From the NCBI GenBank assembly GCA_029953675.1, contig JAMWBK010000007.1, forward strand, positions 1,054,001-1,118,000: a stretch of 64,000 nt of DNA, written 5' to 3'. The DNA is from Rhodosorus marinus CCMP1338 (Eukaryota > Plantae > Rhodophyta). How positions within the stretch are numbered: the stretch's first letter is position 1; each line of letters opens with the position of its first letter. This document shows positions 1-64,000 of this stretch, one piece after another. Below the pieces are notes generated by a model. That model was not told the origin of the DNA. It did no database searches and saw only the letters and a list, made by a program, of their open reading frames with translations. The position numbers and the translations under genes are program-made.

Positions 1-99
1 CTGGGGTGATATCGTGCCACGTTCTTTCTGGAGGCCCCGTTACCTTTTAGGATCTCGCCTGTTTGTTAAAGTTTCTTGCCTCTTAGCAGATGGAGCTCT

Positions 100-2400
100 T
101 TTTCTGAAAAGTGACCGAGAAAAGTGGGTCCTACACAAACAACCCCCAGTATAAGGAGTCCTCTATTGCCAGCGTAATCCTTCGCGTTGTAGACGTCTCC
201 ACCCGGTCGTCCGCCTCTTGTCCTCCGTAGACCCAGCGGAGCTCCCCAAATGCACGAAAAATTATGACGATAAAAGGTAGCCTGCAGATGGACGCCTTCG
301 AGGAACCAAAAAAACAAAAAACAAAAGGTCCTAACCGTAAAATTCTAAGCATTGGCCAAAGAAAAATTACACCACCACCACGACTTCTATTTTTGTTATA
401 TTTTAGGACCCGCAAACGGCCACTCCTCAATTACTGTAGAAATAAACCATGCACCTTGAAAAATACAGAAAACAAGATGTGGATACAGGGGAAAAACCCT
501 GCTCTACGGGCCGGCCAAAAAAAGGGAAAACATTTTGCTGAAGAGATCTATCAGTAGCCAACAATTAGCCCTCCGAAGAGAATATATATTATTAAATATT
601 ATTACCATAGAACAAGGAAGAGTAAAACGTCGTTTCCGATGGATAATCAATAAAAAATTGATCAGGCCTGGAGAAAAGTTGCCATTATTGAAGAATTGGG
701 TGTGTTTTTTTTTGTTAGTTTGACAGTTGAGAAGAGTACGCATGTAATGTGCGTTTTTTGGCAGAGAACGAGTTGCTAGTTTGAGGGTGGGGGGACTGGG
801 TTGAAAAGACGACTGGTGGCTTGACGTAAAAAAAGCCATTTTTTGGGGTACTTGCTTCACCTGGAGATCATGGCAAGTACTCCCGATAAGTCTTGAAGTC
901 GAACAGCGGCAGGGAAAGCGGCTGGATCTCTTCTTGAAAAGGATAACGAGAGCCGGAGGACGGGGCGGGAGTAGGGGGGCCGGTTCATTATTGAGGCAGA
1001 GACGCGGTTTTCTTTCAAAAGGGAAGAAGGGAAAGTGCTTGCTTATCGGCCACAAGCAAAGACCTTTTGTTTTTTTTTTCGGGTGTCCAGAGGCAAACTT
1101 TTTCGTTGAGGGTTTTTTCGCCGGAGTCGCTTTTTTTCTGTCGCTTAATCGTTTTTGGTAGTCGAATATATCGAAAATATGCTTGATGCAAGGGAGAGTC
1201 TTTTCCCGTTGGTGAAGCCCGTGTGTTGGCAAACTGGAAAAGATGGTGAGTGTGGTTTGATAAAAACAAAAAAATAGACGGCTTGTCTAGTCACCACCAT
1301 GGCAGTGGAAGCGGCCATAGTGGTGACTAGACGAGCCGTCTTTTTTTTGTTCCCAAGAGCTAGCAGTGGCAAACGACGTAACCACCACACTGCGTAACTT
1401 GTTCGTCACAAACAATAGCGAGCGGTTCCCCAACGAAATTCTTCAGTTTCTTCCTTCTTACATACTATCGCTCAATGACTTGATTCGGTTATCCGAACTT
1501 TTCCTCCCAGCTTCGTTTAGGCTCCAAACTTTTGCCGATCTGATCATGGCTGACTATGACTCAGCAGCCAACCGAACGTTTTGTGTCAGGGAGCCCTCGT
1601 CTCCTCCCGAAGAAACTCTAACCAGTTCAGTCCAAGATTCGCTGGCCGCGTATCTAATACCCCACCTCCTGTAACAGGGGTTGATTCGTATAGATAGCCT
1701 CTCCTCGGCTACAATGCTCGAACGTGTAAATCCACTCCAGTCTTCTCGTACGAGTATGACCAGGGGGGCGTCGCAACCAAACAAAAGAAGAAGAGCTTGG
1801 ACTCCCAGTAAGTTGGTACCTACAAAACACGCCCAGTGCACCAAATCAATACAAATGCGCGGATCATGCCAATCAGGTTTTTTTTTCCGCGGAACCCCCC
1901 TTTCCGCCTCCGCCCCTGCCCCCTTCACCTGAGGCGAAGATAAAGGATCCCGGCGTTTCTTCTAAGAATGACGTATTGTGCAGTTCTTTAGGCTCTGGCA
2001 AGTGATTGAAAGTTAAAAGTCCTATCTAACGAATAAAGTTCACAATCCCAACAATATTCCAACCACGTTCATGGCCTATGAGCAAACTACACCCCAAGGA
2101 ATACACTACTCAGGCTCGTTTTCAAAGTCTCCAATTTTCTTAGGGGTACCAAAAATTTGTTGACCAGCCCCCGGAGATGCCTATAACAATCTCTTCATAT
2201 TTTTTGAGAAAAAGAGCTGGAGAAGTTTTTGTACCCCCCTTCCCTTTTCCGAGTACAAATGCTGTGAAATCGATTTCCAAGGGCTTGCTTTTGAGCTGGC
2301 TCCGGGATCTATTTATTTTCCGAACAAAACAATACTCCAAGAAGTTTGAAAGTGGCTATCAGCAGTTGTCATTGATTGTTTCTACTAATATACAGTATCG
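100..2400 (-). mobile_element. Highly degenerate Ty3/gypsy LTR-retrotransposon pol remnant (RT and integrase traces)
   Basis: Minus-strand frames give KKKPDWHDPRICIDL (about 1830-1890; cf. RT KKDG..R.CIDYR), HYMRTLLNCQTNK (about 710-750; cf. integrase HHCC YV..C..CQ..K) and WLLIDLFSKMFSL (about 520-570; cf. VVVD.FSK). Order is RT then IN on the minus strand, with many stops and frameshifts. Confidence 0.55.
1266..1350. repeat. Near-perfect inverted repeat / stem-loop (about 37-bp arms, 10-nt loop)
   Basis: acaaaaaaatagacggcttgtctagtcaccaccatggc - agtggaagcg - gccatagtggtgactagacgagccgtcttttttttgt; arms differ by two substitutions and about one base in the A/T run. Confidence 0.9.
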
Positions 2401-4057
2401 AGTAAGCCATTACCATAATCTTCAACAGAAAAAGAAAATTGATTGAGAAAAGGAAAAACGGCGGGAACGGAATTTTTTTCTCTCTGCCTTGATTAAGGGG
2501 AAAAATTGCGTCGTTTAATAAATAAAAAAGTGGATAAACGTCCGAAACTGAACAACTTTGGAAAGAACGAAACTAAAAAAAACCTCCTCATTTGAAGCAT
2601 GAGCTTCCTAACACCCTAAACACCAAATTTACGGAACTTCTCCACACGATTGGCATCCCTCGTTCGAAAAGGGTGCGTACAAAACCCCTATTCAACGAGG
2701 TCGAACAGGGGGATAGTAGCGGCTTAGCTCGGTTTTCCCGCCTGTCTTACACGCACGCCCTGGCACCTTTGAAAACATATATTAGGCATTCCAACCGTGT
2801 TTTCATACTAGCAGAGGAGACCCTTGAAGTAATGATGAATACCAACACACCAACGAAAGTTCTACGAGCGTGGAATAGTTCACGAGATGCCGCGTGTCCC
2901 AACAACTGAAAATACGTATTTATATTGTTAGAAGATTGGAACGCGCGGCGCGAGAGCATATTCTGTTTTCTTTGAGATTTTGAAGGCCTCCGAGGAGGAA
3001 CTTCGTTTGAAAAAAAAACCTAATGCATTTCTTTTACTATCAAGGGGTCAGTCTGTTTCCCTTCTAGTTTTATTGCTTTTTTGTGCTCAAACCTCAGTGC
3101 TAGATAATCAGGAAAAATGGTGGGGCGTGTGTGGCAATTCTTTAGGAAGCGGCCGTGAAAGGACGGCTACTTGTTTTTGTTTTTTTTATGTAATCGAAGG
3201 TCAGATTTTTTCTTTAGAACAAAAACCATCGGTTCTATTCACTACGTATAACATCCACCTCAGTCGCTCCTAAACTCGGAAGCCGCGTAGATAAAAAAGG
3301 AACGAACAAACAAAATTGCAACTCATGTTTTTTCAAAGAAAAATATGGATATCCAGTTAGGTGGAGACCTCTCATTCACCAGTCCTCTGCGAAAAGCAAA
3401 AAAAAAGTGAAAGCGAAGTTCCTAACCCCATTTTTTGCTCCCTCACCTTCATTTAATTAAATTAAACAATTGCTTCTTCCCTCCCAACCCCTGTTCAACA
3501 AGAAAATTATGGAACCTCATAATGCGGTGTTTTATTCCCAAAAAACAAACAGCTAAGGAGCTTCAGATGAAGTACAAAAAAGAGACGTACTTTTAACCCC
3601 CTATAGTCTACAACTAAACTAATTGATAAACGAGTTTTGAACATGTTTTATTGTCGGTATTAGCCCGGAATCCGCTTTCGTTTTACCCTCCTCCTCCGTC
3701 CCTTACGTTCCTTTTCCACTTTCGTCCTCCGACTCAGTAAGGGACGAGGCATATTTAGCTGCTCAGACGTTTTGGAGGTGTAAATTCTGTTTAATGGAAT
3801 TCTTTTACAGGATTGAATGAAGTACACATTATTAAAAGGGACGAAATTGTGGTTTTTCTTATCGGTTTGCACTGGTCGTGGGTTTTTTCCGTCTTTCGCA
3901 TTCAGGCTTTTATTGTATTGTAGTTTTGAAATAATATAGAGCTTATTTAAAAGGCAAATGGAAATGCCTTATATATGGGCAAAAAAGAGTTGCGACCACT
4001 GCGGGCCTTTTAGCAATTGGTCGGGGGAAGGAATGGGGCACGCAATATGGATTGTGT

Positions 4058-4059
4058 AT

Positions 4060-4094
<35 letters not shown>
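4058..4094. repeat. (AT)n microsatellite
   Basis: atacatacatatatatatatatatatatatatatat, about 240 bp upstream of the ATG at 4335. Confidence 0.95.
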
Positions 4095-4334
4095 GTCTAT
4101 GTATGTCGAAACCGATCGGCCGAGCTGAGGGAAGTCGGCTTGGCTAACGGTTCACGGGGAGGGACAATGGAGTAATGGGGGTGTGTTTCGATTTGGGATT
4201 TGTTGAGAGTGTTTAACACTCGGTGGGGAAGGGGCTGCAGGGTGGGGGATTGTCGAAGGGGGAAGAGAAAGGGGAACCCAGCGAGTAAGGGTAGGGTGAA
4301 CTATTGTAAAAGTCCTGGTAGTTTTCTGGAGCGA

Positions 4335-5570
4335 ATGGGGAAGGTGGTAGTGGGTTTGCTTGGGCTTGCGCTCTTTGCGGTTGTTTCCGGGGCTCCACCC
4401 AAATTTACTTTAGAGCATGCGCGGATCTTGAGATGTGAACAAGGCACGGGTGGGGTATTGACAGAAGCGTTCGAGGTGCTTATTTCAAGGCCTCGTTGTA
4501 CATACGAGTGCCACGAATACTTCACAAGTATTGACGATCTCACAAATGAGGTTTCCCGAGCTGAAGATTGCCACAGGGCAACTCTGGAATATAGCTTGGC
4601 CTGCTACGAAGACCCAAATCACGACTCCGGCTGCGGTAGCCTGGACCCCAACGCTTTCCAACCTACCTCACAAGCAGAAGTTGAGCAGGAATTGGAGGAT
4701 AAGTGGGAACCCGTTTATGAGAATGTGTTGTACGATTATTCATGCAAGATCCACATCGACGGTGAGAAAAAGCTCTGCGCGTCGTCGCAAGCGATCATGG
4801 CAATAGTAAACGGGATTGCCATGGCATGTGCGGGACGAGATGAGTCCGAGCTAGATGAAGTCGTCCTAAGTGAAGAAGTTTTGAGCTGTGACTCCCCGCA
4901 CACGCTTCCCATTTCAGACAACCAGTTTGATCCAGACCTGCTGGATGTGGTTGAAGACCCTGCGCCAGTAGACGATCCCGATACATGTCCGACGGATTGC
5001 ACAAGCGAAGAAAAGGAGGACCTGTATGAGTACTACCTGAATCTCCTCTCATCGCTTGAGGATGTAGCGGACGAAATGCTCGCGGATCAAAATGAGATGA
5101 GCGCCCTAAGTCTCAGTGTCTACAACAAGGCGGATGGATCTAGCTACCACGATGCCTGGATGAGAAAATTTGACCAGCTGAGCATTTGGATAGCTGTCAC
5201 CGTTGAGCGAAAGGACGAGGCAGTTGCTAGGATTGCAGAGGTTGAAGCTGATCTGGATACTCTAGTTCAATTGAATCCTTGGCTGGAAGGTTCCTCCAGA
5301 ATAGCGGTACCGGCGCGGAAAATGGCATCGGCCGTTAGGGAAATAAGTTCCGATCATAGGTGTTTGGACAAACCAGAGTGTGACGGACATATATGGAAGA
5401 AGCAAATCTGGTTGCACAATCAATGTCGGTCGATCTGTATTAGCTATATCTGCACAGATAGGCTCACCTTGCGATACTGTTTGGAGAAGACATTGAACTG
5501 GGGATTGACTAACAAGAAGTGCCACGCTAATCAGTATACAAGAAGGAAATGTTTCGACGCCTACAGTTAA
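4335..5570 (+). CDS. Secreted cysteine-rich protein of unknown family (about 411 aa, single exon)
   Basis: Long uninterrupted ORF. The ATG at 4335 gives a signal-peptide-like MGKVVVGLLGLALFAVVSGA, followed by Cys-rich N- and C-terminal regions, an acidic Pro/Asp linker and a helical heptad-like middle. Confidence 0.85.
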   Translation: MGKVVVGLLGLALFAVVSGAPPKFTLEHARILRCEQGTGGVLTEAFEVLISRPRCTYECHEYFTSIDDLTNEVSRAEDCHRATLEYSLACYEDPNHDSGCGSLDPNAFQPTSQAEVEQELEDKWEPVYENVLYDYSCKIHIDGEKKLCASSQAIMAIVNGIAMACAGRDESELDEVVLSEEVLSCDSPHTLPISDNQFDPDLLDVVEDPAPVDDPDTCPTDCTSEEKEDLYEYYLNLLSSLEDVADEMLADQNEMSALSLSVYNKADGSSYHDAWMRKFDQLSIWIAVTVERKDEAVARIAEVEADLDTLVQLNPWLEGSSRIAVPARKMASAVREISSDHRCLDKPECDGHIWKKQIWLHNQCRSICISYICTDRLTLRYCLEKTLNWGLTNKKCHANQYTRRKCFDAYS

Positions 5571-6078
5571 TGTTTTTGCCCTTACCAACAGTCGGCGCGG
5601 AGAGGGGCGTGTACAGGAGAACAGACGGCGTGAGGGAGTGATTCAATCCCGGCCTATGTTTTTGTCACTTTAGGAAAACTTTTTAATTATAAATGAGAAC
5701 AATACTTTTCAGTCTAGATCCATTTCTGTTATCAGCTGCAACTCGAAGATGTCGTAGCGACCACTGGAGTGCAGATCCTGCAGTTGAGATCGAATCAACT
5801 GGGACAGTTGCAAGGGCATCTACCCCTCATCGGCGGTAGCGACCAGTCCGATTCCACATCCGCAACAATCCAGTACACTTGTTGATACCCTTCAAACGTA
5901 ACCGGTCCACCCCAGCTTTCGTTTTCTGGATTGGCCAGCGCAGTAGGCACTGCTCGCACAGACACTGCTCGCTCCTCAGAGTTACGATTTATTCACATGC
6001 TCACGGAATGCAGCCACTTAGTTTTGGCCTCCACAATCCACAAGTTTCCTTCTTGGTTCTTCGCTTCCCCCCAACTTT

Positions 6079-7311
6079 TTAAGCTCCGAGTCGCAGATCT
6101 TCCCCGACACTCCCAGGCAATTGGTAGCCACTACCATAATCAATCTCCCACAATTTCACATCGGTGCGGTTGTAGAGCTCCCTCAGGCTCCTCCTCACGA
6201 GCTCGTTCGAGTCTAGATAAAGTTCTCGGTGTAAGGTCGCACCTACGGTCTTCAAACTCTCCTCGCTCAGCTGCTCGTAGTACGCGCAGTTCTTGCACAC
6301 CTGAACGTTTGCCTTCGGGAGCTCCACGGATCTGGTCTCAAGGTTGATCTGCCTCCCGAAGTGCTCAATGCAGGGTTTAAGATAAGCGAGCTCTGATAGT
6401 GGATTCTCGACCATGTTCTCATAGACGAGAAAGCAAAACTGCTCTGGTCTAAAGAACTTGAACCTGTGCAAAGTCGAACAAAAGAGTTCTCAGTTTCTCC
6501 TATGGACGAGTTACCCAATTTGCTTGGAAAGTCCTCGGCGTGGTCTCGTTTCCCGTTCGTACCAATGAGACAATATGTAGCCGTAGAGTCCGGAAGTGAA
6601 GTGGTAGGCGATGATATCAAAGTAGGCGGTTGTCATTCCAGTTTCTTCAATGTAGACGTGATGGTCATGGTAGGACGGATATGCTTGCGATCTCGCCGTG
6701 TGATAGCAAGCTGGGAAGACTTCGGGTGGACTCCCAGCAGCAAGCATGCACTTTGCGATAGCCTCAGTCGCGTATTTGCTCATCAGAGAAAACTTGTAGT
6801 CGAAGCATAGATAGGCCTCTCTGTAGTTTTCGTAAAACATTCCAAACGCGTGCACGTGCGTGTACCACGAATATGCGCGCTGAACAGGATCGCGCATGAT
6901 CATGATAAAGCGCAGCCTCTCTGCGTTCATTCCAGCTTGGATACGCACAGGAGCTTGCGCAAAGGCAGTGTAGTCAGCGCTAGCATCGATCCCAACTTGG
7001 TCAGTCGATTTACGCAATCCGTAAGCTCCAATGTACCAAGACCACCCCCGGTCATAGAAATAATTGAAGAACTGCGGCTCCTTAACGAGCGGTATTCCAA
7101 CGGGAAGCGTCAAATCGAGCTTGAAATTCTCCGTCAAAGCCCGAAAAACGGCAGTAGAGCCACACTTCTGAGCACCCAGAAGGAACAACTCCGGACACAG
7201 CTCGCGACCTACCGCCTGCTCTCTGCATACGTTCTCAGCGATCTCAGCCAGAGTCGAAGCGAGCAAAACAGAGACGGAACACAAAGCCCATAGCTTTCCG
7301 TAGGGTATCAT
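6079..7311 (-). CDS. Signal-anchored PAPS-dependent sulfotransferase, heparan-sulfate 3-O-sulfotransferase-like
   Basis: 5'-PSB motif LFLLGAQKCGST, KEPQFF, DASADY, and 3'-PB motif FIMIMRDPVQRAYSWY. A 99-nt intron 6464-6562 (GTACGA..TTGCACAG) joins HW to FKFFRPEQFCFLVYE. Hydrophobic N-terminus. Confidence 0.9.
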
Positions 7312-10300
7312 TTTATCCAAAAAAGAAGGTTCATAGACCTACAAGAGCTACAAGAAAGCTTCCTAGCCAGTCCCGTTGCTTACGGATCATCCACAGCACA
7401 CCCAACAGGCCTCGAACCGCATACGAAAGTCGCCTTATATTTAGGTATTAAGGTAAAATATTCAAGATTAAGACTTATACAACTTTAAATAATGAATAGT
7501 TGATCTAAACAGATTGGCGATTCGGGATCGGTGGCCTTTGTCATTTCGGGTTTGAGGATGGGGGAGAAAACACTGCTTTTGTTTAGTTCACTGCCATGAA
7601 AGAACCTGTCTCTGCTGCTACTCTCAAACTTTTCTGTAGCGGTTGGAATCATCGGAAGTCGGATACTAAAGAGGCCAAGCCGCTACTCAGACTTCGTCGG
7701 CATCTCCTCTCGTTTGGAGTTGTAGCAGCGAGCCGAAGGGATTCCGAGCCTTCTGGTTCATCGGCAATTTCCAGGGAAAGGAGCGATCCCGTCTACCTGC
7801 GTTCGAATACATACGGACTGTCGATGGCTGTGGACATGGTTCGAAGTGCTTGCTTTGCTTCCCTTCAGCGGACTTCGCCGGGGATCTTACCATGACTTGG
7901 CTCGTCTCACATGTGGGACTAGATGAAGCCCCTTTCTTTTGTTGCAAGCAACCCCGTTCAAATGCGACTTGTCGGAGCAATAAGCCATAAGAAAGTAAAG
8001 TTCTCCGCAGGTCCAAAACCCCAGATTCTTAAAAGGCTTTCAGCGTCACCTGTTTATATACGGATATTCGTTCAAAAAACTTAGGTTTTACACGAATTAG
8101 GCCTGAAGAAAACGCGGTGGCTAAGTGACGATGAAGAAACTATTCTGTTCGAGTCAAGTACTGATTGAAGGCAATCATTTCGAATATATTCAATCGAAGG
8201 GGACCAACGAGAAACTAGGATTCCTTCAACATTATTTAAAACGAACATTAGGGTACAAAACTAGGATTAGATATAAAATTTCATGTTTTAACGAAGCTTT
8301 CTGACCGACATGGCGTAGAATTAATATGCTATATTATTTGAAAATATTTTAGTTCGGAGAATGATTGATATGATTTTGCTCAAGAAATGCAAAATATATG
8401 TATTTGTAGAGCCTCAATGACGTAGATTTTCTTGCTTCGTTTTTCCGAGTGTTTTGCGTAGAGGGGGACGAATAGGATGGATGTAGACTGCTTAGTGAGA
8501 TATGATTTGAATTCTTGGTTGCCAAGAGAGGACGGGGCGAGGAAGATAAACGTGCGAATAACGTGCGTCTTGATATCAGTCCCGGAAACTAGGCTTTACC
8601 TCGAACGACCAGAAGCAAGCTCTATTTACCCCCCTATCTAGTGGATGGTGCTGCGAGCATAGGCTCAGCCAAGCCACCACATTTGCGCGGCCATGAGAAA
8701 ACAAAAGGCGCAAAAACAGTCTAGAGAAAAAAGGAGCGCGGGCTGCTGCGGACTTTTTCTATTGCTGAAAAAGCGGGATAAAACCTATCACCCGCAAGTA
8801 AGCGTGACTTGCGACGGCCCCAAAAACCCCAGTCGCATTGGGCTGGACGAGTCACGGGGCCGCGAGCTGCTCTGCGCTTGAATTCCAAAACATGAATTCA
8901 TACCTCTCCATAAAAGCGAAAAACGGGTCAGTCCTTGAGCAAAAACAAGGCAGTGGCCGCCATGCCCCGGGGGTAAAGGACATATCTGAGCGGCTTCAAG
9001 AGAAGCGCTTACTATTCCCAAAAGCCCAGGGCAGTTGGCACGTAGATGCCCCGTTCATACGCAAACTTTCGTTGAAGACTCTTAAAACCCCCGTGCCGGC
9101 TTTTGGCGTTTGTAAGCAACATCAATGTGAGATAGTTTATTGTTCGTTTACGTTGTGAGCGTTTGAACTTCTGCCCCGGGGATCGTGGAAGCACAGATTA
9201 GCGACAGAAGCGAACGCTTGAGATTAGTCTGGGGTTACCAGAGATTAGCGACGCAAATGAACGCTTGAGAGCTTCCAAAAGGTGTCTGGGCAAATTTTCC
9301 GATAATGCTTTTCTCTTATCTATAAGGAGTTTGGAAGGTTAGTTCAGTTCGAAGAGGATTCGAAACTAAATACGTATGCTTTCTTTTGAGTACATGGCAG
9401 TAGAGGTTCAAGGTCTCCTACACGTGTTTGTATTGAGAAGAAAAGACTGGGTTTTCCTCTTTTGCCGACAAGGGTTTGGTCAACACTTGGGGTTGCTTGC
9501 CGGCTGCGCCTTAATTTCCTGGTCGTTTGCATCAAACATGCATGTCGAAAATGTGCCTGTGGAAATTCCAGCGTCGAACTCGTCGATAGATGAGGACGTG
9601 TGACCAAAGCGATTGTGGGCAGTATTGTATCTCACAACTGTCGCTTGTCCCATAATCCTGCTTACGACGCGTCTCCCTCTGCCGAGATGACTTTCTATTT
9701 CGGACGTGAGAGCTTGCTGTCCTTCTTGTAGCTCTTCCGGGAAGAAACAGAACTATCGCGTATAGCCGTACACCTGCTGGTGCTGTAATCCTTTCAAGTC
9801 CCCTGCCTCCGTTTACTGCCGTCCACTATCCAGACCACGTCAAACCTTCAGCAGGGCAACGAAATGATTCCGGAATAGCCAAGCTCAGCGACGCCAATGT
9901 GAGTTGAACATTTCAAACTGGAAAGAGAATTCCTATATGCAGTAAGTCGACCGAAGCGGTCTGTGGTCGAGTCCAGAATGACTATGATACCACTTCTCAG
10001 AGATCAATAGGCTCCTTCACAGTTCAAAGGCAAACATCAAACACATTGCAAGCATTAGATCGTTCGTTGCGAACGCTGCCTGAGGACTCGACGCAGGGGA
10101 TCGGTTTCAAGCATGAAACCGTTCCTCACAGCTTCAGCGCAGTGTTTGTTTACGTCGTTCCCCGTATCATCTGTTCGAAGAGGCTTGAGTGCTGCCTCCT
10201 GCTAAGCGGACTGCATCAATCTTGGACTAGAATACGTAGATATCCTTCACCACAATGCTCAACAGCACTAGAAAACGCAAAACACCGTCCTCTCAGGCGG

Positions 10301-11197
10301 TAGAGCTAATCTTTATCAGCCCATAGACCACACGACAGACTCGAGCCTTCTACGATCAGGATTTTCTGAAACTAAGACGTTCATGACTCGCGCATAGGAC
10401 TAGCCAAGTAACAGGTCACCACCCCGTACCGTGGGTACCTCAAAGCAACAACAGAAAGCTAACCTTTTAGATATTGCAACCCTGAAGTCTGTCTTCTACA
10501 AAGACCAAGCACAAACGGACTAGATAGGCCGGGGCGCATGCAGAATAACATGCACGTCTAAAATCAAATGAAGAGGACCCTTCTTAAGACAGTCACATCG
10601 TCAGCAACGCTCCTCCTCAACAAGAACGACCCCATGACGTTCGTCTTCTTCCAATCACGACATGCATCAGATGCAAATTTGGAACAACGGGCTGACCAGA
10701 ATTAGATTTATTGCCAAAAACTAACCCCAATTGATCACAATTTTAACAATTAAAAATAAAAAAAGGAACCGAGATATAAAAAAGGTATATATTTAGAAAA
10801 TCTGGTGTCCATCCCTTGGTGAACGAATCTCACCAAAACTAGACTCTTCTATCAAAATCTAGAACAATATATGTATAAATAAAATAAAAAACAAATAAAA
10901 TAGAGGATAATATCTAAAATAAGATCCATTTAGAACATTTAGAATTGTGTTGGATACCGTTTGCGGACGCCCTGTTCAGGATTTCCGAACAGATTCCGTT
11001 CTTCTTGAGGAACGCCAGTGGCTTGGGTCTCTGGAAGGGAGAAGGGCTTGGACTCAGAGGATAAGAGTAGCAGAAAATGGAGAAGAAAATCGCAGAGTTG
11101 TGAAGATATCTGACGAGTCTAAAGAGGGGCAAGATAGCACGGTCTAGACGCATCTGCTGCTTTCTTGGATGGTGTAATTTATCCGTATTGGGAAGGT

Positions 11198-14100
11198 ATG
11201 GACGATTCCGTGGGAAGCGACTCTGTGAGTCTCGAGGCAGTGAAGGCGTCGTATAACAGCAAGGTGAAAAGGAGGAGTGTTCATACTGCGATTTCATATT
11301 CGCTAAAGGATTCGAGAAGGCGATGGGGTTCCTACGCTTTGGATATCTTCGTAATTGCGATGGTTTGTTTTGTCCTGGTTCTGATGCGAGGGATTTCTTC
11401 GAGGACGCCTGTATTATATACCAACTTTGCAGAGCGACGAGTGGGAGAGGGTGACCTCCTTCTTCAACCGAATCCAGCTGCGGCAGTGCGTAAAAGTCCA
11501 GGCTCTCCTCTGCCTGACATCTGCGATTGTGATGACCTCGTGCTTGGGAATTTCCTCCCGGTCCGGTCCTTGGGTCCGGTCCTCACCCGCATACAATCGA
11601 GCAGTGAGAACATGATGGGTTTCTTTTCTAGAAACCTGTTTCTCGCCTCAGTGGCTGGAAAGGAAGCAGACCGCTCGTCCAGTTCAAGGGTTACGTTGAT
11701 GTTCTACGACCACGATAAGGAAGATGCTATCAATGTGGGGAAGCGCTGGCATTTTCGAAAACTGGGCGAACAGGAAGCTTTTGCCAATGATGTGGTTAGC
11801 ATGCAGAAGAAATGCTCTGTATTGTGGTTGTTAAGGAGGAGGCAGAAGGCCTTTTCCTTCCTTCCGTCCTTCCTCACCTGAAAATTTCGATCTTTTGCTT
11901 GAGCAGGTTCTACGTCTTATCAATGTAGTGGCAGCTATGGGGGAACGTGCAGATCTGACCATCGAACTCTCAATATTTCTCTCAATTCTCGACTCCGTGC
12001 TTTCCGCTCGCGGTGAGCCTATTCTCTTTTCCGACAATCAAATGGCGCTTCTGCAAAAGGACGACGAGTCTTATATCGGAATTCGAGTAGACGCCATTGG
12101 AGCGGGAGATACAGATGATACATTCTCATGTATGTAGCACCAGACGCCCGCACGACGCCGCTTCCTCTATCACTAATTCTCATAGCTAGACATGGCTCGG
12201 TTTTGTTGGATGTATCTGGACAGCAAATGGACTAGGTGTCGAGGTTGTCGAGGGTAATGAGTATTTGGTGATGTCCGTAAATCAAGCTATTGGTATTGCG
12301 TTTGGCGGGGATGCAGCACAACTGGCGACTGAAGTTGCTATTGCAGATTCAGTTGCCGGGTCCGGGGGTAAATGGTACCTTAGTTTCTTCTAATGAGGGC
12401 AAGAACTCTTGGGGACATAGCGCTGAAGTATTCTGGCTCGTGCTACTCGCTTAGGTCGTCCGCATTGGGCAACGTTGTCGCCCTGGAAAAGGCCCACTTC
12501 GAGCTCCTTCTGAGGGACATCTTGAGGAAGTTGAGAGAGTCAAATGAGTTTACTGTGCAGGACCTAGAGAAGTGTTTTCAGGTCGTTGTCCCTGATCCTG
12601 AGGTACCATCCGCTAATGGATTCTCCAGGAAACAGTGGCTTCAAAATCAAGCTCGTTTTGAGCAGAGCTGCGGCACTGACGCTACATCTAGAAGTCTGGA
12701 GACTATTCGCGAGGACTTCGTTTCGTTGAGGCAGGGTCCTCTTGGTGAGCTGTTCCAGGTTCCACCCTCGCTTGGTCAGGTTCTGAGATTGATAGAGGAT
12801 ATCTGGAGGGGCTTTGGTGCCGACTCTCCTCTATCGCCCGCGCTGCTGGAGGAATGTATTGCTCCTATCTTCGTCAATTTAAGCATTGATATGCTGACCA
12901 ACAGCACCAAGGGTGAGCGTAAATCTAGGTCTATCCAACAGAAACGGATCTCCGTAGCTTATTTGGTAAACTGCGGTTGTATGTCAGGTATGAACGTTGA
13001 AGATTTCACTTCTCAAGTAATCGTCCTGCACGAGCAGAGATCGGATCTTTATAGTGGTGGACTGCAGAGCAGCCGCAGACAACTCAGCGCGTTGGCGGAC
13101 GAAGTTTCCGTTGCTCTTGGTGTTGACTACGCAGTGAATATCACAACTCCTGTTCTCGACGATCTGGAGTTCAATGAAGTCGTCTCAATTCTCATCGATC
13201 AAATATTCTTCATCGTGTTCGTTTGCATTATGCTATTGACGACGCTGCTGCTCTTTTCGATAGCCACTTTTGACGTGGGTTGGAACGTAACACAACTATG
13301 TTGATGTCAAATTTGTGGAAAAAGTCTCACCGACTGTTTTCCTATGGTCCAGGCCGACAAACGCAGTTATGAATACGCGATGCTTCGCACGCTGGGATTG
13401 AGGACGAAAGAACTGATTATCATGGTAGTAAGCAAGGGATTGCAAATCACTATACCTGCCCTCCTACTGGGACTTGCGTTCGCACTTCTGGGCTTGCTGC
13501 TGGTTGACTTAGTATTGGAGTCGGTAGCTGGGGTAAGTTCTACCTCCGCGCTTTTTGGCTTTCCAGATGATCACTTTAGCAAGACGTGAAGGCTTCGCCG
13601 CCCGGCGGAAATACCAGGGAGAAGCCTAGTTAACAACCTTTCGCTGAACAATAATCCGTTTCTCCTTGCTATCAACCAGGGTGAGGTTGACCTGAATCTG
13701 GATGCTGGGTTTTTCATTGTGGCTGTGTTAGCTGGATTTGTAATTCCATTCTTGGCCCATACGTTGCCGTCGCGCATGGCGCTCGCAAAATCGCTTAATA
13801 CTGCCATTGACATTTCCAGGCACAAGCAGTCCGAGATGAAGGTGTCGAGCCGGAATACCCATTGAAGTTTGTTGCAAATCCACTTGCTGACGAAGAATTG
13901 AACTGTTCTTGGACTCGATTTTGTTAGGTTGTATGGAAAAACCCACGAAAATTTAACGTCGAGTTTCTACTGGTCATCGTCGGGCTCGTTTTGGTTACTT
14001 TTGGGGCCATCTTCTTTTACGGAATTCCGAGATCCTTCAATGACGGGAATCTGAGCCTATTCCTCGGGCTTCTCAACGTGATCATCATGGGCATGCTTTT

Positions 14101-15988
14101 TTCTTTGTCAGTCATCGTCCAGCTTTTGTCTCCACTGTGTGAGAGGGCTTTCAGCTACATACTGATGCCCCCTGGAGTAAGTGGCTCGCTTACTAACGCC
14201 AGAGATCTTCACTTTTGCTGGAGGGGAGCAAAATTCAAGACAACCAATCTAACGGAGTGGCTGTCGCTCCCCGACTTTGAAGACCAGGGACGCAAGAATG
14301 CGGAGCGTGGTGATGCGGCAGCTGTTCACTCATCGGCCCAAGACAAGGAATAGCTCGATAATGTATACGATAGCCCTTGGCTTCTTCATCTTTTCTGGCT
14401 CCCTCGTTTTGCAGCAGAGCTTGGGAATCAATATTTACCTGCAGGAGTTCAGCGGGTCGGATGTTCGGGCGTTTCGAGTTGATTCAGAAGAACTCAACGT
14501 TGATGCGATCAATCCAGTCCTTGACAACCTCGTTGAACGGGGTGTGGTCGAGGATTTCACCTTTGTGACCCCTCCAGCACGTATAGTACGTACTGCAACA
14601 CCATTTCTGTGATACAAGCGCGACTTGGTACCTCTCGAGCTGTTTGTGAAGTATCTTTCATCTGCTAATTGCCCAGTGTCACGTTTTCCGAGCAGGGCCT
14701 GAGTCAGGTTGTTGGCGAGGGCTTGGGGAGGCTGAGAGTCTACGGGCTGCAAGACAATTTCTTCAAAGTTGTGCCCGAAAACCTTGTTCAAGTTCATCAG
14801 ACTGCAGCGGACTATTCCAGCATACGTGACCTTGACGATTTCTTTCTGCAGGATTCCGGGGCTGTTCCAAGAGCGTTTGGAGATGTGCCTTACAGTGACC
14901 GGTTACCATCGATTCTGTCTGGTCGGTGAGTTGGATCTGATTCGAACTGGTCCAAATTGGATCCATCATCGCGGGCTCCTTATGTTTCCGCAACCCGTGT
15001 CCGTATGCTCCAATCTCTTCAGGTCTGAAGAGGTCAGCGATGATGCGACACCAATACTAATCGGAGCAGCAAGTGCACTTGAACCTGCGATCGGAGTGTC
15101 AACAGGTGTTCCCTTGCTCGCGACTAGGAGGGAAAATTTTGCTGTGTCTCATGCCAGCGTGCTTTTCACGAAGGTACCCAAGGCGATTAGCGGAACTTCT
15201 TTTCCATTTGTAGTCCGCTGATTCACTGGGACGGCCACTGCAGGTCCCGACTCTCTTCTTCTCAGGCTTACAGGCGGTCGCTGGTGAAACTAGCGTATTG
15301 GTTTCAGAGAACAAGTTTGGAGAGCTCCTTGGCAACAGCAATGATGGAAGCAAAAAGGAGTCGCTTCTCATCAAGCTGAGGGGCGACAGCGAAGAGGAGT
15401 TGAGGTCAAATTCGTTGGTTGTAGAAGGCTCTCTTTACAGCTCGGTAGAGGACGAACTCGTCGTAAGCTACAGCCGCTCTGTCTCTAACTGTTCGAGCTC
15501 AGGACTAACCGGAACGTGTATGGATGTGTCCTCAGGTCCTGAACGCCGTGGAACTTTTGGATTCGGTGTCCACTGTCTCTAACTCGTTGAACGTTTACTT
15601 CATAATTATCGGTATAGTCTCAATTGTCCTGTGCTTTGTTATGCTGTGGACTACCGTTGCAGCGAACGTGTCCGAAGGAAAGTGGGAGCTTGCGGTGATG
15701 AGGTCTATCGGGTTCACAAAGCTCCAGATTATTCGGGTGCATGTCTATGAGAACCTTTTACAAGTGTTCACTTCGACCATACTCGGAACCGCTTCAGGGG
15801 TGCTAGTATCGTTGACGTTGGCACTGCAATACTCGATCTTTCAGGAGAGGCCACCAACGCTACCCTTTCCATGGGCTCTTTTCTTCCTGCTCGTCGGTTT
15901 GAGCCTGTTGACCGCCATTATCGCACCGGCTGTGATCGTCTCGAACACTTACGTGAAGGGAATCGCAGCGACTCTCAGAAGCATTTAG
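11198..15988 (+). CDS. Multi-exon FtsX/MacB-like (ABC3-type) permease-domain membrane protein
   Basis: N-terminal TM after AISYSLKDSRRRWGSY. Two FtsX-like C-domains: KRSYEYAMLRTLGLRTKELIIMVV (13360-13430) and NVSEGKWELAVMRSIGFTKLQIIRVHVYE (15665-15750), each followed by TM helices. Chained ORFs are separated by short GT..AG introns; exon limits approximate. Confidence 0.85.
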
Positions 15989-16412
15989 GTGTCGTACTCT
16001 CGTTCAAAGTCTTGTTTATTTAAAAGCAGCAGATGCGGTTGTGTTCAAGGCAGACGGAAGTCGCAAGCCGTTTGCTGCACGGAAAATCAACCACAAGGTC
16101 TTACTGTTTTCTTTTCGCGGGGCATCGGAATCAGCCCAGGTACCTCGATCTTCACGGCCAAATCCAGCGTTCAACAGTATGCACTTTGTGGATTCAGAAG
16201 ATGCAAACCGGACTGAGCTCACTACCATAGCGCTTGAGTACCTTTACTGGGCATAGGAGTATGCGCTGGGCTACCGCCATTAGCTCTGTCAGTGCTTTCC
16301 GGAGGGAATCCTTGGGAGGCTGTAGCTTGAAGCAGTCTCATGAGAGTTTTTATCCTCCAAGTTTGTTAGTCAAAGCCTCACTCACTGTCGTCGAGGGACA
16401 CGCGGGTTGTTG

Positions 16413-19361
16413 TTACACTTCGCCTTCGTCTCTCATTTCAGCGCCTGCGGCGGGGTCAGTGCCAAGCTTGCTCAGGATTTCGTTCTTGCGCTTTTGCAGC
16501 TCGTCCAGCTTATCATCCCCATCGACCTTCTTCTTCTTCACGTCACCGTTCGCCTCCTCTTTGTTTCCTTCTGACTCCCGATGTCTCTTCCGCCGTCGCT
16601 CTTCTTTCTCGCTCCTATAAGCGACGTACTCATTGAAAGACTTTTCCACTAATTCCTCTCCTCCAAGTGCAACGAGATCTTTGTACGCTGACCGACCGGA
16701 TACAACGCCCTAAGAGAAGATCGGGCGAAACGAGAGCACAGCAGTCAGCACATGGTATTACTTCAACCGCCTCCTGGAACTTAAGATCACGGCCTACCTT
16801 TATCTCATGCCAAGAAGTTTTCTCGTTAACTTCCTTACGCCGAAGAAGATCCCAATAGTCCTCCTTTATCCGTTGCACTCTCTTCTCCTCCTTCTTCTTC
16901 GCCACGATGAGTTTTTCTTGTTGTCTGGTAAACAAACCTTCCGCGTAGAACTTTGAGATCTTGTTCTCCTCAAGCGCGGGTTGGGTCTTCTCCCATATTG
17001 AGGTAAACGTTGTGTCTAGCTCCACGGTTAACCCAGAGTCCTTCAAAATTGATCGGAATTTATCCTTGTGTCTGGCCATCTTCCCTTCAATGGCATCAAT
17101 AACGTCTCTGTACAAGTCGGAAGTCTTCATTTCCTGGTCTACTATAGATGCGAACCACTCCTTCTCCTTCAAATTCGGCAACTCGTCCTTGTATCTCGCG
17201 GTCAGCTCGATTTCTCCGTTCATGATCAGCTCTTCCAGCTTCTCTCGGAAGGCTCCACGCTTTGCCCGTTCCTGGGCACGTTTGCGCTCCTTCTCCTTCG
17301 CGCGTACCTGTGAACATCGAGCGAAGAAAGAAAGCATCAAAACCCGATCAGGGCTCGCTCTCCACGCGAAAAAGAGGTCAAAAACTAGAAACTTAGAACA
17401 CGTCCATACCTCCATAACTTTAGCTCTCTGTTCCTTCTGCCATTCATCGTAGATGATTGACCGATCAGGTTCATCCAAAGCAAGAAAGGTTGGATCCTTC
17501 TCGAGGACATCGCAAACTTGTCGAAACGAAGTTCGCTCGTGGAAAGGCGGCGCTTCTCCTGACGACTTCTTGTCCAGCACAGCACGAAGAGCTGCCATGT
17601 TTTCCTTTCGCTTCGCTCGCTGTACGTCTCGCATTCGTCGCTCCCGGTCAATGAAAAAGCTTCTGATCATGCTCCTCCTCTCGTGGTGATCTGCAACAGC
17701 CTTGTACCTCGGATCCTCCTCCACCATCCGAACGGTGGCCGATGAGCAATCCTCCAGGCTTCTCGCCTTGTGGCTTTCGTTCTTCAAGTGCTCCTCCAGC
17801 ATCTCGAGAAGCTCATCGTAACTCCTCCGGGTTTCCAAGATACGTTTGACCTTCGCTGTCTTCGTTGCCTGTACGGATCAAATTCACAAAAGAGCGATAT
17901 CGTGGAGATCGGAGAGATGAGAAACCGTCTAACTCGCTATGAGAGACTGCAGCTGGAAATCAAAACTGTGTACCTGAGATACGTAAATGACAAAGGCGTT
18001 ATGCCTACGCCCGTAGCTTGACAAAACAAAGTAACGAGGATCCGCAGAACAAATTTTCATCGTTTCCAGCCAGCGGTTTTCGTGAGTAATTCCACACTCC
18101 TCCAGCACCGACTTGAACAGTTTGGTTTTCTCAATATCGGTCATACTAGAGAGATCGATGCTCTCCATCACATCTGCCTTTCTCGCCCTCTTCTTCTCGT
18201 TCTCTGTGATGAAATACAACTCCGCTGCCTTGTCATTCAATGGGCGGCCTTTCTCGTCCCTAGGTCGAGTGACACCCCCTCGTCTTCTTGATGGTCTTCG
18301 ATCGTCCGTTTTCCTCCCTGACGCCATATAAAGCAAACATGCAGGCCGGGAATTCAGCGTTCATGTCCGCGCTGCTTCGGCACTCTCTTGCTGGAGCTTT
18401 GACCTTACCTCTATCGGACGGTTTGGATGACGATTTCTCGTCGTCCAGAGCTGGATTGGTCCACTTGGTTTCGTTCGTTTTAGGGTTGTGGTAGTATTTC
18501 TTTCCTTCCGGAGTCTCGTACTCTTTCCATTCAGACGCTGGTTTCTCTACGACGCGATGTTTCTGAGGTGGTTTCTCTATAGGAGCCATTTCGGGACCTG
18601 ATTTGGATGGTTTCTCCCACCGCGTTTCTCGCGTCGATGGGTTGTGATAGTAGACCCGTCCTTCAGGAGTTTTGTACTCGAGCCATCCTTCGAAAAGGTC
18701 TGAGTCTGGAGCTTTCTGCGGAGGTACCTCAACAGGTTCCGTCACCACGGGCTTGGCCTCCACCGTACTGCTGGGAACGGGTGTGATTGGCAACGACGCG
18801 ACGGGAGCCTCGGTTTCCGGCTTTTCCCACCGGGTTTCGCCCGTTTGTGCGTGGTAATAGTAGACCCTTCCATCCGCGGCCGTCGCTTCCTTCCACTCCG
18901 GAATGGTTTGTTGCGGGGGCTCGCTACTTCGTACGGCCGCAAAGGCAACAGGTGGTGCTTGACTTTGAGGTACCGCACTAACCGGCTCAGGCAGTCCTAC
19001 AACGGGCTTGTCCCACCTAGTCTCCTGAGTAGTTACATTATACCAATACTATCAAAAGAACGTGGACGTGCTTAGAACAATATTTCGACTCGGATTTCCC
19101 GAAACTCGGTTGTTCCTAAATTGATGAAAACAAAATTGTTTTGAAATGTTTCAGCGCCCTCATCCCCACCTTTCTGCCATCATGCGCAGCAGCTTCGGCC
19201 CACCCGGGAGCCAACCCATCCCCATGAACCCCGGGCACGGGTTCTCGAGAAGGAGGCGGTGCCGAAGACGTCGCCGTAGGCAATGACATCGTACTCGAAT
19301 CCCCATCTCCCCCTTTCTGCATCCATGCAGGAACGGTCCTCCCACGTCCTCTCCCAGCCAT
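16413..19361 (-). CDS. PRP40: Pre-mRNA processing factor 40-like protein (4 WW domains plus FF repeats)
   Basis: WW motifs GWAEAAAHDGRK/YWYNVTTQETRWDKP (split by intron 19049-19169), EWKEATAADGRVYYYHAQTGETRWEKP, GWLEYKTPEGRVYYHNPSTRETRWEKP and EWKEYETPEGKKYYHNPKTNETKWTNP. FF repeats include FKSVLEECGITHENRW..DPRY and DPRYKAV..ERRSMI; Lys/Arg-rich C-tail. Confidence 0.92.
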
Positions 19362-20740
19362 CCTTTCCCAACCCAAAACCTCCCCTCTCAGCCCAGACCA
19401 GCCTACTAAATTCCACCTCTATATTCACCACACCCTCCGACCACCCCCCACTCGCAACCTTCACAAACCTTATCTCCCTACTCACTCAAACACTCCCTCG
19501 CTTTCTCCTCTTAAGCAAATCCTACTACACCTACAGAAATGCCAATTGCGCAGACATTGATCCACACCATCCGCTAAGCCAACCCCCCACACCGTCCCCA
19601 ATGAAGAAGTGCCGGAAACAGTTGTGGATTTTCGCTTGGATGAAATATAAAACAGCAGATCTAGAGGAGTTTGTTTCTTTACCCTCCCCGATGCATCCAC
19701 CTCGCACTCGCAATCTCTCTCTCTCTATCTTCTAAAACAAATCCCATAAACCTACTGGCAACCGTCCCAAGCTTTGCTATGCAACTCGTGATTAGATACC
19801 AACGTACAAATTCGCCATCCCCACCAGCCTCGCTCTCGCATCCGATCCCCGATGAGGGCGGAGGAGAGAGAGAGAGAGACGGAGGGAGGGAGCGGAGAGG
19901 GAGACGGAGATCTCTAGAGGTTAACTTTTCTCATCTGAGTTAGCTTGTGAAGGCATCCGATTTTATATGGACGTAATCGTTTTCTTCTCTTAGAGCCTAC
20001 GACAACAAGGTTTTATCTGTATGCCTTTTCCTCCCCCTCCCAAGAACGGTGGTGTAGGTTTGGGACATGTCCCGGAGTGTCCCACTTGATTATGTCCCGT
20101 TTATATTTCTTCATCTAAAGGAATTAAGTATATCCAATTAATACGTTGACTAGGAGGCTTATTATTGTTGAAGGATTTTGATTGGGTTAAATAGTACTAT
20201 TGGTGGTCACTACGTTCTATGATTGGTTTAAGGTTTCTTTGTTTTGCTTGGATTGGCTGAAGGAAAGCTAAGAGCCTCATTCCGGGAAAAAACTTCCGCG
20301 AGGACGTATTGCATCGAGAGGAGAGCCACAAGCGCGTGACTAGCCATGTAAAACGAACACCAGCAAAACGTGAAGCTACCGATAGTCCTCTGATGGCTAT
20401 GATGAGAACAAATCATGACATGTTCCTCCGCAAATGCACAGTTCCCGCAAACGGAGGCCTTAGCCGAGGATGAGTGTCTTGGGTTTTAGCTGATTGGTTT
20501 GGCGACAAAGGTCTGTCACTGTCCATGTTGCAACTCGTCCCATAAGCTTCCAAAGGCAACTGGGTAGAGTCACGTTGGTCTACAACCGGTTGCGTGGTAA
20601 CTGTTGACTTTGGCCTCTCCGCCGGTGCCTCAGCGGGTTCTCTGAGAGGGCGATCCTTTTACTTCTCGACTTCCACTTGTGGAACGACAAAGATGACGGT
20701 TGGGTGAGAGTGAGTATGAAGTCGTGTGGTTTTTGGTCGT

Positions 20741-21589
20741 TCAGCCCGGTGGCCAGGAGAGCTGGCGACCACCAAGAACGTGGAGGTGGAGATGGTAGAC
20801 GCTCTGGCATCCTTCCTGTGAGCGGGTTAGGAGCGAGATCTGTTGGTCTGAGTTATTTGTGAAAGCGTTGTTTTGGTGGTGAGGTTTGGAATGTTGACAC
20901 TGTACCTTGCCGTTGTTAACTAGTTTTTTTGTTTTTTTGTTTGAGGGGAGTGGAGAAGGAGGAAACGGGTTTTCCATTAGTGTGAAGTTTCCTTGAGCGT
21001 ATCCGAATCGTTTGCTTTGGTGGTGGGGAGTATGGTCCTTACTGACAACTCGATAGCCGTTCCCTAGATTGTCAATCTCGGCAACTTTTTTAGACGTCAG
21101 CAGCAGGTGGCCGAGCAATTCTGCGTCTGTTTCGTCGGCTCGATCGAGCATACTTATCGTTTTCTTCGGGACTATTCCAATACAAAACTTCAAATCAGAG
21201 TGCTGTTCAAGTACATAAACTCGCACTTGATTGCATATACTTACTGACTAGAACATGAGTAGGTGCCTTCCATCGCACAATGAAGAGCAAAACGTGAGCA
21301 GTCAAACACACCGAAGGCATAGGGCAAGGTCAGTTTGTGGTGCCTAGCTTACTTGAGGACTAATATCCCGGAAAGCGAGACACTTTTCATCCTCGTAAAT
21401 GATATCAGCAGGAATCTCCTTCCTAACAATCTTCCCAAAGATCGTATCCTGAGGATCCTCCGTGGGAGCCTCCACCCCAGTCTCAGTCATCTGCAACCTA
21501 GCACTTCGCGTAAAGCACCTCCTCGAATTTGCGGATCTGCCTATGACCGCACTTCTAGACAACACTGCTAGTGACGGAATAAAATTCAT
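20741..21589 (-). CDS. HINT1: HIT-family nucleotide-binding protein (HINT-like), probably plastid-targeted; 5 exons
   Basis: [43 protein letters not shown]...[34 protein letters not shown] assembles in frame with exons 21589-21353, 21266-21245, 21171-21043, 20919-20906 and 20815-20741. HxHxH triad present; transit-like [15 protein letters not shown]. Confidence 0.95.
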
Positions 21590-22814
21590 TCCCTCTAAAT
21601 CCACTAGCGATCACACCTGACCAAGTTACGCTTCGCATACCCTCTCCGGCCAATCTCGAAACGCTCGCTCTCCAGTTGTTTTTACAAAAAGCAGTCTAAA
21701 ATCTCGCCGAGCGGGCACACTATCGATTACTAGAAAACTAGCGGCCACGGGAAGGTGCCTTAAGACATGAAAGAGGAACCGCAAGCATATGACTAGTTTC
21801 TTATCAGCAACCACTAAGAGCTAGTGGGCACTATCGAAAGATCCACGGAGTGCGCGTCCAACACAAGGCCCGCACTGCAACGTCCAGGAGTGAGGCAGAG
21901 GGAAGCGAACGGCCGATAAAGCGCACGAGGGGGATCTCGAAAGCACTCAAGAGGTCAGGCAGCTCCAGGACTATCTAGATATCCAAGAACAGCTATCACT
22001 TAGTGAACAAATCGGATGTGTCCGGCCCACGGGCGGAGTGGGCTGGGACGGGTGTAGGCTGCAATTCCTCAGCGTCGGTGAGGGCTTATACTTACGCCTC
22101 CTCTAAGCATTTTGCTGCAAGTAAATCACGACTGAAACGAAAAAACAGATAGATACCGATCGTCGAGAGGACATCTAAGCATCGTCACGGCAGCCCAATC
22201 CATCAAACGCCTTCCCCCCCCCCAAAGACTCCCCACACCAAAAAAACCAAAGTAACTAGTAAACACCTCATAAAACAAAACAAATTTCCAAATCAACCCC
22301 TATACAACGTATTCATTGGAGATTAATTTTGAAGTAGAATAATGTAAACGAATTATATACCTATAAATACACTTAGTACTATTAAATTGATTTTAATTGG
22401 ATGTATTAAGTTTAGAGATATTCTTAAATACCAATCAACGTATCGAATGTGTCAACGAACTTTTATTGTGGAGAAAAAGGAAAGAAGTTTTCAAGAAAGA
22501 TATTGAATTTTCGAAATCGCGCGGATGAGATGATCAGATGATCAGATGATCACATGATGATCCATTTGCGACGTTTTCGATTGAGATGGTGTGCAATGGC
22601 CGGTGGTGTGGAGTGTGGAGAGGGAAGGGAAGGAGGAGGATGGTGGATGTTGACTACTGTTAAGTCGATTGAGGAGGAGGTGGTTAACTTGTTTTCTGGC
22701 CTGGAGCAGTTTTTCGTTAGGGCGAGGGGGAGGGGGTGTTTGGTTTATAGCTTGGGGTTAACAACTATGACAGGATAGGTGATGGTGAGAATGGTTGTGG
22801 AAGATCGTTTAGGG

Positions 22815-23600
22815 ATGGAGTGGGTCTGCTTTTGTCCCGGGGTTGGTGCTGCGGGAGGTGGTGTCCGGAGTCGGGCGTTGGTGAAGCAGCGTCGGTCTGG
22901 AGGGGCTTGGTGTGGGAGACCGGAGAATGGGTCGGTGCGGATCGCCGAGGGGTCTGAGAGCTTGGTGGTAGTAAGGGCCGTTGGAAGAGAGGCGATCATT
23001 GTTGAGGAGGCGCCGAGCAGTGATGTTGTTCAGACAGCTAAGAACTTGATCGTATTCTTTTTGTACCTACTGGCTGCGTTTCTACTGGCCAGAAGATTAA
23101 TATACATTGAACCCATGGCCCAAGAGAGTATTATTGCAATCGCACTGGCGATGATCCTGCCAGATCTGGCCAGGTTCTCCTTCGTTATGGTCGGGAAGCC
23201 CCAGGGTGCGCAGCGAATTGCATCAGGCGAAAGCGGAGCTCTCGCCAGAGAATCGGACCTTGCCGAGCGGATTCTGCTATTTCTCACAAATGCTGTGAAG
23301 CTGGCTGGATTCTTCGTCGCCTCCAAGCTAATGCCATCCCAAGGAGCACTGCTAGTCATGGGGTCCGAAGTGGTGTTCAATATTTTCGTCCACCTGGGGG
23401 TCATATCGGCCGCACCGTATCAGTTCCGAAGCACGAACCGAATTTCAATTATTCTCATGGACATAACTGGGTTCGTGTTGCTTTCCTGCTGCAGACGCGG
23501 AATCGCACCCCTTGCCACTGCAACGGTGTTCTTCTCCATGGTCGTTGCGTACTGGCTCTCCAAGTATGACATCGACCTCCTGCCGCCAATGCGTGAATAA
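22815..23600 (+). CDS. Uncharacterised multi-pass membrane protein with plastid-transit-like N-terminus
   Basis: Intronless ORF. The N-terminus MEWVCFCPGVG.. is Arg/Ser/Gly-rich and is followed by about six hydrophobic segments. No family recognised. Confidence 0.75.
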   Translation: MEWVCFCPGVGAAGGGVRSRALVKQRRSGGAWCGRPENGSVRIAEGSESLVVVRAVGREAIIVEEAPSSDVVQTAKNLIVFFLYLLAAFLLARRLIYIEPMAQESIIAIALAMILPDLARFSFVMVGKPQGAQRIASGESGALARESDLAERILLFLTNAVKLAGFFVASKLMPSQGALLVMGSEVVFNIFVHLGVISAAPYQFRSTNRISIILMDITGFVLLSCCRRGIAPLATATVFFSMVVAYWLSKYDIDLLPPMRE

Positions 23601-24775
23601 AAACCCGCGAACGAAGAAACCCGAAACCCCATTTCTGAGTTGTGCTTGTCAAAAGCCTTCGGCTAGCCCCTCTCATCGTAAGCGCCGGCGCTCCGAAACC
23701 ATCCGGCGAACATAGATCTTCAGCCGGCAGGAGCTTATTGGAACACGAGCCTCGCAGGGTTGACTGTTCATCTTTTTCGATGGTACTACATGTCAGGAAT
23801 AATACAGAACGGGTCGATCTCATCCAGGGCTAGCCTTATTTCTGTCTCAGGACCCTTCCCATTGCAATCTTCCCAGGCTGATCGTTGTTTGGTGAGCGTC
23901 TTTGCGGCAGAAACAGAAATCCAGCACCCCCGATGCTTAACTCTAAACAGCTTGGAAGACCAAATGTTTCGGGCGCTCTGATAGATCTTGAACAGTGTCA
24001 CCGTTCATCAACCCCTTGCAACTCGCCTTCACCTCATCCCGCGGCTATCGAATGCTTTGTAGTCTTCTCGATAGTGAACGTTCCCGTTAGCCAAGTGGCC
24101 TCTTTCGTAGCAATAGAAAACGTCATGGTGGCCTCCTCACAGAACTGCTATTGACCCTCTGGCACGTTCCAACGTTGCTTTAACAGTTGCAAGCGTCCCA
24201 TCAGAGCCTTCCATCGCTCTTCTCAGTGTACTGTTTGCCGTCATCCGAACGGGATTGCTTGCAGGTCATCACAGAGAAGTGTTTGGGTAACGAATTTGCT
24301 ATTACAAGCGAAGCAACTCTTTGACGCCGAGATCCAGCAGGTCCTGATAGCCCCCCAAGCCCGGGCACTGTCTTTGATCCTCTTGGGGATGGATAACATT
24401 GCTCTATTGTTCACAAGCGCGTCATATCACCGCCTCGGAGCAGAGAGTAGCAGTAAGCGACAGCAGGTCAACGCGAAACATCGATCATCAAAAGAGAGCT
24501 AGGAACGTTTTCAGGTCTACGGGGGAAAGAGCATTACAGGAAGCGTTTGGGTGGGTAGTGTCGACAACAAGAGCCTTTCCTCTTCTTCGAAGAGGGTCTG
24601 TTTCTTTGAATAAGTATTGAAGTTGAATCAAGAGGTTTCTAGTCTTGTTTGGAAACTCATAGTTCCTGAAGGAACCAGCTGTTTTTGGATACGATCAAGT
24701 TGCTGGGTAGAAGTTCCGAGCAGCCTGGTTTGAGGCTACAGTCAGTGGAATGAGTTTTATATGTGATCGTTGAAG

Positions 24776-27700
24776 ATGGGGGTCTGTGATAGTCCTGTGG
24801 AGCTTGTGGCTAGGCTTGGTGAGAGTGTGACTGGTTTCCGTGGATCTCGATCGAAGATTGCGGCTTTTGAGCAGATCCTAAAGGCAGGAAGCCATTATGA
24901 AGGATTCGATGAGCTCGCGGAATCGATATTGTTTTGTCTCGCGCTCAAGGGAGAAGCGGATCAGGCGGAGAAAGTTTGCATCTTGATCAAGGAGCTCTCT
25001 GGGATGGCAGCTGCTGAGCCTTGGGCGAATCCGTTGATCAAGGTGCTACTACTCCTCTTCAGAACAGATTCCAGGCATCAAACTGTTTCCATTGAACAGT
25101 CCGTTATGAATGCTCCGACTTGCAATTTGATCCTTGATGCATCCAAAATGCCATCTGAAGATTGTGGTAGGCCTCATCCGTCAGATCTCACCATTTTGGC
25201 CATATACGAAAAACGCTGAAACCAGCCGGATTGTCGTCCCAGGTCGAGAGAATTATATCCTGACAGATAGAGGAGCAAATGAAGCGTTTGATCGAATGAT
25301 GAGGTCGTCACTCCCATCCTTGGAAGAACGCTCCTTCCACAGCGAAAGAGATCCGATCTTGTTGGCATGCAGAGCTGGCACAGCGAAGACCAATTCTCCT
25401 AATAGAACCGTTTCAGTATTCAACAAGGAGGTAATGACGACCTAAAAAGCTTTTTTGGTGGAAGAATCTGTGCCTCAAGACTGCGCCTTGTTAGGATTCA
25501 GTGCAGAAGGAACACAAGGTTGATGATCCGGTTCAGGAATTCTTTTACCTTTCGGAAATGCCGCCTTCCGCATTCGAGTCGATCTACTCCCTCCACTTCG
25601 GTCCTGAGGCCGGGATTTCGTCCACGCTGTTACCCTCCAGAGAAGTAAGGCTACTGGCGATCCAGGCGCTTTCCAACTACGGAGAGTTGGATGCAGCGTG
25701 TCTAAAAAGGATGCCAATTTGCCGTCGAAAGGCTCTAAAAGAGTGTATTGAAGCCCAGCAAGCATTGGCATTTCTCGAGGAGAAGGTTTCAGTCTGGTTG
25801 GAGTCGAGCGAAACTGTTCCTTACGGGTTGAAAGGCGTTGCAGAGTTTGTCACGGAGTTCCTGGTGCGTCACAGAATTCCATGTAACGAGTTCCGCTGTC
25901 TGTGTGCTGAGCTTCTGGCCCTTAATTGGTGCCTCCCCCAGGATTCCCACTACGGTTTGATGATGGAACTACGCGAATCATCCACCTCGACGCTCCTATC
26001 CTTGATGCTGAGGTCTGCTCCGACACGTTCCAAGCTTTTACAAATGAAGAACCTACTCCAAAAGCTTGACATCAACGCGGCGGAGACGTATGAGAATGCG
26101 AAGAAGGCTCTCCCGACGTTGCCTTCAACGTCGACCGTGCGAGACGAAGTACTCCTTGCGTACGCGCTTGGAGTGATCGAAGAAGCTCTTGTGCAGCTGC
26201 TAGGACGGAGCCAGAAGCTCAGCGGCAGCATCCAGATCCCCGGACTGGAGAGCGGGAAAATAGAGGAAACGCGAAACATGCTTCGGAGCCTTCGAGATAT
26301 CAAGCCCGACCATCCAGTCTTCGGTTTGGGAATCAAATCACTTGAGTCGTCTACCCCGATGCAGAAGCTCGGAGAGCTCAAGCTGTCCCTATCGAGGTTC
26401 TTATTCCGACAAAGCAGGTCGGTGAAGGCAGCTAGGCTAAGACTCCCGTTTAAAATCCCTGACCTAGGTTCCTAGCTGAAGTAGGCAAGTCCGCAGAGCT
26501 TGGAGATGAAGAGGATGAGAGACTCCTGAGGCACGTTCGTCAACGACTCGAGGAGCTCAACAATTGCGTACCAGTCGCGTCAATGGTTTCCATCCTTGTT
26601 GCGGAGCCCTGTGCCTACATAGAGCAGACTATCGGCAAAGTCATTACGAGGCTCATCAGGTTGTCGCTTCCGGTTGCGAGCATCCTGCAGATGCTCCAGA
26701 GGTACGAAGAACCTTCACGATTCTAATACCCTTCAGAACTATCGGGGATTGTTGCTAATTCCCCCCCTTTTGCTGTACCACGTGCCTCGCGGCAGGTGCT
26801 TCATGCTCAGCGGGGTGGACCGTGTTCCCAGCGCCTTCAGGAAGTGGGTTTCAAAGGCCTTCAAGTGGGAGGTATTTGAACCACGGCATCTTGGGGTTAT
26901 CATCGAGAGCGCTTGGATCGAGTGGGCGGAAAGCTGCTTTGACGCGCTTCAGCTCAGAGAGAGGCGCGGTATATCTATCACCACAGTTTTCGCGAACGGC
27001 TCTGGAGAGCGAACTGGGTGGGTATTTCTGAAGTCTTTTGGTCGTAAGCGTGTATCTTATTTCCAAGACTGTGCTAACATGGTTTTGTTGTACGGGAAAA
27101 GCTTGCTCTGTGATTATATCTCCTTCAGCATGAGTTTGCCGCCACCATTGTCTTCAGTACTTTCGAAGGACACCGTTCAAGATTATGGGAAAATCTTTCA
27201 GTGGCAGCTGCGAATCCGACAGTGCGTAACTGTTCTCGGCGGTCTGTTTCTTGCATCCAGGCATTGGGATGCAGAGATAGGGAATCAGGTGAGAGGTGCC
27301 ACCTCAAAGGAACAAGTAGACGGTTAATGCGTATTGATCAGACTTTCATCGTGACTTCGATAAAGGCTGATAAGCTCAGATGCGATGCGTGCGTTCTCGT
27401 GAACGGATTGCAAGCGATTTTTGCAGAGCGCGTTGAACTTGGCCTATGGAAGGAATTGTATGCGAAGATCGACCTCAGCTCGGATTCTACTTTGGAGATG
27501 ACTCAGCTCCACAAAACTTTCCTTACCGAGTCAATGAAATGGTGCTTTTTGGACAAAGATTCTAGTCAGGTCAATGCTGCGATATCCGCGGTCGTCGATG
27601 CCGTACTCGCGCTGGAGTGTGTCCTGGAACCAGAAAAAGTCCAGGACTCGCCTCCAGCGTTCATGGAGAAGATGCGCCTTCAAGCATCCCTGAGCCTGTT

Positions 27701-27815
27701 GATTCTTGCACAGACACTACAGAACCTCGTATCGCAACCGGATCCCCTTGAACACCACGTGCTACTATTGCAAAGGATTGACTTGAACGGCTTCACAACG
27801 GACGCAGGAATGTAA
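24776..27815 (+). CDS. Gamma-tubulin complex component (Spc97/Spc98 family, GCP4/5/6-like), multi-exon
   Basis: GRIP2-like motifs ISFSMSLPPPLSSVLSKDTVQDYGKIFQWQLRIR and EMTQLHKTFLTESMKWCFL, plus a helical N-terminal extension. A chain of long + ORFs (24770, 25134, 25501, 26674, 27201) has intron-like gaps. Paralogue not resolved. Confidence 0.7.
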
Positions 27816-28974
27816 CAGCGACTTTGGGCGCGTGAGGAGTGGGGAAATTTTTGCTCGGGACTTGCGGACCTAAGCTCGCCATTGCTAATTTCCACGCACC
27901 AGATAGGTGTATACTGCTAACTAGTACTAACTGATGTTCATAGAAATCGGAAATAAGATTAACCTCTCTCCGAAGTGGACCGAAAGTTTTGCCTTGTTGG
28001 TGGCCGCCACATTAACCGATGTCGGAGGAAAGCCTTTGCTGATTTCGGATCGAGTGCCCGGAAAGATCTAGTTCAGAAACAGTACTGGTTACGTCCTGGA
28101 CCTTGACGACTGTGAGACATGCTCCTCCGCCAAGTATTCGGATAGAGAGATGGAGGCGGATTGGAACATCCACGGAGGCGGAATACCAACTCGGGGTTGG
28201 CTACAGATATTAACAAAATTTAGTATTCAAACATATGTATTTTAGAAACTTAAGGAGATATTTAGCAGTAATTTAAGAATTCTACACAATAAATCGATTT
28301 TTCGAGAGAAAAAGTATGCCAATTTTTATTTATCATAATCAATGATTATATTAAGAACATGTTTACAATTTTTCTATTTAAAAACAATTTCAAGACAAAT
28401 GATATTTTTTTATTTTATCTATTTTATATGATATTATAATTGTATCAACTTGTTTTTGAGAAAATATCTAGTTGTGACTAAACTATTTATAAATTCTCGT
28501 TATTGGTAATGTTTTTCATATGTTTATTGAGCAATATGTCGTTTGGATATGAAACGATTTTTTGTCCACAATGGTTTAGATTTGCTGGCTGGGAGAAACT
28601 GGTGTGGATGGAGGTAAAGAGTGGTGGAACCCGTGGATAGGAACGACCAATGTGGTGGCCATGCAGTACGGAGGATGACTGGATAGCACATTGATGAATC
28701 CTCTTAAATTGGATCTTGAAAAAATGCATGTGAATTTCAGGTCTGAAAAAATGTCCCGTGCTTAGCCGGAGGTTTGGATTAATAGCTTTGGTGAGGAGCG
28801 GGTGTGGGTCTTTTGGGGGGGGGAGGATTGAAGAGAAACAGACTGTTTCTTGTCTGGAGAAATCTCTGCGTGAAGTAGGGGAGCAAATTGAGATTTCAAG
28901 GAAAAAGAAAGTCGACACTGGAACCGCTTGTAATCTTCGGTCGAGTGAGTGTTCGTTGGGTTGGCAGTAGTAGG

Positions 28975-29606
28975 ATGGATCCTGTAACATGCGGATTTGT
29001 TCCGGGAATTCCCGTAAGCGCTTCGTTTCCTGTTCAGATTTTCATAGCTCTCTCGTGCTTTAGTTTTTGCTTGCTGCTGACTCGGTCATCCCGCTGCTCT
29101 TCTGTCCTCAGGTCAAAGGATTGACTCCTCAAAGACCTCGGATTGAGCAGAGCCGTTGGAGGGTCGTGAAGTGCAGAAGTTTACAGAATCCGAGCCCGGA
29201 AGATGCTTGGAAGATTCATATTCCAGAAGGATACGAAGAGACAATGAGGCTCGAAGGCGAGCCCGGCTGTGAGTCTTGTGCTGGAAACGGATCGATAGCT
29301 TGCGCGCCATGTATGGGTACGGGTGTAATTACTGTCGAGATGTTCGGGAAGACTTCAAGCTGCACATGCCATCTCTGCGGCGGGAAGAAGACGATTCCCT
29401 GTCCAGTTTGCAAGAGAATGATCTACAGCAGTGTTGTCTGGTGGAAAGTGAGCAAACTAGAGGGCTCACAAAGTAATTTCCAAGGCTCTTCGAATGCTGA
29501 CAAGCTTGTGTCCCTGCGAAAACAACAGGACTTTCAGAAGAAGAAGGACGAAGCAGGCGTCGCCCAATTAAACGGTAACAAAGCTGTAGATGAAACAGAT
29601 GGCTGA
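28975..29606 (+). CDS. DnaJ-type zinc-finger (CxxCxGxG) protein, probably plastid-targeted
   Basis: CESCAGNG, CAPCMGTG, CHLCGGKK and CPVC motifs with no J-domain. Exon 1 is 28975-29013 (MDPVTCGFVPGIP); intron 29014-29111 is GTAAGC..CTCAG. Confidence 0.88.
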
Positions 29607-29619
29607 GCGTCACGAACGC

Positions 29620-30661
29620 ACGCATGGGATCGAACGTGTAGGATGAGCTTGTCAAGGTTGAACTGATACAGTTGCTGAGAACCTGGGTACACTCGTGTGT
29701 TTCCTCTGCTGTGGAACGCAACAGGTCCACTTGCTTAACGGAAAAATGACGGACACTGGTTCTGGCAAGCAACTCAAGGGTTTTTTTTTGATGTTTGGGA
29801 TTACTTCGCTCTCGAGCACTGAGCAACGTATTGAAACTCTGCGATAGAAAGCTCTGGTTTTCTTGCTACACCAGAGTAGGTATTTTGATGTAAAAGGAAT
29901 AGTGCTGTGACTTGCAGGAAGAAAGACGACACACCGTGATCGTCGTTTTGCAGCTGTAAGAACTTGTTATGTCAACTAATCCTACACTCGACAACCTGTG
30001 GCGGTCAGCTAGTTCTGCGAACTGGAGACAAAGCACGCACGCAACTTCATTCTCCACTAGGCCGGTTCTGCTGGCTGGCCACACTGGCTTTGTCTTCCGA
30101 GAACGGGTGAACTCATCCAAAGCCCATAGAGATAGCTCTAGGGGCTGTCTCCAGTGGGTCGACTGGAATGCTCACACCTCCGGAGCGGGTGCTAAGCAGA
30201 GTCCGAACTCGAGCTTAAGGGCTCTTGCCAAAGACTAGTGTATTAATATTTGTTGATTCTAACCGCGGACTAATTAGAAAGCCCGTCGATCCACCTTCTA
30301 GAACAGACGGTAAGCAAAAGTCCAAGAGCCCGAGTCTCCTCTAGCCCTGTGGTCCGCACAGTCCATCAGCCAGCTGCTCTGTAGCTGCAGTACAGTTCTG
30401 GGCCCATTACAAAACAAAAGCATACTCGATACTCGATCGTATCCGGCTCTCCTTCTCCATTTGAAGATAGGACTCAATCTGGGGCCCTCGCTCACTATCC
30501 TCCGTGGCTCCAGAGTGCCTGGGCGAACAAACATTGTTATGTTCATTCAAGGGTGGTACAGTGGTATGCTCTGCTTGTCGCATAGTCTCGACCGAGACTG
30601 ATTGCCGCAGAGACTCTGGCGATCCGACTGTATCCAGAGGTTCTAGTAAAACCTGGTCCAA
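29620..30661 (-). CDS. Possible multi-exon hypothetical protein
   Basis: Three successive protein-like minus-strand ORF segments (30661-30407, 30120-29866, 29826 to about 29620) with intron-like gaps. No recognisable motif; the model is unresolved. Confidence 0.3.
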
Positions 30662-30749
30662 AAGGAACTACGAGTTGAACCGACGTCTGTCTCTCCCAAC
30701 AGAGACGGGAAGAACACTGGTTCTCTACCGCGAACGAGAACGTGTCGGC

Positions 30750-31769
30750 TCAGCATGGCTGGTTCTTTAGGAACGTGAACGTCGTCAACAGGGAGATCAC
30801 TTCGTAGGCGTGCGCTGAAGGAGCTGACTTTTCAGCTTGAAAATCGGAGAGCACGGAGTTGAGCAAGTCCTGAGAAACTTTTCTATGGTCTTCATAGAAC
30901 TCCCGAAAGTTATCGATCTGAAGCATCTGAAGATCTGACCGTTTCGCCATCTCAACCAGCGTCGGAAAGTGGACGAGGTACTCGGTTTTGTCAACGAGAA
31001 ACGCGGCTCCATCGTTCTTGTATCGAATGACGCACTCTGTACCGACGGTTTTGAAGTTCTCACCACTCGGCAGATACATTTCGAACAGCCCTTTCCTGAC
31101 TCGGATATCGTCCTTGAAAACTCCGGAGTGTCCTCGTCGTTTTTGATTGCCGCGGATCTCGATCTCCTTCTGTGCTAGCGTCCATAGCGCGCTTGAGTCC
31201 GTGGTAGTTCCAAACAAATACCCGCCAACACGCAGAGCGCTACTCGCGAAATCGAGAAACGCATCTACCCTATGAATCGACTCGAAAATCTCCTGGAGGT
31301 TTGAAAATGTACAGACTGCAGAGAAGCTTCCTACATCAAATGGATCAGCTACATAGGGCGGTCTAGACGTGATGGAAAGGTCAACGAGATCAACATTAGG
31401 ACTCGATTGGAACTCAGCATCACAGGACACAAAGCGAGAACCACAAGCCGAGGACGAGGCTGAAGGTAATGACGGTTCTTACCCATCGCTTCTCCAAGTG
31501 ACGATCTGAACTTTCGCTTTCTCAATCCCCAGAAACAACGGCCGAATATCAGATTCATCCACTTCGCCATCTAATGAAACGACCAGGACCGATTCACCAT
31601 CTCGAACAAGATGCTTAACTAGGAGCCTCACCGTCCTAACCAAAATATGGAAGAAAAAATCACAGGAAATCGTCTCAGTAAAACCTAACCACGCACAAAA
31701 ACCTTCATTTCTGCCACCTTCAACACAAACAAAACGCCCACCAGAGGAAGAAAACAGCCAACTCACCAT
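30750..31769 (-). CDS. mRNA cap guanine-N7 methyltransferase-like protein (divergent; resembles the plant RNMT2 type)
   Basis: ALRVGGYLFGTTTDSSALW, EYLVHFPTLVEMA, NFREFYEDHR and YEVISLLTTFTFLK match the C-terminal half of cap N7-methyltransferases. The N-terminal exon(s) lack a clear DLGCGKGGD motif. Confidence 0.8.
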
Positions 31770-31929
31770 TGCTCAACCGCTTTGGACCAGTTCAGCGCCA
31801 AGGCATTTCCATGAATATGGCTAAGCATCAAACTCGGACAAAAATTGCTCGCAACCATTCCTAATTACTTAAAATGCATTGCCAGGATAAACAAGAGACA
31901 CAGCTCCATGTCAAGAGTTTTGCTCATCA

Positions 31930-32770
31930 GCCCCAATCGACTTTGGCTGAATGCAAGCACTGCCTTTCCTCGATAGGCACAGTAGTACTATTAGTACAGT
32001 CAGATCACGTTGAGGGAGGTGTGAGGTGGAGCTCTACGGCTGTCGGAAATTCCGCAATCGCGTTGCCAAGGTAAACGTACAGGTCAGATCTCTGAAAGTG
32101 CTTGGACACCCAGCACCGATCGACTTGGCTGAATGCAAGTGCTGCCTTTCCTCGATAAGCATTGTAGTTCTATTAGTACAGTCAACATCACGTTGAGGAA
32201 GGTGCGGGTGGAGCTCTACGGTTGACGGAAATTCATCAAGCCCATTGCCAAGTTAAACGCACATTTCAGACCTTTGAAGAGCTTGAACACCCAGCACCGA
32301 TCGACTTGGCTGAATGCAAATGTGCCTTTCTTAGACAGCCATAGTAATTCTATTAGGACAGCATATCAAATCGAGGAGGTTGCAAAGTGGAGCTCTACGG
32401 CTAACGGAAATTCATCAAGCCCATTGCCAAGTTAAACGCACAGATCAGAGATTTGAAGAGCTTGAACATCCAGCCCCGATCGACTTGGCTGAATGCAAAT
32501 GTGCCTTTCCTCGACAGCCATAGTAATTCTATTAGGACAGCATATCAAATCGAGGAGGTTGCAAGGTCTCCACGGGAGCTCTACGGCTAACGGAAATTTC
32601 TCAATCGCGTTGCCAAGGTAAACGTACTTATCAGATCTTTGAATGAGCTTGAACACCCTGCACCCGCGATCGACTTGACTGAATGCCCGTGCTGCATTTA
32701 ATCGATGGGCACCAGCAGTTCTATAAGTACTTCGGATCACGTCGCTGGGGAGCCCTGCGGTTGACGGATT
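31930..32770. repeat. Degenerate tandem repeat, unit about 180 bp, about 4.6 copies
   Basis: The anchor (g/a)atcgact(t)ggctgaatgc recurs at 31935, 32118, 32299, 32478 and 32668 (periods 183, 181, 179, 190). Confidence 0.92.
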
Positions 32771-32990
32771 TTGTCGTCTCTGATTTGTTTGCTGGCCGAA
32801 ATACGTATATTGACTTGTTAATACAGTATCCTCAGGCTTCACGGAGTCTCCCTGCCTCCGCTCGACGTCGTTGTGCTGGAGCTTCTTCCATGCAGCGCCT
32901 GAAAAGACTCGCTGACCTTCGCAACTCGGCGTTATGTCGACCAGGCTTGTTTCTCTCGTGGGCTTGTCGACAACGTATGGTCTGAAAGGC
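32740..32990 (+). mobile_element. Old remnant of the RLE non-LTR retrotransposon endonuclease region
   Basis: RLTDFVVSDLFAGRNTYIDLLIQYPQASRSLPASARRRCAGASSMQRLK aligns with RVADLVVTDLNARRSEYIDLSIPCPQATRYLPASARRRGAAARSMRQVK of the 41-59 kb family. Confidence 0.8.
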
Positions 32991-33574
32991 TTGACAGTAT
33001 AGCCTACTCTGGCGTTCGTACGCTGCTTTATGGTTTGAGAGACAAGCCAAGTCTAATATAGGCCAAAGCAACCTAGGAAGGAGAGCTAATAAAGCGGCTC
33101 ATCTTTATCTAAGCAGATTGCTGCTCTCTCAGTTAACCTCATCATATGGGATTAGTTCAAAGAGAGCCAACGTACGCTCAGGAGGGCGCTGAGCTTCAGG
33201 CAAGCACGACCCATCCATCATGAGCAACCACTGCGACCAGCTTCCAGGCCCCTGCTGTTACTAGCAGAGTACGAATACGTACTAAATTTACGTTTATGTC
33301 CATTTTCGGCGTACCGGCGAGAAGACGAAGGATCCTTTTGCGTTGGCCATAGAGAGCGTTGGAGATGGCGAGGGGAATGAGAGCTGAGCGTTGTGGTCTC
33401 TCGCAGAGGGAAAGCTTGGAAGCACAAGAAGTGGAGAGAATCCTGGAGAGCGGCGTCTATTTTTCATTTGAGAAGGAAGGGGATTGATGGAGGTGGCTTT
33501 AAGAGTTGGCCTCGCGTTTGCTGGACGTTTTGAACCGTTTTTGTGATGGTGTGTGGATTGTAGAGGAAAACAAA

Positions 33575-34792
33575 ATGGGTTCTGGAGAGGATAGCGATGG
33601 GAAGCGGTCGCTTCCGGAGCATCTTGAGAGGATGAGGTCGAGGGTGGAAGTCGGTTCGAAGGTTCCGAGTAATTCTGAGGGAGTCTATTATTCTGGTGCG
33701 TACTCGTCGATGGGAGTCGACAACTCCCTGAGCGTCTCAGACCTGGAGAAGAGGCTTAAAGTGAAAATATTGGAGAAAGAAAAAGACCGAATCGTGTTTG
33801 AACTCATCGGAATTGATGCTCCCATCGCCAACACAATTCGACGCATCCTGCTCTCTGAGGTGCCCACCATGGCGATTGAGAAGGTCTCCTTCTTCGCGAA
33901 TTCTTCGGTTATCCACGAAGAAATCCTCGCCCATCGGCTGGGCCTGATACCGCTCGATGTCGATCCAAACCTGTTCGACTACATGGAGGAAGGAGCCGAA
34001 CCCTCCGAGGTGAACGCCCTCAAGTTCAGGCTCAAAGTACAATGCACCAAGGTTGCAGCAGTACCCGCAGAGGCCAAGCCTTCGCTCAAATACCACAACT
34101 CGGACGTCTTTTCCAGTATGCTAGAGTGGGAACCTATTGGGGAACAGGCCGAAGTCTTCGGTTCCAAGCCACCAAAGCCCGTTAACGACGATATCCTCAT
34201 CGCAAAACTAAGGCCTGGACAGGAGATCGATCTGGAGGTGCTCGCAGTCAAAGGTATCAGCAAGGACCATGCCAAATGGTCCCCTGTAGCGACTGCATTT
34301 TACAGGTAAGAAGGCGATTCCAGCAATCCAAGTTTTTGGAGTAGACGTTCTGACTGCTGTCGCGTCGCGTGGTGCTCTCTGGCGAACAGAATGCTTCCGC
34401 AGGTGGAGCTGCTTAAGAGCATTGAAGGTGCTGACGCAATAGAGCTGAAGGACATGTGTCCATCGAATTGTTTCGATATTGAGGAATCAGGTAAGGCCGT
34501 CGCAGTCAGGCCAGGCCAATGCACTATGTGCAGAGAGTGCATTCGTCACGGTGATTGGGAAGAGAAAATAAGGCTGTCGAGGGTCCGAGATCATTTCATC
34601 TTCTCCATCGAATCCACTGGAGCGATCGCACCGGAGGATCTGTTCATGCGGGCCCTCCAGGTGCTAGTCGATAAGTGCGGGAACGTTGTTGAGAGGCTGA
34701 CTGAATCCCTGGACGTATCATCGGCGCAAGCACGTGCGAGTACGAACAAGGAACACCTCTCACATTTAACGCGCATGTCGACGGGTAGATGA
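33575..34792 (+). CDS. POLR1C: DNA-directed RNA polymerases I and III subunit AC40/RPAC1
   Basis: FELIGIDAPIANTIRRILLSEVPTMAIEKV, IHEEILAHRLGLIPL, IAKLRPGQEIDL, GISKDHAKWSPVATAFYR-MLP, CTMCRECIR and FIFSIESTGA; intron 34306-34389. Confidence 0.97.
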
Positions 34793-34966
34793 TTCTCCCG
34801 CCGACCCGATCCTTGGTCCATTCCGTTCAAACCGAGCACTGTCAATCTCATCCCCGCGTGTACTCCAGTTATGTACAGTCTTATTGCTTGTGAATGATCT
34901 CAGCCTTGGCATCCGTTTATAAACAATTACAGAAATAATTTACAGGGCAAACCGAAATCGCCTCGC

Positions 34967-37466
34967 CTAGTTGTTTCCTGCAAGATCTCCAGCGTTGCTT
35001 CCGGGATCGATCTCGTTAATTAGTCCGGATATAGCTCTCATGGATCCTTCATCTTCCATGTCCTCTGCAGCGCCCAGAAGCTCGGATAATGCCTGCATGC
35101 CCCGGTTGGGTATAGATGGGAAGACCAGGAGGTTGAGTCTTGGGAGCTCGCCGTTCCTTCCCCGTGCTCTTGGGCATTGCGTTTTCTTACCCGCGTGAAG
35201 CTCAGTCGATGACCGACTCCCAGGTGTGCGCTCTCCCTTGTAGCTCGGCGTCCAATCTGCAGCCCAAGCTTGACGTTTCCAATCATGGTCGTGATATGCA
35301 GCAACTTTAGGTAAAACCCCGGCGCCATGTAGTGTGGGTTCTTCATGTGAACCATCCATATGACGGATACGAGATCGAGACGGTTCGCATTCTTGACATG
35401 GTGTACTAGGCTACTCGGGGAAAGATTTCTGAATTCAGCCGACGTTCAAGATTTTGCTTTGTCGGGAAGCGATTTGCTAGTCGCACCTCATCAGAAGCTT
35501 TCCATTTGGAGTGCAGTCATCATCTGTCATCGCCTCGAGCATTTCAAGCGCCGAATCGACGTCCGAGACTGAGCAATATCCGTGGATAATACAACTGTAG
35601 GTAACAGTGTTGGGAAATACTCCGTTTGCGCGCATGTCACTCAGCACCTCGGAGGCTTTGTCCATCCTGCTCGAGCGAAAATTCCATGGCAAATTGATCA
35701 GTCCAAAGCCCCACAAAGCTTCACCCCAAGACGAGCAGGATTACGGATGGTATGGTTGTATACCTGCCGGATTTACAACAGGCATCGATAAGGCAGGTAT
35801 AGATGACCACGTTCGGTTTAATGTTCCACTGCCTCATTTCACGGAATCTGTTGACGAAAAGCCTGGAAATCTTCAGCTGATGCTTTGACATGTGGTTGAA
35901 CACATATGGCGCCCTCCACTACGAGCGAATGGAAGATTGCGGCGTGCCACGTACATCTCAAAAGCTCGGTCTGGATCGTCTGCCTCGGCGCAGGCTTCGA
36001 CGAGCACAGCGAACGTTATCACATTAGGCCACACGCCGTGATTCTTCATGTCCTAGGCATGCATTTTCATCTGCTTTTCAGCGACGGCGAGGCGCCTCCG
36101 GCCACCCGTGAGAGCTGGTGAACTTCTATTATTTAACGCACCTCGAACAGCAACATGGCCGAATCCAGACGTCCAGATCTGCCGCACGCATCTATCAACG
36201 CCGAGTAACTCGCTTGATCCATGCGTATGCCCTCGGCTTCCATTCTATCTGCAACCTCAAAAGCTTTCTCCACGTCGCCCACTTTACCAAGCGCGTCGAT
36301 CACCGATCCGAAAGTAAACTTGTCGGGACGAAGTCCACGAGCCCGCATTTTATCGATTACCGCAAACGAAAGATCTGGTCGATTTGACCTCGCACAAGCT
36401 GCAACGAGCGCATTGTACGCGATCGAGTTCACCGTTCCGCCTTCTGCACAGGCGTTCAAAATATGGATCACAAACAAAGTCAGAAGAAGTGAGCTTTTGA
36501 TGAACCAGAGACAAACCTGCTAGTCGCAGTCGGAATTAAAATTCTAACCCGTAGATTCGATAAAGTCGAATGTTCTGATAGCCTTATCCAACATCTTGGC
36601 TTTTCCATAGATGTCTATCACGAGAATGGCAGTCTTGACGTTCTTCGGGGGGATTAGCCGCCATGTAATCTCTGCTTCACGGATGACCTCAAGAGCGACC
36701 CTGTGATTCGTTTCACGAAGAGCGATCTTCCTTTGAGAATTTGGCACGTAGATCTTCTTCTATGGCGATGCTCTCTGCCCTACCCGATGAGTTTCTGCTT
36801 TGAAAGTCTGGACAAGAAATCGTTCAAATCCGACTGGTCAGGTATGTATTGGTTCTCGTGCGCGAATCTGAACGCATCTCTTGAACGACTAACGAGCATC
36901 GTGAAAAAATTCTCCTTCAACTTTCTATGGTCCAGTATCTCCTTGTCCCCTCTGTCTTTGTTCCGTGGATTTCTTCCCTTGCCGCCGCCTTGTCCTGGAC
37001 GGGTGGTCTGGCCTAGCTTCTTCTTCTTCTTACCCGCTCCGAGGGAGATACTGTTCCGCTTCGTGAACCTATCAGTTCCGCTTGAATTCACTGGATCCTG
37101 TGAAGCCGACTTCGGTTCACGCTCAGGGTCGTCCAGACTGTCGCTCCGTTTTCTTCGAGATCGTCTTTTCCTAATCCAAACCAGAACTTCCCGCTCAATT
37201 CTGTGTAGATATATATAAACAAGCACAAACTCGCGCATTCGAACCAGGGAATGTGGTGCCTACCTCCAGTAGGATCGGTTCTTTCGCTTCCCTCCATCAC
37301 TATCCCCATCGCCCTCTCCTCCGCCTCTGGCCAGCTGCCGAAGCACAACATGTTGACACGGCCTAGAAAACGCTACTTTCTCAGGACAATACAAATCATT
37401 CACGGCAGGTCCTAGGGAACTATTAGAACCACCAGAACCGATCCAAAAACATGAAACAAACCCCAT
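34967..37466 (-). CDS. Pentatricopeptide-repeat (PPR) protein, probably plastid-targeted, multi-exon
   Basis: Tandem PPR motifs: AYNALVAACARSNRPDLSFAVIDKMRARGLRPD, TFGSVIDALGKVGDVEKAFEVADRMEAEGIRMD, SYSALIDACGRSG, IYTCLIDACCKSG and TYSCIIHGYCSVSDVDSALEMLEAM. Transit-like MGFVSCF start. C-terminal exon structure uncertain. Confidence 0.9.
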
Positions 37467-38889
37467 GGATCCTTCCAAAGAATACACAAAAACCCAGAGC
37501 AGTGACTTCTCCCCTTCCACTCAGGTTACAACCCCAACCCCGTCCCAAAAACCCAACCTCGCTATCCGAACTCAAAACATATTACTTCCATTCCCAGATC
37601 CTCTTCAAGTGTACAAAGTCGAACATTCGATGCTCTCTCTCCCTCTCTCTCTCTCTCTGTTTCACAACACAATTCAAGATCTGCTCACCTGCAATCTCCC
37701 CCACGACGATAATGTACTACAAGTCATCGTCTGCTGATCAGTTCCCGACCTGCCCCGTCGAGATCGGTCTGACTCTCAGCGGAGTTGGATACAACGGGTA
37801 GAGTGATTTGAGGAAGGGTTTCTAGCCCGATGACCATATAGATCTCCAGGCCTTTTCATACCATGACTAGGAAACCTGCTGAAACTGACAAGCAGATACC
37901 CCCGTTAGTGATCTCCGTACCAGTGACTAGTCCTTGCCCGTTTAGGTAGTCACGCGCGCTGACTACGAGAGATTGATCTTAGGAGCGGAAAAGGAAGAGG
38001 ATGGGGTAGAGCGGATTGGATATAGATCGTGGTGTAGCCTGGGAGCAGATATGATGGCAGTGTGTGTCTCGTCGGGGGTGGTGGGGGGTATATGGCGGGG
38101 GAAAGAGTATGCAAATGTCGAATTGTCCATGTCTTCTAGAGGACTCAACTCTTGAGTGTCTTATGCCACCGAAAGGGGATCCTCCTCACCCCAAAAGTTT
38201 GTGACTCCTCCGCCACAAGAAGACGCTAGCAACTAGCAGCTACTTGCCGGCGCTCCATAGATATGAAGTACAAGCGAGGAACTACCCCTCCACAGCCAGA
38301 ATGTCGCGCGGGTATGAGTTAAGGAGTTCTAGTAGTTGCTCTGGTCTTCTACGGAACAACCCCGAGCTGGTGTCCCAGGGCAAGTAAATGGGAGTCACAC
38401 TTGCTGGTGTGTGACTACTTGCTCATTAGTAAACACTTACAACCAGTAACTTTTCGTTCTGCGCAAAGCTCTCAAGTGCGACTACGCTAAGAAGCGGGAA
38501 TGAAGTCGTTGAGGACGCCAGTCCTGCAAACAACCAAACAAAAGCAGCCGTGGAGTCTCACCGTCATTTTAACGGGGGGGAGGGGGGAAAGACTGCTACT
38601 CACGCAACCAGCAGCCACGGAAGCGTCCCCAGGTTCTGCCTGAAGGATTCGCGTAGAAACCAAGTAGTGGCTAACTCTCAGACTCCCATTTTCCTTCTCC
38701 AAGCACACTCACCCCAGTTTGTCATTAGTCTGGGTCTTCTTGGAAACCAGAGAAGTCAGGGTGGATTGTCCCAACAGTGGCCCATAGCGAAAGTCGCCTC
38801 GGGACGTCGTCCATAGGCATCTATCTGGAGGCGAACGTTCCAGGTGCTTGAGGAAGCTACCAACGCGGCTAGCACGCGCTCTCCAAAGT

Positions 38890-39168
38890 GACAAAAGGGA
38901 GAAGGGACGGACGGGCCGGGATAGAAGAAAGTGTAATGCTGTGTGCTCAGGTAGTATTCGAAGGGGAAGTGGAAGCTTGTCAACAGAATTTGGGTAAGGA
39001 GAGGTGGGGGGTGGGAAGGGTAGAGGGACAAAAGGGAGAAGGGACGGACGAGCCGGGATAGAAGAAAGTGTAATGCTGTGAGCTCAGGTAGCATTCGAAG
39101 GGGAAGGGGAAGATTGTCAAGAGAATTTGGGTAAGGAGAGGTGGGGGGGTGGGAAGGGAAGAGGGTGA
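38890..39168. repeat. Purine-rich 137-bp direct tandem duplication upstream of FES1
   Basis: gacaaaagggagaagggacggacg.. starts at 38890 and again at 39027; the two copies differ by a few substitutions. Confidence 0.95.
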
Positions 39169-39254
39169 GGGCATTTAGTTGTGTTAAAAGGGGGGGCCTC
39201 TTTAGTGTGTTTTTTTGGGCGCCGGGGGGGAAGGGGGAAGTGAGGTGGATCGAG

Positions 39255-40136
39255 ATGGACGGTGATCCTAGATTGAAGAGTTTGAATCAGGTTCTGAAGT
39301 GGAGTGTGAAGGAGTCAACGAAAGATGGCGCGGAAGTGAGGAAAGTTGATCCAAAAGTTGTTGAGGAGAACAAGCACCTGCTGGATGAGCTGTTTAAAGA
39401 CGAGTATGGAGGCATTGAGGCTCTGCGGAAGCTTGCGGCGGACGAATCCGCCGATGTTGGGGACAGGGCAGAGGCACTAGAGGCGCTGGAGGAGTATGCT
39501 CAAGACTTGAATTTTGCTGTCAACTTCGGCAAAGTTGGCGTGCTGAGGACTGCTTTAGACGTCTTCAGAGAAAGCGAGGATTCTCGTCTAAGAGCAAACG
39601 CGGTTTGGCTTCTGGGAACCTCCATGCAGGACGTTCAGAGTATCAAAGATGAGCTGGTCGAGATGGGAGTGATTCCAGTGCTTAAGGAGGCTCTCGAGGA
39701 TGAGAGCTCGGGAAAGGTTCGTGCAAAGGGAGTTATGGCGTCTTCAGCCTTGCTGAGGAACTCCCCGCAGTACGAGGAGCGATTTACTGCAGCGGGAGGC
39801 CTGAACGCAATCGGGATGAGACTGCTAGACACAGAACAGCAACCACGAGAACGTGCTATGTTCTTCCTGGAGCATTCGCGTAGAAACAAGTGTGACTACT
39901 TCGCCAACTACGTCTCCAATGACCAATCGCTGACTGGAAATCTACTTGACAGAGTTGCAAAGGACCAAGACGCAGCGGCTGCTGCTGCCATTGCAGAAGC
40001 AGTTGAACCCTCTGCAACAACCCAAGACCTTTTCCATGCAAAAGCAAACTATCTGAAGGACACGGCAAAGTCGTCCAAGGAACCGGAGCTCAAGCGGGCC
40101 CTGCTCAAGATCGTCGTCAAGATTCCGAATGCTTGA
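39255..40136 (+). CDS. FES1: Hsp70 nucleotide exchange factor Fes1/HspBP1 (ARM repeats)
   Basis: LNQVLKWSVKES, ALEALEEYAQDLNFAVNFGKVG, LRANAVWLLGTSMQD and VRAKGVMASSALLRN; intronless. Confidence 0.88.
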   Translation: MDGDPRLKSLNQVLKWSVKESTKDGAEVRKVDPKVVEENKHLLDELFKDEYGGIEALRKLAADESADVGDRAEALEALEEYAQDLNFAVNFGKVGVLRTALDVFRESEDSRLRANAVWLLGTSMQDVQSIKDELVEMGVIPVLKEALEDESSGKVRAKGVMASSALLRNSPQYEERFTAAGGLNAIGMRLLDTEQQPRERAMFFLEHSRRNKCDYFANYVSNDQSLTGNLLDRVAKDQDAAAAAAIAEAVEPSATTQDLFHAKANYLKDTAKSSKEPELKRALLKIVVKIPNA

Positions 40137-40719
40137 GTGTATCGGACGTGAGCCGGCGGCTAGGTTCCAGTTGCAATTGATTCTAGTCACTGGTCAACCG
40201 ATTTTCCTGTCGGATGACCTGTATTGCCGTACAGGTTATTGAAATCAGACAGAAGAATATATAACGCATGAGCTATACGCCGGAGGACTGTATGCATATA
40301 TTTAAGCACTGAATCATCTGGGGTGAAGCTGGAAACCGGCACTTCCAAGCATACTGAGGACTAATGAGCGGTGCCGATGTAAAACTACGGGAGCTCATTC
40401 CTTGAAGATTGATAAGAGCTCCTATATCACTATTGCACCTGAAGCTTCTCGCAGAGAATTTAGAATCGACTGCTGATTTCTGATGTATGTAGGGAAAGAT
40501 GCGGAAAGTGTTTAGACTATGATAGGTCCAATTAGCACTTTAGAATAAAACGCATCGTTCACTTGGGCGGCGCTCTCCGCAGGCTTTACACGAAGACGAA
40601 CCTCCAGGCACGCGCCACACACTATTGGGGTTTTACTGTGAAACCAACAACCCCAGATGGGTGTCCTACGAAAATCGAAAGGGTAGTAAAAATATGTGAC
40701 GAATACCGGAATAATCACC

Positions 40720-41690
40720 AACTACCTAGTACTGGCAGCACTCTCTCGGCTATTGAGGGCAACCCAGGCATTGCCTCTCCACAGCGTGCGGTTCATAGCG
40801 GCAAGGGCTCTACTGAGGGCGCTGCGGTCGGAGTCAAGGTGTCTCGTGAGCCGAGAAAGGTCTGTCATCGTACGAGTCGCGAGTCTCCCATAAGTCTCGA
40901 GGGCTATCGGGATAAAATCCTCTGGGTCAGCCAGGCTGTGCTATGAAGACATATCTTCTTACTTTTGCCTTGAGCGGCAGTGTGGGCAGTGAGGCCAGTT
41001 CGTGAAGCTGTACGTCGCAGGAAGGCCGTCTGGAGAGGGCTGGTGACTACGACATTGAAGAATAACGTCCGGTGCGTTCGCAGGTGTTTCGCGTAGTTAT
41101 CGGGTGCTCGATGAGGTAGTTCCTCGTTCACTGGTCCTGGCTCGACGACAACGTCCTCGTAGCCCCAATCTGTCAGAAGTCGCGCGGTGGTCGCGCGGTG
41201 TCCGCACTAGCTCGTGGTGTTGATGGATCCAGTCGTTGGGAGCGGGCGCAACGGTGGAGGAGTTAATAACCGTAGACGTCATGGGTCGTTCTGCAGGAGG
41301 GGGAGGGCGCGGGCTGCGGTTGGTCAACGAGCAATACTCCAAGGAGTTGTCGGATGTCCGCGGTGAGTTGCTGCCTTGTGACGAAGAGTGCGCGGGCTGT
41401 TGGAATATCGCGAAGCCAGGTACCACTTGCGCCACCGGTTGCTGAGCGAAGTCGAGCTCGCGCGTAGACTGGGACCGTGGGCTCGTCGACTATGGCACTG
41501 TACGCTTATGCTGATGCAGAGCGTTGGGGTTCAACGCCTCCTCGAGCAAGGGTCCCGAGGCCTGCCGGTTGGGGAAGCAAAGGAGAACTGCCCCTGCTAG
41601 GAATTCCGAGTATGGAACGACGGATGGTCGCTGCTGACGAATCCCTTGTCGCCCTCCGCATTTTTCACCCCGCAGACGCCAGAGGGAGGG
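40720..41690 (-). mobile_element. Decayed RLE non-LTR retrotransposon of a second, older family (3' half)
   Basis: Across frameshifts the minus strand reads RARLRSATGGASGTWLRDIP, CRTTHDVYGY.LLHRC (Zn knuckle), RAPDNY..FFNVVVTSP..AAQGKSKK (RLE), DFIPIALETYGRL and NRTLWRGNAW. This is collinear with, but clearly divergent from, the young family. Confidence 0.8.
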
Positions 41691-44600
41691 GGTTGGGTTC
41701 AAGGACAGTTCGATGATAATCCGTTTATTCAGAGGCTAACTACCCTGAGAAGCGAGAGACAAGACGCTGATGACGCGCGTCCACAAACAAAGCAGAATTG
41801 GAGCGCCACAGGGTCAAAGAAAGCTCGATCGATCCGTTGAAAGCTCTATTAGCAGACTGTCTAAACGCCCTGGGTCGTTGCGAAACAGAGCTCGCAGCCA
41901 GCGAGAACCTACACTATCTATCAAGCCAAAGCACTCAATAATGAGGGGGACGAACCGGTATGTCACCGCCTAATCGCGAAAGGTAGGGTTTGACATCGCT
42001 GCCGCGTACTGCGAATCTTTCACTTGCCGCATGGACCGAGCTGCAGTTCCTCGACGCCGAGCCGACGCAGGCAGGTACCTGGTCGCCTGAGGACAAGGGA
42101 TGGAGAGGTCAATGTGACTGCGACGCGCATTGAGGTCAGTCACAACGAGATCCGCCACCCGCTGTACCGCTGGGGCGTCACTCTCATCAGCAATTTCCGA
42201 TGCCACCGCCAGAGGGACCTCATACTCCACTTCTCGGTCCGTACCGAGCGATTGAGAACGAAGGTAGCGGAAAAGCAAGCGGTTGAGCCGCGTATGGCGT
42301 CTGGTCCGGGCCCCTTGAACCTCCGCACAAGACGCCAACAGATGCGCACCATAATCACTCCACGGCACATTGACCTCGCACAATGCGCATCTAGAATCCC
42401 GCTCAGCAGGCCAAGAAGGTTGCGGCAAGCCCAGGTAAAGTCGTAAGCCTACACGAAGTTCGAGATCGGTAAGCGCCAACCGCGGATACGCAGGTATGAC
42501 CGTGAAGAAACGGGAGCTGAAACTCCCCCCCAAACCGCGCAGGCGAGCCAAAGTCGACGCCGAGCACGAAGTTACTCGAATGCCACCCTTCTGAGTTTAC
42601 ACTCAGAAGGGTGGCACACGAGTCCCGATGTATGTCCCACGAAAGGGGTTTTTGGATTACATCGGTCCTGGAAGGGGCCGGACCCGACCGGGAAACGCCC
42701 TCCTCTGGCGGTCTCGACGGCACAGCCAGCACGACAGCTCCGTGAGGAGGCTATTCAGACCCCCTGGGTTGTGTTGAAAAAGCTCACGAAGCTAACGAGA
42801 ACGCTATCAACTATACCAAAGCACTCGATGATGAGTGGAACAAGCCGGTATGACAATGCCGAATCCGGAAGCGTAGAGTCTAACATAGCCGCAGCGTACT
42901 GGGATTTCTTCAGTTGCCGCATTGACCGAGCTGCAGCGCCTCAGCGAAAAGCAGAAGCAGGCGGGTATCTGGTAGCCCGGGGACAAGGGATACAAAGGTT
43001 GACATATTCACGCCGACGAGCGCTCAGATCGATGATGATCCGTTTATTCAGAGGCTAACTACACTAAGAAGCGAGAGACAAGACGTTGATGACGCGCATC
43101 CACAAACAAAGCAGAATTGGAGCGCCACAGGGTCAAAGAAAGCTCGTTGATGATCGGTTTATTCAGAGGCTAACTACCCTGAGAAGCGAGAGACAAGACG
43201 CTGATGACGCGCTTCCACAAACAAAGCACAATTGGAGCGCCACAGGGTCAAAGAAAGCTCCGTGAGCAGACTATCTAAACGCCCTGGGTCGTTGCGAAAC
43301 AGAGCTCGCAGCCAGCGAGAACCTACACTATCTTTCTTTGACCCTGTGCCGCTCCAATTCTGCTTTGTTTGTGGACGCGCGTCATCAGCGTCCTGTCTCT
43401 CGCTTCTCAGGGTAGTTAGCCTCTGAATAAGCGGATCATCATCTATCAAGCCAAAGCACTCAATAGTGAGGGGGACGAACCGGTATGTCACCGCCGAATC
43501 GCGAAAGGTAGGGTTTGACATCGCTGCCGCGTACTGCGAAGCTTTACTTTCCGCATGAACCGAGCTGCAGTTCCTCGACGCCGAGCCGACGCAGGCAGGT
43601 ACCTGGTCGCATGAGGACAAGGGATGAAGAGGTCAATGTACTTACTGCGACGTGCACTGAGGTCAGTCACAACGAGATCCGCGCCACCCGCTGTACCGCT
43701 GGGGCGTCACTCTCATCAGCAATTTCCGATGCCACCGCCAGAGGGACCTCATACTCCACTTCTCGGTCCGTACCGAGCGATTGAGAACGAAGGTAGCGGA
43801 AAAGCAAGCGGTTGAGCCGCGTATGGCGTCTGGTCCGAGCCCCTTGAACCTCCGCACAAGACGCCAACAGATGCGCACCATAATCACCCCACGGCACATT
43901 GACCCCGCACAATGCGCATCTAGAATCCCGGGGCGTCACTCTCGTCAGCAATTTCCGATGCCACCGCCAGAGGGACCTCATACTCCACTTCTCGCCGAGC
44001 GATTGAGAACGAAGGTAGCGGAAAAGCAAGCGGTTGAGCCGCGTATGGCGTCTGGTCCGCCCCTTGAACCTCCGCACAAGACGCCAACAGATGCGCACCA
44101 TGATCACCCCACGGCACATTGACCCCGCACAATGCGCATCTAGAATCCCGCTCAGCAGGCCAAGGGGGTTGCGGCAAGCCCAGGTAAAGTGGTAGGCTTA
44201 CACGAAGTTCGGTAATCTAAAAACCCTTTCGTGGGACATACATCGGGACTGGTATACCACCCTTCTGAGTTTACCTTGATGATGATCCGTTTATTCACAG
44301 AATTTACCTTCGTGCTCGGCGTCGACCTTGGCTCGCCTGCGCGGTTTGGGAAGGAGTCTCAGCTCCCGTTTCTTCACGGTCATACCTGCGTATCCGCGGT
44401 TGGCGCTTACCGATCTCGAACTTCGAACTTCGTGTAAGCTTACGACTTTACCTGGGCTTGCCGCAACCCCCTTGGCCTGCTGAGCGGGATTCTAGATGCG
44501 CATTGTGCGGGGTCAGTGTGCCGTGGGGTGATTATGGTGCGCATCTGTTGGCGTCTTGTGCGGAGGTTCAAGGGGCCCGGACCAGACGCCATACGCGGCT

Positions 44601-46339
44601 CAACCGCTTGCTTTTCCGCTACCTTCGTTCTCAATCGCTCGGTACGGACCGAGAAGTGGAGTATGAGGTCCCTCTGGCGGTGGCATCGGAAATTGCTGAT
44701 GAGAGTGACGCCCCAGCGGTACAGCGGGTGGCGGATCTCGTTGTGACTGACCTCAGTGCACGTCGCAGTAAGTACATTGACCTCTTCAGCCCTTGTCCTC
44801 ATGCGACCAGGTACCTGCCTGCGTCGGCTCGGCGTCGAGGAACTGCAGCTCGGTTCATGCGGAAAGTAAAGATTCGCAGTACGCGGCAGCGATGTCAAAC
44901 CCTACCTTTCGCGATTCGGCGGTGACATACCGGTTCGTCCCCCTCACTATTGAGTGCTTTGGCTTGATAGATAGTGTAGGTTCTCGCTGGCTGCGAGCTC
45001 TGTTTCGCAACGACCCAGGGCGTTTAGACAGTCTGCTCATAGAGCTTTCAACGGATCGATCGAGCTTTCTTTGACCCTGTGGCGCTCCAATTCTGCTTTG
45101 TTTGTGGACGCGCGTCATCAGCGTCTTGTCTCTCGCTTCTCAGGGTAGTTAGCTTCTGAATAAACGGATCTAAAGTTCGGTGGAGTATGAGGTAGGTCCC
45201 TCTGGCGGTGGCATCGGAAATTGCTGATGAAAGTGACGCTCCAGCGGTACAGCGGGTGGCGGATCTCGTTGTGACTGGCCTCAATGCGCGTCGCAGTTAG
45301 TACATTGACCTCTCCATCCCTTGTCCTCAGGCGACCAGGTACCTGCCTGCGTCGGCTCGGCGTCGAGGAGCTGCAGCTCGGTCCATGCGGCAAGTGCAAG
45401 ATTCGCAGTACGCGGCAGAGATGTCAAACCATACCTTTCGCGATTCGGCAGTGACATACCGGTTCGTCCCTCTCATTGTTGAGTGCTTTTGGCTTGATAG
45501 ATTATCCGTTTATTCAGAGGCTAACTACCCTGAGAAGCGAGAAACAAGACGCTGATGACGCGCGTCCACAAACAAAGCAGAATTGGAGTGCCACAGGGTC
45601 AAAGAAAGCTCCGTGAGCAGACTATCTAAACGCCCTGGGTCGTTGCGAAACAGAGCTCGCGGCCAGCGAGAACCTACACTATCTATCAAGCCAGAGCACT
45701 CAATAATGAGGGGGACGAACCGGTATGTCACCGCCGAATCGCGAAAGTTAGGGATAAACGGATCATCAAAGGTAGGGTTTGACATCGCTGCCGCGTACTG
45801 CTAATCTTTCCCTTGCCGCATGGACCGAGCTGCAGCTCCTCGACGCCGAGCCGACGCAGGCAGGTTTCTGAATAAACGGATCATCATCATCATCATCAGG
45901 TACCTGGTCGCCTGAGGACAAGGGATGAAGAGGTCAATGTACTCACTGCGACGCGGATTGAGATCAGTCACAACGAGATCCGCCACCCGCTGGGGCGGCA
46001 TTCTCATCAGCAATTTCCGATGCCACCGCCAGAGGGACCTCATACTCCACTTCTCGGTCCGTACCGATCGATTGAGAACGAAGGTAGCGGAAAAGCAAGC
46101 GGTTGAGCCGCGTATGGCGTCTGGTCCGGGCCCCTTGAACCTCCGTACAAGACGCCAACATATGTCAGCGTCTTGTCTCTCGCTTCTCAGGGTAGTTTGC
46201 CTCTGAATAAACGGATCATCAAGAGATGCGCACTATAATCACCCCACGGCACATTGGCCCCGCAGAATGCGTATCTAGGTTCCCGCTCAACAGGCCAAGG
46301 GGGTTGCGGCAAGCCCAGGTAAAGTCGTAAGCTTACACG

Positions 46340-46620
46340 AAGTTCGAGATCCACAGGCGTCCAGAAACGACCCTAAGGGATCGCCCTGCTGCACACCCGT
46401 ATGAGCCGCAAAGGTGTGGCTCTCGGCACCCAGGGTGACAAATCGGGGCCCGTTCGGCGCTTCACCATATACGCGGCGTAAGAACGGGAAGCCAGAGGGG
46501 AAAAGCTGACGAACTACCTCAAGCGCGTGTGCTCGAGACACACTGTTAAACGCATGGGCGAAATCCACAGAAAGCGTTGCCATGGGCTCATCGCGGAGAC
46601 CGTCCAGCTCCAGGATAAGA
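46340..46620 (-). mobile_element. Reverse-transcriptase fragment (domains 3-4) of the non-LTR element
   Basis: ATLSVDFAHAFNSVSR..HTGVQQGDPLGS. Confidence 0.92.
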
Positions 46621-47039
46621 GAGAGATGAGATCCGTTTATTCAGAGGTAACTACCCTGAGAAGCCAGAGACAAGACGCTGATGACGCCCATTCCTTGTCC
46701 TCAGGCGACCAGGTACCTGCCTGTGTCGGCTCGGCGTCGAGGAGCTGCAGCTCGGTCCATGCGGCAAGTGAAAGATTCGCAGTACGCAGCGATGGCAAAC
46801 CCTACCTTTCGCGATTCGGCGGTGACACACCGGTTCGTCCCCCTCATTATTGAGTGCTCTGGCTTGATAGTGTAGGTTCCGCTGGCTGCGAGCTCTGTTT
46901 CGCAACGACCCAGGGCGTTTAGATAGTCTGCGCACGGAGCTTTCTTTCGCGCTTCAATTCTGGTTTGTTTGTGGACGCGCGTCATCAGTGTCTTGTCTCT
47001 CGCTTCTCAGGGTAGTTAGCCTCTGAACAAACGGATCGA

Positions 47040-47460
47040 TGACGCCATGGGTGCAGGATACGCGTCACCAGTTCACAGCCACCTGAATAGCCGACACCGA
47101 CCTGGGTCAACCCAAAAAAACCCCTGGCCTCCCTTAGTGAGCTGACGCGATAGAAAGCGGCTCGCCAGCTTCCGCAATGCTTCGCACATCCCGATTGGCT
47201 GAAGGGAAGGTGTCTGATCTGAATGTCCAGGCTTGGGCAAGAGGACCAGTTGGGAGCGCGACAATAGTGCCCAGGCCTCTGCGCAAAAATCCTCCCCATT
47301 GACAAGACTTTCCAGTGCCCGCGCAAGGGCGTCCAGCCCTTCTTCACCCAACCAGCGAAAAAGTTCGACCTGGAGTCCTGAGGGACCAGGTGCACGACCT
47401 TTCGGGGCAGACCTAAGCAGAGCCAGAACCTCATCCGGCCGGACAAGCAACCGACCTCTA
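47040..47460 (-). mobile_element. Reverse-transcriptase fragment (domains 0-2) of the non-LTR element
   Basis: RSAPKGRAPGPSGLQVE, SQLVLLPKP and LQPIGMCEALRKLASR, a CRE/SLACS/Cnl1-style RT N-terminus. Confidence 0.9.
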
Positions 47461-47849
47461 CCGTCATCATCATCATCATCAGTTTATCGGAGCCTAACTA
47501 CCCTGAGAAGCCAGAAACAAGACGCTGATGACGCGCGTCGAACAATAAAGCGTTGGCTTATAGTTACGGTAATATATTAGGCATTTGTCAGCTGGGTTGG
47601 GCGCGATTGGGTTTGTTCGCGATCTTGATGGTCCGTTTATCTTCGTGGGGCCTGCCATCTTTCTGCGGCTGTTCCTCGCCTTTCCCTGCGTTTCCGGGTC
47701 GTCCGCGAAGGGATTTTTGGGTTGTTTTGGTCTGGGAAGGTGGTTCCGGTAGGGTATTGGTCTCATCTTGGCGTTGCTGTTTTGTTCGGCGATATTTCGG
47801 TCATCGGCGGTGCTTGTGGGGTTCACCTGCGCCACTCTTCCCCCAGCGT

Positions 47850-50782
47850 CCGTGGTAGGGCGGAACCGGTGGAATGTCTCATCGACACCGGTGCGGTGAC
47901 GGCAATTAGAGAGGACGTTGCGAAAGCCCCCAACCTACCGAGGTACGACGAGCCACGGACATACGGGTTGGCTGTCGGTGAGGAGACCGTGATCAGCCCC
48001 GGAGTGACGGAGACAACGATCACACTCCAGGGACGACAATTCAAGACGAAGCTGCGAATATTCAAGCATCTAAGCCACGATGTATACTTAGGTCTCGACT
48101 TCTTGAGGCAACATCGAACCATCGATTGCAGCGCGGAGCCCCCACAGCTGGTACTGGGAGCGGAAGGCGCCAGCATGCGTAGGATAGCAAGTATGGAAAC
48201 TGAGGAAGAAATAGGGGAGAGGTCTGGCGCGGTCATCCGGAAAGAGGAAGGCCTAGAGAAAGGCGGAAAGGACCAGGTTGCCGACCGTTTGGTACCCGGA
48301 AAGAGTTTCCCCAAGTTCTCCAAGATACATTGCCGTTGCCACCGAAGAACCGGCAACGATATGGACTCAAAATCGAATTGGAACCAGGGGAGCTGGCGAG
48401 TACACCAGCTCAACGTGCATATTCGATGTCACGGGTCGACCGAGAGCGGCTACAAGGAGAATTGCACTACTTGGAAGAGCAAGGATTTATCTCACGGAGC
48501 AGAAGTCCGTATGCTGCACCTGTGTTGTACGTGGACACAAAAGACGGTGGGCGACGCCTCCGCATCGACTATCGCCGGTTGAATCAGATCACCGTGCGAG
48601 AAAGAACGACCCCGCCTAGAGTGGAGGAGCTATTGGATACCCTGAGCAGCGCTCGGGTTTTCACAACGTTAGACCTTCGCTCGGGATATTGGCAGTTGCC
48701 AATTGCGTGGAACACCTTCGCATGACGGTGGGTATTAGCGGATGGCGCAGATAATTCTTGTGCCAGGGTCAGTGATTTGCGTGCATATGCAAGAATTCGC
48801 TGTTGTCCTTGGGAGAATGCAGTAGCGGCATCGGGGAGGTTCTCAATTTGCGTGGTAGGTAGTGAGACATCCAAGTGGAGCCGCGAATGCCCCCCTGTTA
48901 ACAGTGAGTACCCCGTGCTGGCTGAGGGATGATTGTTATACGCCAGCTGAAGTAGCGGGAGGCTCTGCACCCACGTGCGATTTGTACAGCAGCATCTCAG
49001 CATGATTTGAAGTGTCTGATTCACGCGCTCCGTCTGACCGTCCGTTTCAGGATGGTATGCCGTGGACAATAGTTGTTGAATGCCCAGTAATTGCATTAGG
49101 TGGCGCCAAAAAGTTGCCGTGAGGACTGGATCGCGATCTGTGACAAAACTCTGTGGCAATCCGAACCAGGCGACGATATGTTGCAGGATAAGTAACCGCA
49201 GGACCTGCGGTTACCATTTTCGTCGTCGGGATAAATACGGCGTACTTTGTGAGTCGATCGACCACAACTAGTATAGCGTCATTACCCGCGATACTGGGAA
49301 AGCCTGTTATGAAGTCCATAGTCCAGTCGACCGCGCGATTCTCCGGAATTGCGAGCGGTTGCAGCTCGCCCTGGTTGCGCCGAAGTGGTTGTTCACGGGA
49401 GCATATCTCGCATTGTTGTACGCGCGTGAAAATGTCTTTCCTCATGGTAGCCCAGTAATAGCGTCGGCGCACAAGCTACTTACCGTGTGGTGCGTTACTT
49501 AGTTACAAGCTACTTACCGTGTGGTGCGACGACGCTATTACTGGGCTACCATGAGGAAAGACATTTTCACGCGCGTACAACAATGCGAGATATGCTCCCG
49601 TGAACAACCACTTCGGCGCAACCAGGGCGAGCTGCAACCGCTCGCAATTCCGGAGAATCGCGCGGTCGACTGGACTATGGACTTCATAACAGGCTTTCCC
49701 AGTATCGCGGGTAATGACGCTATACTAGTTGTGGTCGATCGACTCACAAAGTACGCCGTATTTATCCCGACGACGAAAATGGTAACCGCAGAAGGAGTGG
49801 CAACACTTATCCTGCAACGTATCGTCGCCTGGTTCGGATTGCCACAGAGGTTTGTCACAGATCGCGATCCAGTCCTCACGGCAACTTTTTGGCGCCACCT
49901 AATGCAATTACTGGGCATTCAACAACTATTGTCCACGGCATACCATCCTGAAACGGACGGTCAGACGGAGCGCGTGAATGAATCAGACACTTCAAATCAT
50001 GCTGAGATGCTGCTGTACAAATCGCACGTGGGTGCAGAGCCTCCCGCTACTTCAGCTGGCGTATAACAATCATCCCTCAGCCAGCACGGGGTACTCACCA
50101 TATTTCCTGTTAACAGGGGGGCATTCGCGGCTCCACTTGGATGTCTCACTACCTACCACGCAAATTGAGAACCTCCCCGATGCCGCTACTGCATTCTCCC
50201 AAGGACAACAGCGAATTCTTGCAGATGCACGCAAATCACTGACCCTGGCACAAGAATTATCTGCGGCATCCGCTAATACTCACCGTCATGCGAAGGTGTT
50301 CAAATAAATAAACGTAATCGCCAACGTGGAACCACGTTGGCGATTACGTTTTTTTGTCAACGAAGAATCTCTCACTGGAGGGCCCAACCCGCTTCCAACC
50401 TGGATGGTTGGGCCCGTTTCCCGTGATCGAGAAACACTCTGACGTGGCATACACTCTGCAGTTACCGGATGAGATGCGCATACATTCGACATTTCACGTT
50501 TCCTTGCTAAAAGGTGCCCCTACGTGTCCTCCGAATTCTCCGATGCGGAGTATCCCTCTCCAATCGGATCTCTATTCAACGCTACCGATCCTGTCGGTAT
50601 TGGGGGTCCGCCACGCGGCTAACGGGATCCGACAGTTCCTATGTTATCGCGAAAAGGAATCCTGGACTGATGCGACTTGGATACCCGAGCCGGACTACCC
50701 GACCGATCTACAATCTCGACGACGCTTACGACACTACCTCAATTATCGCAAGGCGCTTGAAGCGCTACCTTCAACTTCTTGA
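47850..50782 (+). mobile_element. Ty3/gypsy (chromovirus-type) pol: protease, partial RT, integrase, chromodomain; rearranged and frameshifted
   Basis: Protease CLIDTGAV; RT LRIDYRRLN and FTTLDLRSGYWQ; IN YYWATMRKDIFTRVQQCEIC, WTMDFITG, VTDRD, STAYHPETDGQTERVN; GPY/F-like PGWLGPFPVI; chromodomain-like RQFLCYREKESWTDATWIPE. Most of RT and RNase H is missing. Confidence 0.95.
48709..50301. repeat. Long inverted repeat of the gypsy integrase region (arms about 48709-49472 and 49524-50301, 51-bp spacer)
   Basis: Minus ORFs 49472-49047 and 49159-48584 encode nearly the same protein as plus ORFs 49521-50066 and 49978-50307. The DNA arms differ by only a few substitutions and small indels. Confidence 0.95.
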
Positions 50783-50809
50783 GTTTGTCCCCAAACTCGG
50801 CAGGAGGAA

Positions 50810-51311
50810 TGTTCGAACTTGCCCTGACAGCTGTGTAATCTGTGTAAGACACTCCCTACTTTAGTGTAAGACGCTAATGTGCTAGAATCCAACAGTTTCT
50901 ATTTTACTGTCAGTCTTAGTTTACAGTAACCAATACTATATAAGACCTAGCTTTGCTAGATCTTGAGACCTAGAATTAAGTAAAGACAAGTTGGTTAGAA
51001 GAGTTCTAACAGAACTGTTACGTCCTGACCGAACAAGTCAGCCGTCAGGAGTTTGGCCCAAAACAAGGCTAATAATAGATCAGTCTAAATCTAATAATAG
51101 TACTCTAGCAAACCCAAGACATGAACCGGAAGCCTATAAATACGGAAGTTATGACCTTCCGTCTTAGGATTAGAGCTAGAGGAGAGTATCCAAGATAGAG
51201 AAAAGATAAAAACATAAAAGGGAATTTAAAACTATTTTGGATCATCGACACACGTTAATGGAGAACGTGTCAAGTGGTCTCATCGCAAGAGTTGCGATTG
51301 AGGAACGAACA
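50810..51311 (+). mobile_element. LTR (about 502 bp) of the gypsy element
   Basis: Follows the purine tract GGCAGGAGGAA (50799-50809). Begins TGTTCG and ends CGAACA (6-bp inverted termini), contains CTATAAATA at about 51133, and is followed by gag. Confidence 0.8.
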
Positions 51312-51321
51312 TTAATGAGCC

Positions 51322-51424
51322 CAGAACCAGAAAACCTGAAAAACCAGAAAACCAGAAAAACCAGAAAACCAGAAAACCTGAAAAACCAGAAAACCAGAAA
51401 ACCAGAACACCAGAAAAAAACCTG
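51322..51424 (+). repeat. Short tandem repeat (CCAGAAAA-like units) in the gypsy 5' leader
   Basis: ccagaaaacctgaaaaaccagaaaaccagaaaaaccagaaaaccag.. Confidence 0.9.
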
Positions 51425-51435
51425 ACAACCAGAAG

Positions 51436-51705
51436 ATGGCATCGCTACTCAAGATCCAGGCTCCACAGCCGAAGGCCTACGACGGGCGACGCGACGCCCT
51501 GCTCATCACTACGTTCCTGAACAGCCTGAGAACTTATTTCAAATTAGCGAGACTTCCCGACGACGATGACGAATACAAAATTACCCTGGCAGAAGGGTAT
51601 TTGACGGGTGATGCTTCGTACTGGTGGTCCTTAATTGCGGAAGACCAGCGGCCGACAACCTACGCGGACTTTGAATCTACGTTGAAGGCGCAATTTTACC
51701 GCTGG
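51436..51705 (+). mobile_element. Truncated Ty3/gypsy gag (capsid N-terminal part)
   Basis: PKAYDGRRD..FLNSLRTYF..KITLAEGYLTGDASYWW..TYADFESTLKAQFY is a typical retrotransposon gag motif; similarity stops abruptly at about 51705. Confidence 0.9.
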
Positions 51706-52289
51706 GACAAGGACAGCTGTCCCCGGAGCGATCGTCCCAGATGGAACTGGCACAGGTGGGACAGCCACCGCCGCCGACGGCGAGCCTTGACCCGGGGCAT
51801 TGGCAAAGGCGGCAAGGGAGGAAGTCAGCTCCGGGAGGCGGTTGGCCTCAGCAGCAACAGCAACAGCGCGAGCAATATGAATGACTAGGGCCTCTGCGGT
51901 AGCCTTGGAGCAACCTGGCAGCTCGGCGAGCGTGCCAAATCGCCCAAGCCGAAGTTCCACCGACAACGGTGGGGTGCTCGACGCGGCCATCACGAGGGGG
52001 ACCGCGAAAGAACGCCGTAGAAGGGCACAACCACCAGGAACCTTCTGAGTCCAAGGGAAATCCCCGCCACAAACGCACTCGAACCCCCCCGAAGAAAAAG
52101 AGAAACACCCCCGCAACCCCCGGAGAACGTCAAAACCCCCTAACAACCACCAACCGTTTTACACAGACCGAGAAACAAGCGGGGGAAAGACCGCTGAAAG
52201 CATCGCCTCCCACGAAAGAACACTTAGGCCCCCAAAAATGCGCCAAACCCAACTCCAGATCACAATCACAATCCAAAACCCCTACCGCG

Positions 52290-52875
52290 TGAGGAATCGA
52301 CAAAAGGATCTAAGACACGCTGGAACTCAGAGTTCCAACTCACGTCGCGCGCAGGGAACAACGCAGCGACTGGATCAGCCAGGTCAGTCCGATACGGCTC
52401 GACTGAAGCGCCTTGCTGGAGGATGGCCGCCCCACGCCGAATATGCCACTGTGCCACTGCTGCCTTTGCCCGTACCTGCCTACGGGAACGAGAAGAAGGT
52501 GAAGTCCCGCACGAAGAGGAAGAAGAGACACTAGCGAGCTAAAAAGATTCTAAGAAAGCAAAGTCCCAGGCCAGAAAAGACTGAACTTTGCGTCTAATTG
52601 GACATGCAGCGCGCCCCTGGGAGACCGTGAGCACTAGCCGAGGAAAAACAAACAAAGCCTTCCAAGCAAATGCTGCTTGAGGATGGTCGGCCATCTCCAT
52701 AAGCAGGAAATCCAAAAGAAAAGAAACCCTCCTGCGCAAACGATGCGGGAGAGAGACTGGGGGCGAACGAGGGCAAAGAGGGATAACCCCAGAAGGAAAA
52801 CGCCCAACAAAACCTTCGAACCAAGAGAAAAGGCGAGAACGCCAGTCCTGAAAGCTACCCGGGCTCGAAAAGAAA
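52290..52875 (-). mobile_element. Pre-RT (5') region of the non-LTR element, copy 1
   Basis: AWKALFVFPRLVLTV..IRRKVQSFLAWDFAFL, then RAKAAVAQWHIRRGAAILQ..AALFP. Near-identical sequence lies at 57420-57830. Confidence 0.75.
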
Positions 52876-55800
52876 GCAGGAAGCTCAGCTCAGATCAGTG
52901 ACGACTAGGTCGCCAACCGTTGGTTGCACCTCTGGGGCGTCAGCCTCATTAGCAATTGCCGTTGCCACCGGCAGGGGGACCTCATACTCCAACTCTCGGT
53001 TCGTGCCTAACCTGAGAACGAAGATGGAACAGCAAACGGTTGAGCCGAATATGGCGTCTAGTCCGGTCCCCTTGGACCAGGAAGCCAACAAGTGCCCACG
53101 AAAATGTACATAGACCTCTCCATCCCTTGCCCTAAGGCGACCAGGTACCTGCCTGCCTCTGCACGGCGTCGAGGAGCTGCAGCTCTGTCTATGCGGCATG
53201 TGAAAGAACCGCAGTACGCGGTAGCGATGTCAAGCCCTACCTTTCGTGATTCGGCGGTGAGATACCGGTTTGTCCCCCTCATTATTGAATGCTTTTGGCT
53301 TGATAGATGATCCGTTTATTCAGAGGCTAACTACCCTGAGAAGCGATAGACAAGACGCTGATGACGCGCGTCCACAAGCAAAGCAGAATTGGAGCGCCCC
53401 AGGATCAAAGAAAGCTCCGCGAAACAGAGCTCGCAGCCAGCGAGAACCTACACTATCTATCGAGCCAAAGCACTCAATAATGAGGGGGACGAACCGGTAT
53501 GTCACCGCCGAATCGCGAATGGTAGGTTTGACATCGCTGCCGCGCACTGCGAATCTTTCACTTGCCGCATGGGCCGAGCTGCAGCTCCTCGACGCCGAGC
53601 CGACGCAGGCAGGTACCTGGTCGCCTGAGGACAAGGGATGGAGAGGTCAATGTACTCACTGCGACGCGCATTGAGGTCAGTCACAACGAGATCTGCCACC
53701 CGCTGTACCGCTGGGGCGTCACTCTCATCAGCAAGTTCCGATGCCACCGCCAGAGGGACCTCATACTCCAAGATAGTGTAGGTTCTCGCTGGCTGCGAGG
53801 TATCTTTCGCAACGACCTAGGTAGAGCGTCTAGATAGTCTGCTCACGGAGCTTTCTTTGACCCTGTGGCGCTCCAATGCTGCTTTGTTTGTAGACGCGGG
53901 TCATCAGCGTCTTGTCTCTCGCTTCTCAGGGTAGTTAGCCTCTGAATAAACGTGAAGAAGAAAATCACCGCAAGGCACCGAACCGCCGCACGCGTGTTAC
54001 GAGGCCTTCATCATCACATTATCATCATCATCCGTTTATTCAGAGCTTAACTACCGTGAGAAGCGAGAAACAAGACGCTGATGACGTGCGTCCAACAATA
54101 ACGGAACGCCAGAGGGTCAAGAACAGCTCTGTGAGGAGGTGATCAAGACGCCCTGGGTTGTTCCGAAGGAGCTCAGGAAGCCAACGAGAACCTACACTAT
54201 CAACTAAATCAAAGCACTCGATGATGACAGCCCCCATCATCGAGTGCTTTGGTGAGTGGAACAAACCGATAGGACAATGCAGGATCTCGGAGCGGCGAGT
54301 CTAACATAGTCGCAGCGTACTGGAATTCCTTCAGTTGCCTCATTTACCCAGCTACAGCGCCTCGGCGTCGAGCAAAAGCTGGCAGGTATCTGGTAACCTG
54401 GGGACAAGGGATAGAAAGGTCGATGTACTCACTCCGACGAGCGCTCAGAACGGCGCGTCCGTTGCCGGACCTAGTGGATCAGTAACCACTAAGTCCGCCA
54501 CCCGTTGCACCATTGGGGCGTCAATCTCATCAGCAATTTCCATTGCCACCGGCAGGGGGACCTCATACTCCACCTCCCGCTCCATGCCGGCCAGCACCTG
54601 AGAACAAATAGAGAGGAACAGAAAGCGGTTGAGCCCCGTATGGCGACGAGTCCGGGCCCCTTGGAGCTGCGGACAAGATGCCAGCAAGTGCCCACCAAAA
54701 TCACCGCAAGGCACTGAGTCGCCGCCCTGGTTGCATCTCGAATCCATCACGTTTATTCAGAGGCTAACTACCCCGAGAAGCGAGAGACAAGACGCTGATG
54801 ACCCGCGTCTATAAGCAAAGCAGCACTTGAGCGCCACAGGGTCAAAGAAGGCTCCGTGAGCAGACTATCTAGACGCCCTCATCATCATCATCATCATCAG
54901 TTTATCAGAGCCTAACTACCCTGAGAAGCGAGAAACAAGACGCTGATGACGCGCGTCGAACAATAAAGCCGCGTTGGAACGCCAGAAGGTCAAGGACAGC
55001 TCCGTGAGGAGGCTATCAAGATGACTTGGGCTGTGACGAAAGAGCCCACGAAGCCAGCGAGAGCCGACACAATCAACTAAACCAAAGCACTCGATGATGA
55101 GTGGAACAAACCGATAGGACAAGCGGAGCGTAGAGTCCAACATAGCTGCAGCGTACTGGGACTCCTTCACTTGCCGCATTGACCAAGCCGCAGCGCCACG
55201 GCAGCGTGCAGTTGCGGGTAGGTATCTGGTCGCCTGAGGACAAGGAATAGAAAAGTCAACATACTCACTCCGACGGGCGCTGAGATCAGTCACCACCACT
55301 AGATCCGCCACCCGCTGCACCCCTGGTGCGTCAGCCGTATCAGTAATTGCCGTGGCCACGGGCAGAGGGACTTCATACTCCACCTCCCGGTCCGTGCCCT
55401 GCATCTGGGAACGAAGATAGCGAAACAGCAACCGGTTGAGCCGCGTATGGCGACGAGTCCGGGCACCCTGGACCTGCGGACAGGATGCCAACAGGTGTTC
55501 ACCGAATTCACCGCACGGCACGTGGCTACCGCACAGGTTACAACTCGAGGCCCCAACCGCGGGCCATGGCGGTTGGGGCAAGCCAAGGTACAAACGTAAG
55601 CTCGTGCGCATCTCGAAGTCTGTCATCACTAGCCGCTGGTAGGCAGGAATGACCGTAAAGAAGTGAGAGCTGAGGCTACCACCCAAAGCACGGCGTTGAT
55701 AAACTGATGATGATGAGGGAGCCAAGGTCGAAGGCGGAGAGGAAGCTGAACCTAGAAGGGTGGCGTACGAGTCGCGATGTATGTCACAGGAAAGGGATTT

Positions 55801-58800
55801 TTGTACTACATCAGTTCTCGAAGGGGCCGGGCCCGACCGGGTAACAGACTCCTCAGGCGGCCTCGACGGCGCGGCAACTGCGTCCGTTTCAGCATCGACA
55901 CCATCCACGTCAGCATCGACACCATCCACGTCAGCATCGCCTCCAGCGCAAACGCCAGCCCCCATCCGGGCTCCACTGTCAAGACACGGTTCCGCCGCAG
56001 AGCTTCCCGAACGAGATCCGCCAAAAGAGTCAAGAACTGCCCGCCACGACCCGTAGCACGACCCGTAGCGGGGGTGTGTACCGCTTGGCAGGGCAATACA
56101 TTTCTGAAACGCACCCTCCAGCTCGTCAAAAACGCCTCCGAGCCTCGAGCTGAGAGTCACGTCCAAATGCCCCTCACGGAGGCCACGCACGGCGGGATTG
56201 CTCTCCTTAGACCAAGTAGTTAAAGCATTTGGTGAGCTCTTGGGCAAATGAGGGTGAGCTCTTGGGCAAATGCCCAAGAGCTCAACACGGCCGCCGGTTG
56301 GATTATTGCATAAGTCGTGGTGAAAGAAACCTCGCAGCCAGCGAGAACCTACACTATCTCTATCAAGCCAAAGCATTCAATAATGAGGGGGCAAACCGGT
56401 ATATGTCACCGCCGAATCGTGCTCGGTAGGGTTTGACATCGCTGCCGCGTACTGCAATTCGTTTACATGCCGTTTGGACTGAGCTGCAGCTCCTCGACGC
56501 CGAGCGGACGCGGGCATGTAACCCTTTCGTAGGACATACATCGGGACTCGTATGCCACCCTTCTGAGTTTACCTTCGTGCTCGGCGTCGACTTTGGCTCG
56601 CCTGCGCGGTTTGGGGGGGAGTCTCAGCTCCCGCTTCTTCACGGTCATACGCAGGTATCCGCGGTTGGCGCTTACCGATCTCGAACTTCGTGTAAGCTTA
56701 CGACTTTACCTGGGCTTGCCGCAACCCCCTTGGCCCGTTGAGCCGGATTCTAGATGCGCATTGTGCGGGGCCATTGTGCCGTGGGGTGATTATGGTGCGC
56801 ATCTGTTGGCGTCTTGTGCGGAGGTTCAAGGGGCCCGGACCAGACGCCATACGCGGCTCAACCGCTTGCTTTTCCGCTACCTTCGTTCTCAATCGCTCGG
56901 TACGGACCGAGAAGTAGAGTATGTGGTCCCTCTGGCGGTGGCATCTGAAATTGCTGATGAGAGTGACGCCCCAGCGGTACAGCGGGTGGCGGATCTCGTT
57001 GTGACTGACCTCAATGATGATCCGTTTATTCAGAGGCTAACTACCCTGAGAATGCGCGTCGCAGTGAGTACATTGACCTCTCCATCCCTTGTCCTCAGGC
57101 GACCAGGTACTTGCCTGCGTCGGCTCGGCGTCGAGGAGCTGCAGCTCGGTCCATGCGGCAAGTGAAAGATTCGCAGTACGCGGCAGCGATGTCAAACCCT
57201 ACCTTTCGCGATTCGGCGGTGACATACCGGTTTGTCCCTCTCATTCCTGAATGCTTGGCTTGATAGACAGTGTAGGTTTACAGGGCGTCTAGACAGTCTG
57301 CTCACGGAGCTTTCTTTGACCCTGTGGCGCTCAAATGCTGCTTTATTTGTCGACGCGCGTCATCAGCGTCTTGTCTCTCGCTTCTCAGGGTAGCTAGGCT
57401 CTGAATAAACGGATCATCATCAAAGAGAAGAAAGTGAAGTCCCGCACGAAGAGGAAGAAGAGACACTAGCAAGGTATAAAGATTCTAAGAAAGCAAAGTC
57501 CCCCGCGAGAAAAGACTGAACTTTGCGTCTAATTGGACATGCACGGCGCCCGTGGGAGACCGTGAGCACTAGCCGAGGAAAAGCAAACAAAAGCTTCCAA
57601 CCAAGTTCTGCTTGAGGATGGTCGGCCACCTCCATAAGCAGGAAATCCAAAAGAAAAGAAACCCTCCTGCGCAAGCGGTGAGGAAGAGAGACTGGGGGGC
57701 GAACGAGGGCAAAGAGGGATATCCCCAGAAGGAAAACGCCCTACAAACCCCTCGAACCAAGAGAAAAGGCGAGAACGCCAGTCCTCAAAGCTACCTGGGC
57801 TCGGGAAGAAAGCAGGAAGCTCGCAATGTTCCCTAAAAGACTCAGACATCCTGCTCCCTCACCACGGAGGAAGGTCTACGAGATGCGAATCCGCAAGGGA
57901 ATCAGAATTATCATCATCATCATCATCAGTATATCAGAGCCTAACTACCCTGAGAAGCGAGAAACAAGACGCTGATGACACGCGTCGAACAGTAAAGCCG
58001 CGTTGGAACGCCATAAGGTCAAGGACAGCTCGATGATCCGTTTATTCAGAGGCTAACTACCCTGAGAAGCGAGAGACAAGACGCTGATGACGCGCGTCCA
58101 CAAACAAAGCAGAATTGGAGCGCCACAGGGTCAAAGAAAGCTCCGTGAGCAGACTATCTAAACGCCCTGGGTCGTTGCGGAACAGAGCTCGCAGCCAGCG
58201 AGAACCTACACTATCTATCAAGCCAAAGCACTCAATAATGAGGTGGACGAACCGGTATGTCACCGCCGAATCGCGAAAGGTAGGGTTTGACATCGACAGC
58301 TCCGGGAGGAGGCTATCAAGACGACTTGGGCTGTGATTATCATCCCTGCATCTAATTTGGACAACCTTTGGCATAGAGTCAGTGAGTGGGTTTCACCCCG
58401 CTGATGACGCGCGTCCACAAACAAAGCAGAATTGGAGCGCCACAGGGTCAAAGAAAGCTCCGTGAGCAGACTATCTAAACGCCCTGGGTCGTTGCGAAAC
58501 AGAGCTCGCAGCCAGCGAGAACCTACACTATCTATCAAGCCAAAGCACTCAATAATGAGGGGGACGAACCGGAATGTCACCGCCGAATCGCGAAAGGTAG
58601 GGTTTGACATCGACAGCTCCGGGAGGAGGCTATCAAGACGACTTGGGCTGTGATTATCATCCCTGCGCCTAATTTGGACAACCTTTGGCATAGAGTCAGT
58701 GAGTGGGTTTCATCCCGCTGATGACGCGCGTCCACAAACAAAGCAGAATTGGAGCGCCACAGGGTCAAAGAAAGCTCCGTGAGCAGACTATCTAAACGCC

Positions 58801-59460
58801 CTGGGTCGTTGCGAAACAGAGCTCGCAGCCAGCGAGAACCTACACTATCTATCAAGCCAAAGTACTCAATAATGAAGGGGACGAACCGGAATGTCACCGC
58901 CGAATCGCGAAAGGTAGGGTTTGACATCGACAGCTCCGTGAGGAGGCTATCAAGACGACTTGGGCTGTGATTATCATCCCTGCGTCTAATTTGGACAACC
59001 TGTGGCATAGAGTCAGTGAGTGGGTTTCATCCCGCTGATGACGCGCGTCCACAAACAAAGCAGAATTGGAGCGCCACAGGGTCAAAGAAAGCTCCGTGAG
59101 CAGACTATCTAAACGCCCTGGGTCGTTGCGAAACAGAGCTCGCAGCCAGCGAGAACCTACACTATCTATCAAGCCAAAGCACTCAATAATGAGGGGGACG
59201 AACCGGACTGTCACCGCCGAATCGCGAAAGGTAGGGTTTGATATCGACAGCTCCGTGAGGAGGCTATCAAGACGACTTGGGCTGTGATTATCATCCCTGC
59301 GTCTAATTTGGACAACCTTTGGCATAGAGTCAGTGAGTGGGTTTCATCATCATCACGTTTATTCAGAGCCTAACTACCCTGAGAAGCGAGAGACAAGACA
59401 CTGATGACGCGCGTCTGCAAACAAAGCAGCATTTGAGCGCCACAGGGTCGAAGAAATCGC
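52876..59460. mobile_element. Nest 2: further self-nested non-LTR (RLE) fragments from at least two subfamilies
   Basis: Same CCHC/RLE motifs as nest 1, with about 11 further 3' termini. The longest copy (about 54880-56330, minus) runs from the post-RT region to RFSG* and ends TTAGGCTCTGATAAAC(TGA)n. Confidence 0.95.
58084..59346. repeat. Tandem array of four 317-bp composite units
   Basis: The anchor ctgatgacgcgcgtccacaaac occurs at 58084, 58401, 58718 and 59035 (exact 317 period); units are nearly identical. Confidence 0.97.
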
Positions 59461-60438
59461 TGCGTCTAATTTGGACAACCTTTGGCATAGAGTCAGCGGG
59501 TTCCATCCCCGCGATCTTTGTCATTGGACACGTTTTAGAGTGGATCGTATGTCATCTATACTCTGTTCCATCAAAGAGGAGCTTCTAAGAGATGTCAGAT
59601 TGGCGCAGGAGATGGAAATTGGAGCTTTTAGGAAAACCTCTTGCAGTGCAAATTTCGTGGGCCAACAACAGCAAACCAGCAAACCAGCAAACCCACCTGG
59701 TGGCCAATGATCCCATTCCTCGCCGTCCACATGATGACTACTTAGTCCTTTTGTTTCGCAATAATTTATTAAAATAGATTTTTTTTATAATAGATAATAT
59801 GCAGCGGATCCTATCCTAACGCTTTTGGGATGAATTCTGAGGGGTGGGTTCTATTTTGCCAGTGACGTGATCAGAAATAGTTTCTGAATGAAAATATGGG
59901 GTTTTTGCAAGATATTTTGCACAAATAGTGAGTATGTTCTGGGGGGACAAAGTATGTTGCGTGTGTACCTCGAGCGTTCCGTGGAGGCTGGAATATACTC
60001 CGACGTGTCCCACGACAGGTGGGACATCGTCGTACCAGTGTTTGAGCGGTGGGCCCCGTTCGGAACCAATGTCCAAGCCGTTCTCAAGGCCTTTCCTTGC
60101 ATTTGGATAGCTACTGGAGTGAGACTAGACCTTCCGCCCCTTCACCACAAAGGCCATTGTGAAGGCCCAGAGTACTGTCCCGAGGTTGGAGTGGAAAGAA
60201 ATCTAGGATTCTTGTTCGGTACTCAATTGACGTCGCGTTGGCTGTTCGGAGGGCTGGAGAGGGGGTACTTATACACAGCTTATACGCCAAGTTGGGTTGT
60301 TGGTGAACGCTTTCGGCGATTGGGGTAAGAGAGGAGGCGTGTGAGGTCGTATGGTGAGGGATGGTGACAGAAGAGATGGATATGTTCTTTGATTGGAGCG
60401 GGTGATGGTTTGGTTGTGCGGAGGGAGGGCTGGGGTGA

Positions 60439-61574
60439 ATGATGATGTGGCTGGTGGGAGCAGTTTTCAAGGCTCTTAGGGTAGCTTCGAATCTTGTATT
60501 TTTTTTTGAGGCTCAGCGCTTGCTGGGATGTTTGATCAAGCCTACTTCTGACGAGAGGGTCCAACGTGTGGACCAGAAGGTACTGGAGGCGGCCGGGGTT
60601 GAGTTGCGTCATGAGAATGTAAAGTGCGCGGGGTACAAGATTCGTACCGTCTTCTGCGGGAATCCGACGGACCCACCGCTGGTCCTCATTCATGGGCACT
60701 CGATGAGCAGCTCGTTCTGGTATAGAAACTTTGCAGACCTTGTGAATATGGGCTACTACGTGATAGGACTGGATTTGCTCGGTTGGGGTCGGTCGGAGCG
60801 ACCTTTCTACTCTGGCGAGACTGTAGAGGACAGCGTTCATTTCTACATGGAGTCTTTCAACGAATGGAGAGTAAATTTGCGGTTGGAAAAGTTCAGCGTT
60901 ATCGCGCACAGCATTGGTGCGTACCTGGCGTACGAGTTTGCCAAAAGGCACCCTGGCACCGTGACCAGGCTAATGCTGGTCACTCCCGCGGCCATTGAAC
61001 AGAGGCTTTCCCTCCTGACGGGGATATACTTTACCCTCACACCACAGGTAGAAGACCTGAACTGAAATGGACGTTGACTGTACGCGCCGAGCGCCCATGT
61101 GCTAACCTTACTTTGCCATGATTTTGTCGAATTTTTTTTTAGACCGTCGCGAGGCGACTAGGTCTTTTGGGATATTTATTGTTTGAGATGAAGTTCCCAA
61201 AGGAGGAGCCGTATACGGCAAACAGTCTGAAAGATTTGACATGGCAACTGAACTGTCGACCAACGCCTTCAGGCGACATTGCGATTCGGCATCTGATCGA
61301 GTTCGAATCATGGAACAGGCCCGTAGTGAAACGTCCGTTCATCAACAGCCTGGAGCACCTCGAGATGCCCGTGCACGTCGTATCGGCCGACATGGACACC
61401 CTGGTTTCCATTCAATCGGTGGAGAACCTTTACAGAGCTCTAGTCAAGACCGGCACCGAGTGTACATACAACGTGACGATCGGATCGAACCACTGCCCTT
61501 TCCTCGAGGTCCCTGATCAGTTTCGAGAGATCGTAGGAAAATATTTCGACAGAAAAATGCGAGCCGGTGCTTAA
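60439..61574 (+). CDS. Alpha/beta hydrolase, ABHD4/ABHD5 (CGI-58)/Ict1-like lipid hydrolase or acyltransferase
   Basis: PLVLIHGHS, IGLDLLGWGRSERP, nucleophile elbow IAHSIGAY and C-terminal NHCPFLE. Intron 61048-61142 has a GCTAAC branch site. Confidence 0.9.
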
Positions 61575-62000
61575 ACTATGACCGAAATTATTTAATCTAA
61601 GCGGAAAAAGTCTCCACCTCCCCCTCCTCCGTGTCCTTAAAGTAGTACGCTATCATGCCGCGTGTGATCACATCTACAATTGTTGTCTTCAAACCTGTTG
61701 CTAAATAAAATCTATAGGCATTGGTTGGGAGTCCAGAACATTCAATAAAGATCCTCTTCCTTTCTCCTTCCCAGTCTCGCTCGGAGCTCTACTGGCTTCG
61801 TTGGTAGAGACCCAGCAGTTGCTGGATGATTCTTGATAGGCGCAGCTCCGAAATTCGTGCTTGGCGCGTAGAGGACCTGTCGCCCGGTTGCTCTGCCTCT
61901 CCACGCCACACCTTCGAGGCAGATCAGCCAGTCGAGATCGCTCGGCAGATAGAGAAATTACCGTCCCACGATCATCCAGTAATGGACGCTCATGTTGGAA

Positions 62001-63162
62001 TCAGCGATAAGCAGAGCTCCCGTGTCTGTTTTGTAGCTCCAAGTGAGGCTTTGTTCGCTTTCGACGCGCTGACCAACCACGACTTGCTGCAGGACTGTGT
62101 AGGCGACAGAAAAGAGCAGAAGACATTGGAGAAGGGTAAGGGACTGTTCCAGGCTCAACTCCGTTTCCAATCAGGAGCGCTGGTTTTCTCCTGCTCACCG
62201 TGAAACGTCGCACAGAAACATGTCGACATGGGAACGTGGGCTTGTGCTTCGCGACCTTCGAGTAGGGTAGCAAGCCATGTTGTCGTACACGGTAGGAGAC
62301 GCCCGAGATGCCGAAAACCACGTCAACTCGTGAACGAAAAGCCCTGCTTGGTTTCCTAGCAGGCTTCTGAGTTTCCTCACGAGCTCGTCCCTTCCAATCC
62401 CGTGCCACAGATTTTTCAGAACGGCCTTTTCAAATTCTTCCACATGGGCAGTCCAGAAGATCGCCTGAAGATCCCGCCTGATCCACTCCCGAAGATTGCG
62501 ATCCAAAAGCACAACGATACGGCCGCTGTGATATGCCCGTGGGTCAATGCACTGCTTGATACCCAGAGCATACTGACGAACAGATCAACGAAAAAAAGAG
62601 GCATCAAACGGTAGCAAACATCAGCGAAAGCAAGAGTTGCAGTCTCTTCTGGAGGATAGGGTTCTCCGAGGGCATACCAATCTTTCCTTGTACACGATTC
62701 TCCTCCAGAGGTGCTCTTCTCCAAGTCCCTGAGGGAGATCTTCCAGCATTGCGCTGCGGTATTCAGAGATCATGCTCTGTCGAGATTTTCTTCGCCACTC
62801 CGTATGGCTAGGCGATCTTCTTTGCAAATTCACCACCGAGACCTCCCCGGTTCCTCTCTTAGTGTAGTAGAACGACTCAAGCGTCTTATTGCACAGCGGA
62901 CAGGGTACGCGCTTCTTCCTCTTCGCCCACTCTTTCAGACAATCCGTACAGAACCTATACAAACACAACCAACGTCAGGTAACGAAGTCAGTAAGACAAG
63001 AGCACATTGCAGCAAAACGAAACCGCCTCCATGCGGCATGAAAAATAAACGGAACCCCACGTACTGATGAAAACATGGAAACGTCACCGCGAGCTTTTTC
63101 ATCTGCTCAAAGCAGATAGGGCAGACATCACTCTCGTCAACTCGCACTTCACTAATATCCAT
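62001..63162 (-). CDS. RING-HC E3 ligase, TOPORS-like (RING plus PWI-like region)
   Basis: CPICFEQM..FPCFHQ-FCTDCLKEW..CPLC (split by an intron), and REWIRRDLQAIF..LFVHELTWFSASRASPTVYDNMACY, followed by an RS-rich stretch. Confidence 0.85.
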
Positions 63163-63247
63163 CTCACAACCTCGCGCTCCCCCCCACCGGCCAATTCTCA
63201 ATAAAATCGTTTCCTTTTACACTCCCCAAAAACTAAAACTCGAACGA

Positions 63248-63691
63248 TCAATTCTCAAAATTTTCTAGTTTATCACGTCCTACAATATCAAAACTCCGAG
63301 CACACGTCCGTGCTCCCCAATTCCTCTCTCGACTCGCCAGTAGCTCGACGAAAACCAAAATTAGATCCAAAGCAAAACTTGTCTTGGCTTTTCCAACGGT
63401 GTTTCCTACTTGCCCTGAACTGCCTGCACAGGAACTCTTCCAAACCCAAACCACGGAACTGTTGTTTTCTCTCTCTCTCAAAGCAAAGCCTCTATGGACG
63501 TTTTCCTCATTCAATATCTCCTGGCATGGTGCTGGAAGTGGATATCGCTTCCCGCATTGTGAGTGTTGAGTGAGAATATCTTCGGAGATATCGACATGAT
63601 CTATGGAACGAGTAGCTAGTGGGCACACACACAGTCCTGGTGGTTTGTCTCGATGAAAGCTACTGTTTGTAAACGAGGCTTCCAAAAGCAT
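63248..63691 (-). CDS. Possible terminal exon of a gene continuing beyond the window
   Basis: A 147-codon open frame with protein-like composition and no recognisable motif. Confidence 0.3.
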   Translation of the reverse strand: MLLEASFTNSSFHRDKPPGLCVCPLATRSIDHVDISEDILTQHSQCGKRYPLPAPCQEILNEENVHRGFALRERENNSSVVWVWKSSCAGSSGQVGNTVGKAKTSFALDLILVFVELLASRERNWGARTCARSFDIVGRDKLENFEN

Positions 63692-64000
63692 ATCTTATTG
63701 CGGGAAGGCGTCTCTTCTTCCGGATGAATGGTTAGAACTATTCGCTCAGATCACCTAACGGACATATTGCCCCACGGAACCGGGAAACACGCCATGGGAT
63801 TTCTACACTGCAAGGGCATCGGTTACTGATTTCTGTTTTCGTTTTCGTTTTTCTCTGGTCGGTAAGGTGATAACATTTACAGAGTCGAATCAATCGCCAC
63901 GTCCTTCAAGTCACGTTTGCGATCCACCATCAATAACCTGGCAATATAAGCGATTTCCGCTCCAGCGCTTATAACATGTCCGGACAGACCGCGCTTTTAA

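Follow-up and report, generated by a model that had tools for sequence, protein, structure and literature searches.

The present analysis covers one locus, a repeat nest of about 18 kb and its flanks within a window of 64,000 nt (the whole stretch of DNA that was analysed) from the nuclear genome of the red alga Rhodosorus marinus, situated in the middle of a chromosome-sized 2.2-Mb contig (approximately 49–50% along). The island lies between genes that are close to it on either side (the last ends at 40136 and the next starts from about 60.4 kb), has a GC content of 55–56% against 48.5% in the gene arm, and consists of a dead Ty3/gypsy block flanked by two blocks in which LINE 3' fragments are nested (Table 1). 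The nest contains no called genes; no rRNA, snRNA, SL RNA or tRNA genes and no telomere-like array were found within the island, no rDNA was found in the nest or nearby, and the window contains no free (ATC)n microsatellite with which microsatellite targeting could be tested.

Table 1. Features of the island in window coordinates. Positions A1-1007 refer to copy 1; S1 and S2, recurrent insertion positions; TSD, target-site duplication.
Feature	Position	Strand	Remarks
Repeat island between genes	41640..59520		LINE blocks 41716-47563 and 52893-59456
Copy 1, subfamily A, 1007 nt	41716..42722	-	sense insertion at S1 of older divergent copy; TSD ACAGYTC (7 bp); 23-nt fold-back at 42574-42623; fossil 12-nt micro-insertion at S1 in common with copy 5
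Older B/C-like host copy, ~79% identity to B	42723..43030	-	interrupted on both sides
3'-terminal 112 nt (A896-1007), (ATC)2 tail	43031..43146	-	sense junction into older copy at A586; own 5' edge is S1
Copy 3, 3' part (A804-1007)	43147..43331	-	tail adjoins S1 of fragment 43031..43146
105-nt copy and tail	43332..43440	+	antisense insertion at S2 (A807)
Copy 3 body (A322-807, then A261-551)	43441..44211	-	220-bp internal tandem duplication; head-to-head with copy 5
Copy 5 (A63-1004)	44212..45175	+
Micro-insertion, element's last 17 nt and tail	44280..44305	-	antisense; TSD TTTACC
Host fragment A493-807	45180..45502	+	cut at S2
Copy 8, 3' part (A256-1007)	45501..46351	-	antisense insertion at S2; three nested antisense insertions inside
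Micro-insertion, ~20 nt	45748..45769	+	TSD AAAG
Micro-insertion, 17 nt and (ATC)5	45867..45898	+	TSD AGGT
Insertion, ~55 nt and tail	46153..46222	+	TSD A(G/T)ATG
Copy 8 RT fragment (..SVDFAHAFNS.., ..GVQQGDPLG..)	46352..46625	-	internal deletion joins it to A256
58-nt 3' fragment	46626..46687	-	left half of tails-outward pair within RT region
385-nt 3' fragment	46688..47040	+	right half of the pair; GATGA on both outer flanks
Copy 8 RT N-terminal fragment (..KGRAPGPSGL.., ..LLPKPG..)	47041..47462	-
Subfamily B 3' end, 97% identical to B1, (GAT)5 tail	47463..47563	-	head-to-tail on RT fragment; cut off by gypsy block
Dead, rearranged Ty3/gypsy	47564..52892	+	PR, partial RT, IN, SH3, then gag; outside the LINE family; 1.6-kb palindrome
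Older B/C-like fragment (A402-560, 82%)	52893..53078	-
Host copy 15, left part (A608-807)	53108..53308	+
Copy 16 (A494-1007, 460 nt)	53309..53770	-	antisense insertion at S2; TSD AGAT; 31-nt deletion starting 2 nt from S1
Host copy 15, right part (A804-1001)	53771..53963	+	degenerate tail
Short piece of older copy (~A300-385, read by eye), next copy's tail	53964..54029	-
Copy 17, subfamily C (A325-1007)	54030..54745	-	17-nt fold-back at 54210-54251
Host copy 18, 3' part (A868-1007)	54746..54879	-
Copy 19 (B1), subfamily B, 1.4 kb	54880..56295	-	sense insertion into copy 18 at ~A868; open frame, 486-aa ORF 54916-56376, ends 20 nt short of 3' end
B-type micro-insertion, ~12 nt and tail	55700..55721	+	antisense in B1
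Host copy 18, 5' part (A646-867)	56296..56520	-
Copy 21 (A76-1004)	56520..57420	+	head-to-head with copy 18; tail adjoins non-family DNA
34-nt insertion and tail	57017..57056	-	antisense at A592; TSD AATG
Non-family LTR-like piece	57421..57900		92% identical to 52487-52886; between two inward-pointing tails
Copy 23, B-type, 3' part, (GAT)6 tail	57901..58031	-	in non-family DNA at TTATCATC, TSD 5-8 bp; 5' part 58296-58336
Copy 24 (A725-1007)	58032..58295	-	sense insertion at S1 of copy 23; TSD ACAGCTC
Tandem array of 317-bp units (4.0 counted from 58082, 98% identity)	58337..59348	-	unit: A fragment, B fragment and 63 nt unique DNA
Copy 25, subfamily C, 105 nt	59345..59456	-	5' end 2-4 nt from S1; in unique DNA; right edge of nest
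3' termini (n=15)	41719, 43037, 43152, 44286, 45504, 46629, 47478, 53309, 54030, 54746, 54896, 57019, 57925, 58035, 59352	-
3' termini (n=9)	43437, 45170, 45768, 45882, 46217, 47037, 53952, 55709, 57415	+

The core motif of the 3' terminus, TTAGSCTCTGA with at most one mismatch, was matched 19 times from 41.7 to 59.4 kb (chance expectation for the entire window, 2.1), with a further two one-mismatch matches outside the nest that are at chance level, and a 176-nt 3'-end probe located copies at 41.7–59.5 kb only, with none in 46 kb of flanks. All 24 termini counted by hand in the first-pass annotation were borne out when their junctions were checked in element orientation, and all 24 lie within 41.7–59.5 kb with none elsewhere in the window, in agreement with its statement that the 0–40 kb gene arm has no terminus. 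Its claim that the host is usually another copy of the same family also held, as family sequence directly follows 21 of the 24 termini (five divergent hosts among these were identified by eye from the sequence); the other three are in non-family DNA of the island (57415, 57925, 59352). The 5.3-kb gypsy block within the island contains none of the 24 (P = 2e-4 under uniform insertion across the island), an argument weakened by the fact that this block cuts a B-type fragment and so may postdate most insertions. The insertions are overwhelmingly in the family's own copies, not in the adjacent gypsy block or the gene arms.

The copies are assigned, from domain predictions, to one family of non-LTR retrotransposons with a restriction-like endonuclease (RLE) in the R2 superfamily, the clade being CRE, R2 or another. 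The family had initially been called CRE/R2-type, of which the RLE part stands (RT fragments recovered in the nest, a CCHC plus E..R(P)xD..D..K domain and a fold match to R2 only). The C-C-H-C, E, R, D and K columns of the C-terminal domain are invariant over 52 homologues, and the AlphaFold model of the C-terminal 250 aa (pLDDT 79) has only R2 proteins among its seven top PDB matches (probability 0.99–1.00, TM-score 0.45–0.61). Sequence similarity to R2 is marginal (E = 0.004–0.09), and among PDB entries the RT N-terminal fragment gives a better score with L1 ORF2p than with R2. Full-length relatives possess PHD or RFX, then RT, then the same C-terminal domain, and have no AP-endonuclease, while the element's own N-terminal part is absent from the window, in which every copy is 5'-truncated (12 nt to 1.4 kb) and none is full-length. 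Three subfamilies are distinguished by their 3' ends: A (..AATAAACGGATC(ATC)n), B (..GATAAACTGAT(GAT)n) and C (..AATAAACGTGAT(GAT)n).

New copies start from a 3' tail, have a cut-short 5' end and are bounded by TSDs of 4–8 bp, which together are the signature of target-primed reverse transcription (TPRT) after two staggered nicks; such TSDs occur at 12 or more insertions, which are therefore true insertions. About half of the 21 in-family insertions use four positions (S1–S4), at each of which the orientation is constant and the TSD reproducible. S1 (A897) lies 110 nt before the 3' end and took four insertions, all in sense and with a 7–8 bp TSD having the same start base; S2 (A807), at a distance of 200 nt, took three, all in antisense and with a 4 bp TSD; S3 and S4 account for two events each, and about 10 other sites were used once each. 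Site pairs no more than 3 nt apart number 9, where 1.5 are expected for 21 random sites in 1 kb (P about 1e-4). The S1 hosts are of different kinds (old C-like, A and B), and the insert lengths there also differ (1007 nt, at least 680 nt and 263 nt, with the 12-nt fossil as a further case); at S2 many substitutions separate the hosts and the inserts measure 105, at least 750 and 460 nt, so that the hot-spot events are independent.

We consider it probable (roughly 0.6) that the island is a self-nesting cluster of this one RLE-type family, the recurrence of S1 and S2 with fixed orientation arguing for some sequence-level recognition of the family's own 3' region. The DNA-binding and endonuclease module would recognise sequences within the element's own 3'-terminal coding region and, since S1 and S2 lie within the part common to all truncated copies, each insertion would add targets and the nest would grow while genes stay untouched; full-length copies elsewhere in the genome would be the source of the insertions.

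A possible but rather doubtful alternative is that specificity is low and only the region is targeted or tolerated, the self-hits reflecting its composition, either through a preference for heterochromatin or centromeric chromatin (perhaps mediated by an N-terminal chromatin reader) or through selection removing insertions elsewhere. The use of at least 14 different positions, with no common sequence motif found among S1, S2, S3 and S4, is consistent with this, as are the three insertions into non-family DNA of the same island, the PHD and RFX domains upstream of RT in relatives and the proximity of genes on both flanks. Against this, the same nucleotide was hit repeatedly at S1 and at S2, each with its own fixed orientation and TSD length, and the gypsy DNA of the same island is free of insertions.

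It is unlikely that the termini record markedly fewer events, multiplied during or after integration. The processes involved would be template jumping of the RT between RNAs (giving head-to-tail chains), inverted duplication or fold-back, gene conversion and unequal crossing-over. Candidate traces of them are present here: the 317-bp array and the 220-bp internal duplication, the short fold-backs, the gypsy palindrome, and head-to-head arms (43441-43930 / 44485-44972) whose 98.8–99% identity suggests an inverted duplication. Five sense tail-to-body junctions without the other host half (43037, 45170, 47478, 54030, 54746) could likewise be RT template jumps instead of separate insertions. Against a wholesale reduction, both junctions and a TSD can be recognised for 12 or more of the insertions, no combination of flanks and truncation point occurs at more than one terminus, and the tandem array contributes no 3' terminus.

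The first-pass annotation had described the insertions as mostly antisense and proposed that the family uses its own sequence as a safe-haven target, so that the nest could be a dsRNA/siRNA source and heterochromatin seed; in its full form this model would have the family evolve an antisense preference for its own copies to that end. The nine that it listed as antisense (43331, 44278, 45500, 45748, 45866, 46153, 53308, 55700, 57017) are all antisense, and the three given as exceptions (46626, 47463, 58032) are indeed sense, but that list was incomplete by seven (41719, 43037, 43152, 45170, 54030, 54746, 54896), and over the 21 in-family junctions 11 antisense stand against 10 sense (binomial p = 1), so that the general bias disappears. 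Inverted repeats of 150–490 nt with 95–99% identity are present, and where both junctions are resolved 8 of 12 single-ended events are antisense and 4 sense (a further one is a two-ended pair). Orientation, however, is fixed per site and not by a general rule, and CpG o/e in the nest is about 1.0, equal to the flanks and not depleted, leaving no trace of long-term CpG methylation decay; the full dsRNA model is accordingly improbable. Least credible is an assembly artefact, for although GCA_029953675.1 is a Nanopore-only (ONT) assembly (NextDenovo, with short-read polishing by Pilon; PMC10250338) and the region holds palindromes and near-identical repeats, the junctions have precise insertion anatomy (tail, truncation, TSD, host resuming in register), the copies diverge by 1–20%, and unique genes lie on both sides in a single 2.2-Mb contig.

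Among known systems, R2 resembles the R. marinus family in its RT followed by a CCHC motif and a PD-(D/E)xK endonuclease (the C-terminal fold model matches R2Tg, R2Bm and R2Pm), and in integrating by TPRT, often with 5' truncation, and cleaving its site at reproducible positions; R2 is, however, specific for 28S rDNA, whereas here several target positions are used instead of one and no rDNA is near. GilM/GilT of Giardia and HeT-A/TART of Drosophila form head-to-tail non-LTR arrays by repeated addition to earlier copies, these arrays being terminal (telomeric) and in one orientation throughout, unlike the internal nest of mixed orientation described here. Other RLE lineages (CRE/SLACS, NeSL, R4/Dong, Utopia and the microsatellite-specific HERO and Togen) use multicopy safe-haven targets including transposons and microsatellites (PMC4640811); simple-repeat tails are a shared feature, but the recurrent targets in R. 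marinus lie inside the element's own coding 3' end, and the island has no SL, snRNA or tRNA gene.

Self-nesting is less unprecedented than had been implied, given the Zepp/ZeppL and Cnl1 arrays (PMC8226300, PMC3446292, bioRxiv 10.1101/2021.08.11.455996), of which the nest appears to be an RLE-type, mid-chromosome, red-algal variant. Cnl1 of Cryptococcus neoformans forms self-arrays of 5–80 kb in which the inserts can be as short as 25-bp fragments or as long as the full element, with 0–12 bp TSDs (bioRxiv 10.1101/2021.08.11.455996), comparable as a non-LTR self-array with the insert lengths and TSDs found here, but those arrays are subtelomeric, whereas the R. marinus nest is mid-contig and has neither a telomere-like repeat nor a full-length copy. 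Zepp (Chlorella, Coccomyxa) and ZeppL (Chlamydomonas) build arrays of mostly 5'-truncated 3' ends by nested self-insertion, in chromosome-internal clusters of 1.5–42 kb with GC above that of the genome and absent elsewhere (PMC8226300, PMC3446292), to which the present nest corresponds in size, elevated GC, mid-contig position and copy-free flanks. Zepp/ZeppL are nevertheless L1-clade elements of green algae that have an AP endonuclease and whose ends are of poly(A) type, unlike the red-algal family with its R2-like RLE domain, triplet-repeat tails and insertions of both orientations at fixed internal sites; Zepp/ZeppL occur as one cluster per chromosome, and the analysis here covered a single locus. 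By analogy with the Zepp clusters, proposed as marks of centromeres in green algae, the genome may contain a small number of islands like this one, which is a possible centromere candidate.

Family sequence lies downstream of 21 of the 24 LINE 3' termini in the nest (41640..59520), in which two blocks of nested 3' fragments flank a dead Ty3/gypsy block (47564..52892); five old, divergent hosts among the 21 were identified by eye, and the remaining three termini (57415, 57925 and 59352) adjoin non-family DNA of the same island. All 24 termini listed in the first-pass annotation were recovered when every junction was printed in element orientation, and that observation is solid. The core TTAGSCTCTGA occurs 19 times at 41.7-59.4 kb vs 2.1 expected over the window as a whole (motif count), and a 176-nt 3'-end probe and two longer references matched 41.7-59.5 kb only (window search), in agreement with the earlier remark that the gene arm is free of termini. 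Comparison of the 24 junctions sorted the termini into three subfamilies, A, B and C (see table), the 24 identical 3' ends bearing tails of 0-6 (ATC)n or (GAT)n units, and the stop codon (TAG) of the element ORF falls just 20 nt before the 3' end. The copies are 12 nt to 1.4 kb long, with one of ~1.9 kb carrying an internal deletion, and none in the window is full-length. No conserved RNA structure was detected in the 3' 110 nt (15 predicted pairs, zero compensatory changes); the ~60 terminal nt are simply very conserved.

Within family hosts, 11 insertions were antisense vs 10 sense, so the claim that insertion is mostly antisense fails; orientation tracks the site. Two positions, numbered on reference copy 1 (subfamily A, 1007 nt, 41716..42722, minus strand), were hot spots. 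S1 (A897), between CACG and GAGC and 110 nt from the 3' end, received four insertions, all sense, of 12, 263, at least 680 and 1007 nt, in hosts of three different lineages, always with a 7-8 bp target-site duplication (TSD) beginning at the same base. S2 (A807), GGCTTGATAGAT^AGTG, 200 nt from the 3' end, received three insertions, all antisense, of 105, 460 and at least 750 nt, with TSDs of up to 4 bp and hosts that differ by many substitutions. A122-127 (a micro-insertion in one copy and a fold-back in another) and A586-592 were each used twice within 1-7 nt, and nine site pairs lay no more than 3 nt apart vs 1.5 expected (P about 1e-4). Post hoc, the 5' truncation of two copies was seen to fall 2-4 nt from S1, and a 31-nt deletion in one copy begins 2 nt from that site. 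By eye, no convincing recognition motif is shared across the hot spots. The first-pass proposal that the family uses its own sequence as target is plausible and agrees, at this one locus, with the 21 self-junctions and the repeated use of S1 and S2, but many other sites were used only once.

At least 12 events have both junctions readable, the host sequence resuming in register past a short duplication of 4-8 bp, and five insertions consist of merely 12-35 nt of element plus tail. Judged from these junctions, the anatomy is that of target-primed reverse transcription (TPRT) from staggered nicks that very often aborts early; the traits that define a LINE integrating in this way, namely a non-LTR reverse transcriptase (RT), a fixed 3' end with tail, 5' truncation and TSDs, are all present. 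Twin priming was rejected as the origin of the inversions, since it joins two 5' ends and here the 3' tail meets the host body. The pair at 46626-47040 may stem from one integration in which both nicked strands served as primers, or from two insertions at the same position. Short inverted duplications inside LINE copies suggest repeated nicking repaired without insertion; that at 42574-42623 lies no more than 1 nt from the site that holds a micro-insertion (44280-44305) in another copy. The many micro-insertions, together with fold-backs at positions they share, provide a natural record of abortive TPRT.

Coordinates (window positions) and sequence characteristics of features in and beside the nest
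Feature	Position	TSD or 3' end	Description
Subfamily A 3' end		..TAGTTAGCCTCTGAATAAACGGATC then (ATC)0-6	
Subfamily B 3' end		..TTAGGCTCTGATAAACTGAT then (GAT)n	
Subfamily C 3' end		..AATAAACGTGAT then (GAT)n	
Insertion	41716-42722	ACAGYTC	
Insertion	43332-43440	ATCT	
Insertion	44280-44305	TTTACC	
Insertion	45748-45769	AAAG	
Insertion	45867-45898	AGGT	
Insertion	46153-46222	A(G/T)ATG	
Insertion	53309-53770	AGAT	
Insertion	57017-57056	AATG	
Insertion	58032-58295	ACAGCTC	
B-type copy	57901-58031 + 58296-58336	TTATC	
Pair	46626-47040	GATGA (both sides)	58 nt (-) and 385 nt (+) 3' fragments, 5' ends joined, tails outward
12-nt fossil	in copies 41716-42722 and 44212-45175	GAGCTTTC	
Fold-back (inverted) duplications	42574-42623; 54210-54251; 56230-56287		17-23 nt, inside LINE copies
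Longest copy	54880-56295		1.4 kb
Longest copy with internal deletion	45501-47462		~1.9 kb
RT fragments	46352-46625 (-); 47041-47462 (-)		
Last gene left of nest	39255-40136		single-exon
Last gene to nest	40137-41715		1.6 kb, 54% GC, no other copy in window
Head-to-head inverted arms	43441-43930 vs 44485-44972		98.8-99% identical
Tandem duplication	43701-44150		220 bp, 95% identical, inside one LINE copy
Palindrome	48710-50301		1.6 kb, arms 94.7% identical, within gypsy block
Minisatellite	51325-51417		(AACCAGAA)n, 11 units
400-bp repeat	52487-52886; 57422-57822		92% identical, no Pfam match
317-bp tandem array	58082-59348		4.0 units, 98% identity

The two RT fragments matched LINE-1 ORF2p and the R2 RT (PDB sequence search) and the RT of relatives carrying Pfam RVT_1. 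In the domain encoded by the 3' 750 nt, conserved E, R(P)xD, D and K come after a C-x2-C..H..C motif, and C45, C48, H60, C65, E97, R121, D140 and K170 were invariant across 52 homologues. Pfam gave no match on the 486-aa nest ORF, which was identified only by its homologue profile and predicted fold. Sequence similarity to R2 was marginal (E = 0.09 only, PDB search with the C-terminal profile). The AlphaFold model of the C-terminal domain (pLDDT 79) had R2 proteins as all seven of its best PDB matches (Foldseek; probability 0.99-1.00, TM 0.45-0.61), with PD-(D/E)xK nucleases ranking far below. Together, the RT fragments, the CCHC/nuclease domain and the R2-only top fold matches indicate, with the fold being a predicted one, that the family is an RLE-type (R2-superfamily) non-LTR retrotransposon, known here from truncated copies, as the first-pass annotation had proposed. 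The protein collection searched held no annotated protein of this very family: the closest protein in a word-indexed search showed 36% identity, and an exhaustive profile search returned 15,563 representative proteins with the domain, the best ~30% identical. All of the eight longer relatives scanned (720-1561 aa) carried RVT_1 and none carried an AP endonuclease (Exo_endo_phos) in a Pfam scan, the window copies themselves being without an N-terminus. Among these relatives of the endonuclease domain, two had further domains N-terminal of the RT (PHD/RFX in P0078, RFX only in P0126) and one, P0065, a ubiquitin C-terminal hydrolase (UCH) domain C-terminal of it; Cys/His motifs were found at the N-terminus of the relatives P0004 and P0009.

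RLE-type LINEs are the standard example of site-specific retrotransposons, with rDNA, spliced-leader genes, snRNA genes and microsatellites as targets. No rRNA match was found within 40-60.5 kb at E <= 1, and Rfam, tRNA and repeat scans of the nest detected no rRNA, snRNA, spliced-leader or tRNA genes and no telomere-like repeats (the Rfam and tRNA scans gave only sub-threshold hairpin matches, caused by inverted repeats), so that none of the classical target types (R2, CRE, telomeric) applies to this locus. As for microsatellite targeting, all runs of (ATC)4 or longer in the window belong to element tails, and it contains no free (ATC)n microsatellite. We consider it reasonably probable (roughly 0.6) that the endonuclease/DNA-binding module favours the family's own 3' end, a preference shown at one locus only. 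Since even the shortest useful copies carry this 3' region, each insertion would multiply the target, and the island would grow between genes.

The alternative that targeting is regional or chromatin-based, or that only survival is involved, with self-hits as a by-product, seems to us rather unlikely. The 5.3-kb dead gypsy block mid-island holds none of the 24 termini (P = 2e-4 under uniform insertion); it interrupts a B-type fragment, and many insertions may predate it. Template jumping, fold-back duplication and unequal crossing-over could also inflate the picture, as the four-unit 317-bp array, the 220-bp internal duplication, the nearly identical head-to-head arms, the short fold-backs and the palindrome in the gypsy block would suggest; as an explanation of the whole they appear improbable. 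A design in which antisense insertion generates dsRNA could draw on inverted repeats of 150-490 nt with 95-99% identity, but the 11 to 10 orientation count argues against it and we regard it as very improbable; a silencing or heterochromatin role of the nest is speculation. CpG observed/expected was 0.97-1.05 in the nest blocks (41716-47563 and 52893-59456) vs 0.92-0.94 in the gene arms, so that the old repeats are without CpG decay and the depletion expected as a sign of methylation is absent from the nest. Mis-assembly is the least credible account. The nuclear assembly of the red alga Rhodosorus marinus CCMP1338 was built from Nanopore reads (NextDenovo, Pilon polishing; 15% repeats) and comprises 31 Mb in 13 large contigs, six of them telomere-to-telomere (PMC10250338).

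Self-nested LINE clusters have precedents in green algae and fungi. New copies of Zepp (Chlorella, Coccomyxa) and ZeppL (Chlamydomonas) target existing copies to give arrays of 3' ends. These clusters span 1.5-42 kb at a GC above the genomic level, and each chromosome has a single one, taken to be centromeric (PMC8226300, PMC3446292, PMC11005252). Nested self-insertion into 3'-end clusters is common to these and the Rhodosorus nest; however, Zepp and ZeppL are L1-type with an AP endonuclease, whereas the Rhodosorus family has a C-terminal R2-like endonuclease domain. Cnl1 of Cryptococcus forms subtelomeric arrays of 5-80 kb from insertions of 25 bp to full length with TSDs of 0-12 bp (bioRxiv 10.1101/2021.08.11.455996), and RLE elements generally pick repeated targets, transposons and microsatellites included (PMC4640811). 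The R2 clade inserts in the 28S rRNA gene and the CRE clade (CRE1/2, SLACS, CZAR, Cnl1, MoTeR) targets spliced-leader genes or telomere repeats; none of these targets was found in the nest. The nest combines the way of life of Zepp and Cnl1 with the enzyme type of R2-like elements, and differs in its red-algal host, mid-chromosome position, triplet-repeat tails and internal target positions, each with its own orientation. If the reproducible cleavage sites lie in the family's own 3' end, this would be an example of a self-made, self-expanding safe haven, and a Zepp-like, cluster-forming life would have had a second, independent origin, in another algal lineage and with another type of endonuclease.

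The nest lies at ~49-50% (~1.07-1.11 Mb) of JAMWBK010000007.1 (2,212,799 bp, GCA_029953675.1) in either window orientation. Neighbouring gene calls on the contig place no gene within it, and genes start again near 60.4 kb. A mid-chromosome, GC-rich, gene-free LINE nest is a concrete centromere candidate in a species with a near-chromosome assembly. To our knowledge, red-algal centromeres are essentially uncharacterised except in the tiny Cyanidioschyzon genome. It is conceivable, though we think it unlikely, that an RLE LINE targeting its own 3' coding sequences, multiplied by every (even abortive) insertion, has built one nest per chromosome and that these are the regional centromeres of Rhodosorus; red algae would then have their first described centromeres built from transposons, a case of convergence with the Zepp clusters of green algae, which are L1-type and unrelated.

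Several further structures were observed in and beside the island. Open frames of the interval between the last gene and the nest gave no Pfam match, and its final ~75 nt may be what is left, in degenerate form, of the 3' part of the oldest host copy. Of all copy pairs, the head-to-head arms are the most alike (the median being 92%), owing either to a recent inverted duplication or to two insertions close together in time. Each 317-bp unit joins an A fragment, a B fragment and 63 nt of unique DNA; in this way a nested junction has turned into a satellite-like repeat of its own. The 400-bp repeat is probably an LTR or other repeat, and its right-hand copy is flanked by two inward-pointing LINE tails. 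In the gypsy block, the palindrome consists of the integrase region duplicated in inverted orientation in place of most of the RT/RNase H, and the minisatellite lies between the pol-like and gag-like parts.
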